The notes beneath the pieces are model-generated. The model was not told the origin of the DNA. It made no database searches and saw only the letters and a program-made list of their open reading frames with translations. The translations under genes and the position numbers were made by a program. From a virus, in the IMG/VR virus record IMGVR_UViG_3300036861_000610, positions 64,001 through 128,000 of that record: a stretch of 64,000 nucleotides of DNA, one strand, 5' to 3'. This document shows, in pieces, positions 1 through 64,000 of the stretch; position 1 is the first letter of the stretch, and the number at the start of each line of letters is the position of its first letter.

Positions 1-633
1 GAAGCGGTTGGCGTTCCCGAATCTGTCATCCCGCAGTTGTCCATGGTTGCCCCGACGGCGCAGAGCATCGGCCTTGGCGCCAACGGAGGCAGCAGCAGTG
101 GAGGTAGCGGGCCGCCGCCGCCGATGCCGCCGCCCACGGGCATTCAGTCCGAGCTGCCCAACCCGATCCCGGACACCATGGGTAACGTCGGTGCTCCACC
201 GACCCAGCCCGGAGGCCCGACTGGCCGACCGCCGGACAATAGCCCGCCGCCCACCGGTCTTACCGCTTCAGCGATGACAACCCAGCAGATGGGCGTCGTC
301 GTCCTGGCCGAAGCCACCGTGCGGCGCGCCCTGGAACTGGCTGGCAAGCAGCTGCTCGACAACAAGAACCGCAACCGCTGGCCCGACGTCCCGGCGCACG
401 AGCTGCACACCCGGATCACGGTCGAAGACCAGGCCCGAGCCAACCGGCTACTGCTGCGGGCTTGGGGTCAGTTGGCCAGCCTGGTTGCCGTGGTTGATGA
501 CCAGTTTGACGTCGATCCGCTGGAGAAGAGCCTCCATAAGTACTGCAGCAATTTGCTGGTGCGAGGCGTCGCGCATCAGCCGCCGATGTTGCTCAATGCA
601 CTGCTCGCTGACGGGGTGATCCATGCCAGCTAG
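1..633 (+). CDS. Probable portal protein, C-terminal part (5' truncated)
   Basis: Frame is open from base 1 (EAVGVPESVIPQ...). Pro-rich linker then helical end; lies immediately upstream of the MuF gene. Call rests mainly on synteny. Confidence 0.6.
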   Translation, partial: EAVGVPESVIPQLSMVAPTAQSIGLGANGGSSSGGSGPPPPMPPPTGIQSELPNPIPDTMGNVGAPPTQPGGPTGRPPDNSPPPTGLTASAMTTQQMGVVVLAEATVRRALELAGKQLLDNKNRNRWPDVPAHELHTRITVEDQARANRLLLRAWGQLASLVAVVDDQFDVDPLEKSLHKYCSNLLVRGVAHQPPMLLNALLADGVIHAS

Positions 634-1351
634 TCGCGGCGCGGAGGACGGGGTCTTCCGGGCTGCCCGGGAAGGCTTGGTCAAGTGGCTCGGCCGGACC
701 CGTGAGGCGGTCATGGCGCCGTGGCGCCAGTTCAAGGCGACACCGAACCCGGCGGCTATTGCCTCGACTGTTCCTTTGTGGAGGGAGCAGGTCGACCGGA
801 TTCTTCCGGCGCTGACTCCGGCGCAGCGGGAAGGGTGGGCGGCAGCGCATCTGGTTGGTGACTTTGAGCCGAATGATCCGTTCATTCAGGCAAATCTTGC
901 TCTTACTCGTAATCTTCTTGTTCGTATTCCAGACGAGGTCCATGCGTTGGTGGTGGGCGCAATCCTCGAAGGGTCTAAGCGAGCTGAGTCAACGGAGCAG
1001 ATTGCTCAGCGCGTGGAGGACATCCTCACGTTCACTGGTTCGGAGAACTGGGAGAACCGTGCAAAGGTCATCGCGCAGACAGAAACGAACCGGCACTTCA
1101 ACGGCTCCGCGCTCGCCCACGGGCTCTTGCGCGAGCAGATGGGGGATGCCTCGTTGACAAAGAAGTGGGACACGATGATGGACGGCAAGGAGCGACTCGC
1201 GCATCATGAAGCGAACGACAACGTCCAACCACTGAAGCAACCATTTATAGTCGGCGGTGAAGAGTTGCTGTTTCCAGGTGACCCCGCCGGACGGCCATCG
1301 AACATCATAAATTGCCGGTGCGGTATCCAGATCTTGAAGAGCGGTAGGTAG
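623..1351 (+). CDS. MuF/SPP1 gp7-like minor head (head morphogenesis) protein
   Basis: C-terminal KKW..D.KER..H...FIVGGEELLFPGDP......INCRC signature of Phage_Mu_F. Confidence 0.9.
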   Translation: MPASRGAEDGVFRAAREGLVKWLGRTREAVMAPWRQFKATPNPAAIASTVPLWREQVDRILPALTPAQREGWAAAHLVGDFEPNDPFIQANLALTRNLLVRIPDEVHALVVGAILEGSKRAESTEQIAQRVEDILTFTGSENWENRAKVIAQTETNRHFNGSALAHGLLREQMGDASLTKKWDTMMDGKERLAHHEANDNVQPLKQPFIVGGEELLFPGDPAGRPSNIINCRCGIQILKSGR

Positions 1352-1359
1352 GTGGCCTT

Positions 1360-2553
1360 ATGGTTGTTCGGTTCAAGGGACTCATCGCCCCAACCGAAGT
1401 ACCCACGGGCGATGGCCGGATGTTTGCCCCTGGAAAACTAACTAGTCGTCCCATGCCTATCCCCTTGATGGTCCGCTTCGGTTCTGGTGGTCATGACAAC
1501 GCCACTGTGTGTGGGAAGATCACCCGGATCTTCGACGGCCCCGGCGGCTACTGGGCACAGGGTGAATTTCTCGACCCAGCAATGGTTCCCGAGGTTCCTA
1601 AGGCCATCTACATGCTCAACGAAAAGGTAATGGGCCCTTCCGTTGACCTGGACCGCGACTTCACGGTGAAGGCCATCAAGCACCCCACGCGGCCCGACAA
1701 GAAGGCTGGCCTCTTCGAGGAGTACAACGTTATTGGCGCCACCCTCGTGCCGATGCCGGCCTTCTACCAGGTGCATATGTCGGTCGATACTGACGAGGAC
1801 CGGGCGCTGGTCGCCTCAGTTATGCCCAATTTGGACATGTCCGATTGGCACCCTTTCGCAGTGAACGGCGACAGCTGGAAGCAGTGGCCACTGGCTCCGC
1901 GCGACTACAAGTTCGACGCTGACGATGCAGTGAAGCGCATCGCTTTCTGGTCCGGGATCGGTTCGAAGGAACCCAGCCTCGACCGCTACGCCTCGGCGTT
2001 CCTGTGGCGCAACGGCGACCAGGTCGGGGACTCTTTGGCGCAGGACTCCTTCCGGCTGCCGCTGTGCGACATCATCAACGGCCAGCCGCACCTGATCTAC
2101 CACGCGGCGTACGCCGCTGCAGCCCTGCTGTCCGGAGCCCACGGCGGCCTGCCGAACATTCCCGAAGATGACAAGAAGGCCATGGTGCCGGTCATCAACG
2201 AAATCTACGCGGCGTGCGCCGAAGCCTACGGCGACCCGAACCTGACCTCTCCGTTCATGGAAGGTCAGAACAGCCCCCAGTACTCGGTCACTGTTGTCGA
2301 TGGTGACGATTGTGGTTGTGACCTGCAGTCCCATGTCGAATCCAGTAAGACGTACAACCCGGCCACTGGACTGCTGACGATTATCGACCACACTGGCGCC
2401 GAGACGGTGGTACCGATCAGCAACTTCACCACCATCACCTTTGCGCCCGTCCCCCCAGACGTAGTGAAAAGCATCGCAGAAGAAAAAGAATCCTATGGGC
2501 CTGACGGGTGCCACTTCGACGAAAACGGCATGTGTGCCGTGTGCGGTTACTAG
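1360..2553 (+). CDS. Capsid maturation protease-like protein, first half, with extra helical domain
   Basis: N-terminal IAPTEVPTGDGRMF...PIPL..., SVDLD and ATLVPMPAF motifs typical of actinophage prohead proteases; second domain LAPRDYKFDADDAVKR...AFLWR...RLPLCDIING. Confidence 0.7.
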   Translation: MVVRFKGLIAPTEVPTGDGRMFAPGKLTSRPMPIPLMVRFGSGGHDNATVCGKITRIFDGPGGYWAQGEFLDPAMVPEVPKAIYMLNEKVMGPSVDLDRDFTVKAIKHPTRPDKKAGLFEEYNVIGATLVPMPAFYQVHMSVDTDEDRALVASVMPNLDMSDWHPFAVNGDSWKQWPLAPRDYKFDADDAVKRIAFWSGIGSKEPSLDRYASAFLWRNGDQVGDSLAQDSFRLPLCDIINGQPHLIYHAAYAAAALLSGAHGGLPNIPEDDKKAMVPVINEIYAACAEAYGDPNLTSPFMEGQNSPQYSVTVVDGDDCGCDLQSHVESSKTYNPATGLLTIIDHTGAETVVPISNFTTITFAPVPPDVVKSIAEEKESYGPDGCHFDENGMCAVCGY

Positions 2554-2573
2554 TCATGAAGAAGGTGGCCGAG

Positions 2574-3821
2574 ATGGCTAACAAGAAGGAACCCTACGGC
2601 GACGTGACCTATGGCGACCCCGGCTACAGGGACGGCGTCAAGAGGTATCCCCTGGACTCGGAGGCTCATTGCCGAGCTGCTTGGGCGTATATAAACATGC
2701 CCAAGAACGCTGCCAAGTATGACGCCAAGCAGCTTAAGATGATCAAGGATAGGATCCAAAAGGCTGCCGAAAAGTACGGAATCAACATTGCGGATGCGCA
2801 CACGGGCGATATGGCAGTGGAGGCATCTGACGCAGGGGCCTTGCTGGCGAGTGTCGCGCCCCTGGCGCCCCCGGCAGCCTGGTTCGCGGACCCAGGACTC
2901 AAGGGACCGACGCCCCTAACCATCGACGACGACGGCCACGTCTTTGGGCATCTTGCCCAGTGGAAGGTGTGCCACGTCGGCATCGGCAACAAGTGCGTGA
3001 TGGCGCCCCGCACGCGCACCAACTACAACCTGTTCCGCGTGGGTTCCGTCCGGACCAGCGACGGTAAGGCGGTACCCATCGGCAAGATCACGCTCGGCAC
3101 GGGGCACGCCAGTGATCGGTGGGGCATCATGCCCAGCCGTGAGCACTACGACAACACCGGCTGGGCCGCGGCGGTTGTCAACGTTGGCGAAGATCGCCAC
3201 GGAATCTGGGTCAGCGGATCACTCACCACCACCATGACCCCAGAACGCATCGCTGAACTTCGTGCCGCGTCGCTGTCCGGCGACTGGCGCGAGGTCAACG
3301 GCAACCTGGAGCTGATTGCGGCTTTGGCCGTCAACAGCCCCGGCTTCCCTATCTACCGGGAGCAAGGTGGCCGGTCATTCAGCCTGATGGCGGTTGGCGT
3401 CATCGGCCAGGAGGAGGAGTACATGGGCGAGGAAGAGGCGGAGTTCTCCGTCGAAGAGATGGAAGACGCCACCGGGTTCGCTGCCAAAGACGCCGACGTC
3501 GAGGACGAAGAGGTTGACGACGAGGACGGCGAATACGGCGATGACGAGGACGACGAGGAAGACGACGACGAGGACAACGACGAGGACGGCGAACTGTCCG
3601 CTCGAATCGAACGCTGGAATCAGATCGAAGAGGAGCTGGAAGAGCACCAGTATGAGCGGCGAGCTGCCCAGCTAGCCCAGATTGATGACGAGCGCATGGC
3701 ATTGGCTGAGAAGTCGGAGCGGCTTGCTGAGCCGGCCGGCGCCCTCTCGCCAACTGCTGAAGACGACGCCGTCTTCATCCAGTACAACGCTCGTTTCCAG
3801 GCCCTAGCTCAGGAAGAGTAA
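2574..3821 (+). CDS. Capsid maturation protease/scaffold-like protein, second half (DUF6582-like N-domain, acidic tail)
   Basis: PYGDVTYGDPGY..KRYPLDSEAHCRAAWAYIN domain; PPAAWFADP..GHLA.W..CH, HYDNT, GED..GIWV and SGDWR motifs; D/E tract near the end. Start taken at ATG 2574 after AAGGTGG. Confidence 0.7.
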   Translation: MANKKEPYGDVTYGDPGYRDGVKRYPLDSEAHCRAAWAYINMPKNAAKYDAKQLKMIKDRIQKAAEKYGINIADAHTGDMAVEASDAGALLASVAPLAPPAAWFADPGLKGPTPLTIDDDGHVFGHLAQWKVCHVGIGNKCVMAPRTRTNYNLFRVGSVRTSDGKAVPIGKITLGTGHASDRWGIMPSREHYDNTGWAAAVVNVGEDRHGIWVSGSLTTTMTPERIAELRAASLSGDWREVNGNLELIAALAVNSPGFPIYREQGGRSFSLMAVGVIGQEEEYMGEEEAEFSVEEMEDATGFAAKDADVEDEEVDDEDGEYGDDEDDEEDDDEDNDEDGELSARIERWNQIEEELEEHQYERRAAQLAQIDDERMALAEKSERLAEPAGALSPTAEDDAVFIQYNARFQALAQEE

Positions 3822-3830
3822 GGACGATCG

Positions 3831-6800
3831 GTGGCCATTGATCTCGGCCGGTGGAAGCCGGAACTGCACCCTCGTGACTCGAAGGGTCGGTTCCGTGACA
3901 AGTGGGGACTGTCGCCTAAGGCGATGGCTGACGTGGACAGGCTGCTTGCTGCCTTCACTCACACCCCTCCCCTTCGCAGCAATGCTCATGCTGCGAGCTT
4001 CCTGCGTCAGCAGGCACCTAAGAGATCAGAGCGCCAGAAGGCTGTCCTCAAGAAGTTCCTGACCCGCGAGGGCAACGAAAACATCCAGTCGACGTTGCGG
4101 GCGGGCGACAAGGACACGCCCGACATCAAGGACCTCCGCGGCATGATGGTGCCACTGGAGCACGACTTGATCCTGAGTCGGGTAGTTGGTCCGGACGCGT
4201 TCGGTCTTCGTGCTGAAGACATGGATGGCGTGGAAGAGTGGTCCGGCCAGCGGATGATGGACCCGGGCTTCTCGCCAATGAACATTGGTGACGCCTACCA
4301 AATCGCTGGCCCCCACATTGAAATGCGGGTTCTGGTGCCTCGCGGTACCCCCGCCATCATTGTTGGTGCTGACGGCAACAGCGATGCTGACTCCCGGACC
4401 GTCATCTTGCCTGACGGCCTTGCTGTCCAAAACATCAAGATCCAAAGCGATGGCCGTGGCGGCTGGTACGCCATGTCGGTCGTTGGGTCACAGCAAGGCG
4501 TTGGCAAGTCGCCCCAGGCCCTCGCTGGCCGACCGCTGAAGGCCACCGAAAAGGCCCCAGCAATCGATGCAACACCCGACGAACTGGAACGTCGCGGCAT
4601 CTCCCCAGAGGAAGCCGGGATTCCAGCCCCCCAGGAGCAGCCGGGACGGTTTGGTCCAACAACCCCGTCGCCGGGAGCAGGACAGCGGGTCCTACCTCAA
4701 GCTGCACCAGGGCCAGAGCCGGCAGGGCCGAGCATTCCGAACCCGGCGGCCGGCGGTGTCCGCAAGGCCACCCCCATCCCGGCCGACGAAGTGCCTCTCG
4801 GTGCCGGCAAGGTCGTTGGTCCCGACACTGAAATCACGCCGCGGAAGAAGATCACGCCGCGACCCTCCAACCAGGTTGTCGATGAGGATGTCGCCCAGGC
4901 TGCTGACGCCAAGAAGGTAGCGGCGGCGGCCGACAGGGAGGCCAAGGCTCGGGAGGCTCGGCGCGTTGCCGCCGAGAAGGTGGTTGCCGACCGCGAAGCG
5001 CGGATGGAGCGGGAGCGGGCGGAGATCGCAGCCGAACGCGCCCAGGTTTCCGAGCAGAAGACGCAGATTATCGACCAGCAGCAGAAGCTGCTGGAGACCC
5101 TGATTGCCCAGCAGGGCGGCGGCGAAGGCGGCGGTACTCGGGCGGCAGACCTCACTCCGGCCCAAAAGAAGGCCGTCAAAGGTCGGGTGCGCCCAGAAGG
5201 CACCACTGACGAGGACCGTCGGCAGCAGGAGCTGGTCCGCCAGATCGATGCTGAGGAGGCAGCTGCAGCGGCACAGCCGGCGAAGAAGGGCATCAAGAAG
5301 GCTGCCAAAGCAGCGCCGGAGGCGGCCTCTGAGGCAGCGCCTGAGCCAGCTAAGACCGCCAAGAAGGTCGCCAAGAAGGCTGCGCCGCGAGTCAACCACG
5401 TCGGTACCCAGATCCGTAAAGATAAGTTCAAGAACCTGCAGGCCGGCGACGTGGTCGAAGTGCCGCCGCGCAACGGCCGGCCGGCCCGGCAGGCCACCGT
5501 CGACTTCGTTGACCGCGACGGCAACATTCACTTCACCGACAACTCCACAATCACTGGCGACGTCGGCACCATCCGGGTCGTGTCGCAAGGCACGTTGAAG
5601 CCGACGCCCGCAGTCCGGGCCAGGATGCAGCGTGCCTCCGACCGGGCCGCCGCCGGCCTCACCCCCAACGAGACTCTCCTGGCCGTCGCCGCCGGCAAGA
5701 TCACGCCCGAGCAGGCCGCTAAGAACCTCGAAAACAAGCTCATGGACGCGCGCAAGCTGCAGCTGCAGTTGGGCGACTTCGCGCCACCAGAGCTGGCCAA
5801 GGCCATCGAGGGCATCGAAAAGGTCGTCCGGGAGCTGCGTGCCCAGGAGGCTCCGTCGCCTGAGGCCGCCAAGAAGACGACCGCAGCGATGAAGCGTGCC
5901 GCCAAGAAGATCGCCGCGGACCGCGAGGCTGGCGGCGAAGAGGTGCCGCTGGAGGCTGTCCGCGAGACTCCGGCGACGAAGAGGGCTGCCGCGAAGGCTG
6001 CCCGGTCCATCAAGAAGGCCGCATCAACACCTGGTCCTGAGCTGTTGGACGAGACTCGGCCCGACGCCGAAAACATCAACGAGGTTCGTCAGGCGAAGAG
6101 CCTGGCCGACATCAACGCCATCGCGGCCACGCACAAGATCCAGATTCCGAAGAGTGTCGGCCGCCGTGAGGACCGCCGCGCCTTCCTGGAGAAGGCCCTG
6201 GCGATGCGGGACGGGGAGTCGAAGGCCGACTACGACGCCCGGATCGAGGGGCTTGGAGCCCCGGCCAAGAAGGCCGTCAACCCCTTGGTCAATGCCAGGC
6301 AGCGGCTGAAGGCTGGCGAAGATCCTGCGGCTGTTGCTCGCAGTCTGCGTAGTCGCGCCAATGCTCTGGACCGGTCTCTGCGCGTCGAGGGTGCACCAGG
6401 CGCTGACTCGGATTGGCGTAAGCGGACCGAGCAGCGTGTCACTGCGATGCGCAAGATGATCGCCGAACTGGAAGGTACGCCTGAGGCCCCGGCGGCGAAG
6501 AAGGCCGCCACGAAGGTTGCGAAGGCTGCACCGGCCAAGAAGGTTGCCGCTAAAGTCGCGAAGGCCGCACCGGAGAAGAAGGCAGTCCCGGCTAAGAGGG
6601 CGCTGCCCGACCGCGAAGCGCAGGATGCGGATGCGAAGCTTCAGGATTACGCGGAGGAGCTGAACAAGACTCTTACCCCCGCACAGAAGAGCCAGTTGGA
6701 CAAGGCCAATCTGAGCAACACGACCACACGGCAGTACTACGAAAGCCGCCGTTCTGGCGACTCTCACGCCAAGGCGCTGCGTGGGGCCAAGGCGGAGCAG

Positions 6801-9800
6801 GCGCGTCTGCGCGAGCAGTTCGAGAAGGAAAACGCACCGATTGTTCCTGGCTCGGCAAAGAAGGCGGCCAAGAAGGTTGCACCCGAGAAGGCAGCTCCGG
6901 CCAAGGTGGCCGCCAAAGCCATCAAGAAGGCCACTCCGGCCAGAGTCGCCGAGAAGCCGGTTATTACCCGGGCCACTCCGGTGTCCAAGATGGACGACGA
7001 TGCTGTCGTGGCTGAGGCTGCGAAGATCGAGGGTGCGCCCGAGACTCCGCGGCAGCGCGCTATCGCCCGTCGCGCCGCTCTGATCAACACTCGCCGCGAA
7101 CGGGTGCAGGCGCGCGAACAGGTCCAGGCCGCTCGGACGGCTGAGGCTGAGGCGCGTAAGGCAACGGCGGCGGCGAAGAAAGAAGCTGCTGCCGCGAGGC
7201 TGGATGCCGCCAACGCCCGAAAGGAAGCTGCTGCCGCGAAGAAGGCAGCAGCTGCGGCCAAGAAGGCCGCGCCGGAGAAGAAGGTCGCGAAGGCCCCAGC
7301 TAAGAAGGTCGTGAAGGCGGCACCGGAGAAGAAGGCCGTTCCGGCCAAGGCTCCGGCGAAGAAGGTGGCAGCGAAAGCTGCACCCGAAAAGGCTGCACCG
7401 GCCAAGAAGGTGGCCAAGGCCGCTCCGGCCAAGGCTGCTAAGGCGGCAACCGAGAAGCCAGTCATCACCCGCAAGGCCACCACCAAGGCGGCTGCCCCCG
7501 AGGCGCCCCCGGCCAAGGCGGCACCCACCGCCGCCCCCGGCACCGCGGCCAGACGTATCACGGCACTGCGTGCAGTGCCCGGCACCCGCGTCATGGTGGC
7601 AAAGCGCTCAGATGGCAGCTACGGATCGGCACCGCGTAAGACTGGCGCCATCCCCATCGAGGTCACAGCTCTGGATCGGGTCGGCGGCGGCCGGGGTGGT
7701 CGGTCTCGTCTCCGGATTACGGGCACCGACCCGGACGGGAACCAGGTTCAGCTCGACGTTTCGCCGTCGCAGACTTTCCCGCTGGAGGCGGCGCCCGCGA
7801 AGAAGGCCGCCAAGGCCATCAAGAAGGCTGTGCCGGCGAAGGCTGCACCTGAGCGGCCAGTCAAGGTTCTTCGCAAAAGTGCGGCCAAGAAAGCGCCAGC
7901 ATCGGCCTTTGACCGGGCTGACGTTATGTCGCGGTTGCAGAATTTTGAAAACCCGCCCAGCCGCAAAGACGCCACATCTTTACTGGAGCCCGCCTCCCGC
8001 GCAGACCTCCTTGCTATGGCGAAGGAAATAAGCATTCCGGGTGCCTCCCGGAAGACATCACCGGAGCTGCGTCGGGAGGTTGTCGAGGCCACAGCTGGTC
8101 GGCGCCTTGATTCTATTGCCATCCGCGGGTTCCGCGGCGAACGTCCGGGCGAGGCTGGAGTTCCGGAGGAACGTGCTGTTCGCCGGGCCAAGCCAGAAGC
8201 CCCGGTGGCCAAGAAGGTTACCCCGGCTGCCAAGAAGGTGGCCAAGGCTGCGCCGGTCAAGAAGGTGGCCGCTAAGGCCACACCGGAGAAGACCGCCCCC
8301 GCCAAGAAGGTGACGAAGGCTGCGCCGGAGAAGCCAGTCATCACCCGCAAGGCGACGACCAAGGCTGCACCGACCAAGGCTGCTACGCCAGCCAAGAAGG
8401 TGGCGGCGAAGAAGGTCGCCCCGGCCCCGAAGCAGAGTCTTGCCGAGTACACGGAGCAGACCCGCGCCGGCATGGGCCCGCTGCACGAGAAGCAGGTTCA
8501 TGGGCTGCGGTCCGGGCTCAGCGAAAGCTCGGTGGAGGAGTACTACAAGCGTCGGCAGGCTGGGGAAACCCACACTGCCGCCCTGCGCCACGCCCATGTT
8601 GCCCAGGGCAAGGTCAACGCCGAACGCGCCAAAGAACGTGCAAAGATCAACAAGGAGTCGGTGGCTAAGCTCACCGGCGAGCAGCGCGCGGCCCTGGTCG
8701 AATTTCGTGACAGCCATGTCGACGGGCTGAACAGCCGTCAGGCCAGCCAGGTCCGCAAGCTGGCCACCGGAAACGACGAGGTTTACTGGGCCCGTCGTCG
8801 GGCTGGAGCCGAACACCTTGAGGCCATGAAGGGTCTGGGGGAGGCGCCGGCCGCCAAGAAGGTCGCCAAGGCTGCGAAGAAGGCTATACCTGAGGTGCCG
8901 GCTGCGGCGAAGAAGGCCCCGGCGAAGGCCATCAAGAAGGCAGCCCCAGAAAAGCCATTTGACTTTACTCGTGCAACAACCGACGAAATCGAAGCAGCTG
9001 TAGAGGACGGCCGCCTTAAGACAATAGGTGATTCCAACCGGATTAACTTCAAGGCATCTGCAATCGATCGAGCAAGCAGGGACCTTGGTCGCGATGATGC
9101 CGCAGAAGTAAAGCGACTGCGGGATCTCGCGCGCCGTGTTAGCGAAGTTGCCCAGCCCAGTACCGAAGAACAGGAAGAAAACGCCCGACGCTTCAAGAAG
9201 AGCCAGCAGCGAAACGCCCTCATTGCCAAACGTCTAAGCGACCGCGGCATCACAAGTCCATCTTTGGACGAGATGCGGGCCGAGGCTCTGCTTATAGACG
9301 CGGAGGAGAAGGCCGCCTCAGCCAAGGCCGTCAGGGCCCCGGCGAAGGCCATCAAGAAGGCTGCCCCCGAGAGGCCGGTCATCACTCGGGCTGCGGCCAA
9401 AAAGGCCGCCGCAACTGAAGCACCGACCAAGGTTGCACTGAAGCGTAAGGGCCCCGGTACCAGGCCGGCTCCGACCGATGAGCAGATCCGCGAAGCGATG
9501 ACGCCGCGGATGAAGCAGCAGTTCGAGGGCCTGGACGACGCTGGCACAGCCAAGTACCTGGAGTCTCGCCGGAGCGGCGAGAACCACACCGCCTCCCTGC
9601 GGGAAGCCAAGAAGGTCGCTGCACCTGCCGCAAAGAAGGTGCCCGCTAAGGCCATCAAGAAGGCAGCTCCGGAGAAGCCAGTCATCACTCGGGCTACTCC
9701 AGTGTCCAAGATGGACGATGACGCAGTTATAGCCGAGGCTGCGAAGATCGAAGGCGCTCCTGCGACGCCTCGCGAACGGGCGATTTCCCGCAAGGCTGGG

Positions 9801-12800
9801 CTTATCAATGCCCGCCGGGAGCGGGCGGCGGCCAAGGCCGCCAAGGCAGCCGCTCCAGCTAAGGCCGCAAAGGCTCCGGCGAAGAAGGCCGTCACGGCGC
9901 TCGCCGAGCCCAAGAAGCCAATGGCTGGCTACCGCGACACCGGTGAAATTGTTCCGGAGGCAAACCGCGAAGGGCTGCACGTTTCGCCGCAGAAGTGGGG
10001 CGGCTACGGCGTCTACGACGGCAAGCAAAGTCGCGTCGAGGCCGACTACAAGACCGAGGCCACGGCACGGCGCCGAGTTCGGGAGCTGCAGGCTGGCGAC
10101 ACCGTCAAGGCCATCATCCCCAAGGAGCGCACCGCCCGACAGAAGGCCGCAGACAAGAAGGAAGCCGACCGCCAAAACGCTTTGGCACGGGCGGCTGGGC
10201 GCGGACCTGAGGTTGAGGCTCCCGCTGCGAAGAAGGCTCCAGCCAAGGCCATCAAGAAGTCCGCGCCAGAAAAGGTGACGCCGGCCAAGGCGACCAAAGT
10301 CGCCAAGGCCGCACCAGCCAAGGAGGCTGTCGCCAAAACTGTTCCCGAAAAGGCGACAGTTGCCAAGGCAGCGCCAGGGAAGCCGGTCATTAAGCGGGCC
10401 AGCAAGAAGGCCACGGCCACCCGCGGAATCACCGAGGCGGAGAAGAAGGCCCCGCCGGCAAAGGTTGGCGCCGCACGCCCCGAAGCGGCTGCCGCCACCG
10501 TCCGGCCCGTGGACTCGTGGAGCCCCGGCGACGGCATGGACACGTCGTTGTACCTGTCGCTGCAGCAATCGCTCGGTAAGGCGAAGCTGGGGAACCTCAA
10601 CACCCTGGATCGGGAGACTCGCGTCTCTGCTCGACACCAGAACGTTCCGGCTGCCTACCAGGCCCTGCGGGCAGACCTGGCCGGCAGCCCCGACCTGCAG
10701 AGCCGCCTGGACCGTTGGTACCGCGGCACATTCAAGCCGGCAGGCAAGGGTGACGATCTCACCAGGCCCCGGATGCGGCCTGCCGTCAAGGCGGCAGAAG
10801 CAACCAAGGCGACCCGGACGCCGCGCAAGGTGGTGCCGTCGACCCCGGCTGCCGACGCGAAGATCCGTGCCACGCTTGCCAAGCTGAAGCCGCAGGGCAA
10901 GGAAGACGTCCTGGCCAGCATGACTCCCGAGCAGCGTAAGGCTGTGGAGGAAGCAGTTGATCGCGCTGATGCTCGGCTGGCCGCCCGTAAGGCGACCAAG
11001 GCCGCCAAGGCTGTAGCGCCGGAGGTTTCGACACCGACCGCGGCGAAGAAAACCGCTACGGCCAAGAAGGTTGCCAAGGCCGCGCCGGAGAAGCCGACCG
11101 TTAAGAGGGCGGCCAAGAAGGTCGCGGCGCAGGCCGAAGCCCCTGCCGCCGCGCCTGCCAAGAAGGCCGCGCGCCCGCTCATCAAGCGGCAGGGCAAGGC
11201 TGTCACCGCGGCGGAGGCTCGCAAGGAGTCGGCGCTGGAAGCGGTGCGCGGCCACGACATGGGCCGGCGCACCGACAATGAGACCCTCGGCCAGTACCGC
11301 GTCATCGAGCGGAACCTGCAGAGCGGTGACTACACCCCAGTCCAGGCGAAGGGTGCCGCTCGGCGTGAGGCGCAATTGTGGCGCCGGCAGGCGCGCGCCA
11401 TTGAGGCTGATAAGGGTCTCAGTGCAGATGAGAAGCTGACAGGCCGTTCCCGGGCATTGTCGGCTGGCGAAAACTACGACAAGCTGGCTGATGCCATCGC
11501 CGAGTCGCAGACCCGGGATCGGATTGAGGCTAAGCGGTTTGGTGAGGCGCCGGCTGCTGCACCCAGCAAGCGGGTCGCGAAGGCCGCGCCAACGAAGGCA
11601 GCTGCTAAGGCCGCGCCGGAGAAGCCGGTCATCAAGCGGGCCGCCAAGAAGACTGCACCGGAAGCCCCGCTCACTGACCGGGAGGCCAGGGCAGCACAGC
11701 GGGCCGGAAGAACACCTGCGCCAGAGACCGCGAAGCAGAAGGCCGCAAAGGCTGAGATTGCCCGTAAGGCCAAGGCCACCCAGGCCCGTATCGAAGCTGA
11801 ACGTAAGGCTGACGACAAGGCCCACGCCGCGTTCTTCCGGCCGATCCTCAAGGATGCTGGGGTCAAGGATTCGGAGCTGTCTGACCTGGACCGCACTGGC
11901 CTGCGGGTGGTTGGCGACAAGCTGCGCGACGGGAAGATCAGCAAGGCCACTGCAGCGCGACGGCTGCGGACTGACCGTGAGGATTCGCCGCTTAACAAGA
12001 TTGCTGACGCGATCGAGGCCAAGCCGCGTAAGGCTGCGGTCAAGAAGGCTGCACCCGAAGCCCCGACCAAGGCAGCGAAGGCCCCCGCTAAGGCGGTCAA
12101 GAAAACCGTTCCGGCCACGGCAACAGCCGAGAAGAAGCCGACCATTACTCGACGAGTGAAGAAGGTCGCACCCGCCGAAGCCCCGGCCGCCAAGAAGGCT
12201 GAGACACCAGCCAAGAAGGTGGCCGCTCCGACTAAGGCAGCGACTAAGACCGTTCCCGCCAAGAAGGCCGCACCGATCAAGAAGACGGCCACCAAGGCGG
12301 CGCCGGCCAAGGCTACAGCCAAACTGACCCGTAAGCCCACGGATGTCGACCAAAAGACCATCGACTCCCTGAACAACGACCAGATCAGCCAGATTAACGA
12401 CCTGAGCCCCGACAGTCAGGACGCGTACTGGGCCCGCCGCAACCGCGGCATCGGCCACGACAGCGCTTGGCGGTCGGTGCCCAAGGGTGACATTGAGGCT
12501 CTGCGCCGACCCAGCCAGCCGGGACGAGAAGGTGAGGCACGGCCGGTCGGCAACGCCGAGTCGGTTGAGGCCCTGCGTCGACCAACCATCACCCGCAGTG
12601 GTACCGGCAGTCGCCGCCTCACCGAGGACGAGAAGGACGACGTTCTTCGGCAGGCGGCAGACGCCAAGACCGCCAACCCGAACTGGCCTGTCACTCGGGA
12701 AGATCGAGACTTGGCCCGGGAGGCCGCCGAAATCCAAGAGGCTCGTGCCTCCACCGGTCGGGCAGTAAAGGCCACCAAGAAGGTGGCCCCGAAGGAGGTT

Positions 12801-15800
12801 GTCAAGAAGGTCGCCCCGAACGTCATTAAAACGCGGGAGCGTCGGGCCAAGCAGTACGACGAGGCCGTTGGTGACGTTCCCGGCGAGAGGGGCGGCTTAC
12901 TGCGCAGCACCAAGAAGGCCCTCGCAGAAGGTGAGCCGGCCGCCACGGCTAAGGACCGACTCAGCAAGCGGGCCGAAAGCCTCCGGACTCAGGCTGAACT
13001 GCTGCGCGAAAAGGGCGACAGTGACTTCGTCGGAGACGAGATCACCAAGCTGGAGCGCGACGCTGACACCTACCAGCGGGCTGCGGATCTGGCCGGCAAG
13101 AAGGTTCCCACGATCAAGAAGGCCGTCAAGCCTGGCGAAAAGGTCGCTGTCAAGGATCTGACGGACGGCGACGTTGCCATCCTCGACGGGAAGAGGGGCA
13201 CGTTCCGGCAGCCGAGGCCGCGCACCACGTTCATTGAGTTCCCTGACGGCAGTCAGGAGAAGGTGCAGAAGTCCCGCCTCGCACAAATGGTGCGGGACAA
13301 GAAGCTGCAGCTTCTTGGCGGGGATCACCGGGCCAACGCCCCAGAAGGTGGAGCACCTGAAGCTCCAGCCGCGAAGAAGGCCCGGCCGAGCATCAAGCGG
13401 GCGCCAGCTACCGCAGCAGCAGACGCGCCCGGCAACGCCCGGGACCGTAAGCGCCTAGACGCTACTGGCAACCGCGATGCGGTGAAGGCGCGCGCCGACG
13501 AACTGGTCCAGGACGGCAAGACATCGCCGGCCGCATGGCGTCAGGCATTGGATGAGGCAGAGGCGCCGGAGGAGCGTTCTACCCGCCGTCGCCTGACTGG
13601 CCCTGTCGGCGGCGAAGGCAATGTCGACACGAGCCTGGAGTCTCGGCGTGCCCGACGGGCCGTGAGCCGTGGCGTTACTACACCTGGCGGCGAGTCGCAG
13701 GTTGTGCCGCTCAAGCGGGCAGCGAAGAAGGCTACACCTGAGGCAGCCGCACCGGAGAAGCCAGTTATCGAGCGGGCCGCCAAGAAGGTGGCGGCGCCTG
13801 AAGTTGCAGAGCTGGCGAAGGCAACGAAGGCCGCGGCGGCCAAGAAGAGCGTCAAGAAGGCGACCCCTGAGGCGCCGACCAAGGCCGTCAAGAAGGCTGT
13901 GCCGGCGAAGAAGGCGGCACCTGAAGCTCCCGCCGCAGCCAAGAAGGCGCCAGCTAAGGCCATCAAGAAGGCCGCTCCAGAGAAGCCGGTCATCAAACGG
14001 GCAGCGAAGAAGGTCGCCGCCGCTCCGGCCCCGGTCAAAGCAGTCCCGGCCAAGAGGGCACCGATCAAGAAGGCGGCACCGGAGACACCGGCCGCAGCAG
14101 CCGAACGTCGCCTCACGCCACGGCTCAGTGAACTGCAGCAGCGTCAGGTCGAGGGCATGTCCCCGGCCGGTGCCCGTAAGTATTGGGAACGTCGGGCCGA
14201 AGGCAACGACCACGCTGACGCCGTTGCTGGCATCCCGCACCGTCGCCCCATTGGCACACGTAGCGGACCGCTTGCAGGACCGGCCCGGTCCCACGACGCG
14301 CACACCCAGCGCGCTATGGAAGGCCTCGACAAGTTCCAGTCCTCCCTGTCGGAGCCGCAGGCTGCACAGCTAGACGAGACGCTGGGCCTACACAAGACCG
14401 CAGCGGCACGCCGCAAGGCGAAGTTGGACTACTGGGCCAATCGAGGAGCCGGCGATAGCCACACTGCCGCTTTGAAGAAGGTCACGCCAGAAGGGGCTGA
14501 TACACCGAAGGCCGTCCGGCCAACCATTACCCGGGCCGCCGCCAAGAAGGCAGAGGCCGGACCGCCGTCGCGTAAGGCTGTGTCCGAGCTGCGGGCCAGT
14601 GAGCGCAATGCCAAGTACGGACCCGACGGTCCGAGCCACATCGACCTCAGCCGGGTCGGCGAGGGCATCGACCTGGGCGACGACCAGTCGATTCTGGATG
14701 AGGCGCAGGCGAAGCTGAACCGCGGCGAGACTCCGCGCATGGTTGCCAAGGGTCTGGACGACCACGCCAACGGCATCCTCACCCACGGCATCTACGTGCA
14801 CGGCGCGTACCAGGCCCGCGAGAAGACAGGCATTCCCGAGATTGATGCGGGTAAGCCAGCGCGCGCAGCCGAAAACGAAGCCGAGCTGAAGAAGTACCGG
14901 GACCGCAGCGACCGGCTCAAGGAGTTGGCCGAGAAGCTGCGCGGCACCCGGCGCCCGGTCGCCCGTAAGGCAACCACGGCAGCCCCAGCCAAGGCGGCCA
15001 AGGCGGCTCCGATCAAGGCTGCACCCACGAAGAGGGTGGCAGGGCAGCGGCGCGTTTCGCCATGGGATCCGATTCCCGTCTTCCGTGACGGCGGCGAGTC
15101 GGGTCTTCGGGACCGGTTGTCCGAACTGGACACCGAACAGCTCAAGGACATGATCGCTGCCGGCGGCATGGACAGTTCTGGGCTGGCGGCTAAGTGGCGC
15201 AGCCGGGACCGGCTCACAAACTTGATCGTTGACCGGGTTCAAGGTCGGGCGACGAAGGGTCGGGCGTTCCGCCCCGAGCCGGCCACCAAGGTTGCCAAGG
15301 CCCCGGCCCGCAGTATCAAGAAGGCCACTCCTGCCGTCGCGGAAACGCCTGCAGTGAAGAAGGCCGTGAAGGCGGTCAAGAAGACGGCAGCAGAGGTCGC
15401 ACCTGAGGCGCCGGCCAAGAAGACGGCCGCCGCGAAGAAGGCCGCCAGGAAGACCATTCCCGAGAAGTTGCCTACCGGTGCAGCGGACCTGGTTCGTCTC
15501 GGCAAGGAGCACGGCATCCTTGGTGCCGACGAGCTGAGCCCCGAGGCGCTGCGCGACGCTCTGACGGCTAAGCGCAAGGACCCGAACCTGGTCCCGATCG
15601 CCTCGGAGCTGATCCCGCAGGAGATCCGTGACGCGTCGCCAGAAAAGCTCCGTGCCATCGCCAAGGTGGGCGGCTTCGAGCTGGAAGGCGACACAGCTGA
15701 CGAACTGCGCCTGGACCTGATCCGCAAGGCCATCACCAGCGCGGCGCGGGAGCGGCTGGAGGGCCGGTCTGCGAGGAAGAAGGCCGCGCCGGCCAAGGCC

Positions 15801-18800
15801 ATCAAGAAGGCCACTCCGACCAAGGCGCCAGCCAAGGCGGCCACTAAGGCAGTACCGGCGGCCAAGAAGGTGGCAGCCAAGGCTGTCGAGAAGCCGGTCA
15901 TCAAGCGGGCAGCGAAGAAGGTCACTCCACCGGAGGAGCGGTCACGGATCCGTACCGCCGCGCCGGAGACCAAGAACGCCATGGATGTCAACGTTGGTGA
16001 CGTCATCCGCCTGCCGCAAGACCAGAGGCTCCGCGAGCCAGGCGAGGTTGTCCGGGTTCAGCGCATGGGTCGCATCGTCCGGATCACCCGCGACGACGGC
16101 AAGGTTGCCCAGCTGCTGCCGCGGTCCAAGGTGGAACTGGCCGAGCTGCCCAACAACCAGGACAGGGTTGCCCGTCGCGCCGGGCTGCCAACGTCGGAGG
16201 AGCGGGCGGTCCGTCGGGCTACTCCCGAGGGACCGGCCACACCTGCGAAGAAGACGGCTACGGCTCCAGCGAAGAAGGCTGCCGCAGCACCTACAAAGAA
16301 GGCCGCGCCGGCCAAGGCCACTCCGGTGGCAGCAAAGAAGGCCACCGCCCCCGCCAAGGCTGCACCGACCAAGGCTGCACCAGCCAAGAAGGTGGCTGCC
16401 AAGAAGGCCGTTGAGCCGGCCGAGAAGTTCCTGCCGCCACTGGCCGACGGTACGCAACGCAAGAGCCTGACCAACGTCAAGGTCGGCGACACCATCCGCG
16501 TGGGCAACAACCCAGGCGACCTGGGCGTTCCGCAACGCGTGACCAAGGTCGAGCGCGACGGCAACGACGTCAAGATCACCCGGGCCGACGGCTCGGTCAT
16601 GCGGGGCAGCCCCAACACCGCCGTGTGGATGGGTGACACCCTGCGTCCAGGCGAGCGGTCGGGATCCAAGGCCACCAGGCCAACAATCACCCGGGCGGCC
16701 AAGAAAGCGGCGCCTGAGGCTGGGGCCCCTGAAGCGACACCGGCGAAGAAGGCCATCCGCAAGGCAACGCCAGCTAAGACCACGGCCGCCCGCAAGGAGT
16801 TGGACGAGAACCAGGTCGGTTCGACTCCGGCGCGGAACATGGTCAAGGACGCCAACCGAGACCTGAGTCGAGGCGACAGTCGCCAGGAGGTCGCTGACCG
16901 TCTGCGTGGCAACGCGGAAGAGCTGCGCAGCGGTGACCCGTTGACCAGTTCCGACATGCCGGACCGGATTGACCGCAGCGACGCAGACATGCGAGAAATC
17001 GCACTGATTGACGCTCGTCGCCTGGACTCCTTGGCTGATGATGTCGAGCGTGGACCTGCCGCGCCGGCCAAGAAGACAATCCGCAAGGCGCCGGCTAAGA
17101 AGGCAACCGCAACGCCCACAGGCACCAAGTCCAGTCCTGAACTGGACACCATGCAGCGCGACCGCGAGCGGCTCAACAACCGGATCCGGCGCTACGAGAA
17201 CAAGCGCAACACCGAGGGCGAGCCTGGCTCGGTGGAGAAGCGCCTGATCGGTGAGCGCGACGCCCTCGACACCAAGATCCTGGCCGAGAAGGAACGTCTC
17301 AACCCTGACGGTCTGGAGCGGGTCGAAGGGCGTGAACTGTACGACCTGGCCCGGACCAATGACGTCTCCACCTTCCTGACCCCGGACATGGTCCGGGACG
17401 AGCTGCGGAAGAAGGGCATCAAGGCTCCGGCTAAGAAGGCCGGAGTGCGGAAGGTTTCGGCCGCGAAGAAGGCCGCACCTGAGGCACCCGAGGCTCCGGC
17501 TGCGAAGAAGGCGCGGCCGACTATCACCCGGGCGGCCGACCGGAAGGCATTCCCTGAAGCGCCAGGCAACCTGAAGGACAAGCGCCGCCTCGACAACGTC
17601 AAGGACGACGACAAGGCCGCCGTCCGCACCCGGGCGACCGAGCTGCGCGACAACGACAAGAAGACGCCGGCCGCCGCCTGGAAGCAGGCCCTGGATGAGC
17701 ACGAGGCCGAGAAGGCTCGCCGTGACATGGAGGTGCTGCAGCGCGGCGGCTACCGCGACGACGGACAGGTGCCGGCGAAGAAGACAGCAGCCACGAAGAG
17801 GGCTCCGGCGAAGGTTATTCAGTTGGCCCCGAAGTCCACGCCGACTGACGAGAACGACAAAATCGGCCAGGTCATCGATGACCTCAACGCCAAGAAGATC
17901 ACCAAGAAAACGGCCGTCAAGCGTCTGCGGGACGAAGGCACCATCGAAGCCAACGACTTGGCAGATGGCCTCGAAGGTAAGGAGATCGGGGCCGGCCGGG
18001 CCGCTAAGGCGGCGGCGAAGGCTGCAAAGAAGGCAACACCGAAGGCTGCCACCGCGGTTCCCTACTCACGAGTCCAGACAGGCGACAAGGCCAGCTGGAC
18101 CGACGCTGACGGCAACAAGGTCTCCGGCACTGTGCAGCGGATGCCACGCGGCGTCTGGGTGGACTGGGAAAGCGGCCGACGGGAGCGCATCAGCTCCCGG
18201 CCGGGCCACAACGGGGTCACTTTTGAGCGCGGCAATGCGCCAGAGAAGCCGGTCATTAAGCGGGCCACCAAGGCAGCAGCCCCGACCAAGGCCGCACCAG
18301 AGAGGCCGGTCATCAAGCGTGCGACCAAGAAAGCGGCACCTGAGGCACCGACGCCGGCAGCCGAGGCTGAGCGCAAACTCAGCCCTCGTCTACTTCCAGG
18401 GCAGCGCCGTCAACTGGAGGCCATGACCCCGGCCGACCGGGAGAAGTACTGGGCACGTCGCGCCGACGGTGCGAACCACGCGGACGCGATTGGCGGCGAC
18501 GCCAGGGCGCAGCGGGCCCTTGACGGCAAAGAGCGTTTCGAGGCTCGCCTTAACGACCGGCAAAAGGGCCAGGTAAACGACTTGCCCTCGGAGGAGCAGA
18601 CCGACTACTGGAACCACCGCGAGTCTGGCGACAGTCACACCGCGGCCTTCCGTAAGGTGTCGATGGCCAGGCGGGCCGGCGCGGCCGAGAAGTCCACGCC
18701 GGCTGCCGCCAAGAAAGCTGAGCCGGCGGCCGTCGCCAAGAAGACCCCTGCGAAGCCGACCATCACCCGGGCAGCGAAGAAAACGGCCGCCCCCGAAGCC

Positions 18801-21800
18801 CCGGTCAAGGCGACGAAGGCAGCCGAGGCGCCAGCGGCACCGGCACGGAGCCGGACCAAGTTCACCCCGTCGCAGGTGGAGCTGCTGCGTCGAATCGAAA
18901 AAGGCCACATCGACGCGGATGCTGACCTGAGTACTCAGGAGAAGCGTGACCTGAACCGGCTGAGCCGTCACGGCCTGGTCCGTACCGACATGGTCCAAAA
19001 GGGCCAGAAGAAGGTGGCCCGCAACACCATCAGTGCCGACGGCCGCGACGAGTTGAAGAAGATCGACGCCCCTGCCCCGGCGAAGAAAACAGCCGCCAAG
19101 ACGGCAGCTAAGGCGACTCCCGAGGCTCCCGCCAAGAAGGCTGCCGCTCCGGCCAAGAAGGCTGCGACCCCGGCGAAGAAGGCCACCACTCCAACCACGC
19201 CAGTCAAGACGGCAACTAGCAAGGTCACTGAACCTACAGACGCCGCCACCACGGCCCGGGACCGGCTGGCCGGCCGCCAGAAGGAAGCCCGCATCCGTAA
19301 GGCGACCGGCGCTGTGGACCTGGCGGCCAACATGCTCAACGCCGCGGAGGCATTCCGCAACGGCGACAACCCGGACGGCTTCAAGCGCACTGTTCGCCAG
19401 GATCTTCAGGGCAAGACTCCTGGTGACTTGAAGAATCCGCGCGACACCCACGCAGCTGGCTGGGAAGCCTTGAAGAAGGCAATGGGTCCAGAAAGCGAGT
19501 GGGACACCCCCGAGAAGCTCGACGTACGCCTCCGTTCTGCGCTTCAGGACATGGGCATTCGAGTCGACAACAACTACGGTGACCGGCTGACCTTTGACCC
19601 GGACACAATGAACGCGTTCGACGGGGCCAACATCGGCCCAGGGGACGAAGTCACCGTCGTCAGACCTGGCCTGTCCTACCGGGACAAGGACGGAACGCTG
19701 CACGTCCTGCGTCCGCCGACGGTCACTCGGCGGAGGGGGGGAGATACAGACACCGGCCCTTTAGCTCCTGACGGCGGGCCGCCGCCCCGCAAGGCCGTTC
19801 CGGCTACGTCGCGCCCAAGGATTCACAACGGATCCGCGAGGTATGACCAGGATGGGAACCTCGTCGGGAGCACATCCAAAGGGGCCCAGTTCCGTCTCGA
19901 CCAGATCATTGACGTCAATGACCCAGATTTCCCTGACGACGGGATCCCTGTCCGGGGTTTCAGGGCACATGGGTATGACGTCAAAGAGGGGCGCCTGACT
20001 CGGCACGACGGCGTCCTCTACCTCACCGAGGAAGGGGACGGGCCGAAAGACAAGGAGCACCGCGAGCGCACCTTGAAGCAGGTTCAGGAGTGGCAGGACA
20101 GTCTGCCAGAGAACGAGAAAAAGTACGTCAAGTCCATCTCCTCCTTCAGCGGCAATAGCCCGGGGGACAGTTACTGGCAGCAGCGCCGTGGGCTACAGGA
20201 CATGGTGGCTTCCGCGAGCGCCGGCAACGGTGAAATCTCCATCTGGAGACACGGTGGGGACTACGGGCACGGCTCCAACCCGGCGACCCTCGACCATGAA
20301 CTTGGCCACCTGATTGACGACAGGTACCAGTACTCCGGCGATGGACGATGGGAACATGCGGGGCAGTCCGACAACATCGGACTCAAGGGTCGCGCCCCCG
20401 GCTTCAGCGGATTCAATCGCCTCAGCGATGAGGAAGCGGACACCGGCGGGAGGGACACCTACCGGTACGGCATCAGCAGGTATGGCACCAGTGACACCGG
20501 CGAGGACTTTGCGGAGGCGTATTCCGCCTACAAGCGTGGCTGGGTTGGCACCATCGACGACCCTGACAACCCGGGCCGTCGGCGGAAGGTCCACTTCCGC
20601 GAGCTGTACCCAGCTCGTGCCGCGATTTTCGATGGACTTTTCCCCGAGAGGGGAGTGGCGCAGCGGCGTGAGATCGCTGAATACATGGCCAGAGACCCGG
20701 ACCTTCGGGAGCTGACCGACTTCCACGAAGACTTCCTGGCTCAGGGCCTGTTGCACAAGAAGACCCTTCCTGAGCTGCGTGCCATCGCGAAGAAGGTCGG
20801 AAGGTCGAAGTACGGCGCCACTCGTGAAGGCTTGATGCGCCACATCCTGGAGGGCACGAGAGGCCCGCAGTACCGGCCGCGGTCAGGTATGTACGACACC
20901 TTGAAGCGGCTTGGCACCCGTGACGCGGCCCAGGAGCGGATGAAGGCCTACTCCCCGAGCCTGCTCCGGGAGCTGCTGCACGAGCTGGACGTGGAGAGCC
21001 CCGGCCGGCGCCGCAGCCGCGAAGAGAAGACCACCGCCATCCTGGACAAGCTGTACCCACAGGCTCCAGCCCCAGCGAAGAAGGCCGTCGCCAAGGAGGC
21101 GGCAGCCCCGGCGGCTAAGGCCGTGAAGAAGGCTGCCCCTGCAAAGCTGACGCCGGCTCGCCTGCGTCGCGCACAGCATGCCGCAGCAGAGGAGCTTGCC
21201 AAAACTGCAGCCGACCTTGAAGAGAACATCGACAAGGGCGCGTCGGACCGGGCGCTTCTGCAGTTGGTGCGGACGCGACTTGCCCGACTGAAGATCAAGG
21301 ATGTTGGCGACGAGTACGTCTGGCAGCGCCCAGGCGGCGACGTTCGCCTGGAGTCAGACCTAACCCCCACCGAGGATGCCGACATCCTCTCGGCCCGACG
21401 TCTTGCGGGATTGGGCCGTGCGGTGCAGCAGAACATCAACGACCGGTCGGCCATGCGGACAGCCATCCGGAAGAACCTGGCCGAACACGAGCTGACACCC
21501 ATTGGCGCGGCCGGCGACAAGGTTAAGTACGACCCAGCCATCCATCAGCCGATGCGATCACTGCCCAAGGGAACTGCGGTTCAGGTTGTGCACCCGGGAT
21601 ACCAGTGGCGCACACCTGAAGGTACGTCCGAAACTATCCTGCGACCACTGGTGATGGAGGCCCCGTCGCCACGGAAGGTCACGGGTGCCGCGAAGCCAAC
21701 GATCAAACGGGCCGCCAAGAAAGCTGCACCGTCGGCAAAGGCCGCCCCCGAGAAGCCAACGATCAAGCGGGCGGCCAAGAAAGCGGCTCCAACTGAAAGG

Positions 21801-23882
21801 CCACGGCTGCGCCAGGCTGAAACGGAACCCACTGTCCTCACCGGCCAGCAGGGTCGGATCACCAGCGACATGGGTCCACGCATCAACACCGGCCCCGAAG
21901 GCATCCCCGCGAGGGACTACACCCTGCGATCCGGGTACCACGTCGACAACGGCACGTTCTACCGCATCGACAAAATCCCGTACCTTATCGAGCACGACGA
22001 CACTCCCGAAGGAAAGGCCTACGCTGACGGAGTCCAGAAAGCCCTGCAAGCTCACCGCGTATCCCTGCCGCTGGAACGACGTCGACTGCAACGCTCCTAC
22101 GCCTGGGTCCGCGGCCGGAACCCAAAGGACGTGGAGGCAGCTCACCGCCGTGGCCTCAATCCGGACAAATGGTTGAGTGACGCAACCTCCGACAGTATGG
22201 GCGGGATCACGGTCTACAACCGAGACGAGTTCGGCTTCGAAGGCGTCGACCAGACCTTGGACCATGAGTTCGCGCACAGCTTCGATCACGCCGACACCCA
22301 GGCTGGCCTCGTGGGGGCAAGTTCGCCGGAGTGGCTTGACGCAGCGGCCTCCGACAACGTGCACCGCGCGACCCTGTCCGATGTCACCTTCGACCAGGGG
22401 CCGGGCGCCAACAGCACCATCCGACTGGAAAAGGCCAAGCCCCACCCTGAAATCGAAGGCCACTTCCCAGACGGTGCAACCGACTACGCTCTTGTCGACT
22501 CCGCCGAAGACTTCGCCGAAGCTTTCCGCCTCTACCGCGCCGGTCCAATCGGCAAGGGGCGACGCACCAAGGGTGGACCTATTGAGCCACTGTGGTTCCG
22601 GGATGTTTTCCCGGCCCGTGCCGCCATCTTCGACGAAAAGCTTCCCGACTTTGCCGAGCGACAGTTGCGTCAGATCGAGCAGGCCCGCGGCGGGGACCTG
22701 TCGACGGCGCAACGGCGGGCACTGATCCGGAAGCTGATCAAGGAGCGTGACAACAGCGAGCGCAGCATCGCCTTCCGGGAGCTGGCCAAGAGCGCGCCAC
22801 CAGAACGGGCTCGACGCCGCCCGGCGCCCGAGCCGGCGCCAGTTCAACCCACGAGGCGTAGATCTCTTCGCTCTCCATCTTCATCTCAATCGCCATCATC
22901 GGCTCGACCGGCCGGCAGGACTGCTAGCGAGCGTCAAGAGATTGAAGACCTGATCCGTGGAGAATCCACCGATCGCGTCCCTCGTGCACGGGTCCGCGAC
23001 GGTCGACTCACTGGCCGAGTCGGAATTCTCGACCGGCTAAACGAGACTCTTCGTGCCGATACTGGGCCCGAAGGCATCCTGGTCCATGACCTGGAGCTGC
23101 AAAATATCAATGGCTATAAGGTTCGCAATGGACGTGCGTGGCGGTTCAATGGCGTTACCTATCTACTTGAGGATGGAGCCGACCCGGTAAAATCCGCGGA
23201 GCTAATGGACGCCATTTATGCCGAACACAATGCCCTGCCGGCCGAGATGCGTGGATTCCAGCGCGCCTACGCGCTGCTTCAGCACCCAGACGCGACGGAC
23301 GCATACGAGGACGCTAAGGCGCGAATGGAGGCGCGCAGACTCGGTAACCCTCGTCCTAAGCCGAGCACCTGGCAAACATTGGCAGCGGCACGTGGCGGCG
23401 ACATCTACATTTTCCGGTTGGGTGAACCGGCCACTCAACTGACACCAATTGATCGAGTTACAAAAACGGTGCGCCACGAGGGGGGTCACAACCTCGACAA
23501 TCAGGGTCACGACAGCGGGCTTGGGCCGATTTCGTCGTCTTCAAGTTGGTCGGCCGCAACTCGACCAACCGCGCAGCCAGTGTTCGACTTCGACCAAAAC
23601 GATCGAGGCTCGATTTCGCCAATAAGATTTGCGCCAAATGATGACGCGCCATTCCCGGGCGGCGTAACCAACTACGGCACTGCAAGCCCCTCAGAGGACT
23701 TCGCCGAGGCGGTCGCCCTGTATACCGCAGGCATCATCGGCCGTGGCCGACTCACCGAAAACGGTCCCATAGTGGACATCTATTTCCGAGACCTGTTCCC
23801 GGAGCGAGCCGCCGAGCTGGACCGATACATGCCGAACTTCGGCGCTGACCAGATGGCCTCCATCCGGAGACTGCGAAGCTAG
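3831..23882 (+). CDS. Giant 6,683-aa polyvalent, probably virion-internal protein (degenerate ART, H1-like repeats, 2 GrpE-like, 3 zincin domains)
   Basis: Uninterrupted 20-kb ORF between the protease and capsid genes; HELGH, HEFAH and HEGGH each followed by EDFAE; AKKAAPAKK tracts. Confidence 0.9.
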   Translation: MAIDLGRWKPELHPRDSKGRFRDKWGLSPKAMADVDRLLAAFTHTPPLRSNAHAASFLRQQAPKRSERQKAVLKKFLTREGNENIQSTLRAGDKDTPDIKDLRGMMVPLEHDLILSRVVGPDAFGLRAEDMDGVEEWSGQRMMDPGFSPMNIGDAYQIAGPHIEMRVLVPRGTPAIIVGADGNSDADSRTVILPDGLAVQNIKIQSDGRGGWYAMSVVGSQQGVGKSPQALAGRPLKATEKAPAIDATPDELERRGISPEEAGIPAPQEQPGRFGPTTPSPGAGQRVLPQAAPGPEPAGPSIPNPAAGGVRKATPIPADEVPLGAGKVVGPDTEITPRKKITPRPSNQVVDEDVAQAADAKKVAAAADREAKAREARRVAAEKVVADREARMERERAEIAAERAQVSEQKTQIIDQQQKLLETLIAQQGGGEGGGTRAADLTPAQKKAVKGRVRPEGTTDEDRRQQELVRQIDAEEAAAAAQPAKKGIKKAAKAAPEAASEAAPEPAKTAKKVAKKAAPRVNHVGTQIRKDKFKNLQAGDVVEVPPRNGRPARQATVDFVDRDGNIHFTDNSTITGDVGTIRVVSQGTLKPTPAVRARMQRASDRAAAGLTPNETLLAVAAGKITPEQAAKNLENKLMDARKLQLQLGDFAPPELAKAIEGIEKVVRELRAQEAPSPEAAKKTTAAMKRAAKKIAADREAGGEEVPLEAVRETPATKRAAAKAARSIKKAASTPGPELLDETRPDAENINEVRQAKSLADINAIAATHKIQIPKSVGRREDRRAFLEKALAMRDGESKADYDARIEGLGAPAKKAVNPLVNARQRLKAGEDPAAVARSLRSRANALDRSLRVEGAPGADSDWRKRTEQRVTAMRKMIAELEGTPEAPAAKKAATKVAKAAPAKKVAAKVAKAAPEKKAVPAKRALPDREAQDADAKLQDYAEELNKTLTPAQKSQLDKANLSNTTTRQYYESRRSGDSHAKALRGAKAEQARLREQFEKENAPIVPGSAKKAAKKVAPEKAAPAKVAAKAIKKATPARVAEKPVITRATPVSKMDDDAVVAEAAKIEGAPETPRQRAIARRAALINTRRERVQAREQVQAARTAEAEARKATAAAKKEAAAARLDAANARKEAAAAKKAAAAAKKAAPEKKVAKAPAKKVVKAAPEKKAVPAKAPAKKVAAKAAPEKAAPAKKVAKAAPAKAAKAATEKPVITRKATTKAAAPEAPPAKAAPTAAPGTAARRITALRAVPGTRVMVAKRSDGSYGSAPRKTGAIPIEVTALDRVGGGRGGRSRLRITGTDPDGNQVQLDVSPSQTFPLEAAPAKKAAKAIKKAVPAKAAPERPVKVLRKSAAKKAPASAFDRADVMSRLQNFENPPSRKDATSLLEPASRADLLAMAKEISIPGASRKTSPELRREVVEATAGRRLDSIAIRGFRGERPGEAGVPEERAVRRAKPEAPVAKKVTPAAKKVAKAAPVKKVAAKATPEKTAPAKKVTKAAPEKPVITRKATTKAAPTKAATPAKKVAAKKVAPAPKQSLAEYTEQTRAGMGPLHEKQVHGLRSGLSESSVEEYYKRRQAGETHTAALRHAHVAQGKVNAERAKERAKINKESVAKLTGEQRAALVEFRDSHVDGLNSRQASQVRKLATGNDEVYWARRRAGAEHLEAMKGLGEAPAAKKVAKAAKKAIPEVPAAAKKAPAKAIKKAAPEKPFDFTRATTDEIEAAVEDGRLKTIGDSNRINFKASAIDRASRDLGRDDAAEVKRLRDLARRVSEVAQPSTEEQEENARRFKKSQQRNALIAKRLSDRGITSPSLDEMRAEALLIDAEEKAASAKAVRAPAKAIKKAAPERPVITRAAAKKAAATEAPTKVALKRKGPGTRPAPTDEQIREAMTPRMKQQFEGLDDAGTAKYLESRRSGENHTASLREAKKVAAPAAKKVPAKAIKKAAPEKPVITRATPVSKMDDDAVIAEAAKIEGAPATPRERAISRKAGLINARRERAAAKAAKAAAPAKAAKAPAKKAVTALAEPKKPMAGYRDTGEIVPEANREGLHVSPQKWGGYGVYDGKQSRVEADYKTEATARRRVRELQAGDTVKAIIPKERTARQKAADKKEADRQNALARAAGRGPEVEAPAAKKAPAKAIKKSAPEKVTPAKATKVAKAAPAKEAVAKTVPEKATVAKAAPGKPVIKRASKKATATRGITEAEKKAPPAKVGAARPEAAAATVRPVDSWSPGDGMDTSLYLSLQQSLGKAKLGNLNTLDRETRVSARHQNVPAAYQALRADLAGSPDLQSRLDRWYRGTFKPAGKGDDLTRPRMRPAVKAAEATKATRTPRKVVPSTPAADAKIRATLAKLKPQGKEDVLASMTPEQRKAVEEAVDRADARLAARKATKAAKAVAPEVSTPTAAKKTATAKKVAKAAPEKPTVKRAAKKVAAQAEAPAAAPAKKAARPLIKRQGKAVTAAEARKESALEAVRGHDMGRRTDNETLGQYRVIERNLQSGDYTPVQAKGAARREAQLWRRQARAIEADKGLSADEKLTGRSRALSAGENYDKLADAIAESQTRDRIEAKRFGEAPAAAPSKRVAKAAPTKAAAKAAPEKPVIKRAAKKTAPEAPLTDREARAAQRAGRTPAPETAKQKAAKAEIARKAKATQARIEAERKADDKAHAAFFRPILKDAGVKDSELSDLDRTGLRVVGDKLRDGKISKATAARRLRTDREDSPLNKIADAIEAKPRKAAVKKAAPEAPTKAAKAPAKAVKKTVPATATAEKKPTITRRVKKVAPAEAPAAKKAETPAKKVAAPTKAATKTVPAKKAAPIKKTATKAAPAKATAKLTRKPTDVDQKTIDSLNNDQISQINDLSPDSQDAYWARRNRGIGHDSAWRSVPKGDIEALRRPSQPGREGEARPVGNAESVEALRRPTITRSGTGSRRLTEDEKDDVLRQAADAKTANPNWPVTREDRDLAREAAEIQEARASTGRAVKATKKVAPKEVVKKVAPNVIKTRERRAKQYDEAVGDVPGERGGLLRSTKKALAEGEPAATAKDRLSKRAESLRTQAELLREKGDSDFVGDEITKLERDADTYQRAADLAGKKVPTIKKAVKPGEKVAVKDLTDGDVAILDGKRGTFRQPRPRTTFIEFPDGSQEKVQKSRLAQMVRDKKLQLLGGDHRANAPEGGAPEAPAAKKARPSIKRAPATAAADAPGNARDRKRLDATGNRDAVKARADELVQDGKTSPAAWRQALDEAEAPEERSTRRRLTGPVGGEGNVDTSLESRRARRAVSRGVTTPGGESQVVPLKRAAKKATPEAAAPEKPVIERAAKKVAAPEVAELAKATKAAAAKKSVKKATPEAPTKAVKKAVPAKKAAPEAPAAAKKAPAKAIKKAAPEKPVIKRAAKKVAAAPAPVKAVPAKRAPIKKAAPETPAAAAERRLTPRLSELQQRQVEGMSPAGARKYWERRAEGNDHADAVAGIPHRRPIGTRSGPLAGPARSHDAHTQRAMEGLDKFQSSLSEPQAAQLDETLGLHKTAAARRKAKLDYWANRGAGDSHTAALKKVTPEGADTPKAVRPTITRAAAKKAEAGPPSRKAVSELRASERNAKYGPDGPSHIDLSRVGEGIDLGDDQSILDEAQAKLNRGETPRMVAKGLDDHANGILTHGIYVHGAYQAREKTGIPEIDAGKPARAAENEAELKKYRDRSDRLKELAEKLRGTRRPVARKATTAAPAKAAKAAPIKAAPTKRVAGQRRVSPWDPIPVFRDGGESGLRDRLSELDTEQLKDMIAAGGMDSSGLAAKWRSRDRLTNLIVDRVQGRATKGRAFRPEPATKVAKAPARSIKKATPAVAETPAVKKAVKAVKKTAAEVAPEAPAKKTAAAKKAARKTIPEKLPTGAADLVRLGKEHGILGADELSPEALRDALTAKRKDPNLVPIASELIPQEIRDASPEKLRAIAKVGGFELEGDTADELRLDLIRKAITSAARERLEGRSARKKAAPAKAIKKATPTKAPAKAATKAVPAAKKVAAKAVEKPVIKRAAKKVTPPEERSRIRTAAPETKNAMDVNVGDVIRLPQDQRLREPGEVVRVQRMGRIVRITRDDGKVAQLLPRSKVELAELPNNQDRVARRAGLPTSEERAVRRATPEGPATPAKKTATAPAKKAAAAPTKKAAPAKATPVAAKKATAPAKAAPTKAAPAKKVAAKKAVEPAEKFLPPLADGTQRKSLTNVKVGDTIRVGNNPGDLGVPQRVTKVERDGNDVKITRADGSVMRGSPNTAVWMGDTLRPGERSGSKATRPTITRAAKKAAPEAGAPEATPAKKAIRKATPAKTTAARKELDENQVGSTPARNMVKDANRDLSRGDSRQEVADRLRGNAEELRSGDPLTSSDMPDRIDRSDADMREIALIDARRLDSLADDVERGPAAPAKKTIRKAPAKKATATPTGTKSSPELDTMQRDRERLNNRIRRYENKRNTEGEPGSVEKRLIGERDALDTKILAEKERLNPDGLERVEGRELYDLARTNDVSTFLTPDMVRDELRKKGIKAPAKKAGVRKVSAAKKAAPEAPEAPAAKKARPTITRAADRKAFPEAPGNLKDKRRLDNVKDDDKAAVRTRATELRDNDKKTPAAAWKQALDEHEAEKARRDMEVLQRGGYRDDGQVPAKKTAATKRAPAKVIQLAPKSTPTDENDKIGQVIDDLNAKKITKKTAVKRLRDEGTIEANDLADGLEGKEIGAGRAAKAAAKAAKKATPKAATAVPYSRVQTGDKASWTDADGNKVSGTVQRMPRGVWVDWESGRRERISSRPGHNGVTFERGNAPEKPVIKRATKAAAPTKAAPERPVIKRATKKAAPEAPTPAAEAERKLSPRLLPGQRRQLEAMTPADREKYWARRADGANHADAIGGDARAQRALDGKERFEARLNDRQKGQVNDLPSEEQTDYWNHRESGDSHTAAFRKVSMARRAGAAEKSTPAAAKKAEPAAVAKKTPAKPTITRAAKKTAAPEAPVKATKAAEAPAAPARSRTKFTPSQVELLRRIEKGHIDADADLSTQEKRDLNRLSRHGLVRTDMVQKGQKKVARNTISADGRDELKKIDAPAPAKKTAAKTAAKATPEAPAKKAAAPAKKAATPAKKATTPTTPVKTATSKVTEPTDAATTARDRLAGRQKEARIRKATGAVDLAANMLNAAEAFRNGDNPDGFKRTVRQDLQGKTPGDLKNPRDTHAAGWEALKKAMGPESEWDTPEKLDVRLRSALQDMGIRVDNNYGDRLTFDPDTMNAFDGANIGPGDEVTVVRPGLSYRDKDGTLHVLRPPTVTRRRGGDTDTGPLAPDGGPPPRKAVPATSRPRIHNGSARYDQDGNLVGSTSKGAQFRLDQIIDVNDPDFPDDGIPVRGFRAHGYDVKEGRLTRHDGVLYLTEEGDGPKDKEHRERTLKQVQEWQDSLPENEKKYVKSISSFSGNSPGDSYWQQRRGLQDMVASASAGNGEISIWRHGGDYGHGSNPATLDHELGHLIDDRYQYSGDGRWEHAGQSDNIGLKGRAPGFSGFNRLSDEEADTGGRDTYRYGISRYGTSDTGEDFAEAYSAYKRGWVGTIDDPDNPGRRRKVHFRELYPARAAIFDGLFPERGVAQRREIAEYMARDPDLRELTDFHEDFLAQGLLHKKTLPELRAIAKKVGRSKYGATREGLMRHILEGTRGPQYRPRSGMYDTLKRLGTRDAAQERMKAYSPSLLRELLHELDVESPGRRRSREEKTTAILDKLYPQAPAPAKKAVAKEAAAPAAKAVKKAAPAKLTPARLRRAQHAAAEELAKTAADLEENIDKGASDRALLQLVRTRLARLKIKDVGDEYVWQRPGGDVRLESDLTPTEDADILSARRLAGLGRAVQQNINDRSAMRTAIRKNLAEHELTPIGAAGDKVKYDPAIHQPMRSLPKGTAVQVVHPGYQWRTPEGTSETILRPLVMEAPSPRKVTGAAKPTIKRAAKKAAPSAKAAPEKPTIKRAAKKAAPTERPRLRQAETEPTVLTGQQGRITSDMGPRINTGPEGIPARDYTLRSGYHVDNGTFYRIDKIPYLIEHDDTPEGKAYADGVQKALQAHRVSLPLERRRLQRSYAWVRGRNPKDVEAAHRRGLNPDKWLSDATSDSMGGITVYNRDEFGFEGVDQTLDHEFAHSFDHADTQAGLVGASSPEWLDAAASDNVHRATLSDVTFDQGPGANSTIRLEKAKPHPEIEGHFPDGATDYALVDSAEDFAEAFRLYRAGPIGKGRRTKGGPIEPLWFRDVFPARAAIFDEKLPDFAERQLRQIEQARGGDLSTAQRRALIRKLIKERDNSERSIAFRELAKSAPPERARRRPAPEPAPVQPTRRRSLRSPSSSQSPSSARPAGRTASERQEIEDLIRGESTDRVPRARVRDGRLTGRVGILDRLNETLRADTGPEGILVHDLELQNINGYKVRNGRAWRFNGVTYLLEDGADPVKSAELMDAIYAEHNALPAEMRGFQRAYALLQHPDATDAYEDAKARMEARRLGNPRPKPSTWQTLAAARGGDIYIFRLGEPATQLTPIDRVTKTVRHEGGHNLDNQGHDSGLGPISSSSSWSAATRPTAQPVFDFDQNDRGSISPIRFAPNDDAPFPGGVTNYGTASPSEDFAEAVALYTAGIIGRGRLTENGPIVDIYFRDLFPERAAELDRYMPNFGADQMASIRRLRS
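5270..19230 (+). repeat. Dispersed low-complexity K/A/P (histone H1/HupB-tail-like) coding repeats
   Basis: Many GCCAAGAAGGC-like units encoding AKKAAP/PAKKVAK; an internal ~50-aa duplication at ~6951-7103 vs ~9672-9823. Confidence 0.9.
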
Positions 23883-24046
23883 GCAGCGTCCTTGCGCCGC
23901 ATAATGGTGCGTTCGACGCCGCCCCCTTTGAGGACAGTCACGACCTCGGCGGTGACAGCTTCGTCCTTGTTGGTGGTGGGGGTGCCATCAGCCTTATGCC
24001 AGGTGATGGTCTCGCTCTCAACGCCCTCGGGCAGTTCGTCGGCCAT
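23879..24046 (-). CDS. 55-aa small protein (absent from ORF track), candidate inhibitor/immunity partner of the giant protein
   Basis: Manual translation: MADELPEGVESETITWHKADGTPTTNKDEAVTAEVVTVLKGGGVERTIMRRKDAA*. Its stop overlaps the giant gene's stop; GC-ending codons dominate. Confidence 0.6.
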   Translation of the reverse strand: MADELPEGVESETITWHKADGTPTTNKDEAVTAEVVTVLKGGGVERTIMRRKDAA

Positions 24047-24133
24047 GCGGCAAGTATCGCACTACGCCACGCTTGCCCTCTACGTCAAGGTGATCTACAA
24101 AGTAACTATCAGTTCCAGGAGAGGGAGCGAAGG

Positions 24134-24289
24134 ATGGCTTGCGGATGTGGGAAAAGCAGCGGAGAGCCCGCTGAGACCTATGTGGTTCGTAAGGCTAACG
24201 GCCAGACCGAGGAGGTCACCTCGAAGGTCGCGGCCGATATTTTGGTGACCAAGTACGGCGGCACATACAGCGTGCAGCGAAAGAAGTAA
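24134..24289 (+). CDS. Small MACGCG-type actinophage protein preceding the capsid gene
   Basis: GGGAG RBS then MACGCGKSSG...; similar short proteins precede capsid genes in actinophages. Confidence 0.7.
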   Translation: MACGCGKSSGEPAETYVVRKANGQTEEVTSKVAADILVTKYGGTYSVQRKK

Positions 24290-24300
24290 CACGGCAATAC

Positions 24301-24330
24301 TGGACAAGAAGTCAATCTCCGACTTATCAT
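24301..24330 (+). promoter_or_regulatory. SigA/HrdB-like promoter upstream of the major capsid gene
   Basis: TGGACA-N18-TATCAT in an intergenic gap. Confidence 0.5.
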
Positions 24331-24431
24331 CCAGCTAGATCTACAAAATCTCATTCTTCAGGGCAGCGCTGTGAGCCTCCTGGGGACTAAGGACTGTGCG
24401 TCCTTCTTCCTTCCCAAGAGAGGTTCCAGCT

Positions 24432-26138
24432 GTGGAATTCGAGATTCCCGAGGTCAGTGACCTGCCTCGGTTCACCCTCCAGGCGCTGCGCGATCTTGGC
24501 CTTGAGGCCGCTGCCGCATATGACGCCCTCCGCGAGGTCCTGACCCCGGAGACCGCTTCCGACGAAGACCTCGACGACCTGGAAGACCTGAAGAGCTTCA
24601 TGGTCCTGGTCGACGACGAGATGACTCAGCGCCGCGAGCGCCAGTCTCGCTTCAACGCCCTCCCCACCGCCCTCAAGGCTGAGGACGACATGGAGGACGA
24701 AGAGGCTGAGGCCGAGGAAGCCGCCGCTGAGGCCGGCGCCTCTCCTGACGCCAAGGTCAAGCCGCAGTCGCGTGGAGCCAAGGGCACCGACACGACCTAT
24801 GCGGTCGACACCCGGACCCCGTCGCTGGCGGACATCGCCAACAACTCCAACAGCAACGTGATCGAAGGCATCGTGGAAAACGGCGAGGACAACAAGCCGC
24901 AGTTCAAGATCCTCGCCGCGGCCGACACCGGATTCTCCACCGGCCAGGTCCTCGACGGCTGGCTCGACGTGGCCAAGGCTTTCGTCGCCCGCAGCCGCAC
25001 TCACGGTGGCGGCACCGCCCAGCAGTCCACCGTTGCCACGATCCGGCGCGAGTTCGGCAACGACTTCGCCGTGTCTGACGGCGACGACGACGTGACCATC
25101 GCGCAGAAGATGGACTTCGTCCGCGACGAGTCCCGCCTGCCTGGTGGAAGCCTGCTGGCCGGCACCGGCTGGTGTGCTCCGTCCGAGACGATCTACACCA
25201 CCTGCAACGAGATCACCACCGACGGACTCCTGTCCGTGCCTGAGATTGGCGCCCGTCGCGGTGGCATCCGGCACAACCAGGGCATCCAGTTCGACACCAT
25301 CTTCGGCAGCGGCACGGGCTTCAACATCTTGACTGAGGCCCAGGTCATTGCAGACACAACGAAGACCTGTGTCGCAATCCCGTGCCCCAGCTTCGTGGAT
25401 GACCGGCTCAAGGTTGCGGCCCTCTGCCTCACCGGTGACATCCTGCAGAACCGGGGCTACCCCGAGTTCGTCTCGACCTTCGTGCAAGGGGCCATTGCTG
25501 CGCAAGCCCACAATGTCAACCGTCAGATCATCGCCGACATTGTCACCGACTCGACCGCGGTTGACATGACGGCCTGCCAGCCGTGGGTTTCGGACGGTTC
25601 GGTTGTCTCGCAGCTGATGAGTGCCATCGACACCGCAATTCTCGACATCCAGTACCGCCTGCGTCTGCAGCGCAACCAGACCGTCGAAATCATCCTGCCG
25701 TACTGGGTGAAGGGCCAGCTCCGCGCTGACTGGATCCGCCGCAACGGCCCGATGGACCCGGACCTGACCGACGCCATGGTCGACGGCCTGCTTCGGACCC
25801 GCAACGCGCGGGCCCAGTGGGTCTACGACTGGCAGGACTCGTTCACCTCGACTGGTGTTTCTGGTGGTCCGTTCCCCGGTTCGGACACCCCGATCTGTGC
25901 TCTGCCGACCCAGGTCCGTTTCCTGGCCTACCCTGCGGGCACGTGGGTTGTCGCTCGGCAGGACGTTATCCGCTTGGACACCATCTACGACTCAGTCAAC
26001 TTGGCCACTAACAAGGTGACTCAGTTGTTCTTGGAGGACGGTTTCCGGGCGATGCGCTTCTGCCCGATCAGCCGCGTCTACACCATCAACATCTGCTCGA
26101 ACGGCTCGACCGGCATCCAGCGCGCAGTTACCTGCTAA
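24432..26138 (+). CDS. Major capsid protein (hexamer type, N-terminal scaffold-like region)
   Basis: GWCAPSETIY, PEIGARRGGI, CPSFVDDRL and L..IYDS motifs of cluster-B-like actinophage capsids; followed by a strong terminator. Confidence 0.85.
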   Translation: MEFEIPEVSDLPRFTLQALRDLGLEAAAAYDALREVLTPETASDEDLDDLEDLKSFMVLVDDEMTQRRERQSRFNALPTALKAEDDMEDEEAEAEEAAAEAGASPDAKVKPQSRGAKGTDTTYAVDTRTPSLADIANNSNSNVIEGIVENGEDNKPQFKILAAADTGFSTGQVLDGWLDVAKAFVARSRTHGGGTAQQSTVATIRREFGNDFAVSDGDDDVTIAQKMDFVRDESRLPGGSLLAGTGWCAPSETIYTTCNEITTDGLLSVPEIGARRGGIRHNQGIQFDTIFGSGTGFNILTEAQVIADTTKTCVAIPCPSFVDDRLKVAALCLTGDILQNRGYPEFVSTFVQGAIAAQAHNVNRQIIADIVTDSTAVDMTACQPWVSDGSVVSQLMSAIDTAILDIQYRLRLQRNQTVEIILPYWVKGQLRADWIRRNGPMDPDLTDAMVDGLLRTRNARAQWVYDWQDSFTSTGVSGGPFPGSDTPICALPTQVRFLAYPAGTWVVARQDVIRLDTIYDSVNLATNKVTQLFLEDGFRAMRFCPISRVYTINICSNGSTGIQRAVTC

Positions 26139-26148
26139 GAGGCTCAGT

Positions 26149-26179
26149 AAGGGGCTGGGTCTTTCGACCCAGCCCCTTT
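26149..26179 (+). terminator. Intrinsic terminator after the capsid gene
   Basis: AGGGGCTGGGTC-TTTC-GACCCAGCCCCT-TT perfect hairpin. Confidence 0.85.
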
Positions 26180-26201
26180 GACCTCGAAAGGGGGTGAAGG
26201 C

Positions 26202-27041
26202 ATGGCAAGTCTGACCGGTCCGCTTTATGTCCCGCCGCCGAATCCAATCGTTCCGCGGTACGGGCTGTTCAACGTCGCCAACGGACCCGTTGACCTTCCC
26301 ATTAACGCCCGCATCGGTGGCCTGCAGTACCAGATTTCGACGTGCAACCTTCCCCTTGAATACGAGGTGGAATGCCAGGACGCGCACAACACCAAGGTCA
26401 TTACCTCTGGCGTTACGACCGTCACCGGCGCGCCGTTCATCGTCTATTCGGCCATTCAATGCGGCACCGTCGGCCTGGTCGACTTCGGCCAGGAGCAGGT
26501 TAAGCGCTACCTGTACGACCAGCTCATTGCTGGCGAGCAGGCCACTGTCGAAAGCATCTTCTCGCAGGGCCTCGTCGGCCAGTTCCCGTCGCTGCAGACC
26601 GGCGCCGTTTCCCTGGGTGCTGCCCAGGGGCCAGTGCAGGCCGTCAGCATGCTGGAGGACTGGATTTACGCCCGGTTCGGGTCCAGGGCCGTTATCCATG
26701 CCCCGATGGAGGCCGCGGCCTACTTCAAGGCCGCACACCTGATTGAGCCTGACGGCAACGTCAATGCAGGTGGCGTCTGGCGCACGGACGTCGGTACAGC
26801 AGTCAGTTTTGGCAACTACGCAGGCGTGGGGCCAACTGGACAGGCCGGTACATGGATCTATGTCACGGGACCGCTCACCATTTGGCGCACCCCAGACACT
26901 GAACTGTTTGTGCCACCCATGGGTCAGGTCATTAACCGAACCACCAACGTCTTGACCATCGTCATGGAGCGGGAGTACGTGCTCGCCTTCGACTGCTATT
27001 CGGCGGCCGTAAACGTAACCCTCAATACGGTGGACCGATAA
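26202..27041 (+). CDS. Second capsid protein (pentamer-type/minor capsid)
   Basis: PRYGLF, PFIVYSAIQC, L..GEQ..VE, AVIHAP and TGPLTIWR motifs; directly after the capsid gene as in cluster B-type heads. Confidence 0.7.
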   Translation: MASLTGPLYVPPPNPIVPRYGLFNVANGPVDLPINARIGGLQYQISTCNLPLEYEVECQDAHNTKVITSGVTTVTGAPFIVYSAIQCGTVGLVDFGQEQVKRYLYDQLIAGEQATVESIFSQGLVGQFPSLQTGAVSLGAAQGPVQAVSMLEDWIYARFGSRAVIHAPMEAAAYFKAAHLIEPDGNVNAGGVWRTDVGTAVSFGNYAGVGPTGQAGTWIYVTGPLTIWRTPDTELFVPPMGQVINRTTNVLTIVMEREYVLAFDCYSAAVNVTLNTVDR

Positions 27042-27395
27042 ATGCCGCTGATGCGCGAGTGGGTTGAGATCCACGTGGATGAGGATTTGCTCATCCACGT
27101 GGTTCGCGAGCTGCTTTCGCTGGCAGTGAACCCGAACCAGGTTGAGGTCACGTACGGCACCGCCGGCCGCATCATCCTGGCCGAGATTCACCTTGCTGAT
27201 GCTTGGTACCAGATGCGTCTGGCCAAGGAAGAAGCCGAAGGCGATGGCACCGAAGTGCACGCCAGCGGCTTCGAAGTTGTTGATAGCGCGAAGATTGAAA
27301 ATTCAAACTCTGCTGAGTCAACAACCGTCCCAACGCCCGCCAAGCGAGCGTCTGCACCAAAACCCTCCGCTTCTCCTAACGGCGAGGATTCGTAA
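27042..27395 (+). CDS. Hypothetical virion-module protein
   Basis: ORF abuts both neighbours in the operon. Confidence 0.6.
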   Translation: MPLMREWVEIHVDEDLLIHVVRELLSLAVNPNQVEVTYGTAGRIILAEIHLADAWYQMRLAKEEAEGDGTEVHASGFEVVDSAKIENSNSAESTTVPTPAKRASAPKPSASPNGEDS

Positions 27396-28090
27396 TGGCA
27401 ACAGTTTGTTTCACCCCATTCAAGATCCCGCGGATCCGGGTGACGCGGCTGAACTCGTGCGGCCAGGTCGTTACGGGTAGCTGCTCGCAGGTCGTGTCCG
27501 ACGGCATCATTTCCATCGAAATGACGAAGAACTACGAGGACCGTGAAGAGTTCTTCGTCAAGAACGGTGACGGTACGTTCTGTGTCCGTGAGACCAACCC
27601 GCCGATCCTGAAGTGGATCGACTTGGTCATCACCCTGTGCAATATTGACCCAGACATCGTCAACATCGTCGCGGCTGAACCGTTGTACACGTCTAACGAC
27701 ACTGCGGCCACAAAGATCGGTTACTCGACCGACGAGAACTCGGCCCAGAACGTGAACTTCAGCCTGGAGGGTTGGACTCGTCTGGCCAACACGGCGACGC
27801 TGTGCACGGGTGGCCAAGAGTATGGATACTTCCTCTGGCCGTGGGTCGTGGAGGGCACGATCGGCGACATGACGTTGGAGAACGGCGTCGCCAACTTCAC
27901 CATCAACGCGCGTACTCATGGCAACTCGCTGTGGGGCGTTGGTCCATACAACGTCGACTACAGCGATAACCCAATCGGGTCTACGACGCCGGTACCGATG
28001 AACACACCCATCACATCCACGCAGCACAGCCGCATGTTTATTACGCGGCTGCCACCGCCAGCGGCTAGCTGTGGCTGCGCAGCAGTGTAA
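27395..28090 (+). CDS. Major tail (tube) protein
   Basis: RVTRLNSCG..V.DGIISI, EEFFVKNGDG.FC, YGYFLWP and WGVGPYNV motifs typical of this actinophage tail family. Confidence 0.8.
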   Translation: MATVCFTPFKIPRIRVTRLNSCGQVVTGSCSQVVSDGIISIEMTKNYEDREEFFVKNGDGTFCVRETNPPILKWIDLVITLCNIDPDIVNIVAAEPLYTSNDTAATKIGYSTDENSAQNVNFSLEGWTRLANTATLCTGGQEYGYFLWPWVVEGTIGDMTLENGVANFTINARTHGNSLWGVGPYNVDYSDNPIGSTTPVPMNTPITSTQHSRMFITRLPPPAASCGCAAV

Positions 28091-28112
28091 CGGAAACATC
28101 AATGAACTTTTA

Positions 28113-28172
28113 TTGCTTGCGCAAGCAACTTTTTGAGCAGGACAAGCTCATTTAGTTGCTTGCGCAAGCAAC
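28113..28172. repeat. Two copies of the perfect palindrome TTGCTTGCGCAAGCAA, 43 bp apart
   Basis: 28113-28128 and 28156-28171 (second extends to 18 bp); AT-rich flanks. Confidence 0.9.
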
Positions 28173-28203
28173 AAGTTTTTCAAGGAAGAGGGGGTGAGTC
28201 GAT

Positions 28204-29403
28204 ATGGCCAGGCTTCTCTACGCAGATCCGGGATCGCAGTTGGTCTACCGACCCATTGGCTCATCCCTAAGGTCGGCAATCGGCAGCCAGGCCATCGTGT
28301 ACGCCGACGATGCCGCCACGGTTCTGGCTGATATCGCTGAGTACGATCCACTGAACCCTTCGACGCCGGGTCCGGTCATTCTTGACTCGACGCTGACCGT
28401 GGACAGTAACTCACTGCTGCCTTGGTTTTGGGGCCCGCTTGCCGGCACGGATACGTTGTGGGTGGTAGCGGACGGGGGGCCGATCGCACAGATCAATGCC
28501 TATTACGATCCGCGCATTGATGCCGCAGCAACAAACGCCGCTTTAGCTGCTGAAACTTCAGCTCGCGTAGCCGGCGACGCAGCAAGATTGCAGATCGCCA
28601 ATAACCTCTCCGACGTTGCATCGACGTCCTCGTCGCGAACCAATCTGGGGCTTGGTGGGGCCGCGGTCCTTAATGTCGGCACTAGCGCCGGAACGGTCGC
28701 GGCCGGCGACGACTCGCGCATCACTGGCGCCATCCAGTCTTCCATCGCTGATGCAAAAGGCGACCTGATCGTCGGTACGGCCAATGACGCTGTAGCCCGA
28801 TTTGCCGTAGGGACACCGGGCTATGTTCCATGGGCTGATCCGGCCGCTACTCCAGGAATCGTGTGGTTGCCCAGCGATCCGGACGCCCTCGCGGCAGGCA
28901 CGACCACCATGGATCGGCGCTATGCCTCCGGCACTGTCAGCGTTACGAGCCAACAGATGCGGTTGTCCTTCTTCACTGCACCACGAGCCGAGACGATTTC
29001 TACTCTTGCTGTGGCTACGGGCAGCACTGCTGCTGCGGCAACACCGACGCTGTGTCGCATGGGTATCTACTCCGTTGCTGGTAACGGGGATCTAACCCTC
29101 GTCGCTAGCACAGCCAACGACACGACCTTGTTTGCGTCTGCAAGCACCCGCTATTCGAAGGCGTTGTCGGCCAGCTACAACGCGATCCTCGGCCAGCGGT
29201 ACGCCCTGGCGGTACTGGTCGTTACTGGCGTCGCCACTCCAACCCTCATTGGCTTCAGCCTGAGTTCCGCGATGAACGTCGCTTTGACAACTAGCCCACG
29301 CCTAACGGCAGTCGTGGCTGGTCAGGCCGATCTTCCGAATTCAGTCCTGTCGGCTTCTCTTGGCACCTCTAACGCTGCTCCGTTCGGGGAGGTGCTGCCG
29401 TAA
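28204..29403 (+). CDS. Virion fibre/decoration-like structural protein
   Basis: NNLSDVAS...RTNLGLG..AVLNVGTSAGTVAAGDDSRI and AKGDLIVGT fibre-type motifs. Confidence 0.65.
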   Translation: MARLLYADPGSQLVYRPIGSSLRSAIGSQAIVYADDAATVLADIAEYDPLNPSTPGPVILDSTLTVDSNSLLPWFWGPLAGTDTLWVVADGGPIAQINAYYDPRIDAAATNAALAAETSARVAGDAARLQIANNLSDVASTSSSRTNLGLGGAAVLNVGTSAGTVAAGDDSRITGAIQSSIADAKGDLIVGTANDAVARFAVGTPGYVPWADPAATPGIVWLPSDPDALAAGTTTMDRRYASGTVSVTSQQMRLSFFTAPRAETISTLAVATGSTAAAATPTLCRMGIYSVAGNGDLTLVASTANDTTLFASASTRYSKALSASYNAILGQRYALAVLVVTGVATPTLIGFSLSSAMNVALTTSPRLTAVVAGQADLPNSVLSASLGTSNAAPFGEVLP

Positions 29404-29404
29404 A

Positions 29405-30247
29405 ATGCCTATTCCAGCTGGGAGCATTCCCGCCAATCTGCCTGGGATGACATGTACGTGGCCCGACGTCGGACTCCAGTTGTGCTGCGAGGACTGGGAC
29501 ACGTACAGCGAGTCGCTGCAGACGCAAGCCACGGATTACGCGAGGATGATTCTGTGGGCTGCCACCGGCCGCCAGTTCGGGCTATGCGAACTGACCGTCC
29601 GGCCTTGCGGCAAGTTCTGCGAGAACTGTGATGGTGGGGGCTGGTACTACGACGGCATGGGCGCCTGGATCCCATATATCAGTAACGGCCAATGGTTCAA
29701 TTGTTATTGCGGCAATAACGGACCCGGAGGCTGCTGCACCTGCTCCCCTGACTGCCAGGTATACCTCCCAGGCCCTGTGTATTCCATCACTTCTGTGCGG
29801 ATTGGTGGCGAGAGTCTGATCGTCACCGGTGGCAGCGAAATTTTCGTGCTGGATCAGCAGTGGCTGGTCCGTGTCGACACCTCAAAATGTTGGCCCCAGT
29901 GTGCCGACCAGAACAAGCCGCCGGGTGACGCCGACGCCTTCGAGGTGACCTACCTGCGCGGACTGCCAGTCCCTGACGCCCTTGCTCAGGCCTATGCATC
30001 GCTCGCCTGCGAGTACGCCAAGGCCTGCCTCGGGTTGGTGTGCCGGCTGCCGTCACGAGTCTCTTCGATCAGTCGCCAGGGCGTAACCATATCGATGGTC
30101 GATGTCGCCGAACTGCTCCGGAACGGGCTAACAGGACTCTGGGAAGTTGACCAGGTCATTTTGGCTCTCAATCCGTACGGCCTCAAAGGCCGTACGCGTT
30201 TCTACTCCCCGGAGCTAATGGAACCTCGCCAGATTACTTTCCCGTGA
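29405..30247 (+). CDS. Head-to-tail adaptor (Cys-rich)
   Basis: LWAATGRQFGLC...RPC, WPQC.DQ, CRLPSRVSSISRQGV and TGLWEVD motifs. Confidence 0.75.
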   Translation: MPIPAGSIPANLPGMTCTWPDVGLQLCCEDWDTYSESLQTQATDYARMILWAATGRQFGLCELTVRPCGKFCENCDGGGWYYDGMGAWIPYISNGQWFNCYCGNNGPGGCCTCSPDCQVYLPGPVYSITSVRIGGESLIVTGGSEIFVLDQQWLVRVDTSKCWPQCADQNKPPGDADAFEVTYLRGLPVPDALAQAYASLACEYAKACLGLVCRLPSRVSSISRQGVTISMVDVAELLRNGLTGLWEVDQVILALNPYGLKGRTRFYSPELMEPRQITFP

Positions 30248-30257
30248 GGAAGCGGAC

Positions 30258-30815
30258 GTGACTGAACCCGCCCCAGATCTTGCTGAGGTTCTCATGGACA
30301 AACTCCTCGAATGTCTGTGCACCTACTCGCAGGCGGCCGAGGGGGCGCCAGCCCATTGTTGTTTCCGGGTGGGTACCGAGATTGCTCACGACGCCGGCAT
30401 CCTGGAAGATCAGTGCTGCGAAGGTATCGCCTATGTCGCCCTTGGTGACACCTACCCTTCCTCAGACTCGTTCCCGGAGCAGGATATTGTTCGGCAGGCA
30501 GCCGCCCACTGTGCGCCACCGACTTGGGCCCAGGCGTTTAAGGTGGGAATTATCCGATGTGCCCCCACCGGGAACCAGTTCCTGCCGCCCAGCTGCACTG
30601 ACTGGAATGCGGCAGCCCGACAGAACATCATCGACGCCAAGACGCTGCGCCAGGTGGCCTGCTGCATGCGCGACTTCGTGGTGAACAACGACAATCTGTT
30701 CTTCGGTATGTCGTTAGTGATCGAGCGCCAGACGCAGGGCAACCCGCAGGGCGGGTGCGTCGAGCGGTCCATGACCCTGACCGCCCAGTTCCCCAATTAC
30801 GACTGTGCCTGCTGA
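30258..30815 (+). CDS. Neck/tail-completion protein
   Basis: Synteny; GIIRCAP...QGGC motifs. Confidence 0.55.
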   Translation: MTEPAPDLAEVLMDKLLECLCTYSQAAEGAPAHCCFRVGTEIAHDAGILEDQCCEGIAYVALGDTYPSSDSFPEQDIVRQAAAHCAPPTWAQAFKVGIIRCAPTGNQFLPPSCTDWNAAARQNIIDAKTLRQVACCMRDFVVNNDNLFFGMSLVIERQTQGNPQGGCVERSMTLTAQFPNYDCAC

Positions 30816-31294
30816 TGGGTGAGTACCAGGTCTACCAGGTGCGGCTGCGGGCGCAGACCATGTTCATTGCTCGTCGGCAGGCCGAAAAGGCACTGAGGGC
30901 GATGCAGGATGAGGCGAAGGCGAATGCAAGCAGGGGCCCGTACAGTAATGGGCGCCTGGCTGAAAGCATCTACCGCTCGGGGCCGCGTGTGGTGGGGTGG
31001 AGTGCCTCGGGATCAGTTGGCAGCCGACTGTCCTACGCCAAAATTGTAGAGAAGGGCGCCAAGATACACCCCATCTTCCCGAAGGGTGTCACCGTCTATC
31101 GTTTCGGGAAAGTGTCCCGGCCGGCATTGAAGTTCCAGTGGCGTGGACGGACTGCGTACTTCAACCAGATCCCTGGCGTTCCCGGGACTATTGGTCGGTC
31201 GCATCCGGGGCAGCCCGGAAAGCACTACCTTGCCAGGGCCCTTCTAAGCGTGGCGGCACGGTACAACCTGCGGGTTATCGTTCGCGACATCTAG
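30815..31294 (+). CDS. HK97 gp10-like neck/minor tail protein
   Basis: GRLAESI...YAKIVEKGA..H.I.P...L.F.W...HPG......L.RAL pattern. Confidence 0.65.
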   Translation: MGEYQVYQVRLRAQTMFIARRQAEKALRAMQDEAKANASRGPYSNGRLAESIYRSGPRVVGWSASGSVGSRLSYAKIVEKGAKIHPIFPKGVTVYRFGKVSRPALKFQWRGRTAYFNQIPGVPGTIGRSHPGQPGKHYLARALLSVAARYNLRVIVRDI

Positions 31295-31304
31295 TATCGG
31301 GCGC

Positions 31305-31658
31305 ATGACCACTCCTGATCCTGGACGAGAGACGCAGCCCGTTAATGTGCACGGACGTACGGTCATCGTCAGAAAGCTCCTCGACACGCAGATAATGCTC
31401 CTGGCCAGAGAGGCCAAGATTCTGCAGCGCGACGACATCAGCAACACCCGCAAGCTCGATGGAATCGACCGGATGTTCTCCATTCTGGAGTCGGTCGTCA
31501 TCTCCGAGGACGACCAGATGTACATGCAGGACCTCATGGTGAAAGGCGAGCTAGATCTCCGTGAGTTGATCACCTTTGTGACTGCATTCAACACCGACGA
31601 CGACGGCGTTGAGAAGCCAGCTCGGGTGCGTCGTGGCCGGACGCCGGCCAAGCGGTAA
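31305..31658 (+). CDS. Tail assembly chaperone-like protein
   Basis: Position two genes upstream of the tape measure. Confidence 0.5.
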   Translation: MTTPDPGRETQPVNVHGRTVIVRKLLDTQIMLLAREAKILQRDDISNTRKLDGIDRMFSILESVVISEDDQMYMQDLMVKGELDLRELITFVTAFNTDDDGVEKPARVRRGRTPAKR

Positions 31659-31677
31659 CCGTCCCAGCTCCGGCGGA

Positions 31678-32250
31678 TTGCCCACGGAACTGTCGACGGC
31701 ACAAACGAGGCCTGCACCCACGCCCAAGCTGAATGTCGACCCAGTGTGGTCGCTGAAGCCATGGCCGGCGACGGTGCTTCTTGGGGCCGTAGAATTCACG
31801 ATCCCCGCCATGGCGGCGGCGGACTGGCTCGCGTATCTGATGCAGCCAGCTCCCGACATCGACGGCATGATCTTGGACCTTTTCGACGGTGGTGAAGAAC
31901 TTCTCTACACCGAAAAAGTGACGGTCGAAGACCTATACGAAACATGCCTTGAGCTGGTTGCCATGGTGTGTGCTCGGCCGTGGTGGGTAGCCCTTCGGCA
32001 GATCAACATTGCCCGGAGTTCGTGGCATATCTTGGGGCCCAAACTGCTGGAGCGCGTCGACCTGGAGCGCGTCTCCATCGCCGCCTTCCTGGACGTTCTT
32101 CTGGTCGTCACCCTGGAAAGCATGGAGCCGAAGGAGACGGCCATGTTCATCTTGAAGCTGGAGGCAGTCCCTGCTGAGTTGGCCACCGAACAGCCAGCTC
32201 CAATCGATTCGATGGAAATGGACCGTGGCGCCTTCCTTTCTATGCAGTGA
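31678..32250 (+). CDS. Second tail assembly chaperone-like protein (start uncertain)
   Basis: IPAMAAADWL...RPWWVA motif; immediately precedes the tape measure. Confidence 0.5.
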   Translation: MPTELSTAQTRPAPTPKLNVDPVWSLKPWPATVLLGAVEFTIPAMAAADWLAYLMQPAPDIDGMILDLFDGGEELLYTEKVTVEDLYETCLELVAMVCARPWWVALRQINIARSSWHILGPKLLERVDLERVSIAAFLDVLLVVTLESMEPKETAMFILKLEAVPAELATEQPAPIDSMEMDRGAFLSMQ

Positions 32251-32322
32251 TCGTTAAACTGGTGCGCAGTGCCGCTTGCCCTGCCTGCGCACATCACATG
32301 AGCTTTGAGGGGTGATGTTGTC

Positions 32323-34449
32323 GTGAGCGGGCCGTTGGGTGCAGCCGATGCTGTTGGCGTTGCCTGGGCCGATGTACGTTTCCGCGGCGACAAAGCTCCC
32401 AAAGACGTTGCCAACATCCTGGATGATGCCAGCGATGAGGGCGACGCCAAGATGGCGGACACGGGTGACAAGTGGGGCGAGACCCTCGACGAACACCTAA
32501 AGAAAAGTACTAAGAATACAGGCCGAGACGTTGCCCGGGGCATCTCCGCCGGCATCGAACGCGAAGGCTTCGAGATCTCCCGAGCCACATTGCGATTCGA
32601 CCGCAACGGAAACGCCACATCCACCTGGGTGTCGTACGTCGCCAAAGACCTTGAGAAGGTAATCAAGGACAGCGGCTCCTCCGGTGGCTTTAACAAGGTC
32701 GGCGAGGCCCTTGGAAGCGCCATCGGTGCCGGCTTCAACGTTTCCGGCAAGTCCCCCCTCATCGCGTTCCTGATCCCCGTAATCGGTCTCATTGTCGAAG
32801 CTGTGGGTGCGGCTATTGAGGCCGTCGCTGCGCTCACCTCCCTGCTGGTTCCGGTCCCAAATATTCTCTTCGCCCTTGGCTTGCAGGCAGGAGTTCTGCT
32901 TCTGGCTTTCCAGGGCATGGGCGACGCCATCAAGAACGCGTTTGCTGCCAAAGATGCCGAAGAGCTAGACAAGGCATTGAAGGGGCTTGCGCCTGCGGCA
33001 GCGACTTTTGTCCGAGAATTGTTGCCCCTGCGAGATGTCTTCAAAAATCTGAAGAATGAGGCACAGCAAGGATTTTTCAGCGGACTGACCGACCTGGGCG
33101 AGATCATCGGTCCTGACACTGCCTTGATCAAGACCCTTAACAGCCAAGTCGGCCCCCTGGCTGAGACATTGGGCAGTCTGGCAACGACAGTGCTGCGGTT
33201 CTTCAACGACCCAGTGTTCATCCAGTTCCTGAATACGGTTGTTCCCTCCACCATCGACTGGTTGAGGCAGCTCGGGCCAGCGATTGTCCAACTGCTGACC
33301 GGACTCTCTGAATTTGGTACGGCAGTTACGCCTTTCGTGAACTGGTTCGGCCAGGTTTTCAATCAGGCCATTTTTGACCTAGGTGTCTGGCTAGATGACC
33401 TGGCTCACAACACGGTGTTCCTCAAGTGGCTGGATGAGGTCAAGGGAGACCTGAGCGACGTTTGGGACCTGCTGACTCAGGCCGGCGAACTCATCATGGC
33501 CTTCGTCCACTCTTTGAATGCTGCTGGCGAAGAGAATGGTGGCTTCATTGCCGCCCTTACAGAGCAGCTCAAAATGTTGACAGATTTCTTTAAATCGCCT
33601 CTAGGTGAAGGCGCCCTACGTGCTCTGATGAGCATTGCCGTTGTGTTGAGTCAGATTCTGATTGGCTCGCTTCTTACGATCAGTGTCATCCTCGTCGCCA
33701 TCGAAGGTCTTCGTATGGCGGTTGTCGACCTATTCCATGGAATCGGAGGATTCCTCTCAAGTCTCGGTGACAAATGGGACGAGTTTTGGGCCAAGGTCGA
33801 GTGGGCCTGGAATACGTTCATCGAAAACATCACCCACGGTTTTGCCTCGTTCCGGGACAGCGCGATTGCTGTCTTGACTGGATTCCGGGACGACGTGTCC
33901 AACTACTTCACCAGTATCCGGGACAACATCATCGACTCTTTCAATAACACCATCGAAAGGGTGCGTAACTTCTTCGGCGGCCTCGGCGGAAATATTGCCG
34001 ACGCTGTCGGCAACCTCGGCGGCGTGCTATGGAATGCAGGAGTTAACCTGATTCAAGGCCTGATCAACGGCGCCCTCGCCATGATCGGACCACTGAAGAG
34101 TGCCTTCTCCTGGCTCATGAACAACGGTGTCTTGAGCTTCCTGCCGCACTCTCCCGCCAAGGAGGGGCCGCTGTCCGGTGAAGGTGACCCGATGATCGCT
34201 GGTGCCACCATCGTCCAGCGCATCGCCACCGGTATGGAAATGGAAGCCCCAGCCTTGCAGAGCGCCTCGGCCGTGGCTACCTCGAATGTTCTTCTGGGGA
34301 CCGGTGCCGTACAGATGAACTTCTACGGCGCCACCCCGACCAACGCCCAAGCCGGCGGCATTGGGGCGGCTGCCGGCAACAGTCTCGCCACCACCCTTGC
34401 TCAACGCAATACACGTCTGGCTGTTCGAAGCCTCGGATCGGGGATCTGA
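32323..34449 (+). CDS. Tape measure protein (~708 aa)
   Basis: Helical A/G/L-rich sequence with periodic W/F; C-terminal LPHSPAKEGPLSG motif typical of actinophage tape measures. Confidence 0.85.
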   Translation: MSGPLGAADAVGVAWADVRFRGDKAPKDVANILDDASDEGDAKMADTGDKWGETLDEHLKKSTKNTGRDVARGISAGIEREGFEISRATLRFDRNGNATSTWVSYVAKDLEKVIKDSGSSGGFNKVGEALGSAIGAGFNVSGKSPLIAFLIPVIGLIVEAVGAAIEAVAALTSLLVPVPNILFALGLQAGVLLLAFQGMGDAIKNAFAAKDAEELDKALKGLAPAAATFVRELLPLRDVFKNLKNEAQQGFFSGLTDLGEIIGPDTALIKTLNSQVGPLAETLGSLATTVLRFFNDPVFIQFLNTVVPSTIDWLRQLGPAIVQLLTGLSEFGTAVTPFVNWFGQVFNQAIFDLGVWLDDLAHNTVFLKWLDEVKGDLSDVWDLLTQAGELIMAFVHSLNAAGEENGGFIAALTEQLKMLTDFFKSPLGEGALRALMSIAVVLSQILIGSLLTISVILVAIEGLRMAVVDLFHGIGGFLSSLGDKWDEFWAKVEWAWNTFIENITHGFASFRDSAIAVLTGFRDDVSNYFTSIRDNIIDSFNNTIERVRNFFGGLGGNIADAVGNLGGVLWNAGVNLIQGLINGALAMIGPLKSAFSWLMNNGVLSFLPHSPAKEGPLSGEGDPMIAGATIVQRIATGMEMEAPALQSASAVATSNVLLGTGAVQMNFYGATPTNAQAGGIGAAAGNSLATTLAQRNTRLAVRSLGSGI

Positions 34450-37400
34450 TGGGAATTTACAACCCCCGCAACCCACAGAACATCGGCCAGGAATGGGTGC
34501 CGATCCGCGATGAGGACTTGGTCCTCAACCCGTTCGCGAACACAATCGAACGTGGTTACAGCTTCCGGCTACCAACCTCCACAACTGTTGACAATGTTCA
34601 CTTCTACCTGAAGCAGTGGCCGAATGAATTCGGCAGCAATATGGTCTACACGGCCAGCATTTATCCGAACGGACAGGAAGCGGCCTCAGGTCCTGTACGT
34701 TCGGTCATTATTCCATGTAACTATGCCGAGGTCACAGGGTCGGCAATCATTCAGACTTTTCCTGGTCTAACCACTGCCCAGAATTTGTTTGCCAATGGCG
34801 ACAACTACTTTTTGTTCTGGACCATGGGGCAGGCCAACCCCGAAGAATGGGGTTTGTCAACATTTTTCGCTGTCAATAGTTATGCACCGCTACTGAATGG
34901 TAAGCGTATCCTCGGCGTTGACCTACTCGCGGGTATCAATGTACTAAATCAAGGTTTCAGCATCGAGGAATCTTTCCAGAGTGTTCGCGTAGATGTGGCA
35001 ACAGACTTTGGCTACACCCCTCTCTCTTATGACACGATGCGTCTGCCGGACCTGATCACTAATCGGACCCCGGAGTCAACAAAAGAAACTGTGCGCATGC
35101 ACATGGGCGATGCTAACCGTTTCTTTGGGGTTGGAAGCGGGACAAGCGCCGGCATTAATCAAATCATGCCTTGGACCTTTTCTGAATTGGCACGATTTGA
35201 GGCCGGGGCAGTAAATAGACTTCGTGTCAGATTCGGGGAGTCTGGGGTTTCGGCTGCACTGGGACCACAGTTCCAGTTCGAATATTGTGCTCTGGAAGTG
35301 TTTTATTGCGAAGAGTCCCGGGTCGCCATGGGCTCGAAAATATTCAATGACGATATTCCTAATCGGCCCTCACGTGATCCTTTTGTACTGGGCGCCAATT
35401 CCATCACTGTTCGTAACCCATTAACTGCAGCCACTGGTCCAATTCTGCCCAATGGTGACTACACGGTCACTATCTCTGAATCGAACCTTGGCGACAACTA
35501 CTACGCCAATCTATATCGCACCGTGGCCCAATTGAACGAAGTTCGACAGCTATACGAGCTGCCCTCGCACCCGGGCGTACAAATCAACCTACCGTTCCCG
35601 CTGAACGAGAATACGATTGGCTCCGAGTTCACGAGCCAGTCGACAGACCTAATTCCTCAGCTGACGATGCACACGTCCACGGGCGCACTGATCGAATACA
35701 GCCACGTCTATGGTCAGCAGTCCGCGGCGCAGGTCTACTCCACCAACACCGCCAGCCAGGAGGTCGACGACCGCTTCGTGGGGGCGGCTCGCCAGTGGCC
35801 GTGGGTAAGGTACTACGCCCGCCGGTTCGGCAAAACAACTATTCCACTGCGCTTGGACAGTGCGAGTCCCACCGTATCCGGGTCCGCCTTCGCGGTTCAG
35901 ATCACGCCAACGGAATTTGACGCCCTCCCGGAAATCACCGATGGCTGGAAGGAGATCACGCTCCGATTCCCCACCCCTCCGACCATGGGTACCGGCTCGG
36001 TCCCCACCTGGCGCTGGTCGGCCACCAACGAAACCGCCGGCAACCGCTGGGAGGTGCTTGGTGCAACTGCCCCCGCCGTCTCAGGAATCGTGCAGGACGT
36101 CAACACCAACTTCTGGCTGCCTTTCGCCCAGGTTCCTACCCCCCAGCGGCTATACCTTGGCACTTATGGCTACCCCGTGTCCGGCGCAGCCATCAACGAG
36201 GACTGGCTTCCGCAGTGGGGGCCGTACGTCTCAGGTACAACCTTCGACAACGCTTCCGATGCAGTCATCATCTTCTCGCAGTACATTCCGCCAATCACCG
36301 GCTTCGGCGTCATCACTGCGAGCCAAGCAATTACGGGAATTGGGCAGAACTGCGGTATCGATCCCTGTGGAATACCAACAGATATTCTCTACAATCGACT
36401 GTTCTGGAGCCCTCCAGTAAACACTGGATCTGCGTGGGATGACTTCACTCGAACTGTGAGTAATAGCCTTGGGACGTCCTCGTCGGGAGGCACATACTCG
36501 ACCACAGGGGCCGCCACGCAGTATGCCGTAAACGGAACCCAAGCGGTGTTTACGCCTGACACTACTGCCGTACAGGCTATTGGCACATTGCCCATTGGCC
36601 CTAACTTCGACGTAACGGTGAAGTTCTCTCTCAATGGAATTCTGAATGCCTCTAGCTCCGCCCGGGTGGGAGTCGTTGGTCGCTTTACCGACTCCAACAA
36701 CTTCTATGACGCCACTATCACAACTATCGCCGGAAGTATTACGTCCGTATCAGTGCGAAAAGTCGTGGCTGGCGTTACTACAATCTTGGATTCATTGTCA
36801 CCGGCTGCACCGAGTTTTGACTATGGGAACATGGTCAATATTCGATTCATGGGATCGGGACCATTCCTGAAGGCGAAGGTGTGGAGTGATCACGTCGATG
36901 AACCAACAATGTGGTTGCTGGAGTTCACCGACACCTCCTTGACGACCGGGAACGGGGCCGGGATCGCAGCGTCGGTCACCACCAACAGTCTCGGCTTGTC
37001 GGTTCTGTTCGACGACCTTCGGATTACGCCGCCGCAGTTCTGGTTCGGCTCCTACGAGCTGCAGCGCTCAGACGAGATCACCGACTGGCAAACAATCATG
37101 TTGGCCACAAATCCAGCTGTCACTGGCTTCAATGACTACGAAGCCCGCACCGGCATGATCAGCAACTACCGCATCCGAACCCTGGACCACTATGACTTCC
37201 CAAGCGACTGGTCGAATACCGTCAGTATCAGTCTGGCCTCGCCAGGAGTCTCTGGCTCATGCCTGAGCCAGGCCCATGTCATGATCTTCACAACGAACGA
37301 ACATCAAAGCGGCTATTCTAACTTGGCTTACTCCAACGCATGGGAGGGCCAGGTAAACGAAGACTTCGCCTTCGCCGAGGCCGGATTCACGCAGCTGCAG

Positions 37401-37712
37401 CCGATGTATGACCGCGATTTCTTCACTGCGTTCAGGCCAAGAGAGCGTGGCGGCGACCAGTTCGGTCGAACACTCCTCGTCCAGGCCGCAGCCATCGACC
37501 CGGCCACATTGCCCGGATTCAAGGCGCTGAGCGACATGGCCTGGGCGGACGTGTCCTACATCTGCGTCCGCGACGAAGACGGCAACCGCTGGTTCGCCAG
37601 CATCAACGTTCCCTCGGGCGTGGTGCAGAATCGCCGACAGCTTTATATGGCCACTGTTCAGATCGTGGAAGTCACTGACACGCCATCACCGGTGGACCCG
37701 ACATGGCCTTAA
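34449..37712 (+). CDS. Large minor tail protein (possible receptor-binding domains)
   Basis: 1087-aa beta-rich, T/S/G-rich ORF directly after the tape measure; DDFTRTVSNSLG lectin-like segment. Confidence 0.7.
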   Translation: MGIYNPRNPQNIGQEWVPIRDEDLVLNPFANTIERGYSFRLPTSTTVDNVHFYLKQWPNEFGSNMVYTASIYPNGQEAASGPVRSVIIPCNYAEVTGSAIIQTFPGLTTAQNLFANGDNYFLFWTMGQANPEEWGLSTFFAVNSYAPLLNGKRILGVDLLAGINVLNQGFSIEESFQSVRVDVATDFGYTPLSYDTMRLPDLITNRTPESTKETVRMHMGDANRFFGVGSGTSAGINQIMPWTFSELARFEAGAVNRLRVRFGESGVSAALGPQFQFEYCALEVFYCEESRVAMGSKIFNDDIPNRPSRDPFVLGANSITVRNPLTAATGPILPNGDYTVTISESNLGDNYYANLYRTVAQLNEVRQLYELPSHPGVQINLPFPLNENTIGSEFTSQSTDLIPQLTMHTSTGALIEYSHVYGQQSAAQVYSTNTASQEVDDRFVGAARQWPWVRYYARRFGKTTIPLRLDSASPTVSGSAFAVQITPTEFDALPEITDGWKEITLRFPTPPTMGTGSVPTWRWSATNETAGNRWEVLGATAPAVSGIVQDVNTNFWLPFAQVPTPQRLYLGTYGYPVSGAAINEDWLPQWGPYVSGTTFDNASDAVIIFSQYIPPITGFGVITASQAITGIGQNCGIDPCGIPTDILYNRLFWSPPVNTGSAWDDFTRTVSNSLGTSSSGGTYSTTGAATQYAVNGTQAVFTPDTTAVQAIGTLPIGPNFDVTVKFSLNGILNASSSARVGVVGRFTDSNNFYDATITTIAGSITSVSVRKVVAGVTTILDSLSPAAPSFDYGNMVNIRFMGSGPFLKAKVWSDHVDEPTMWLLEFTDTSLTTGNGAGIAASVTTNSLGLSVLFDDLRITPPQFWFGSYELQRSDEITDWQTIMLATNPAVTGFNDYEARTGMISNYRIRTLDHYDFPSDWSNTVSISLASPGVSGSCLSQAHVMIFTTNEHQSGYSNLAYSNAWEGQVNEDFAFAEAGFTQLQPMYDRDFFTAFRPRERGGDQFGRTLLVQAAAIDPATLPGFKALSDMAWADVSYICVRDEDGNRWFASINVPSGVVQNRRQLYMATVQIVEVTDTPSPVDPTWP

Positions 37713-38827
37713 CGAACTTCCCGTACGATCCGCTGCTCGACCTGGCTCCTTGGGTCGGGCAGCGGCAGTGCACCTACCGCTTCGTCCGAATGAACAGCGT
37801 CACTGGCCAATTTATGGGTGAAGTTCATCCGATCCGATCCAGTCCGACAATCTCTCACGACACTACTCGGACAATCAAGCGGCAGCTCAACTTGAGCCTA
37901 GGTGCCGAGGACACTCGCGACATCAATGTGATCCAGGATCGGATCATCCCGTACATGGTGTTCCCAAACGGCGCCGAATATCAGCTCGGGGTGTTCGTCT
38001 TCACTCAGCAGTCGAATCAGATCTTCACTAGTGGTGAATTGTCAAACGTTGTATTGAATGACGAGATGTACATAATCGACCAACAGATAACCAAAGGATT
38101 TGACGCCTCAAATCTGTCACTAACGGCCACAGCTGGTGTTCCAAATGTTGTCATTGGAACGGGCATTGCCAACCGCGGCGCTTCTCTTAGTAGGGTATTG
38201 AACATCCTCCTAGAGGATTTCAATGTCCGTGTTGAAATCGAGTCATCTGAGTTCGTAGTTAATCAGTCCTGGTCGGCCGGGACGATGCGCGGTTCCATCA
38301 TCGAGGCAGCTGCCCTAGTTACGGACTATTTCAGCCCATGGTTTGATAATCAAGGAATTTTCCAATTCATCCGGGCATTCAACCCAGCTTTGGCTATCCC
38401 TGATTTCGATTGGGACGCAGGCAACCAGGTGATGCGGTCCAGTATTCTGCAACAATCTGACGTACTTAACGCCCCAAATCGCTTCGTTGTTATCTCGAAT
38501 GCCCCTGGAGAGCCTGGCGCCGCAGTCTTCGGTATTGCGGACGTTCCCGTCAATGCACCGAACTCGTTCGAGAACCGTGGATTCTACATTCCAAGCGTTG
38601 TTGATATGCAGGTGCTGAACATCCCACAATGTCAGGCAATTGCTCGGAATTTGGCCGAACGTCAAACCATCGTAGAGACAACCACGCTAACAACAGCACC
38701 AGACCCTCGCCACGACAGCTATAACGTAATTAAGTGGCGAGGCGAACAATGGTTGGAGCTTTCCTGGCAGATGACGCTGTCCGAGGGGCAGCCCATGTCG
38801 CACACGCTAAGAAGGTCGTACCACTGA
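37703..38827 (+). CDS. Minor tail protein
   Basis: TIKRQLNL, YQLGVF and PDPRHDSYNVI motifs; synteny. Confidence 0.65.
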   Translation: MALTNFPYDPLLDLAPWVGQRQCTYRFVRMNSVTGQFMGEVHPIRSSPTISHDTTRTIKRQLNLSLGAEDTRDINVIQDRIIPYMVFPNGAEYQLGVFVFTQQSNQIFTSGELSNVVLNDEMYIIDQQITKGFDASNLSLTATAGVPNVVIGTGIANRGASLSRVLNILLEDFNVRVEIESSEFVVNQSWSAGTMRGSIIEAAALVTDYFSPWFDNQGIFQFIRAFNPALAIPDFDWDAGNQVMRSSILQQSDVLNAPNRFVVISNAPGEPGAAVFGIADVPVNAPNSFENRGFYIPSVVDMQVLNIPQCQAIARNLAERQTIVETTTLTTAPDPRHDSYNVIKWRGEQWLELSWQMTLSEGQPMSHTLRRSYH

Positions 38828-39528
38828 TGGAGTCCATTTTCAATGATCAAACGACGATAGCAAACATTATTTCCGCCGGAGCCAAGCAGCTTATTGACAA
38901 TGCAAAAGCATTGGGGCTTACCTGGACTATTAGAATTAGCACAATAGTTAACTCGGGCCCCGACGCCATCACCGGAATTATGGACGGCGACACCGTTCCT
39001 ATTGGCCTCACCAATATGAGTGGTCTTGAAATACGATCCGGCGACCGCGTCTACGTCATCATCACTCCCCCGTCGGGAAACTTCATTTCCGGCAAGGTCG
39101 TTGTAGAAGACCTACGCCTCGGTGCCAACTGTGTCAACTTCGACAGCCTCACCGCCGGCTCCACCACTTCAGCGGTATATGTCGATCAGCCCGGATCGCC
39201 TTCGTTGGCCTTGACCAAGAAGTACGACGGCACCAGCCTAAGATTTGCCTGGGCTCAGACATACTACACGGGATCTCCGGTCAATGCCCTATTCGCCGTT
39301 ACCACAGCAGCCGGAAACCAAGTGTTCTTGGCCAAGCATTTCGGTACCAACGGCGCGACCAACTCACATACCCCTATCAGTGGAGTGGCATCGGCTGTAG
39401 GCATCCCCGCCGGAACGATGATATGGGTCGGAGCGTGGGCCACAGCCGGCGGCGGTGGCGGTGACCTCAAGGTTGATAGCGGGGATTTCTGGTCTTGCTG
39501 CATCGAAGAATTTTGGCCAACGGACTGA
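38827..39528 (+). CDS. Minor tail protein
   Basis: GDRVYV OB-like N-domain; TGATG coupling to the upstream gene. Confidence 0.55.
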   Translation: MESIFNDQTTIANIISAGAKQLIDNAKALGLTWTIRISTIVNSGPDAITGIMDGDTVPIGLTNMSGLEIRSGDRVYVIITPPSGNFISGKVVVEDLRLGANCVNFDSLTAGSTTSAVYVDQPGSPSLALTKKYDGTSLRFAWAQTYYTGSPVNALFAVTTAAGNQVFLAKHFGTNGATNSHTPISGVASAVGIPAGTMIWVGAWATAGGGGGDLKVDSGDFWSCCIEEFWPTD

Positions 39529-39555
39529 CCCCTGGTCAACAAGGAGGCACGAGGC

Positions 39556-39864
39556 ATGTCATACAACTTCACAGACCCACTGGTTGCGAGGCTGATCAAC
39601 TCAACCCACACACCGACAGAAATACCCCCAGTCAGCGATGTGCTAGATCCAACTCGCCCGATCGAGCTGACTCTGATATGTGGTCGATGCCGCAATGTAT
39701 GGCCATGCCCTCCCGTACAGCAGTATCGGGACTACATCACAGCGTCCCAGGCTGTTGCCGTCGCCCAAGCTAGGGATGCAGGGTCACACATTGCTCCAGG
39801 TAATGACGCCCGCATAACGCCGTCAGGTCCTTCGAAAGTTCGAGATGCCTTCAGTCGAGGGTGA
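39556..39864 (+). CDS. Hypothetical protein (H..CxxC..WPC motif)
   Basis: Strong AAGGAGG RBS. Confidence 0.6.
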   Translation: MSYNFTDPLVARLINSTHTPTEIPPVSDVLDPTRPIELTLICGRCRNVWPCPPVQQYRDYITASQAVAVAQARDAGSHIAPGNDARITPSGPSKVRDAFSRG

Positions 39865-39997
39865 CGGAGTGTCGCGTACATCCTTGAAGTGTTGCGCCGG
39901 TCACCCTGTTAATGTGACCGGCGATAGAAAGCTGGGGCAAATTTGAACGCCTGACCGAGGTAAAGGAGTCCGTGATGGATGCGGGTGAAGGTCAACA

Positions 39998-41093
39998 GTG
40001 AAGGTGTGCGTGATGCCGGCAGACACCGCTGGCTGCGGTTTTCTATAGGCTCATCTGGTCGGCTGAGTACCTGCAGAACCTTGGGTACAACATCGAAATC
40101 CAGTACCCAAAGAACAAGGAGATGAACGACGGGAAGGACACCGGCCTAGAGGTTCACTTCCGGGGCACTGGGCTCTCTCAGGCTGACGCCGAAATTATCG
40201 ACGTCAAAATCCCCAACGACGCCGACGTCTTGGTCATGCAGCGCCTAAGCCATAACTGGCACGCCAAGGTCATTGAGATCCTCCGAGCCAAAGGCGTGGC
40301 CATGGTTATCGATATGGACGATGACCTCAGCTGCATCCACCCTGACAACAAAGCCTTCGTCAACTACCACCCCAAAAATCCGAGGACGCCTCACTCGTGG
40401 AAAAACGTCGAGCAGGCGTGCAAGGCCGCCACGATGGTAACTGTCTCCACACAGCAGCTCATGGGGGTCTACGCCCGCCACGGCCGCGGGCAGGTCATCG
40501 ACAACTACGTGCCCGAGCGTTACCTCCGGATCAAAGTCGATCAGGATAAGGTGTTCGGCTGGGCCGGGACGACGGACAGCCACCCGAACGACTTGCAGGT
40601 GACTGGCGGGGCGGTTCAGGAACTTATCAACGATGGCTACGAGTTCCGCGTCATTGGTCCAGTCACCCAGGCCAAAGGCGCCCTTCGACTGAAGGGGCAA
40701 CCCGAGCACACTGGCGTCGTGCAGCTGGTGAACTGGGCCTCGGAGATTGCCCGACTACAGGTCTCTATCGCCCCGCTGGCAGCGACCTCGTTCAACACCG
40801 GAAAGTCTCGACTCAAGCTTATTGAGGCCGCCTCTGTCGGCGTGCCGTGGGTTGGTTCCCCACGCGCCGAGTACCGTCGCTTCCACAAAGAGTCGGGTTC
40901 AGGCCTCCTCGTCGATAGCCGTAAAGATTGGTACAAGGCTGTCAAGCAGCTGATGGATGACGCCCCTCTTCGTCAAGACCTGGGTGAGAGGGGACGCGAG
41001 TATATGCGGGACCAGACGATAGAGAAGAACGCCTGGCGGCTATGGGAAGCCTGGGAGCGGGCTCTCAACATTCAGCGGCACGGTGGGAAGTGA
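39998..41093 (+). pseudogene. GT-B (GT4-like) glycosyltransferase with +1 frameshift near the start
   Basis: GTG 39998 gives MKVCVMPADTAGCG; FYRLIW... continues in another frame across GGTTTTC (T-run 40039-40042). Body has IDMDDD, GWAGT and FNTGKSRLKLIEA motifs. Confidence 0.75.
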
Positions 41094-41323
41094 GCAAGCT
41101 GAATCGGGAGCAGGCGCTTTCGGCCATCGAACGAGGTTTCCGCGAAGACCCAGACGACGATCCCCGCATGGGAGTCGACGGCGGCTGGTGGCATCCCGAC
41201 AACGGTGACACATTCGTCACGCTGTTCGAGCTGCTGGTCGACAAGCATGGCCTGGACCCAGACGATGCTTACGGCATTCTCGGCGGAGCGTTCGGAGCGG
41301 CAGCCGATGAATACGGAGACTGA
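41090..41323 (+). CDS. Hypothetical protein
   Basis: GTGA overlap with the upstream gene. Confidence 0.55.
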   Translation: MSKLNREQALSAIERGFREDPDDDPRMGVDGGWWHPDNGDTFVTLFELLVDKHGLDPDDAYGILGGAFGAAADEYGD

Positions 41324-41606
41324 TCCGGCGGTCACGTTGGAGAACCTGACCGCTGGCTACAGGGAACGGCTCCAGCGCCACACCGAAGAGCTAGAGGTGA
41401 TTGTCCCTCTGTGGTGGGTGGGGAAATGGGGGCATGAGGCTGTGGCTGCTGCAGCCGCCCGTCTCCACGTCAAGGTAACAGCGGTCGACGCCTGGCAGGA
41501 CGACAACGAAAGCCGCCTCACTGCACTCGTATTTGAAGCCGGCACCTGGCACGTCGAGCGCGGCCCGGCCATCGACCTATCTGGAGTACAGCAGCATGGA
41601 ATCTGA
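41307..41606 (+). CDS. Hypothetical protein
   Basis: Overlapping operon packing. Confidence 0.5.
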   Translation: MNTETDPAVTLENLTAGYRERLQRHTEELEVIVPLWWVGKWGHEAVAAAAARLHVKVTAVDAWQDDNESRLTALVFEAGTWHVERGPAIDLSGVQQHGI

Positions 41607-42261
41607 GCCACGTGGGCGCGCAGCCTTCATCATGGCCCACAATCGCCAGGAGCTTCTCGACCAGACCGTTGCAGCAATCAGGCCACAGGTCGACACGCTC
41701 ATGGTGATGGACAACGCCTCCAACCCTAAGCTCACGGTGCCAGAAGACGTGGGTCTCATGTACGTGCCAGACCAGCCGCCGAACCTGGCGCAGTTCTGGA
41801 ACATGGGGCTGGACTTCTACAACTACTGGTACAAGGACCGCCCCTACGACGTGGCCCTGCTCTGCGACGATGCGATCGTTCCGGAGGGCTGGTTCACCGC
41901 AGTAACGCAAGCCATGCGGGAACACGACGTCACCGCCGGATCAACCAACCCATGGGGTCGACCGCACGCCCCCATCGTCAAACGGGACATGGACAGCGAC
42001 ATCATGAACCGGATGTGCAGCTGGGCGTTCATCATCGACGGCAGCAGCCCCGTCCGGGCCGATGAATCGATGCACTGGTGGTGGGCGGACTCCGACTTTG
42101 ACATTCAATGTCGCCGCGAGCGTGGAACTGTCCTGATCAGTGGCCCTCCAGTTCCCAACGTTCAACCAAATCATTACACGAACATCAGGCCAGATCTTGC
42201 TGAACAGGCTGGTCGAGATCGGGAAACATTTGCCGCTAAATACGGTCGCCTCCCTTGGTAG
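41596..42261 (+). CDS. GT-A (GT2-like) glycosyltransferase
   Basis: MAHNR..LL, VMDNAS, WNMGL, LCDDA and WADSDF motifs. Confidence 0.85.
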   Translation: MESEPRGRAAFIMAHNRQELLDQTVAAIRPQVDTLMVMDNASNPKLTVPEDVGLMYVPDQPPNLAQFWNMGLDFYNYWYKDRPYDVALLCDDAIVPEGWFTAVTQAMREHDVTAGSTNPWGRPHAPIVKRDMDSDIMNRMCSWAFIIDGSSPVRADESMHWWWADSDFDIQCRRERGTVLISGPPVPNVQPNHYTNIRPDLAEQAGRDRETFAAKYGRLPW

Positions 42262-42791
42262 TCAAAGAAGAGCGTTGGCTGCCAGTACCCGGCCGCACCG
42301 GATATGAGGTTTCCGACCATGGACGCATTAGAAGTTATCGAAACCGTCAGGGTCACCCAATCCCGGAACCTCGCTTCATGACCCCAACGATCGTAAATGA
42401 CTACCTGTGGATAAAGCTAGGGCGCAATTTTCAGTGCGGGCTTCATCGACTGGTCGCACTAGCCTTCCTTGGGCCGGCCCCTGAAGGGATGGAGGTTCGA
42501 CATCTTGACGGTAATAAGCGCAACGCTCGGCTGGAGAATCTGACTTACGGCACGCAAGCCGAAAATTATGCCGACCGGCGAATCCACGGTACGGACAGCA
42601 GTGGTGATCGGCATGGCAACCGAAAGCTTGCCCAGCGAGGTGAGCCCGTGTCCTACAGACTAACCGCAGCCGACGTGGCGCGTATTAGAACCACCTCAAT
42701 CTCCGGACCAATCCTTGCGAAGGAGATGGGGGTATCGGCACACACAATTTACGCGGCACGACACAGAAGAACCTGGAAGCACCTGCCATGA
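42255..42791 (+). CDS. NUMOD4-HNH homing endonuclease
   Basis: EERWLPVPG..GYEVSDHGRIRS; HRLVALAFLG...VRHLDGNKRN..LENL.YGT.AEN. Confidence 0.9.
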   Translation: MVVKEERWLPVPGRTGYEVSDHGRIRSYRNRQGHPIPEPRFMTPTIVNDYLWIKLGRNFQCGLHRLVALAFLGPAPEGMEVRHLDGNKRNARLENLTYGTQAENYADRRIHGTDSSGDRHGNRKLAQRGEPVSYRLTAADVARIRTTSISGPILAKEMGVSAHTIYAARHRRTWKHLP

Positions 42792-42988
42792 TTTCGACCA
42801 TGGACCACCTGCCATTCCCGGGCATGACGGCCGACCAGAGGAGGGTCCTAATTCGGTGGCTGTACTCCGCGGCCGACCGGGAGACCCATCGGCAGCGTCG
42901 AGCAACCCGGACACAGGACAGACTACGGCACTCTATCCGAGCCAGCGCCTTCCAGGACGCCATTGCCGAGCTGGAGCAGGAGTCGTGA
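42788..42988 (+). CDS. Hypothetical protein
   Basis: ATGA/GTGA coupling on both sides. Confidence 0.5.
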   Translation: MISTMDHLPFPGMTADQRRVLIRWLYSAADRETHRQRRATRTQDRLRHSIRASAFQDAIAELEQES

Positions 42989-43944
42989 TCAAGAAGAAGC
43001 GGCGGATCTTCGTCATCGCCACCGATAGCGCTGGATGTTGGTGGTACCGGCTTCGGCTGCCGTTGATGGCACTGCATCCGGACGAGTTTGAGGTTGTCTG
43101 GGAGCCTCCGTTCAACAACTGGCTCCCAGGGGACATCGTCGTTGGCCAGCGGATCGCCGGCCGCAATACAGCATGGCTGGAGATGTGCGACGCTCCTGGC
43201 CTGACTGCGGTCTACGACATCGACGACAATCTGCTGGAGATCGACCCCGGCAACACGGTGCCGTACCAGATCTTCTCTCCGATTGTGGATGACACTGCGG
43301 CCAATATCTCGGCCGCACAGGTCGTGACGGTGTCGACTCCGAAGCTGGCGGAGCGCCTTGCACACCTGAACAAGAACATCGTGGTGCTGCCGAACTGTCT
43401 GCACGAGTCCTGGATCGCCCGCATCGAGTTCCCATCGCCGTACATCACGGTCGGTTGGGCTGGCAGCCCGTTCCACAGCCAGGACTTCGGGGGTGCGGCT
43501 GGCCAGTTCCGCATCTACGCGGAAGCTGAGCCTCGGGCTCGGTTCCACATGATTGGCGGAGATCCGACCTTTGGCATGGTGAATCGGACAGTCTCTGGGT
43601 TCACGGACATGCATACCTACTGGAACAACCTTGACTTCGACATTGGGGTGGCGTTGTTGGAGGACAACGTCCAGAACCAATGCAAGTCATGGATCAAGGT
43701 GTTGGAGTATGCCGGCAAAGGCGTCCCGGCCGTGGCTCCTCGGATCGGACAGTATCCCGAGTTCATCGAGGATGGGGTCAACGGATTCCTGTACGACCAC
43801 GTCTCAGAATTGTCGACACACCTGTTGACCTTGTCCAAGGACGATCTTCGTTCGAGAATGAGCGAAGCAGCCATGTCCAAGGCGTCTGAGTACACCATCA
43901 GTCGCCAGATTCATCGCTGGGAAACCGTCTACCGAGAGGCGTGA
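42985..43944 (+). CDS. GT-B (GT4-like) glycosyltransferase
   Basis: DSAGCWWYRL, YDIDDNL, VTVSTP.LA, VGWAGS..H and NQCKSWIKVLEY motifs. Confidence 0.9.
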   Translation: MIKKKRRIFVIATDSAGCWWYRLRLPLMALHPDEFEVVWEPPFNNWLPGDIVVGQRIAGRNTAWLEMCDAPGLTAVYDIDDNLLEIDPGNTVPYQIFSPIVDDTAANISAAQVVTVSTPKLAERLAHLNKNIVVLPNCLHESWIARIEFPSPYITVGWAGSPFHSQDFGGAAGQFRIYAEAEPRARFHMIGGDPTFGMVNRTVSGFTDMHTYWNNLDFDIGVALLEDNVQNQCKSWIKVLEYAGKGVPAVAPRIGQYPEFIEDGVNGFLYDHVSELSTHLLTLSKDDLRSRMSEAAMSKASEYTISRQIHRWETVYREA

Positions 43945-43945
43945 C

Positions 43946-44173
43946 ATGGCCGGCGATTCACAGCCACCACCCATCGCGACCCAGGGTCCCTTAGTGAAGG
44001 ACCTACTTATCGCCGACATTGAAGAGCTGTGCGCCCGCCGACAGACGAAGTACGGCACCCACCTTCAGGCCGGCAACGGCCGCGACGCTCTTCGGGATCT
44101 GTACGAAGAACTGGTCGATGCCGCCCTCTACATCAAGCAGGCGATCATGGAAAGGGATGGTCATGCAGCGTGA
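43946..44173 (+). CDS. Small all-alpha, MazG/NTP-PPase-like phage protein
   Basis: KYGT.L...GRDALRDLYEELVDAALY (EExxD) motif. Confidence 0.55.
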   Translation: MAGDSQPPPIATQGPLVKDLLIADIEELCARRQTKYGTHLQAGNGRDALRDLYEELVDAALYIKQAIMERDGHAA

Positions 44174-45371
44174 AACATGCGGCAGCTGCCACTCTGCAGA
44201 CCTGATCCAGGTCCTGGACCTGGGCACCTCGCCGCTGGCTGACGACTTCCCCCACTCTGCGTCCGAGGCCATGGAACAGACTCGGTATCCACTGGGACTG
44301 GTGACCTGTGCGCAGTGCTCGCTGCTCCAGCTCACCGAGATCGTGGACGACCAAGAGCTGTGGGGCGGTGACTACGGCTTCTACACCGGATCGTCCTGGG
44401 TGGCCGTCCAGCAGCAGCAGCAGTATGCCGATGACCTTCTGTGGCGCTATCGAGACCTGACCAAGGGCCTCGTCCTGGAGATCGCCTGCAACGACGGGTC
44501 CATGCTGTCCCGCTTCGCTGAGGCTGGTTGCCGGACTTTGTGCGTGGATCCGGCTGTTGGGCCGACCACAAAGGCTCGACAGTCAGGCCTCGACGTCATC
44601 GTGAAGGGCTTTGGACGGGAGGCGGCCCAGCAGGTGCTCAACGAGTACGGCTGGGCGGATCTTGTGGTGGCCAACAATGTCATCGCCCATGTAGCCGACC
44701 TGGACGATTTCGTCACGGGCCTGGCCATGGTGATGAGCCCCCAGGGCCGGCTCATAGTCGAGTTCCAGTACGCGGCCGACCTGATTACCGGCAACATGAT
44801 CGACCACGTCTACCACGAGCACCGATCTTTCTTCTCTCTTTCTTCTCTCAGCTGCGCACTTGAGCGGCATGGACTCAAGGCTGTGGACGTCCAGCAGACA
44901 ACTCCTCAAGGCGGCTCCCTGCGAGTGCACGTTGGCCGCATGGGCGATGAACTCGTCAACAGCAGCGTGACCACACTGTTGTTGGAGGAGAAATGGATGC
45001 TTGATCCCGGCAGTCTGGCCGGGATGCAGGGGCGCGCCAATCGGATCCGGCAGCGTTTGCGGGATCTGCTGTGGGAGCAGAGCCGTGCTGGGCGTCGAGT
45101 GGCCGGCTACGGCGCCTCAGCCAAGTCCACCACGCTGCTGAACTTCTGCGAGATCGAGTCGGGGCTGGTGCAGTACTTCATCGACTCCACGCCGATGAAG
45201 CACGGACGGTTCACCCCCGGTACCGGTATCCCGATCATTGACCCACGGTCGGACTCGCGGGCGCCCGACACAATGCTCCTTTGTGTTTGGAATTACGCAG
45301 GGGCAATAATGCGACGTGAGCGATTTGATGGTCAGTGGATTGTCCCCATCCCGATTCCGGTAATGATGTAG
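44163..45371 (+). CDS. NDP-hexose C-methyltransferase (EryBIII/TylCIII/TcaB9 family)
   Basis: CxxC..VLDLG..PLAD.F...CxxCxLLQL Zn domain; LEIACNDG; NNVIAHV; YHEH; GGSLR; YGASAK..TLLN; K.GRFTPGTGIPI; WNY. Confidence 0.92.
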   Translation: MQRETCGSCHSADLIQVLDLGTSPLADDFPHSASEAMEQTRYPLGLVTCAQCSLLQLTEIVDDQELWGGDYGFYTGSSWVAVQQQQQYADDLLWRYRDLTKGLVLEIACNDGSMLSRFAEAGCRTLCVDPAVGPTTKARQSGLDVIVKGFGREAAQQVLNEYGWADLVVANNVIAHVADLDDFVTGLAMVMSPQGRLIVEFQYAADLITGNMIDHVYHEHRSFFSLSSLSCALERHGLKAVDVQQTTPQGGSLRVHVGRMGDELVNSSVTTLLLEEKWMLDPGSLAGMQGRANRIRQRLRDLLWEQSRAGRRVAGYGASAKSTTLLNFCEIESGLVQYFIDSTPMKHGRFTPGTGIPIIDPRSDSRAPDTMLLCVWNYAGAIMRRERFDGQWIVPIPIPVMM

Positions 45372-45373
45372 CA

Positions 45374-45604
45374 ATGGCCTTTGATGACAGCGAGGACTGG
45401 GCTCGCGCGAGCAAAGATTTCTGGTTCCGGACCTACAGCGAGGACGCGCCGTCACCGCGCCGTGCGACCATCGTGGCCCGCGGTGACCAGTACCTGCACG
45501 CGGCGGAGGAGCGGGCCGAGAGGGGCCTGGCCGCCATGGCCACCGCCTATGCCGCTATTGCACAGGCGCACTACTACAAGGCGACAAAGCTGGTGAGCCA
45601 GTGA
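45374..45604 (+). CDS. Hypothetical protein
   Basis: Fills the operon gap; GTGA coupling downstream. Confidence 0.5.
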   Translation: MAFDDSEDWARASKDFWFRTYSEDAPSPRRATIVARGDQYLHAAEERAERGLAAMATAYAAIAQAHYYKATKLVSQ

Positions 45605-46242
45605 TCCTGCTGACCGGAGGTTCGGGGCAGCTCGGCAAGGAGCTGTGCAAGCTCAACGATTTCTATGCCCCGTCGCGGGCGGAACTGGACATCACGAACC
45701 AGAAACAGGTCTACCGGACCCTGCAGGAACACGAGCCGGACCTGATTGTCCACGCTGCGGCCTACACCAACACCCTGGGTGCCGACCAGGATGTCGACCA
45801 GATGGTCACCTGCTGGCAGACAAACGTCCTGGGCACCCGGAACCTAGTCGATTATGCCCAGTGCCCCATCATCTACATCTCCACCGAGGCGGCGATCCAT
45901 CCGTACTCGTTCTACATCCTTTCCAAGTTGCAGGCAGAGATGGAGGTTTCGCGGCACAAGTACGGCTACACCAACATCCGTACCTCGTTCCGCGAAGACC
46001 CATTCGAATACCCCCGTGCCTTCACTGATATGTGGACGATCGGGGACTACACCACAGTCATCGCCTGGATGATCAATGACCTGATCAATGGGCGCCCCGT
46101 GCAGAACAAGACGATCTGGCTCGGCACCGGGGCAAAAACCGTGTTTCAGCTGGCTACCCGCACTCGGCCAGACGTGAAGCCTTGTCTGCGCAGCGACCAC
46201 AGCCCATACCTGCCCTCACTGGAAGAACTGGTGGACCTATGA
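45601..46242 (+). CDS. RmlD-like NDP-4-keto-6-deoxyhexose reductase (short extended-SDR)
   Basis: ILLTGGSGQLG, ELDIT, HAAAYT, YISTE and YxxxK (YILSK). Confidence 0.85.
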   Translation: MILLTGGSGQLGKELCKLNDFYAPSRAELDITNQKQVYRTLQEHEPDLIVHAAAYTNTLGADQDVDQMVTCWQTNVLGTRNLVDYAQCPIIYISTEAAIHPYSFYILSKLQAEMEVSRHKYGYTNIRTSFREDPFEYPRAFTDMWTIGDYTTVIAWMINDLINGRPVQNKTIWLGTGAKTVFQLATRTRPDVKPCLRSDHSPYLPSLEELVDL

Positions 46243-47207
46243 CCCGCGTGCTAATCACTGGAATTTCGGGACAGGCCGGCGGCATCTTGGCCAAACAGTG
46301 TCTGGCCAAAGGGGACACCGTTTTTGGTCTGCTTCGGTGGGTGTCGACCAACAAGCGGCACCAGCTGCAGCTGCAGCTGCCTGGTATCGAGCTGCTCGAC
46401 GGCGACCTCCAGGACCAGGCGTCACTGGAGCGGGCGCTGGCCATCGCCCAGCCCGATATCGTCTACAACCTCGGCGCTCTGGCCTCCTCTGGTCAGAGCT
46501 GGAACCAGCCAATGGCCATGGCCGAGATCAATGCGGTCGGACCGCTGAAGATGCTCGAAGCCATCAAGGTGCACAACAAGAACATCCGCTTCGTGCAGGC
46601 CTCGACGTCAGAGCAGTACGGCCGGGTCAATGAGCAGCCGCAGTCGGAGAAGACTCCGTTCGGCAGTCTCAACATTTACGGCGTTGCCAAGACGTTTGCC
46701 CACCAGGCCACCATCAACTACCGCGATAGTTACGGCATTCACGCATCTACATGTCTTATGCATAATTACGTTTCCTTGGACCGTAATCCATATTTTGTGG
46801 ACCGGAAAATCACACGCGCCGCGGCCCGCATCAAGGCGGGCCTCGATCACGAGTTGCGACTGGGCAACACCGACGCCTCCCGTGACTGGGGTTGGTGCGA
46901 GGAGTACATGCAGGCATGGCAGCTCGTTGCCGCGCATCACGAGCCCGGTGACTACGTCATCGCCACCGGCGAAACCCACACTGTGCAGGAGTTTGTCGAC
47001 AGGGCCTTCGCCTACGTCGGCCTCAACCCGGCCGAGTATGTGGTGCACGATCCGGCCTTCATGCGACCAACCGACATCCTGGAGCTGCGCGGTGACCCTA
47101 GCTACATCAAGAAGACCCTTGGCTGGGAGGCCACCGTCAAGTTCGACCAAATCGTCGAGAAGCTGGTTCAGCATGACCTTGATCAAATCGGCGGCACTCG
47201 TGGCTGA
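46239..47207 (+). CDS. gmd: GDP-mannose 4,6-dehydratase
   Basis: LITGISGQ.G, QASTSE.YG, YGVAK, RKITRAAARI, LGN.DA.RDWG, DYVIATGETHTV and RPTD..L.GD. Confidence 0.9.
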   Translation: MTRVLITGISGQAGGILAKQCLAKGDTVFGLLRWVSTNKRHQLQLQLPGIELLDGDLQDQASLERALAIAQPDIVYNLGALASSGQSWNQPMAMAEINAVGPLKMLEAIKVHNKNIRFVQASTSEQYGRVNEQPQSEKTPFGSLNIYGVAKTFAHQATINYRDSYGIHASTCLMHNYVSLDRNPYFVDRKITRAAARIKAGLDHELRLGNTDASRDWGWCEEYMQAWQLVAAHHEPGDYVIATGETHTVQEFVDRAFAYVGLNPAEYVVHDPAFMRPTDILELRGDPSYIKKTLGWEATVKFDQIVEKLVQHDLDQIGGTRG

Positions 47208-47979
47208 ACCTGAGCCCGAGTCGCCATTGGTCTCAGTGATCACGCCCACCTTCCCGGGTCGGGAGAAGGTGCTGCTGGAGCGGTGCATTCCGTCGGTGTG
47301 GGGTCAGAACTACCCAGGCCCCATCGAGCATGTCATCGTCACAGACGAGAACCCGAAGCTGGAGCTTCTTCTCGATGAGATCAAGTACCAGCGGTGGTGG
47401 CAGCTCGAAGAAGACCAAGTGGACCAGACCACAGGAGCGCGTCGTACGTCCCGGGTTGTTCAGATCAACGACATCTGGAAAAACCCGGCCGCACGGGCCG
47501 GCGAACGAGGTCTCCACGTCACCCAGAACAATGGGGCGTGGCCGTGGTTTCTTGGTAGCTTCCTGGGCCTCGGCCAATTCATGTCGTTTCTCGGCGACGA
47601 TGACGAGCTGCTATCGCATCACGTGTCCGCCCACGTGCGGGCCATGCAAACAGCCAGTGCGATGTGGTCGTTGTCGAGAATCGAGTTCCGGGCTCACGGC
47701 GCGTTTTGGAACGTCATCGGTGACGAGTCCTACGCTGAAGGGCACCTTGATGCAACCGGCATCATGTGTTGGAAGGATGCGTTGACCATAGCCAACTGGG
47801 ACCCGTGGGCAGGTATTGCCGCCGTGGACTGGAAGCTTGTCAATGACTGGCGTCAGCATTCGCTGCCAGGGATATTCATCCCCGATATTACTGGCGTCCA
47901 TCACGACGGGTGGCTCACGGGCTCAACAGGAAAGCCCTATCATGATCCGCCACCACCGCTGGCGATCCCCTCCCCGTAG
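47200..47979 (+). CDS. GT-A (GT2-like) glycosyltransferase
   Basis: PLVSVITPT..R...CI.SV.GQ.Y...EHVIVTD; FLGDDD; DW motif. Confidence 0.88.
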   Translation: MAEPEPESPLVSVITPTFPGREKVLLERCIPSVWGQNYPGPIEHVIVTDENPKLELLLDEIKYQRWWQLEEDQVDQTTGARRTSRVVQINDIWKNPAARAGERGLHVTQNNGAWPWFLGSFLGLGQFMSFLGDDDELLSHHVSAHVRAMQTASAMWSLSRIEFRAHGAFWNVIGDESYAEGHLDATGIMCWKDALTIANWDPWAGIAAVDWKLVNDWRQHSLPGIFIPDITGVHHDGWLTGSTGKPYHDPPPPLAIPSP

Positions 47980-47996
47980 GAGAGAGAGAAGGAACC

Positions 47997-48608
47997 GTGT
48001 CTAACCTTCGACCCGGTATCACGTGTCTTGTGGCCTGCCACCCGGAGCGTCTCTCCAACGGCCTAGCCGTGGAGTCGCTGGCTTCCATTGCCCGACAGAC
48101 CATGCAGCCAGACACCATCATTCTGGTAAACGACATGGAACGGGCTGGAGCCGGCCGCACTCGCCAGAAGCTTCTGCGCATGGTAGAAACCGAGTGGCTG
48201 GCCTGGTGCGACTCAGACGACCTTCTGCTACCTAAGCACCTGGAGACACTCTATAACCGGGCCCAGGAGACTGGCGCGGTGTTCGTCAACGCCTGGTTCA
48301 ATGCCCCTCACGACCCGCTCGGACACTTTGGCAAGCTTTTAGACCCTTGCAACCCACATCACACCACCATTACCTTCATGGTGAAAACCGAGCTGGCTCA
48401 GGAAGTTGGCTTCGAAGAATCCCTGGAAGACAGCCCATTTTCCGAAGAGGACTGGCGCCATATCGCCGGCATTGCAGCTCTGTGCTGTGAGCGCGGACTG
48501 AAAATGGAGCATGTCCCCGAGAAGACGTGGTGGTGGCGTCAGCAAGGACAGAACACGTCTGGCCTTCCACGGGGTGGCGACATAGTACAAAAGATTCTGC
48601 ACCGATAG
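47997..48608 (+). CDS. GT-A (GT2-like) glycosyltransferase
   Basis: SIARQT..P, GAGRTR, WLAWCDSDD and EEDW motifs. Confidence 0.88.
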   Translation: MSNLRPGITCLVACHPERLSNGLAVESLASIARQTMQPDTIILVNDMERAGAGRTRQKLLRMVETEWLAWCDSDDLLLPKHLETLYNRAQETGAVFVNAWFNAPHDPLGHFGKLLDPCNPHHTTITFMVKTELAQEVGFEESLEDSPFSEEDWRHIAGIAALCCERGLKMEHVPEKTWWWRQQGQNTSGLPRGGDIVQKILHR

Positions 48609-48617
48609 TCTGCCCTT

Positions 48618-49451
48618 ATGCCTACGTATGTGCAGCTGGGTTCCGAGGCTGTGTGGGGTGCTCAGTTCATCCCGCCGGTAATGAACGCTGGGCTGATCGG
48701 TCCGCTTCGAGTGTTCTATGGGCTGAGTTTCAATGCAGTGGGCTCCGCAGGAGACAACAACCACCTGTACGGCCGGCATCGCAGCTACAACTGGGACGTG
48801 TTGTCCAGGTTCTGCACGGACCGCGCATACGGCACCACGGATTCACGAGACCAGGGCGGCGACCGTAACTGGTATCGCGCAGTAGACGTCGGAATCACGG
48901 GCCAGCAGCTTTTCGACGCCAGTCACCGCATGGACGCGCTAGCACGTTCTGGAGAATGTCCAGGCCTCGCGGAATGGTTCGGCACCTTCGACGGAGTAAA
49001 CGTTGTTGGCTGGTTCCAGGGACAACCGGCCAGCTCCGACAGTTCGCACCTACTCCACCTTCATGCCGGAGTGTGGAACCAATACGCCAATGACGCTGCC
49101 ACCATGCAGCAGATTTATGGGGCCATCACTGGCACCGGAGGATCGCCACAGAAAGGCAAGGACATGTACGTCATTAGGGCGTGGCAAACCGGCGGCACCT
49201 ACAGCACCAATGGCACCACCTACTATCACCTCAGCAGTGGAGACCTAGTCGCCGCGGCCCTACGGATCGCCGGCCAGACCGAGCCAATCCCCATCGATGC
49301 GGGCGAGCTGCCCGCGTTTGGGGTAGACATTGAGTCGCTGCCGGTCACCTGCAACTGCGACTGCGGTGGAAGCGGCGGCGACGCAGGGCCCAGCGTGGCT
49401 CAGATCGCCGATGGGGTCGCAGACGAGCTGCGCCAGCGACTGGAGAGTTAA
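48618..49451 (+). CDS. Endolysin (Zn peptidase, M15/LAS-like)
   Basis: GD..H..GRH.S...AVDVG...SDSSHLLHLH (H, D, HxH ligands); precedes a holin-like gene. Confidence 0.7.
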   Translation: MPTYVQLGSEAVWGAQFIPPVMNAGLIGPLRVFYGLSFNAVGSAGDNNHLYGRHRSYNWDVLSRFCTDRAYGTTDSRDQGGDRNWYRAVDVGITGQQLFDASHRMDALARSGECPGLAEWFGTFDGVNVVGWFQGQPASSDSSHLLHLHAGVWNQYANDAATMQQIYGAITGTGGSPQKGKDMYVIRAWQTGGTYSTNGTTYYHLSSGDLVAAALRIAGQTEPIPIDAGELPAFGVDIESLPVTCNCDCGGSGGDAGPSVAQIADGVADELRQRLES

Positions 49452-49452
49452 G

Positions 49453-49908
49453 TTGCCTATCACACGTTCCAGGGTCCTCGTCCGCGCTCGCTACGGCTGG
49501 CCGCAGAAGACGGTCCCCTTTCATAAGACTGCGTTCCATCAGCCCGACGGTTACCGGACGGATGCCGCGGGGTATGTCAGCATGTGCTGGGACATCCCGC
49601 TGGGTGCGAAAAATTCGTGGGGTGGCCTGTCGACGGTTTCCATGGATACCGACGGCTGGTGTCAGGAGATTGACCCGATGGACTTGAAGCCCGGCGATGC
49701 ACTCGGGCTACTCGGACACGGGTCTGTTGGTCCCGACGGCGGAACGATCGTTCTGTTTGAATCGTGGCTGAATGGGGATTACACGACAAACTACGCAATC
49801 ACCTGGGAAATGCTCCCGGATGCATCTCCCGGGCCAGTCCGACGGCAACGTCCGTACGAGGGACACCGGTGGCACAGCTACAGGTATCGCGACATCATCG
49901 ACGACTGA
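49453..49908 (+). CDS. NlpC/P60-fold protein lacking catalytic Cys/His
   Basis: ITRSRVL.RA...GYRTDAAGYVSM.W...DLKPGDAL...GTIVLF; the canonical DCSG and GH are replaced. Confidence 0.7.
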   Translation: MPITRSRVLVRARYGWPQKTVPFHKTAFHQPDGYRTDAAGYVSMCWDIPLGAKNSWGGLSTVSMDTDGWCQEIDPMDLKPGDALGLLGHGSVGPDGGTIVLFESWLNGDYTTNYAITWEMLPDASPGPVRRQRPYEGHRWHSYRYRDIIDD

Positions 49909-49980
49909 AATAGAGGAGACCGGAGCTTTTTGCGTCACCCTGGAACTTGAAAAGGATCTCAGATCTGAGACGATCTAGGA

Positions 49981-50331
49981 ATGCGGAACGTGTCCTGGCC
50001 CTTGGCGGTGATGGTCTCCGTCGCAATGTTGGTCATTGGGGCTACGGCTCTACTTGATCGGGACATTGCGGGGGTGAGTGCGGCCATCACCACGATCTTG
50101 ATTGCACTGGGCCTGGCCGAACTTCGTGAGATCAAGACAAACACGAATGGAAACAACACTAGCCTGCTGGAACAGAACAAGGCGCTGATGGCAGAGATTG
50201 CCCAGTACCGACGGGATGCCCTCGACATCACCAACCGGGCTCTGGACTCCCAGCCGCTGCCCCAGCCGCCGAACTCAACCACCACAACTACGTCGCACTC
50301 CTCCAACGTTCCCAACCCGCCAGGCGCCTGA
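49981..50331 (+). CDS. Holin-like membrane protein
   Basis: Two hydrophobic helices followed by IKTNTNGN; lysis-module position. Confidence 0.6.
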   Translation: MRNVSWPLAVMVSVAMLVIGATALLDRDIAGVSAAITTILIALGLAELREIKTNTNGNNTSLLEQNKALMAEIAQYRRDALDITNRALDSQPLPQPPNSTTTTTSHSSNVPNPPGA

Positions 50332-50696
50332 TGGGCGGCTCGACGCGCACCTTTGAGTACGTGCTGCGACCCGGGGATACAGAGGGCGCTGAGAAGCTCC
50401 TGGGACGCGCCAAGAAGATCCTGGGCTGGGCCTGCGACGGCGACACCCGCATCGAATGCCATGGGATCACAGGTGAAGGGCTCGGCGTCATCACCTTGAA
50501 TCTGACAATCCGTCACCGTGATCAGTGGGCGTGCCGGCAGCTGGCCCAGGACATCTTGAGTCAGGTGATGTGGGGGCTAGAGAAGGGCGACGCTACTCAG
50601 CTGGATCTGCAGAGTCGTCGACAAGAGCCGCACACAAGAAGAGGATATGCGGGTGGGCGCACCAAAACCTGGAGGGAGACCCGCAACAACCCCTGA
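50331..50696 (+). CDS. Hypothetical protein
   Basis: TGATG coupling; last plus-strand gene. Confidence 0.55.
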   Translation: MGGSTRTFEYVLRPGDTEGAEKLLGRAKKILGWACDGDTRIECHGITGEGLGVITLNLTIRHRDQWACRQLAQDILSQVMWGLEKGDATQLDLQSRRQEPHTRRGYAGGRTKTWRETRNNP

Positions 50697-50702
50697 CCGA
50701 TT

Positions 50703-51044
50703 CTACGACTCAGGACTCAGGTCATCGAGGCCGAACGTTGATCCGTGGTTCGCATGGACGAACGAAGACGTTTCGGGGACCTCGAACTCTACGGTCTCCA
50801 CCGCCTCGTCCTCGTACTCCTCCTCGTCATCCTCCAGAAGCTCCTCCGCCTGACCCGTCTCCGTGAGGTAGTCCTCGTCGGTGATGGGCAGCGCGTAGAC
50901 CCAGCCTCGGAACATGGCGATGACGGCGTCCTCTTCGTCCAAGACCTCAAGGATGCTGTCGTTCTCCCCTGAGGTGGAGACAGTGACGCCGTCCTCGACG
51001 TAGAAGACGTTGTCTGCGGGTCGATCGATCTTGACTTTAATCAT
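50703..51044 (-). CDS. Highly acidic small protein
   Basis: D/E-rich 113-aa ORF, convergent with the late operon. Confidence 0.65.
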   Translation of the reverse strand: MIKVKIDRPADNVFYVEDGVTVSTSGENDSILEVLDEEDAVIAMFRGWVYALPITDEDYLTETGQAEELLEDDEEEYEDEAVETVEFEVPETSSFVHANHGSTFGLDDLSPES

Positions 51045-51056
51045 CGACCTATCATG

Positions 51057-51569
51057 TCATGACTGGTCGTACTTGAGCCGGTCCTCCTCGATGGATCGCG
51101 GAACCCACGTCCAATCTTCGTACTTCCTGGTCACGACATCCTCAAGGCCCCACCAGCACTCAAAGCCCCAGATGCTGCCACCCTCGTCAAGGTCGATCCT
51201 CGGGTTCTGGCCGATAGCTCTAAAAACCTGGGCAACTCGCTCAGACATAGGCACCGCACGCTGCAGCTCGTCCAGGTCCCGAGCTTCAGCACACCGCAGC
51301 TCATACTCGGCCTCGTCAAACTCCCCCTGCTCGAACTTCTGCTTGTGCATATCCAAGGACCACTGCAGCGACGAATTGGCGTCGTCGCTGCGCTGGATGA
51401 TGGCAGCCCAGTACAGATAGCCGTCAGAGCCTTCGACGGGAACGTCTTCATGGCCAGGCCGCGGATGCTCTCCGGCATAGATGCCGGCACCGTAGATGTC
51501 AACAGTCTTGGTTTCCGGTTCCGCGCAGGCCAGAGCAATGACCCGGGAGCCGATCTGGATAACGTTCAT
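51057..51569 (-). CDS. Hypothetical protein (NPRI.LD.G..IWG.ECWW motif)
   Basis: ATGA coupling to the upstream nuclease. Confidence 0.65.
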   Translation of the reverse strand: MNVIQIGSRVIALACAEPETKTVDIYGAGIYAGEHPRPGHEDVPVEGSDGYLYWAAIIQRSDDANSSLQWSLDMHKQKFEQGEFDEAEYELRCAEARDLDELQRAVPMSERVAQVFRAIGQNPRIDLDEGGSIWGFECWWGLEDVVTRKYEDWTWVPRSIEEDRLKYDQS

Positions 51570-52156
51570 GCGGTGACTTCCGCATCAATGATGTCGAGGC
51601 GCTCGAAGGTGGCAGTGATGGCCAAGGAGCCGTCCTCGCCGGTGACTGCATTGAATGCATCACGAGCCCAGCGAGCATCGTCTAAAGCGTGGTGGATTTT
51701 CCACGGTTCCGCCGGCAGCTTGACCTGCGGGCGCACCTCGATGAGCTGCTGTACATCGTGGGTAAACATTGGCACGCCGGCCGGCAGCTCGGCCATGGAG
51801 CCAAACAGTTGACACAAGACGACGTGATCGTAGGCGCCGTAGTAAGCCCACAGCTCGACGTTGGGGGTGCCCTGGATGAAGGCCAGGACGTCGGTGATGA
51901 GGTTGTCCAGGCTCATGGACACGTACTGGTATTCAGGGTGCTGCTCGTCCCATTCAAGGATTCCGGGACTTGCCTTGATGGGCAAATAGGGTCCGACGTT
52001 GACGGACAGCCAGGGGTGCTTGGACACGTTGGACAGGGACTCGGGGTTGATGCGATACAGCTCGGTCCCGTCTTCCCGGATCATGCCGATGGAGACGAGC
52101 TGGATGGGTAGATCACGGCCGCGTTCAACAAATTCACAGTCATAGAATAGTCTCAA
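51566..52156 (-). CDS. RNase AS/Rv2179c-like DEDDh 3'-5' exonuclease
   Basis: FYDCEF, LVSIG, WAYYGAYDHV.LCQLFG and HHALDDARW. Confidence 0.88.
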   Translation of the reverse strand: MRLFYDCEFVERGRDLPIQLVSIGMIREDGTELYRINPESLSNVSKHPWLSVNVGPYLPIKASPGILEWDEQHPEYQYVSMSLDNLITDVLAFIQGTPNVELWAYYGAYDHVVLCQLFGSMAELPAGVPMFTHDVQQLIEVRPQVKLPAEPWKIHHALDDARWARDAFNAVTGEDGSLAITATFERLDIIDAEVTA

Positions 52157-52167
52157 TGTCTACTCCC

Positions 52168-52212
52168 AAAAAAGGGACTGGTCCCCGCCAGCCGTAGCTG
52201 ACAGGGACCAGT
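52168..52212 (-). terminator. Intrinsic terminator
   Basis: ACTGGTCCC...GGGACCAGT stem followed by T6 on the minus strand. Confidence 0.7.
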
Positions 52213-52219
52213 GCTTTGG

Positions 52220-53485
52220 TCAAACCGTGGCGCCGCTGGCGTTCACAGTACGGCCATTTGCGTCGTTGATGTTTCCGGACCAGGCGATGTTGGGGTCGAC
52301 GCACTCGTCCGTCAAGCCGTAGGTGGCCGAGTGCTCGTTGCCTGTCTTGGCTGGATAGAAACGGTTGTTCCGTACGATCCAGTTTTTGCCGTTTTCGCTG
52401 CAGTACAGCGTGTAGGCGCCCGCGGACAAGAAGTTGTTCTCGATCGTCCACCCGCTGTTCTTGTCCGGGTTAGTGATGATCGAGGAGGTGATTGGGTTGA
52501 CTCCGGCGAATGTGTTGTGCCGGATGAGCACCCCATTGCCGCCTTGCGACTGGATGTCGTCGCCGTGCCCCTCAGAGGTTGCCTCGCGGGCCGACAGGTA
52601 CGAGTCGATGACGGAGGAGCCTTCGCCCATCTCCAGTGCGTTCTCGCAGTCGTGGATGTACACCCGCGAGGCCGCGAAGCGCGCCCAGGCGATGCCGGTT
52701 CCACGACCGTCCTTGCAGTTGACCTCGGAGTCACTGATGGTCAAGCTGCCGTTGCCAGTCATCTCCACGCCGTAGAAGCATGGCCCAATGATTCGGCTGT
52801 TGCGGATGATGACGTTGGGCGCCGCGACAGTGATGCAACCCATCGCCTTGCCGTCGATCACCGTGTTGGCGGTGGTGATTCGCTGCGGCCCCGTGTATGG
52901 GGTCAGCGTCAGCACCTTCACGCCAGTTGAGCCGCCGGGTCCGGCTGTGGGGTAACCACAGGCCGCGAGCCGGTCGAAGCAGCCGGTCAGCACCGTTCCT
53001 GGCGGCGTGGTGGCTGGGGGTGTAGTCGCCGGGGGTGTGGTGACCGGTGGTGTTGTTGCCGGCGGGGTGGTGACCGGTGGTGTTGTTGCCGGCGGGGTGG
53101 TGACCGGTGGTGTGGTCGTGGGTGGTGCTGTAGTTGTGGGTGGCGGCGTGGTTGCCGGCGGCGTAGTGGGCGTTGCCGTGGGGCTGGTGGATGGAGTCGG
53201 CGAAGCCGTGGGGCTTGCCGACGGGCTGACCGTCGGGCTGGTGGACGGTGCGGCAGGCGGTGGACCGATGCAGGTCAGCGTCACCGTGAATGTGCCATCG
53301 GGCGCCACGGGGGCACTGACGGGCTTGTCGCATTCGACGGTGGGCTGTGCGCTGAACGTCCGGGCCGCGTACCCAGCGGTGGCTGGACCGGCAATGAACC
53401 ATGCGACCGCGAGGGCTGGGATGAGCCAGCGCGGTGTAGTAATTCGCCGATACCAGGGCTCTGGTGCTGCGTGTCTTGGTGCCAT
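52220..53485 (-). CDS. Membrane/secreted protein with Thr-Pro stalk and right-handed beta-helix
   Basis: N-terminal TM/signal; (TTPPV/TTPPA)n; GPQRITTANTVIDG...HGDDIQ pectin-lyase-like repeats. Confidence 0.8.
   Translation of the reverse strand: MAPRHAAPEPWYRRITTPRWLIPALAVAWFIAGPATAGYAARTFSAQPTVECDKPVSAPVAPDGTFTVTLTCIGPPPAAPSTSPTVSPSASPTASPTPSTSPTATPTTPPATTPPPTTTAPPTTTPPVTTPPATTPPVTTPPATTPPVTTPPATTPPATTPPGTVLTGCFDRLAACGYPTAGPGGSTGVKVLTLTPYTGPQRITTANTVIDGKAMGCITVAAPNVIIRNSRIIGPCFYGVEMTGNGSLTISDSEVNCKDGRGTGIAWARFAASRVYIHDCENALEMGEGSSVIDSYLSAREATSEGHGDDIQSQGGNGVLIRHNTFAGVNPITSSIITNPDKNSGWTIENNFLSAGAYTLYCSENGKNWIVRNNRFYPAKTGNEHSATYGLTDECVDPNIAWSGNINDANGRTVNASGATV
53000..53170. repeat. 15/30-bp tandem coding repeat (TTPPA/TTPPV)
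   Basis: GTGGTGACCGGTGGTGTTGTTGCCGGCGGG repeated. Confidence 0.85.
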
Positions 53486-53532
53486 TGTCGGTACTTTTCC
53501 TTCCAATTCTTACTTCACGGCATGTGCTCCGT

Positions 53533-54198
53533 TTAGGCCGTGGCATCACCCGCTTCTGCCTGATCAATAGTTCCCTGGACAATGCCAGAAACGGCGACGC
53601 TCGTAAACGTTGAGCGCTCCGCTTCTTCGGCCTCCAGGTAGTCAATGGTTGACCGGGTGCGGCCGTCGTAGGCGGCCCGGGTGCCGCCACTGCTGCGGGA
53701 ATTGCTGGTGGAAGTCGACAGGCCCATGCTGCGGCTCTGCTCGTTCCAGTCGCCGGGGCCGGTGCCGGAGAAGACGAACGCCCACTCTTTGGCTTCCAGC
53801 TCCTTGATGACGGCGGCGACGGAGGCGTTGTTGTATTCCGTCGACGAGTTCTCCAGACCGTCGGTCTGGATGTAGACGAACACCTTGTCGCCGGGCTCCA
53901 GTTTGGTCTTGGCCAGGAACTGCCGCAGGGTCTGGCCGACGGCGTCGAGCAGAGCGGTCATCCCGTCGGGCACGTAGTTGTGCTCATCGAAGCGCGTGGC
54001 CTGAGCCACGGGAACTGCGTTGTCGATGATGGTGACGGTGGTGTTGAAGACGGTCGAAGTGATCAGCACGTCTTCGCCGGCTGAGCCCACCTTGGCCGTC
54101 ACCTGGTCGAGGTAGGCGTTGTGGCCGCCGCGGACGTCGCTGGCGAGGAAGTTCATCGAGCCCGACGCATCGGTGATGAACAGGGCATGAACTGTCAT
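53533..54198 (-). CDS. von Willebrand factor A (vWA) domain protein
   Basis: MIDAS DASGSM; GMTALLDAVG; IQTDGLENSS.EY. Start at ATG 54198 after GGGAG. Confidence 0.88.
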   Translation of the reverse strand: MTVHALFITDASGSMNFLASDVRGGHNAYLDQVTAKVGSAGEDVLITSTVFNTTVTIIDNAVPVAQATRFDEHNYVPDGMTALLDAVGQTLRQFLAKTKLEPGDKVFVYIQTDGLENSSTEYNNASVAAVIKELEAKEWAFVFSGTGPGDWNEQSRSMGLSTSTSNSRSSGGTRAAYDGRTRSTIDYLEAEEAERSTFTSVAVSGIVQGTIDQAEAGDATA

Positions 54199-54202
54199 TT
54201 TG

Positions 54203-54622
54203 TTACTCCCATTCGGTGTCGCAGATGCATTGGACTTTTCCAGGACGTACCAGTTCCAGCTGGCAGTCCTGGTGGCAGCGCAGCCAGCCGCCGCTGGGGT
54301 TGTCGTAGTCCTCAACGTGGCCGAAGTCTGGCGGCGGCGGCTGAGGTCCCTGACCCCAACTGCGACGGACTCGGCGCTCGTTGAGCTTCTGGTTGTGCAA
54401 CTTGGTCGCATGGCAGGCGGTGGCCAGGTCAATGAAGTTGGCGACGACGGGGACGCCTGAGCTGGCCGACAAGGGCAGCAGGGTAATGCACCAGCCACCG
54501 ATGGTGTCGTCTTCTGACACATACCAGGGGTTGTTCATCACGTACCTGATCAGCTCGGGACCCTGGAGCTTGCGCAGCTCGTCAAGCTGCTGGACCAGCT
54601 CCTCGTTCATTCCGGCAGTCAT
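54203..54622 (-). CDS. Hypothetical protein
   Basis: GGAGG RBS; IGGWC and VRPGKVQC motifs. Confidence 0.6.
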   Translation of the reverse strand: MTAGMNEELVQQLDELRKLQGPELIRYVMNNPWYVSEDDTIGGWCITLLPLSASSGVPVVANFIDLATACHATKLHNQKLNERRVRRSWGQGPQPPPPDFGHVEDYDNPSGGWLRCHQDCQLELVRPGKVQCICDTEWE

Positions 54623-54626
54623 TGTG

Positions 54627-54649
54627 ACCCCCTCCTAGGGGTGAGCCTA
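54627..54649 (-). promoter_or_regulatory. -10-like TAGGCT next to an ACCCC-N6-GGGGT inverted repeat
   Basis: Minus strand TAGGCT-c-ACCCCTAGGAGGGGGT-caca-ATG. Confidence 0.4.
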
Positions 54650-54654
54650 GACAG

Positions 54655-54703
54655 ATGAAGGGCGCTTGTCACCCCCCGTTGTGGGTAACAAGCGCCCCTT
54701 CAT
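54655..54703 (-). terminator. Long GC hairpin, probable terminator
   Basis: ATGAAG.GGCGCTTGT.ACCC...GGGT.ACAAGCGCC.CTTCAT directly after the stop at 54707. Confidence 0.6.
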
Positions 54704-54706
54704 GCG

Positions 54707-55183
54707 TCAGCTGTTGACGCGCGCCGCCGCGATGGCGCTGACGATGACCCGCTGAACAGACTCCAGCGCCAGGTACTCGGGCATCAGCTGCCCCGGCATG
54801 GGCGCGGGCGGCTGGTGGCCCATGATGAGGCCCCGCAGGCCACGTACCGGCTCCAGCGGCATTGTGTACCGCCCCAGAGCGTTGATCGCGGCGGCCACCT
54901 CGTTGAGCCTGGCCTGGACGATCTGGTCGACCAGTTCCATCAGTTCCTTCGACGCGGTGAGCGTGACGCCGACGGCGATGTCCTGCACCCGGCCGTGGAA
55001 CTTCGAAACGGCCGCCTCGGTCATACCGCGGGCGCCGGCCGCCGCGCCCAGCTGCAGCAGCTGGACGGCCTGGTGCTGACTGCCGGGCCCCATGGCGTCG
55101 GGGGGCATGTACCGCACCGGCTGCTCCGGGAACATCGGCGCCGGCTGCTCTGGCCGCGTGGGCTGAACCATGTCGCCGCTCAT
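54707..55183 (-). CDS. Hypothetical protein
   Basis: ATGA coupling with the upstream gene. Confidence 0.6.
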   Translation of the reverse strand: MSGDMVQPTRPEQPAPMFPEQPVRYMPPDAMGPGSQHQAVQLLQLGAAAGARGMTEAAVSKFHGRVQDIAVGVTLTASKELMELVDQIVQARLNEVAAAINALGRYTMPLEPVRGLRGLIMGHQPPAPMPGQLMPEYLALESVQRVIVSAIAAARVNS

Positions 55184-55479
55184 CGGTCGGTCCCCAGCGT
55201 CTCGTCGTTGCCGTAGCCGCCGAACTGGACACCTGAGGGGCGGCCGGTGGCTCGGGGCTTGTCTTCGGTCTGGTCCTCGGCGCCCTCGGCGAACTCGGCC
55301 ACGATGCGCTCGGTCACTTCGGTCGCCTTGGCGGTCAGCCACTCGGCACCCTTGGCGGCCTCCTCCACGCCCTGCTCGAACAGGGCCGCACCCTTGTTCA
55401 ACAGGTCGTAGCGGCGGACCGCGGCAACAGCGACGGCAGTGCCGGCCGTGGCGACCAAGACCTTAGTCAGAAACTTCAT
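55180..55479 (-). CDS. Small protein with N-terminal hydrophobic segment
   Basis: MKFLTKVLVATAGTAVAVAAV. Confidence 0.6.
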   Translation of the reverse strand: MKFLTKVLVATAGTAVAVAAVRRYDLLNKGAALFEQGVEEAAKGAEWLTAKATEVTERIVAEFAEGAEDQTEDKPRATGRPSGVQFGGYGNDETLGTDR

Positions 55480-55533
55480 GGTGGTTGCTCTCTTTCCAGG
55501 TTGGGGTTGATTTTTGGAACTTCTGGGAGGGAA

Positions 55534-55686
55534 CTATCTACAGCTCTGGCATCTCTCCCAACGAACGCCCGAGCCGTTGCAGACCGGACAAGTACTTCTC
55601 CGGTCAGGGCCTTTGCCGCTGCCGCCGCAAATACATCTCACGGCTTTCTGGCCAGAACCGCTGCAGTTGCTGCAGGTGCCAGCCAT
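55534..55686 (-). CDS. Stand-alone DnaJ-type CxxCxGxG zinc-finger protein (50 aa; absent from ORF track)
   Basis: AAGGAG RBS; MAGTCSNCSGSGQKAVRCICGGSGKGPDRRSTCPVCNGSGVRWERCQSCR*. Confidence 0.8.
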   Translation of the reverse strand: MAGTCSNCSGSGQKAVRCICGGSGKGPDRRSTCPVCNGSGVRWERCQSCR

Positions 55687-55804
55687 CGTCGTTCTCCTTG
55701 CGATGTGAAGCTTTAGGAACCTTTAATCCTTGGAGTTTGGCCAGCAGGCCATTACCAGGACAATGATGCCGACAACGACGAGGGCTATGTACGCGAATCC
55801 CATC

Positions 55805-55978
55805 TCAGCCTGCCCCGAATCGTCCACCGGAACTGCAGCAGACCCAGACGATGAACCCAATCAGGCCGAAGAAACCGAGCATGGTCAATGCCCCGGGCCA
55901 GCTGCTTTGAGTCGGAGTGGGCGCATTAACCTGCAGGTCGACCTGCAGGTCGTCATCATCATCGTCCCTGCTGTTCAC
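55805..55978 (-). CDS. Small membrane protein
   Basis: AAGGAG then GTG; acidic N-terminus and one TM helix. Confidence 0.55.
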   Translation of the reverse strand: MNSRDDDDDDLQVDLQVNAPTPTQSSWPGALTMLGFFGLIGFIVWVCCSSGGRFGAG

Positions 55979-56087
55979 GTCTGCTCCTTCGTTCGCTGAG
56001 ACGGAGTTCAAGGCGGTGGCGGCCCCACTCCAGGAGACCCATCAGGGTCACCACCACCAGGTCGAACAGTGCGTTCTGCCAGGTCAT
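55959..56087 (-). CDS. 42-aa membrane peptide, probably leaderless (absent from ORF track)
   Basis: TAGTCT 6 nt before ATG; MTWQNALFDLVVVTLMGLLEWGRHR... Confidence 0.5.
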   Translation of the reverse strand: MTWQNALFDLVVVTLMGLLEWGRHRLELRLSERRSRREQQGR

Positions 56088-56114
56088 GTGCTGAGACTAC
56101 GGACAATCGCTCGG

Positions 56115-56759
56115 TCAGGAGTCGAGCAGCTTGTTGTCGTAGAGCGTGTAGTCGCTGCGGTAGATAAGCAGATACTTGCCATCGATGCGCAGCAGGGTGC
56201 TCTTCGGGATGTTGGTCGCGAAGTACTCAACCTGGTTGCCGCCGAAGATGGCGATGGGGGAGCCGTTCTGCGACCGAACCATGATTGTGCGGCTGGTACC
56301 GGCCCAGAAGTTGCGGAAGTTCTGCCGCAAATAGTTCAAGAACGGCACACCACGTTCAGTGTTCTCGATGTCGACGGTTGGCGGCAGCTGGGCGGTGATG
56401 TCGCTGAGGCCGTCTTCGACCATGAGCAGCGTCGAGCCAACGTGGTTGATAACACCGCCGCCGACGCTGACTTTGACCACCGATGAGTCCGCGTTGCTGG
56501 TGCCGTCGGGGTTGACCGAGTCGAACGTCCCATCGCGCTGGATGTCGATGGCCGCACCATGGACCCGGTCGAGTGGCTGGCCGAACACGTTGTAAGTGAG
56601 AATGGTGGCCTGACGACCCTTCATCAGCGAGACGAAGTTGCTGACGCTCTTGTCGAAGAGGGCGCAGCCGCCGAGGGTCAGCAGCATGGCCATAATCGTC
56701 AGGCCGGCGACAAACAGGAGGGTCTTGCGCTGTCGCGCCTTACGGAGCAGATCATTCAT
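56115..56759 (-). CDS. DUF5052-like lipoprotein
   Basis: Signal peptide with LGGC lipobox; SQNG.PI..F.G..V...PKSTLL.IDGK.L.IYR.DY. Confidence 0.65.
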   Translation of the reverse strand: MNDLLRKARQRKTLLFVAGLTIMAMLLTLGGCALFDKSVSNFVSLMKGRQATILTYNVFGQPLDRVHGAAIDIQRDGTFDSVNPDGTSNADSSVVKVSVGGGVINHVGSTLLMVEDGLSDITAQLPPTVDIENTERGVPFLNYLRQNFRNFWAGTSRTIMVRSQNGSPIAIFGGNQVEYFATNIPKSTLLRIDGKYLLIYRSDYTLYDNKLLDS

Positions 56760-56988
56760 GGGGAAACTCCTTCTCTAGTTCTGAGAGCCTGTCCTGCAGG
56801 TTCTCGACGACGCCAGCCAGGTAGCTGACGGCTTCTTTCAGGTCGCCCAGTTCCATTTCCTGGGCGTGGATCTTTTTGTGTGCTTCGTTGAGGTCGACCC
56901 ACAGGTTGGTCACTGGGGATGGCGACGGGGGCCGGCGCTTAGCTGCAGTGGCCCTGACGTAGGCCCACATCAGCTCAACGAGAGTCAC
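56752..56988 (-). CDS. Hypothetical coiled-coil protein
   Basis: Overlap coupling on both sides. Confidence 0.55.
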   Translation of the reverse strand: MTLVELMWAYVRATAAKRRPPSPSPVTNLWVDLNEAHKKIHAQEMELGDLKEAVSYLAGVVENLQDRLSELEKEFPHE

Positions 56989-57578
56989 GCCGCGTCCTCG
57001 TCGTCGTAGTTGTTCCAGCGCCCTTCCAGGTGGTCAGCTACGGCGCTGACCTTGGCTCTGATGCGACGCTGTTGAGGCGGCTTGGGGTGGACCCAGGGCT
57101 GGCCGGCGGTGCGCTTGATGAGGTCGGCTGCAGAGTCAAAGGCATCGGCCGCGGAGGTCCACCCGAGAGCGAGCTGTGCTGGCTGGGTTTCAGCCAGCAG
57201 CACCTCACCCGGAGCCCAAGAACTGATGAGTTCCTCAGCCTCCCGTACGCGGACGAGGAGGGTTTCCTCGTCCTCCTTACGCTGCCTGGCGGCGGCCTCG
57301 GCAGCCGCCTTGGCCTCCTGCTCCTTGGCGAACTTGGATTTGATGCCGCGCGGGAAGAGCAGGAACTTGGTAACGGCGAAGGTGGTGATGAAAGGTGCCA
57401 GTATCGTCCACATGATGACGGTGGGGACGCCTTGACCACCTGGCCCCCAGTGGACGGTGTCTTCGGTTTTGTCGACGCCGGCTGCTACCCGATCCGTGCC
57501 TTCCTGAACGTGAAGGACCGCGATGCGGAGGTTGATGAGGGCGTTGGCGGCGAGGCCGGCCCACAGAAGCGTGTTCAT
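56985..57578 (-). CDS. Hypothetical membrane protein
   Basis: GGAGG RBS; two hydrophobic segments. Confidence 0.6.
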   Translation of the reverse strand: MNTLLWAGLAANALINLRIAVLHVQEGTDRVAAGVDKTEDTVHWGPGGQGVPTVIMWTILAPFITTFAVTKFLLFPRGIKSKFAKEQEAKAAAEAAARQRKEDEETLLVRVREAEELISSWAPGEVLLAETQPAQLALGWTSAADAFDSAADLIKRTAGQPWVHPKPPQQRRIRAKVSAVADHLEGRWNNYDDEDAA

Positions 57579-57624
57579 GTGCGTGTCCCCCTCCAGGGCG
57601 ACAAGGATCGGGTAGCGAAGACGG

Positions 57625-58218
57625 TCAGGCGGCGGCCGGAGCCGGTTCCTCGATGGTGGTGTCGGCGGTGGTGGGGGTCTCCGCCGTCTCGGCGGCCTTG
57701 GCGGCGGCGGCTTCCTGGCGGGCGGCGAGCTTGACCATAACGAGCTTCAGGTGCTCCTCGGTCCAGCCTTCGACCGTTGCGGCGGCGGCCTCGGCGCGGG
57801 TCTGGCCGGCGCGGTTGAGGCCGTCCTTGTTGAACCCGTCCTTGTTGAAGCCGCGGTAGTTGTAGCCCTCCGCGTTGTACCCCTCGCGGTTGTACCCGCT
57901 GCGGTCGTACCCGTCCTTGTTGTAGCCGTGGCGGTTGAAGCCCTGCGTGTTGTAGCCCTCGACGTTGCGGCCGTTGATGTCGAAGCCGGCGGCATTGTAG
58001 TACTTCTCGTAGCCGGTGGGCCGCGTGCCGGTGATGATCTGGGTGAGGGCGTAGTTGACGGTGTCGCAGTGCTGGTTGCTGTGGGCCCAGCTGATGGTCC
58101 GGTCGAACAGCCAGGGCAGCACGGCGGCGAGCTGCTCGTCGGTGGGCTTGGGGGCGTCGTAGGTGTGCTCCGGGTTCGCGTTCATGAATGCGAGCAGCGG
58201 GTTGGTTTCGGTGGTCAT
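57625..58218 (-). CDS. G-[FY]-[ND]-x-x repeat protein, paralogue 1
   Basis: AGGAG RBS; GYNKDGYDRSGYNREG... tract. Confidence 0.8.
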   Translation of the reverse strand: MTTETNPLLAFMNANPEHTYDAPKPTDEQLAAVLPWLFDRTISWAHSNQHCDTVNYALTQIITGTRPTGYEKYYNAAGFDINGRNVEGYNTQGFNRHGYNKDGYDRSGYNREGYNAEGYNYRGFNKDGFNKDGLNRAGQTRAEAAAATVEGWTEEHLKLVMVKLAARQEAAAAKAAETAETPTTADTTIEEPAPAAA

Positions 58219-58288
58219 GCGCGTGGTCCTTCTCCTGGGGTTGTGGGTTGTTGGGTCGTGGCGCTGCGTGCCGAACCAACGGTCCGAG

Positions 58289-58993
58289 CTACGCAGCAGC
58301 AGCGGCCGTGCCACCGGCCTTGGCCGGCACCGCCTTCTTGACGGTGCCCTTCTTGGCTCCGGCCGCCGTCTTCTTGGGTGGTGTCTGTCGGGCGGTCTTC
58401 TTGGTCGGCGCCTCAGCGACAGCTTCCATGACCTCCGCGGGCGGCTCCTTGGCCGCTTCGAGCTGCGCGAGGTGGGCGGCGATGGCGGCGGCGAACTCGT
58501 CGGACCAGCCGGTCACTTCCTTGGTGACGAGCTGCTCCCGGGTGTTGCCGTAGTAGTCGCGGCCGGCGGCGTTGAAGCCGTACTTGTCGAAACCGTCGCG
58601 GTTGTAGCCGTTCTTGTCGTAGCCGTCACGGTTGAAGCCGTAACGGTCGAGGCCGTCCTTGTTGAAGCCGTTGGGGTCGTAGCCGTCCCGGTTGAAGCCC
58701 TCGATGTTGCGGCCACTCTTGGCGTTGTAGCCGGACGAGTCGGGGAAGCCGTACCGGGGCGCGTTGATGCCGAGGATGTGAGCGAAGGTGATTTCGGCGT
58801 TCTCGCAGAAGTACTTCTCCCTAGCGAATCGCGCCATGCGGTCCATGATGTAGGGCAGTACCGCATTCATCTCGTCGGCGGTGGGGACCCGCGCCTCGTA
58901 GGGTCCGGTGGGGAGTGCGAGTTGCTTCCCCAGCTCCCGGGCCTTTTCCCAGGAGCGCGGGTCCCCGTTTGTGACGTCTGCCAAGCCTGCCAT
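58289..58993 (-). CDS. G-[FY]-[ND]-x-x repeat protein, paralogue 2 (K/A-rich tail)
   Basis: GGGAGG RBS; GFNRDGYDPNGFNKDG... tract. Confidence 0.8.
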   Translation of the reverse strand: MAGLADVTNGDPRSWEKARELGKQLALPTGPYEARVPTADEMNAVLPYIMDRMARFAREKYFCENAEITFAHILGINAPRYGFPDSSGYNAKSGRNIEGFNRDGYDPNGFNKDGLDRYGFNRDGYDKNGYNRDGFDKYGFNAAGRDYYGNTREQLVTKEVTGWSDEFAAAIAAHLAQLEAAKEPPAEVMEAVAEAPTKKTARQTPPKKTAAGAKKGTVKKAVPAKAGGTAAAAA

Positions 58994-59031
58994 GCCGTGC
59001 CTCCCTGGGTGTCAGGTCGCTTGCGCGACGG

Positions 59032-59472
59032 TCAGGCCGCGTCCGCCAGGGCCGCCAGGCGGTCGGCGAGCAGGTTCAGGACGACGGCGGCGGTCTCCCC
59101 GTCCCAGCCCTCAACCATGGTCTCGATGACCTCCTCGCGGGTCTGGCCGGCGGCGTTGACGCCGTCCTTGTTGAAGCCGTCCTTGTCGAAGCCCTGGCGG
59201 TTGTAGCCGTCGGCGTCGAGGCCGGTCGCCGGGTCGTAGCCGCCGCGCACGCCCTTGGCGTTGCGGCCGTCGGAGTCGACGAAGCCGCCGACCGGCGTCC
59301 GGACGCCGAGGTCGCGCAGCAGCATCTCCAGGCCGACGTCGACGAGGTTGGCGTAGCCGTTGTCGCGACCGAGCCGCACGGCCCGGTCGATGAGCCACGG
59401 GATGTACGGGGCGGCGTCGCGGGCATTGGGGGCGACGGGACGGTACGGGGCGGTGGGGGCGGTGATGGTCAT
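59032..59472 (-). CDS. G-[FY]-[ND]-x-x repeat protein, paralogue 3
   Basis: GYNRQGFDKDGFNKDG tract; shares PWL.DR and GQTR.E...VEGW motifs. Confidence 0.8.
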   Translation of the reverse strand: MTITAPTAPYRPVAPNARDAAPYIPWLIDRAVRLGRDNGYANLVDVGLEMLLRDLGVRTPVGGFVDSDGRNAKGVRGGYDPATGLDADGYNRQGFDKDGFNKDGVNAAGQTREEVIETMVEGWDGETAAVVLNLLADRLAALADAA

Positions 59473-59484
59473 GTTGGGTTCTCT

Positions 59485-59552
59485 CCCTCTTGGTTTTACC
59501 CCTACGTAGGGGTGCGATGACTAGTCTGCGCAACCAAGAGGGTGAGTGTCAA
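59485..59552 (-). promoter_or_regulatory. SigA-like promoter with nested inverted repeats (operator candidate)
   Basis: Minus strand TTGACA-N18-CAGACT; perfect palindrome ACCCCTACGTAGGGGT at 59498-59513; 11-bp arms at 59485-59495 and 59532-59542. Confidence 0.7.
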
Positions 59553-59555
59553 GCG

Positions 59556-59741
59556 TCAGGGGAGAGGGATTTCCCCTGTTGCGGCCCAGTGCCGGTACTG
59601 CTCCCAGGTCATCTCCAAGTATTCGGGCAAATCCACCTGAGCGGCCAAGGATCCTATGGGCGCCTCATGCCACCGGGCAACATGGCTGTCGATCTCTTCC
59701 GCCGTAACGACGCCTCGGCGAAGGTCTTCTAGGAAGGTCAT
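59556..59741 (-). CDS. Hypothetical protein
   Basis: IDSHVARWH...L.EYL.MTWEQY..W motif; ATGA coupling. Confidence 0.6.
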   Translation of the reverse strand: MTFLEDLRRGVVTAEEIDSHVARWHEAPIGSLAAQVDLPEYLEMTWEQYRHWAATGEIPLP

Positions 59742-60094
59742 CTGTTCCCCCACAGACCTGTGGCCTCGTCCCAAATCCAGCCGTCCGGCGTGGTGGTCTC
59801 CAGGGGGGCGAGCACCACCTGGGCATCAAGACGCCACCTGCGGCCCACGTCCTGCTGTTCGGCCAGCTCAACAAAACAGATCGGGCAGATGATTTCCTGC
59901 CAGCTCCAGGGACCTCCGATGGAGCCCCCACGCATCACGGCATTCCACAATGGGCTGGGGGCAGACCAGGAAACGTTGCGCCCTCCGCAGCGATGGCAGA
60001 AACGTTCTGGATGAACGCGGCGGACCCGCCACAGCGCGATGCGGACAGCCGCCAGGACACGGGAGAATCGGGAACGGTGCTCGGGAATGCTCAC
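59738..60094 (-). CDS. Small Zn-finger-like protein
   Basis: CHRC and CPIC pairs. Confidence 0.55.
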   Translation of the reverse strand: MSIPEHRSRFSRVLAAVRIALWRVRRVHPERFCHRCGGRNVSWSAPSPLWNAVMRGGSIGGPWSWQEIICPICFVELAEQQDVGRRWRLDAQVVLAPLETTTPDGWIWDEATGLWGNR

Positions 60095-60603
60095 TGGTTG
60101 CCCACTGGCTGCACCATGGTCTCGTCCCAGCCTTCATCCCAGGGATAGCGATGCTCAGCGTCGGGCCACACGTACTGTGCCATCGGAACGTCTCGGCCGT
60201 AGTAGGCGCGAGCGACGCCGACATGCAGTTCACCAGCCACGCGGGGCACGAAAATCTTGGACTTGAGAATGAACCCGTTGGCCATCGGCCATTCGGCTGG
60301 TGGGATGAGCTGCAGGTGGTTGAGCATGTGGCCGGCGATCTGGTTGATGATCTCGGCGCCTTGCCGGTAGGGCAGGCCGGCAATCATCAGCTCCGCGGTG
60401 CAGTTCCGTTCCATCAACCCAATGGTGTAGACGTAGTCGAACTTCTGCCAGCTGGTGAGGGTAGAGAAGACGGCCTGCATGGCCCAGCCGCTGTCTCGGA
60501 TGGTGGCCTTTACCTGGTCCAGCCAGGCTTGAGTCTGTAGCTCTCCACCGCTGGGGGAGCCAATGTCGTCATGAAACGGCTTCGACACTTTCCGGATCTC
60601 CAT
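60091..60603 (-). CDS. DUF4262-like protein
   Basis: GWAMQAV...YTIGL...ELMIAGLP...QYVWPD.EHRYPWD...QP. Confidence 0.75.
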   Translation of the reverse strand: MEIRKVSKPFHDDIGSPSGGELQTQAWLDQVKATIRDSGWAMQAVFSTLTSWQKFDYVYTIGLMERNCTAELMIAGLPYRQGAEIINQIAGHMLNHLQLIPPAEWPMANGFILKSKIFVPRVAGELHVGVARAYYGRDVPMAQYVWPDAEHRYPWDEGWDETMVQPVGNQ

Positions 60604-61165
60604 ATCCAGCGGCTCGCAGGAGCCGCGTCATGTGGTGCAGGGTCATTACTCGATACCAGCGCTCGGGGGCATCCTTCGTGCCGGGCGGCTTTAAGGCCAG
60701 GGCGAAGACTTCTCTTGGGGCCAGGTTCAAGGTACGGATCGAGCCCGAAAACTCCAGGGCCAATGTCCGAGCGCCATAGGGTCCAGGTTGTCCATTGACG
60801 ACGAACATGGGCGTTACGGCTGCGGCGGCCTTGGCCACCAAGGCATCGAAGTCGTGGGCCACCATCACCGCATAGAAGGAGCCGACGCTCTTCTCGCCCA
60901 TGCCGAACGGCTTCACGACCAAGACGCCATGGTCGGCTCCTGCGTTCAGTCGTTCAATGCCTGTCTCCGTGAGCCACGGGCCGATCTTCAGGGTGCCGTT
61001 GCCGTACTTCACCTCAACCGCTATCCCTGGCATCCCAGCAATGTCACCCTTGTCGAGATTCCCAGACAGGGCCCGGCGCTCACAGTGCGGCCATCCGTTT
61101 TCGCGGAGGTAGTTAACAACCAGCGTTTCGGTGCTGGTGCCCTTCTGCTTCGACCTGTTGACCAT
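60569..61165 (-). CDS. Holliday junction resolvase (PD-(D/E)xK, Hjc-like)
   Basis: NRSKQKGT..E..VV.YL...ERRALSG..DKGDI......EVK. Confidence 0.85.
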   Translation of the reverse strand: MVNRSKQKGTSTETLVVNYLRENGWPHCERRALSGNLDKGDIAGMPGIAVEVKYGNGTLKIGPWLTETGIERLNAGADHGVLVVKPFGMGEKSVGSFYAVMVAHDFDALVAKAAAAVTPMFVVNGQPGPYGARTLALEFSGSIRTLNLAPREVFALALKPPGTKDAPERWYRVMTLHHMTRLLRAAGYGDPESVEAVS

Positions 61166-61174
61166 GTCGGGACC

Positions 61175-61750
61175 TTAGCTGCCCTTGACTCTGTTTTTGC
61201 GATACCACTCCCTCTGATAGGTCCGCCATTTCTCAGGATCGGCGGCAATGGACCTACGGCGGGATTCGCGGGAACATGTCTTGCAAGCTCGTCTATTCCC
61301 TCCGCCAGGACGGTAGGTGTTCGTCTTGCTGTACGGATGACCCTGGGGGCAATGCGTAACCTTTTCGACCCAGTTGCAATAAGCGTGAGGGTAGGCACGT
61401 CTAAGATTCTCCCCCTGCGACACTGGATCCAGGTGGTCCGGGTTAACACACGGCGGGTTCCGGCACAAATGATCAAGTACTAGCCCCTCTTCGATTGGCC
61501 CGATCAAATGCTCTTAGGCCCATCGATGGGCCGCCCAGTCCTTTTTCGATCCCCTTGGGCCAACGGAAAATCTGCCATGCCCATGAGGCCCACGGGCCCC
61601 ATTCCAGATCCAACAATCCCCAGTCGCATCAACCTTCTCCCAGAACCGGACCTCCTTGGTTCGATGGAAAGGAAGGTATCTAACGCTGACGGTTCGCACT
61701 CTTCCTTCGCACCCGCAAAAACAAATTCGGTCTGGGTTTATCGGGGCCAT
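61175..61750 (-). pseudogene. HNH endonuclease interrupted by an in-frame TAA
   Basis: RFWEKVD..GDCW.W...[30 protein letters not shown]; stop at 61514-61516 where Tyr is expected. Confidence 0.85.
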
Positions 61751-61752
61751 CT

Positions 61753-62127
61753 CTAAACTGTGTACTCATTCCGCATCGTCCGGACACGAAATTCTTCGTA
61801 CTGTTCAGGTCGCGATGCCCTGAACAGGGCCAGATCGAACTTCTCCTCGGTTACTGGACGCACGAAGGTCCGCCATGTGTCAGGGAACTTCTTCTTGAAG
61901 TCTGAACCGCGGAACCGGTCCTCGTACCGGTAGGTAAGAACCTTCACCCCATCGACGGTGCCTATGGTCGCGTCGCCCATAACCTCACTGAGTGCGTCCT
62001 GCGCCTTGGCGTACTCCTTCTGCCAGAACTTGATGTTGTCTGAGCACTCGGCCAGTTTCTTCAGCTTAGACACGTGGGCATCGAGGGCAACGACTTCTTC
62101 GTCGGGAACCGGTACTTCGTCGATCAC
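61753..62127 (-). CDS. Hypothetical phage protein
   Basis: MGDATIGTVDG..V.TY motif seen in recombination-region genes. Confidence 0.6.
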   Translation of the reverse strand: MIDEVPVPDEEVVALDAHVSKLKKLAECSDNIKFWQKEYAKAQDALSEVMGDATIGTVDGVKVLTYRYEDRFRGSDFKKKFPDTWRTFVRPVTEEKFDLALFRASRPEQYEEFRVRTMRNEYTV

Positions 62128-62363
62128 TCTTGCTCTTCCTCTCGTGGTTGAAATTCAGTGCATTCGTAGTTCTGTAGACCGATCTCGACCCACTCCTGGG
62201 GTGTGGTGTCACCGAACATGGCCGCCAAGATGATCGGACAGTCTTCGTTGATGTCGTTGCGACAGTTCTCGCACCAGCGGTAGGACCACATGTCCCAGGA
62301 GGAGCCGCTGGAGAAGGCCCTGCCCGGCCGCCCGGTGGTCTGGATCTCGTGAACGTTGCGCAC
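62124..62363 (-). CDS. Small Cys-containing protein
   Basis: FSSGS.W.W...WCENC...CPII. Confidence 0.6.
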   Translation of the reverse strand: MRNVHEIQTTGRPGRAFSSGSSWDMWSYRWCENCRNDINEDCPIILAAMFGDTTPQEWVEIGLQNYECTEFQPREEEQE

Positions 62364-62373
62364 CTACAGCCTT

Positions 62374-62622
62374 TCAGAACAGTGGAACGTCTTCGTCCAG
62401 CGACTTTGCCTGCGTCTTGATCGCCGAGCGGCTGGTCCCAACGCAGATGGGGCACAGGTGTACGTCCAGTGGTTTGCCAGTCAGGCTTTTCCCGTGGAAC
62501 AGGTGCCAGTTCTTCGCGCGGGCGGCGTTGGCTACCACAACACGGGGGCCGGGGTGATTGAACTCCTGACCGCAGGTGTCGCAGGCAAGGTCGCCAGTTT
62601 TCTGCCACATCAGCCATGCCAA
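62374..62622 (-). CDS. Small Zn-finger-like protein
   Basis: CDTC...W...HLCPIC. Confidence 0.55.
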   Translation of the reverse strand: MAWLMWQKTGDLACDTCGQEFNHPGPRVVVANAARAKNWHLFHGKSLTGKPLDVHLCPICVGTSRSAIKTQAKSLDEDVPLF

Positions 62623-62879
62623 GCGCTCATGAAACGCTGGCGGGCAGCAGCGGTGAACATGAGCTTGTCGCCAGGTAGGCGCGAGCTGGCGTGCCGCGGC
62701 TCGTACCTATGAGCCTTGACTACGGCTGCCGGCCACATCTTCAGCCAGAAGTAGATGGTCCAGTACACGTCTCCGAAGAACAGACCTAGGTCACGGTATG
62801 ACTGTGGGTTCCGACGCACGTCCATTCCAATAACAGTGGCTACAAAAACGATGAAGGCAATGCCCATAACAGTCCACAT
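62610..62879 (-). CDS. Small membrane protein
   Basis: AAGGAGG RBS; N-terminal TM helix. Confidence 0.6.
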   Translation of the reverse strand: MWTVMGIAFIVFVATVIGMDVRRNPQSYRDLGLFFGDVYWTIYFWLKMWPAAVVKAHRYEPRHASSRLPGDKLMFTAAARQRFMSAWHG

Positions 62880-62897
62880 TGGAGTCCTCCTTTACTG

Positions 62898-63179
62898 CTA
62901 CTTCACTGGCTCGTAGGCAGTCTTCTGTACTGCCTGCATGAGCATCAGCTCCACCTCCTCGCCTTCGTCGTCGAAGGAGCTGTAGTCGCCGTCGCCGCTG
63001 GAGTGGCGGTAGTAGTAGCCGTAGATTTCTTCGGATCCGATCGCCCGGAGGATCAGGGTGTGCTCGGTGCCCCATCTCCAGGTACCGTCGACTTCGTTGG
63101 ATAGGACAACCCAACCGTCCATCTCGTCGCCAGCCGACTGGCAGCTAAGCTCCTGGAGTAGTTCTTTGTCGATCATCAT
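62898..63179 (-). CDS. Hypothetical acidic protein
   Basis: ORF in the packed minus-strand operon. Confidence 0.55.
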   Translation of the reverse strand: MMIDKELLQELSCQSAGDEMDGWVVLSNEVDGTWRWGTEHTLILRAIGSEEIYGYYYRHSSGDGDYSSFDDEGEEVELMLMQAVQKTAYEPVK

Positions 63180-63397
63180 GGGTTCTGGCCTCTCATTCTT
63201 CGAAGAGTGCGACGGTCGAAGTCGCCCATGCGAACAGCCGTGGGCAGATGGCCGAAGTGCCACAGTTCATCGTCCACGGGACATCGGTAGGGTCGACACT
63301 TGCGGTCGACGGTAGCCGCGGCCTTTTTCGCGTCGCTTCTGCTGCGGTAGCACAGCTTGTCGCAGTATTCGCAGGACCAGACGCTGAAGGTACTCAC
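63176..63397 (-). CDS. Small Zn-finger-like protein
   Basis: CEYCDK.CY.SR..AK...PYRCP...WH.GH. Confidence 0.6.
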   Translation of the reverse strand: MSTFSVWSCEYCDKLCYRSRSDAKKAAATVDRKCRPYRCPVDDELWHFGHLPTAVRMGDFDRRTLRRMRGQNP

Positions 63398-63768
63398 GAT
63401 GGCTCTTGCGGGCGCAGCTCCTTCGCCAGCCGAAGCATCGTGTCAGCAACACGGTCCTGGGTCTGTCCGATGGAGTCGTTCCAGCAGTCCGAATTTTCTC
63501 CCACGTAGGTCGACAGAGCCTTACAGGCGCTCGCCCAGAGGTTGCCCTTGAGGGTGGTCCAACCAAGGGTGATGGCGCCATCCTCAGGTTCACGCTCCAC
63601 GGCCTCCATGCCGGCGGCGAGCCAGATGGCTCCGTTGGCGCAGCAGTAGACCTTCCCGTCCACAAATTCAAACGGCCGACCCTGGGTCCAGCCGGCACGG
63701 ATGTGCTCGGCGGCGATCTCCAGGACGTCGGCCGTGGTTGCTGTGGCGGGATCCAGAACTGATCTCAT
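63394..63768 (-). CDS. DUF6197-like protein
   Basis: VLE.AA..I..GWTQG...C..GAI...WND..GQT...V...L. Confidence 0.65.
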   Translation of the reverse strand: MRSVLDPATATTADVLEIAAEHIRAGWTQGRPFEFVDGKVYCCANGAIWLAAGMEAVEREPEDGAITLGWTTLKGNLWASACKALSTYVGENSDCWNDSIGQTQDRVADTMLRLAKELRPQEPS

Positions 63769-64000
63769 AGGTCCTCCAGCGTCTTGTTGGCGTAGTTGCG
63801 GACCACCGCCTCGAACCAGAGCTGGAGGGCTGAGAACATCTCGGCAGGTGTCCCGTCCACGCGATTGTGGTAGTGGGCCATCAACTTGTTAGGACTCTGC
63901 CGGTCCAGGCGCCGAACAACGTCTTCGGCAGCTTGGACCTGCAGGTAGTGGCGACGCTCCGGGGTCAGGAGGAGTTGTGCCCGGTCGAGTACCTCGATAA
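63765..64000 (-). CDS. Hypothetical protein, partial (runs off the window)
   Basis: Open minus frame ending ...VRNYANKTLEDL* and overlapping the next start. Confidence 0.45.
   Translation of the reverse strand, partial: IEVLDRAQLLLTPERRHYLQVQAAEDVVRRLDRQSPNKLMAHYHNRVDGTPAEMFSALQLWFEAVVRNYANKTLEDL

Follow-up and report, generated by a model that had tools for sequence, protein, structure and literature searches.

Why would an actinobacteria-infecting phage carry a block of sugar-nucleotide enzymes and glycosyltransferases 3′ of its tail genes? The source phage is uncultured and comes from soil; its 148-kb genome is complete, and the relatives of its major capsid protein are actinophage capsids only. 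Within the window, by which we mean the whole 64,000-nucleotide stretch that was analysed, the enzyme genes (39998–48608) all lie on the plus strand and 3′ of the tail genes, with the tape measure (32305..34449) and a tail protein (37703..38827) encoded upstream. [quoted passage not shown] It had also set them between tail and lysis genes; the tail side was borne out, whereas the downstream "lysis" genes gave no match in Pfam, PHROGs, NCBIfam, PDB or the phage records, and among them a single ORF (49981..50331) looks holin-like, with one strong hydrophobic segment. Features that it did not mention are a +1 frameshift in the first GT-B gene, an HNH endonuclease between two glycosyltransferase genes and four small ORFs. 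Every cassette protein was free of hydrophobic segments (KD19 < 1.4) and was classed as soluble. No promoter or terminator signals above chance were found inside the block, which is therefore considered part of the tail operon, and the reading frames overlap between the short SDR and GMD and between GMD and GT-A2, suggesting translational coupling.

The GMD gene (46239..47207, plus strand), whose start overlaps the SDR stop, encodes a protein that matched PF16363 (310.9 bits; cut-off 27). Against the TIGR01472 equivalog it scored 272 bits, below the cut-off of 415, and the dTDP-glucose dehydratase model gave only 98.8 bits. In the alignment with Pseudomonas aeruginosa GMD (1rpn; E 4e-79), STSE paired with STSE and YGVAK with YGVAK (Thr/Glu and YxxxK); the catalytic residues of GMD are T126, E128, Y150 and K154 (PMC3539893). 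Homologues of this enzyme were present in 112 phage records, its dN/dS against three relatives was 0.04–0.13, and its predicted product is GDP-4-keto-6-deoxymannose.

CMT (44163..45371, plus strand) was assigned by Pfam and PDB matches to the TylC3/TcaB9/KijD1 family, which acts on NDP-4-keto-sugars. Its three-part architecture comprises PF08421 (57.9 bits), the SAM domain PF13489 (50.3 bits) and PF08484 (125.7 bits), all above their cut-offs, and the TylC3, TcaB9 and KijD1 structures matched with E values from 1e-58 to 3e-63 (4rv9, TylC3, 3e-63; 3ndi, 1e-60). The Cys4 zinc site (C6, C9, C49 and C52) and Y217-H218-E219-H220 align with TylC3; across 26 homologues, C49, C52 and Y217–H220 were invariant and C6 and C9 nearly so. 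Relatives were found in 7 of 50,697 phage records, all at no more than about 30% identity, and dN/dS against the same three relatives was 0.10–0.19.

The third enzyme, a short SDR of 213 aa (45601..46242, plus strand; PF04321, E 1e-18), has an RmlD fold and is a putative 4-ketoreductase. Its structural model reached a pLDDT of 97, and the best PDB folds were all RmlD (3sc6, 8g22, 1vl0 and 4wpg; TMq 0.76–0.82). The roughly 120 nearest homologues are also about 213 aa long, and in this family of short proteins GxxGxxG, S94, Y105 and K109 are invariant; dN/dS was 0.10–0.29. Assignment as a full-length RmlD (about 285 aa, TIGR01214) was rejected, given the length of 213 aa and a match of 51.5 bits that was below the cut-off of 224 and confined to residues 2–96. 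The three tailoring enzymes are of the families first proposed, with catalytic residues kept, genes coupled and dN/dS values of 0.04–0.29 against three relatives.

Five plus-strand genes encode glycosyltransferases. GT-B1 (39998..41093) and its paralogue GT-B2 (42985..43944) are of GT4 type: GT-B1 matched PF13524/PF13692 and phrog_7162 (E 2.7e-35), and GT-B2 matched phrog_7162 (E 1.7e-38), with Pfam scores slightly below the cut-offs; Streptomyces phages Zuko and KimJongPhill have relatives of GT-B2. The reading frame of GT-B1 is broken by a +1 frameshift at GGT TTT CTA TAG (about 40039–40047), and its start at 39998 is valid only if this frameshift is read through; otherwise the gene begins at 40122, with an uninterrupted ORF of 40122..41093. 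Residues 1–15 of the intact 349-aa homologue in L004, a related phage, correspond to 39998–40042 and residues 15–345 to 40041–41078 in another frame. The same frameshift occurs in an independent soil metagenome, in which a contig from run X2 covers 39828–40187 without gaps.

The other three enzymes are GT2 or GT2-like, and DXD-type motifs are present in the translations of all three, PF00535 being matched by GT-A3 alone. GT-A1 (41596..42261) is GT2-like, with Atlas features at 0.99 to viral GT2 clusters and a CDDA motif; Pfam and PHROG searches gave no match, and homologues at 37–56% identity were present in 14 related phage loci (including L002–L010, L012, L013, L024 and L032). GT-A2 (47173..47979) had Atlas features at 0.98 and a structural TM score of 0.72 to GT2 clusters, no Pfam match and no relatives among the 50,697 phage records; its homologues (38–59%) lie immediately 3′ of GMD in 16 viral loci, plus L041 and L100. 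GT-A3 (47997..48608) matched PF00535 (E 6.6e-10, 39.6 bits) and phrog_14775 (E 4.8e-30), with relatives in Streptomyces and Arthrobacter phages. The boundary between GT-A1 and GT-B2 is occupied by an HNH/NUMOD4 homing-type endonuclease (42255..42791, plus strand; PF13392, E 1.4e-15; PF07463; phrog_59), an insertion shared at the same spot by L013 only and missing from L004 and others. Frame and GC3 supported the four small plus-strand ORFs, namely an acidic one of 93 aa (41042..41323; 51% homologue in L004) and others of 99 aa (41307..41606), 75 aa (43946..44173; 71% homologue in L004) and 76 aa (45374..45604); those of 93, 99 and 76 aa had no Pfam match.

The phage enzymes grouped into a single clade (SH-aLRT 98; 40 rows) in a tree of CMT sequences. 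GMD lay within 3 kb of CMT in 33 of the 40 rows inside this clade versus 1 of 52 outside it, and the adjacency was seen in 31 of 40 viral or metagenome loci versus 2 of 52 bacterial-genome loci when counted by source. CMT–GMD adjacency is a clade-specific phage trait, and its junctions often have overlapping stop and start codons. Among related loci the recurrent unit is CMT–GMD–GT-A2, rather than the minimal three-enzyme route of GMD, methyltransferase and reductase that had been postulated: the reductase occurred in only 6 of 42 related viral or metagenome loci (L002–L004 and L098–L100), all of them closest relatives. Four related phages (L002, L003, L005 and L010) kept CMT without GMD, so that CMT can evidently draw on another keto-sugar source. 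Some relatives carry an O-methyltransferase and an FAD oxidoreductase in place of GMD and GT-A2. In an unrelated lineage of smaller phages, of the L020 type, the CMT–GMD–GT-A2 core has the major head protein gene on one side and head-tail adaptor genes on the other. We found no published description of this module in the literature.

Because the CMT family requires a 4-keto group, GMD, then CMT, then the reductase is the sole chemically coherent order. GMD would convert host GDP-mannose to GDP-4-keto-6-deoxy-D-mannose, CMT would place a SAM-derived methyl group on the carbon beside the keto group, most likely C3, and the SDR would reduce C4 to give a GDP-6-deoxy-C-methylhexose. No nucleotidyltransferase was found in the 148-kb genome, which makes host GDP-mannose the feedstock that the phage tailors; the earlier notion of a sugar that the phage makes itself has to be given up to this extent. 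GT-A2, which accompanies CMT–GMD across several phage lineages, is most likely the enzyme that transfers the branched sugar, while the remaining glycosyltransferases (two GT-A, the intact GT-B and the frameshifted GT-B1) would build the rest of the oligosaccharide. The GDP-sugar specificity of CMT and the SDR, the methylated carbon, the assignment of individual sugars to individual glycosyltransferases and the acceptor are inferred, and the evalose or virenose identity first proposed, like the stereochemistry, goes beyond what the sequence supports. The full reading, in which late-expressed, soluble enzymes, encoded by the last genes of the virion operon, carry this sugar to the virion, has in our estimate a probability of roughly one half. 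The absence of the reductase from most CMT–GMD relatives and the frameshift in GT-B1 were counted against it, as were the four phages that have CMT but no GMD, the dTDP-sugar use of solved CMT-family members, the failure of the glycosyltransferases to match Corndog gp36–38, and virion proteins that show no long Ser/Thr tract.

The acceptor would most likely be a virion protein, by analogy with mycobacteriophages in which virions are O-glycosylated, namely Che8 (cluster F), Corndog (cluster O) and Myrna (cluster C) (Freeman et al. 2023, Cell Host Microbe 31:1216, as cited in PMC12363180 and PMC13313380). Glycosyltransferase genes of Corndog are experimentally implicated in this process according to the same two papers; the enzymes reported to be required are Corndog gp38 and Che8 gp110. 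As in these three phages, the host is an actinobacterium, and several genes for soluble glycosyltransferases plus a methyltransferase lie inside the virion structural operon; Corndog genes 35–38 directly precede the major head gene. Decoration of capsid and tail proteins is the presumed purpose common to both, with the glycan of the cassette predicted from its genes alone. When Corndog gp34–39 were compared with every cassette protein by BLASTP, no match had an E value below 0.1. Unlike the mycobacteriophage systems, which as far as is known use host sugar nucleotides and an ordinary small methyltransferase, the cassette adds NDP-sugar tailoring enzymes of its own (GMD, CMT and the reductase). 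Judged purely by gene position, the glycan chain would probably form a coat on the virion, and the L020-type core between capsid and adaptor genes gives positional support for a virion target.

The same sugar pathway could instead serve to glycosylate host envelope polymers late in infection, such as cell-wall polysaccharide, teichoic-type or lipoglycan precursors at the cytoplasmic face; the effect would be receptor masking, with progeny spared loss on debris and rival phages excluded. GT2 and GT4 enzymes of such kind often use lipid-linked or cell-wall acceptors, the bacterial CMT relatives are located in polysaccharide-type loci, and the holin-like gene adjoins the cassette end. An envelope target would also fit the want of a recognisable protein acceptor tract: a search of the capsid, tail tube and tail proteins revealed no long Ser/Thr tract, and only short S/T/P-rich C-terminal tails occur, in the tail tube protein and the ORF at 27042..27395. 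However, the block has no membrane-anchored glycosyltransferase, flippase or polyprenol-phosphate transferase, its proteins are all soluble, and the window bears no sign of a lysogenic-conversion strategy such as Gtr-type systems typically follow. Envelope modification is also hard to square with a virion-operon position in two unrelated lineages, and we consider it rather unlikely.

For the chemistry, the nearest precedent is the LPS virenose of Coxiella burnetii, a 6-deoxy-3-C-methyl sugar for which a GDP route through GMD, the TylCIII-like CBU_0691 and a reductase/epimerase has been proposed (PMC3539893). The logic is the same, leading from GDP-mannose through a 4-keto-6-deoxy intermediate and TylC3-family C-methylation to C4 reduction, but the Coxiella route is an in silico proposal with a GMER-type epimerase/reductase in a bacterial LPS locus, whereas the phage has a short RmlD-fold SDR. 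Phage CMTs form a clade apart from the sampled bacterial relatives, a sample that did not extend to Coxiella. The antibiotic deoxysugar 3-C-methyltransferases TylC3, TcaB9 and KijD1 (PDB 4rv9, 3ndi and 5t64) have the architecture, Cys4 site and YHEH motif in common with phage CMT; their substrates are dTDP-2,6-dideoxy or amino sugars, whereas the sole dehydratase partner of phage CMT is GMD, which would imply a GDP-sugar substrate. What points to this GDP linkage is solely the clade-specific adjacency to GMD. We know of no solved CMT-family member with a GDP-sugar, TylC3, TcaB9 and KijD1 all using dTDP-sugars. The "LPS" sugar clusters of cyanomyoviruses (P-SSM2, S-CAM7 and others) likewise have a viral GMD that tailors a host GDP-sugar; their GMD homologues are 38–42% identical to the phage enzyme, but no C-methyltransferase partner has been reported for them.

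In a different chemistry, CMT would methylate C5 (NovU-like), or its substrate would be a 4-keto sugar of the host linked to dTDP or another NDP; with such a substrate, GDP-D-rhamnose or GDP-6-deoxy-D-talose would be the product of a separate route through GMD and the SDR. Activity of the family has been shown with TDP-sugars only, all characterised members using dTDP-sugars (PMC3539893), and sources label the relatives "NovU / D-mycarose 3-C-methyltransferase" indiscriminately. The four related phages with CMT and no GMD, and the dTDP-specific RmlD enzymes as nearest folds of the SDR, point the same way. Against this, the tight clade-specific CMT–GMD adjacency, in which stop and start often overlap, argues for one common substrate, and the phage encodes neither a dTDP-glucose dehydratase nor an epimerase or nucleotidyltransferase; we judge such chemistry to be improbable.

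It is very doubtful that the cassette mainly drains host GDP-mannose late in infection, weakening mannose-based envelope lipoglycans for easier lysis, with the glycosyltransferases secondary. The putative lysis region does lie directly downstream, lipomannan and lipoarabinomannan are a lysis barrier for actinophages (PMC13123898), and a mycobacteriophage protein is reported to inhibit the GDP-mannose-forming enzyme (PMC13596312). Yet CMT, the reductase and five glycosyltransferases, all under purifying selection, would be superfluous for a drain, and the L020 lineage has the core in its head module, far from lysis genes. Although GT-B enzymes glucosylate the DNA of T-even phages, base hypermodification of the phage DNA is hardly credible here, as no ThyA-family hydroxymethylase was found in the complete genome, the genes lie in a late structural operon apart from replication genes, and five glycosyltransferases with a multi-sugar chain are atypical for DNA modification.

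Among unrelated actinophage lineages the module changes place between the head and the tail operon, and it alternates with the O-methyltransferase/FAD-oxidoreductase variant; an arms race that diversifies a surface coat would be expected to leave this pattern. We tentatively propose, while holding it to be somewhat less than an even bet, that the phage CMT clade is GDP-specific and, with GMD and a dedicated GT2, puts a methyl-branched 6-deoxyhexose on virion proteins as such a diversifying coat. In that case the recurrent +1 frameshift in GT-B1 could be a switch that alters glycan structure. With dozens of soil phage contigs carrying it, the module is a trait of populations rather than an oddity of a single genome, and the compact three-gene core CMT–GMD–GT2 defined here is amenable to in vitro reconstitution. 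Phage virion glycosylation was reportedly first shown in 2023, with host-made sugars only. If true, a phage route to a C-methyl-branched deoxysugar would provide the first candidate for a GDP-dependent TylC3-family methyltransferase, bearing directly on the Coxiella virenose pathway. Its product, once on the virion, would be without precedent as a branched-chain sugar in the glycan of a virus, and the known synthetic repertoire of viruses would be broadened.

Gene calls based on stop-to-stop frames, third-position G+C and start-codon context resolved the region 39998-48608 into thirteen genes, all on the plus strand. Five encode glycosyltransferases: GT-B1 (39998..41093; PF13524/PF13692, phrog_7162), GT-A1 (41596..42261; an Atlas feature-similarity score of 0.99 to viral GT2 clusters), GT-B2 (42985..43944; phrog_7162, E 1.7e-38), GT-A2 (47173..47979; Atlas features 0.98, structure TM 0.72 to GT2) and GT-A3 (47997..48608; PF00535, phrog_14775). 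[quoted passage not shown] The family matches of the individual gene calls thus agree with the tally in the original prediction, which had missed an HNH gene, an interruption of GT-B1 and four small ORFs without a family match (41042..41323, 93 aa; 41307..41606, 99 aa; 43946..44173, 75 aa; 45374..45604, 76 aa). GMD overlaps its neighbours on both sides, its start with the SDR stop codon and its end with GT-A2. When the whole cassette was compared with phage records by megablast, no match was found.

The three tailoring enzymes were assigned from profile, structure and residue comparisons. GMD scored 272 bits against TIGR01472, as opposed to 99 bits against dTDP-glucose dehydratase, and aligned with P. 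aeruginosa GMD (1rpn, E 4e-79) at the catalytic Thr/Glu and YxxxK residues; because its score lies below the strict TIGR01472 equivalog cut-off of 415, it is best described as a divergent GMD. CMT matched TylC3 (4rv9, E 3e-63), TcaB9 and KijD1 across its full length, with the Cys4 zinc site and the YHEH motif intact. Among 26 CMT homologues, YHEH and two of the four cysteines were invariant and the other two cysteines nearly so. SDR comprises 213 aa, compared with approximately 285 aa for RmlD, and failed the RmlD equivalog model (51.5 versus 224 bits). A truncated pseudogene or fragment was nevertheless ruled out, since the nearest ~120 homologues are of about the same length, the family conserves GxxGxxG and an invariant Ser-Tyr-Lys triad, and the predicted model (pLDDT 97) has RmlD as its best structure matches (TMq ~0.8). 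Against three relatives with 65-94% identity, dN/dS was 0.04-0.13 for GMD, 0.10-0.19 for CMT and 0.10-0.29 for SDR.

The CMT family, as exemplified by TylC3 and TcaB9, requires a 4-keto group, and GMD, CMT and SDR in that order is therefore the only sequence in which all three enzymes could act on one sugar. Acting in this way they would yield a product of the GDP-6-deoxy-C-methylhexose class, and host GDP-mannose would be the starting material, given that no nucleotidyltransferase is encoded in the genome. Methylation in this family usually takes place at C3, with C5 as the position in the NovU type; CMT would accordingly be predicted to methylate C3, or alternatively C5. The original prediction had named the product as an evalose- or virenose-type sugar, which goes beyond the evidence, because neither the methylated carbon nor the face of C4 reduction is fixed by the sequence. 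Inversion at C3 has been described for TylC3-type methylation (PMC3539893).

Relatives of CMT indicate which parts of this pathway are maintained together. An alignment-based scan identified relatives on 39 IMG/VR contigs and at 56 bacterial-genome loci; a single-protein scan of viral contigs recovered none, so that the alignment query was needed, and a metagenome scan added only three short loci. Any CMT relative occurred in only 7 of 50,697 phage records, all at no more than ~30% identity. Of the 40 viral or metagenome loci included in the tree, 31 have a GMD homologue within 3 kb of CMT, usually abutting it, compared with only 2 of the 52 bacterial-genome loci. The phage CMTs grouped in a quick maximum-likelihood tree as a single clade of 40 rows (SH-aLRT 98); 33 of these rows were GMD-linked, against 1 of 52 rows outside the clade. 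This linkage is the best evidence available that the phage CMT clade works on the GMD product, as its members are predicted to do. One of the two GMD-linked bacterial loci, a 15.6-kb contig (L041) from a Jiangellaceae metagenome-assembled genome, carries CMT, GMD and GT-A2 in the phage order, and its CMT nests inside a viral subclade. It represents either phage sequence assigned to the wrong bin or a prophage, and it is a possible hint at the host.

Of the three tailoring genes, only two belong to the unit that is conserved among the relatives. The CMT-GMD pair recurs together with GT-A2, which lies directly 3′ of GMD in 16 viral loci, L041 and the related locus L100, whereas the reductase falls outside the conserved unit, with SDR confined to the loci L002-L004 and L098-L100. 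In lineages lacking SDR, the reduction may be carried out by GMD itself or by host enzymes; according to a summary in PMC3539893, some bacterial GMDs have been reported to possess reductase activity. Four members of the phage's own family (L002, L003, L005 and L010) keep CMT and have, in place of GMD and GT-A2, a Methyltransf_24 O-methyltransferase, a DAO-type FAD oxidoreductase and another GT2; this GMD-less sub-module spans 12009-14145 in L002, 11166-13308 in L010 and 11164-12740 in L005. The glycosylation cassette of L002 also contains an Amidase_2 domain fused to collagen-like repeats (7526-8512), for which no homologue was found in the present genome.

An HNH/NUMOD4 endonuclease gene (42255..42791; PF13392, PF07463, phrog_59) sits between GT-A1 and GT-B2 as a mobile insertion. 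Among the relatives, only L013 has an HNH gene at the same junction (~8374; a 47% homologue), and GT-A1 and GT-B2 abut in L004 and most others. Contigs from a second, independent soil metagenome run leave parts of the stretch uncovered, the HNH gene among them; a contig joint, 42945>47128, was disregarded, as one of its sides comprises only 21 letters.

GT-B1 itself contains a +1 frameshift, located at GGT TTT CTA TAG (40037-40048). Of the intact 349-aa homologue in L004, the first 15 residues align with 39998-40042 and the rest with 40041-41078 in another frame; the conserved N-terminus is restored if one T is deleted or if tRNA-Phe slips by +1 from TTT to TTC. An assembly error is unlikely: a 360-base contig from the second soil metagenome, which belongs to another study, spans 39828-40187 without a gap and retains the same run, both being compared as contigs rather than raw reads. 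It differs by a single substitution, T>G at 40039, which is synonymous when read in the upstream frame. The absence of an indel in this contig argues that the frameshift truly exists in the population, as opposed to having arisen once during assembly. GT-B1 could be a pseudogene, an N-terminally truncated glycosyltransferase starting at ATG 40122 and lacking the first beta-strand, or a recoding site; in rarity, CTA ranks only seventh among the codons.

The source record of 147,889 bp, of which the window covers bases 64001-128000, is 100% complete according to CheckV, the G+C content of the window is ~60%, and the stretch was found in two sequencing runs, both soil metagenomes, and in no listed RNA run. 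The relatives of the major capsid protein (24396..26138; phrog_777) occur only in phages of Mycobacterium, Gordonia, Microbacterium, Arthrobacter, Streptomyces and Actinoplanes, so that the host is an actinobacterium. The cassette was originally placed between tail and lysis genes. The tail side of that placement holds: the tape measure (32305..34449) and tail proteins (34449..38827) lie 5′ of the cassette, preceded by the major tail (tube) protein (27395..28090), and a portal gene with a fused protease-like gene, the capsid gene, a head-tail adaptor and, within the head-gene block, a 6,683-aa ORF with strong A-over-T skew (3831-23882) are likewise found on the plus strand upstream. The lysis side could not be verified, as the ORFs in 48618..49908 have no informative match. 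These two conserved ORFs occupy the expected place of an endolysin, between the cassette and a holin-like gene (49981..50331), the sole downstream ORF with a strong hydrophobic segment by hydropathy. The first (48618..49451) had no match in Pfam, PHROGs, NCBIfam, PDB or the 50,697 phage records. The second (49330..49908) matched nothing in the same four databases and only one unannotated contig, weakly, among the phage records; it has 59-69% homologues in related phages, and the predicted model of 49447..49908 reached a pLDDT of only 34. Further downstream, a 16-pair GC-rich hairpin with a T-run (52177-52212, minus strand), located where the long plus-strand late operon meets minus-strand genes, is likely a bidirectional terminator.

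With regard to what is glycosylated, modification of DNA is unlikely, because the genome encodes no ThyA-type hydroxymethylase and the cassette lies in the late operon. All cassette proteins are soluble by hydropathy, and no promoter or terminator signals above chance were detected between the cassette and the tail genes. L020 and its kin represent a smaller phage lineage, unrelated to the present one, whose genes at L020 465-11631 run in the order terminase, portal, protease, major head protein, two-domain glycosyltransferase, CMT, GMD, GT-A2 and head-tail adaptor. The presence of the module inside the virion-assembly operons of two unrelated lineages argues, by position only, for the virion as the target. 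Glycosyltransferase genes also lie inside the virion operon of phage Corndog, where genes 35-38 precede the major head gene; the cassette glycosyltransferases differ from Corndog gp34-39 in showing no BLASTP similarity to them. According to PMC12363180, which cites Freeman et al. 2023, Corndog gp38 and Che8 gp110 are essential for capsid glycosylation. GT-A2 had no relative in deposited phage genomes, and relatives of GT-B2 and GT-A3 were found only in the Streptomyces phages Zuko and KimJongPhill and in Racecar-type Arthrobacter phages. The structural proteins contain no long Ser/Thr tract; the sole candidate stretches for O-glycan attachment seen among them are short S/T/P-rich C-terminal tails on the major tail protein and on ORF 27042..27395, the small ORF that precedes it.

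Taken together, the pathway reading is soundly based as far as enzyme families are concerned, with the virion as a putative target and the exact sugar as a prediction. The cassette is a real, conserved variant of phage glycosylation cassettes and apparently an undescribed one, a full-text literature search having turned up no publication in which a sugar C-methyltransferase is linked to phages. To our knowledge, all characterised members of the CMT family use dTDP-sugars, and the use of a GDP-sugar by CMT, if true, would itself be new. Such use, as predicted here, would parallel the GDP route proposed for Coxiella virenose (PMC3539893).
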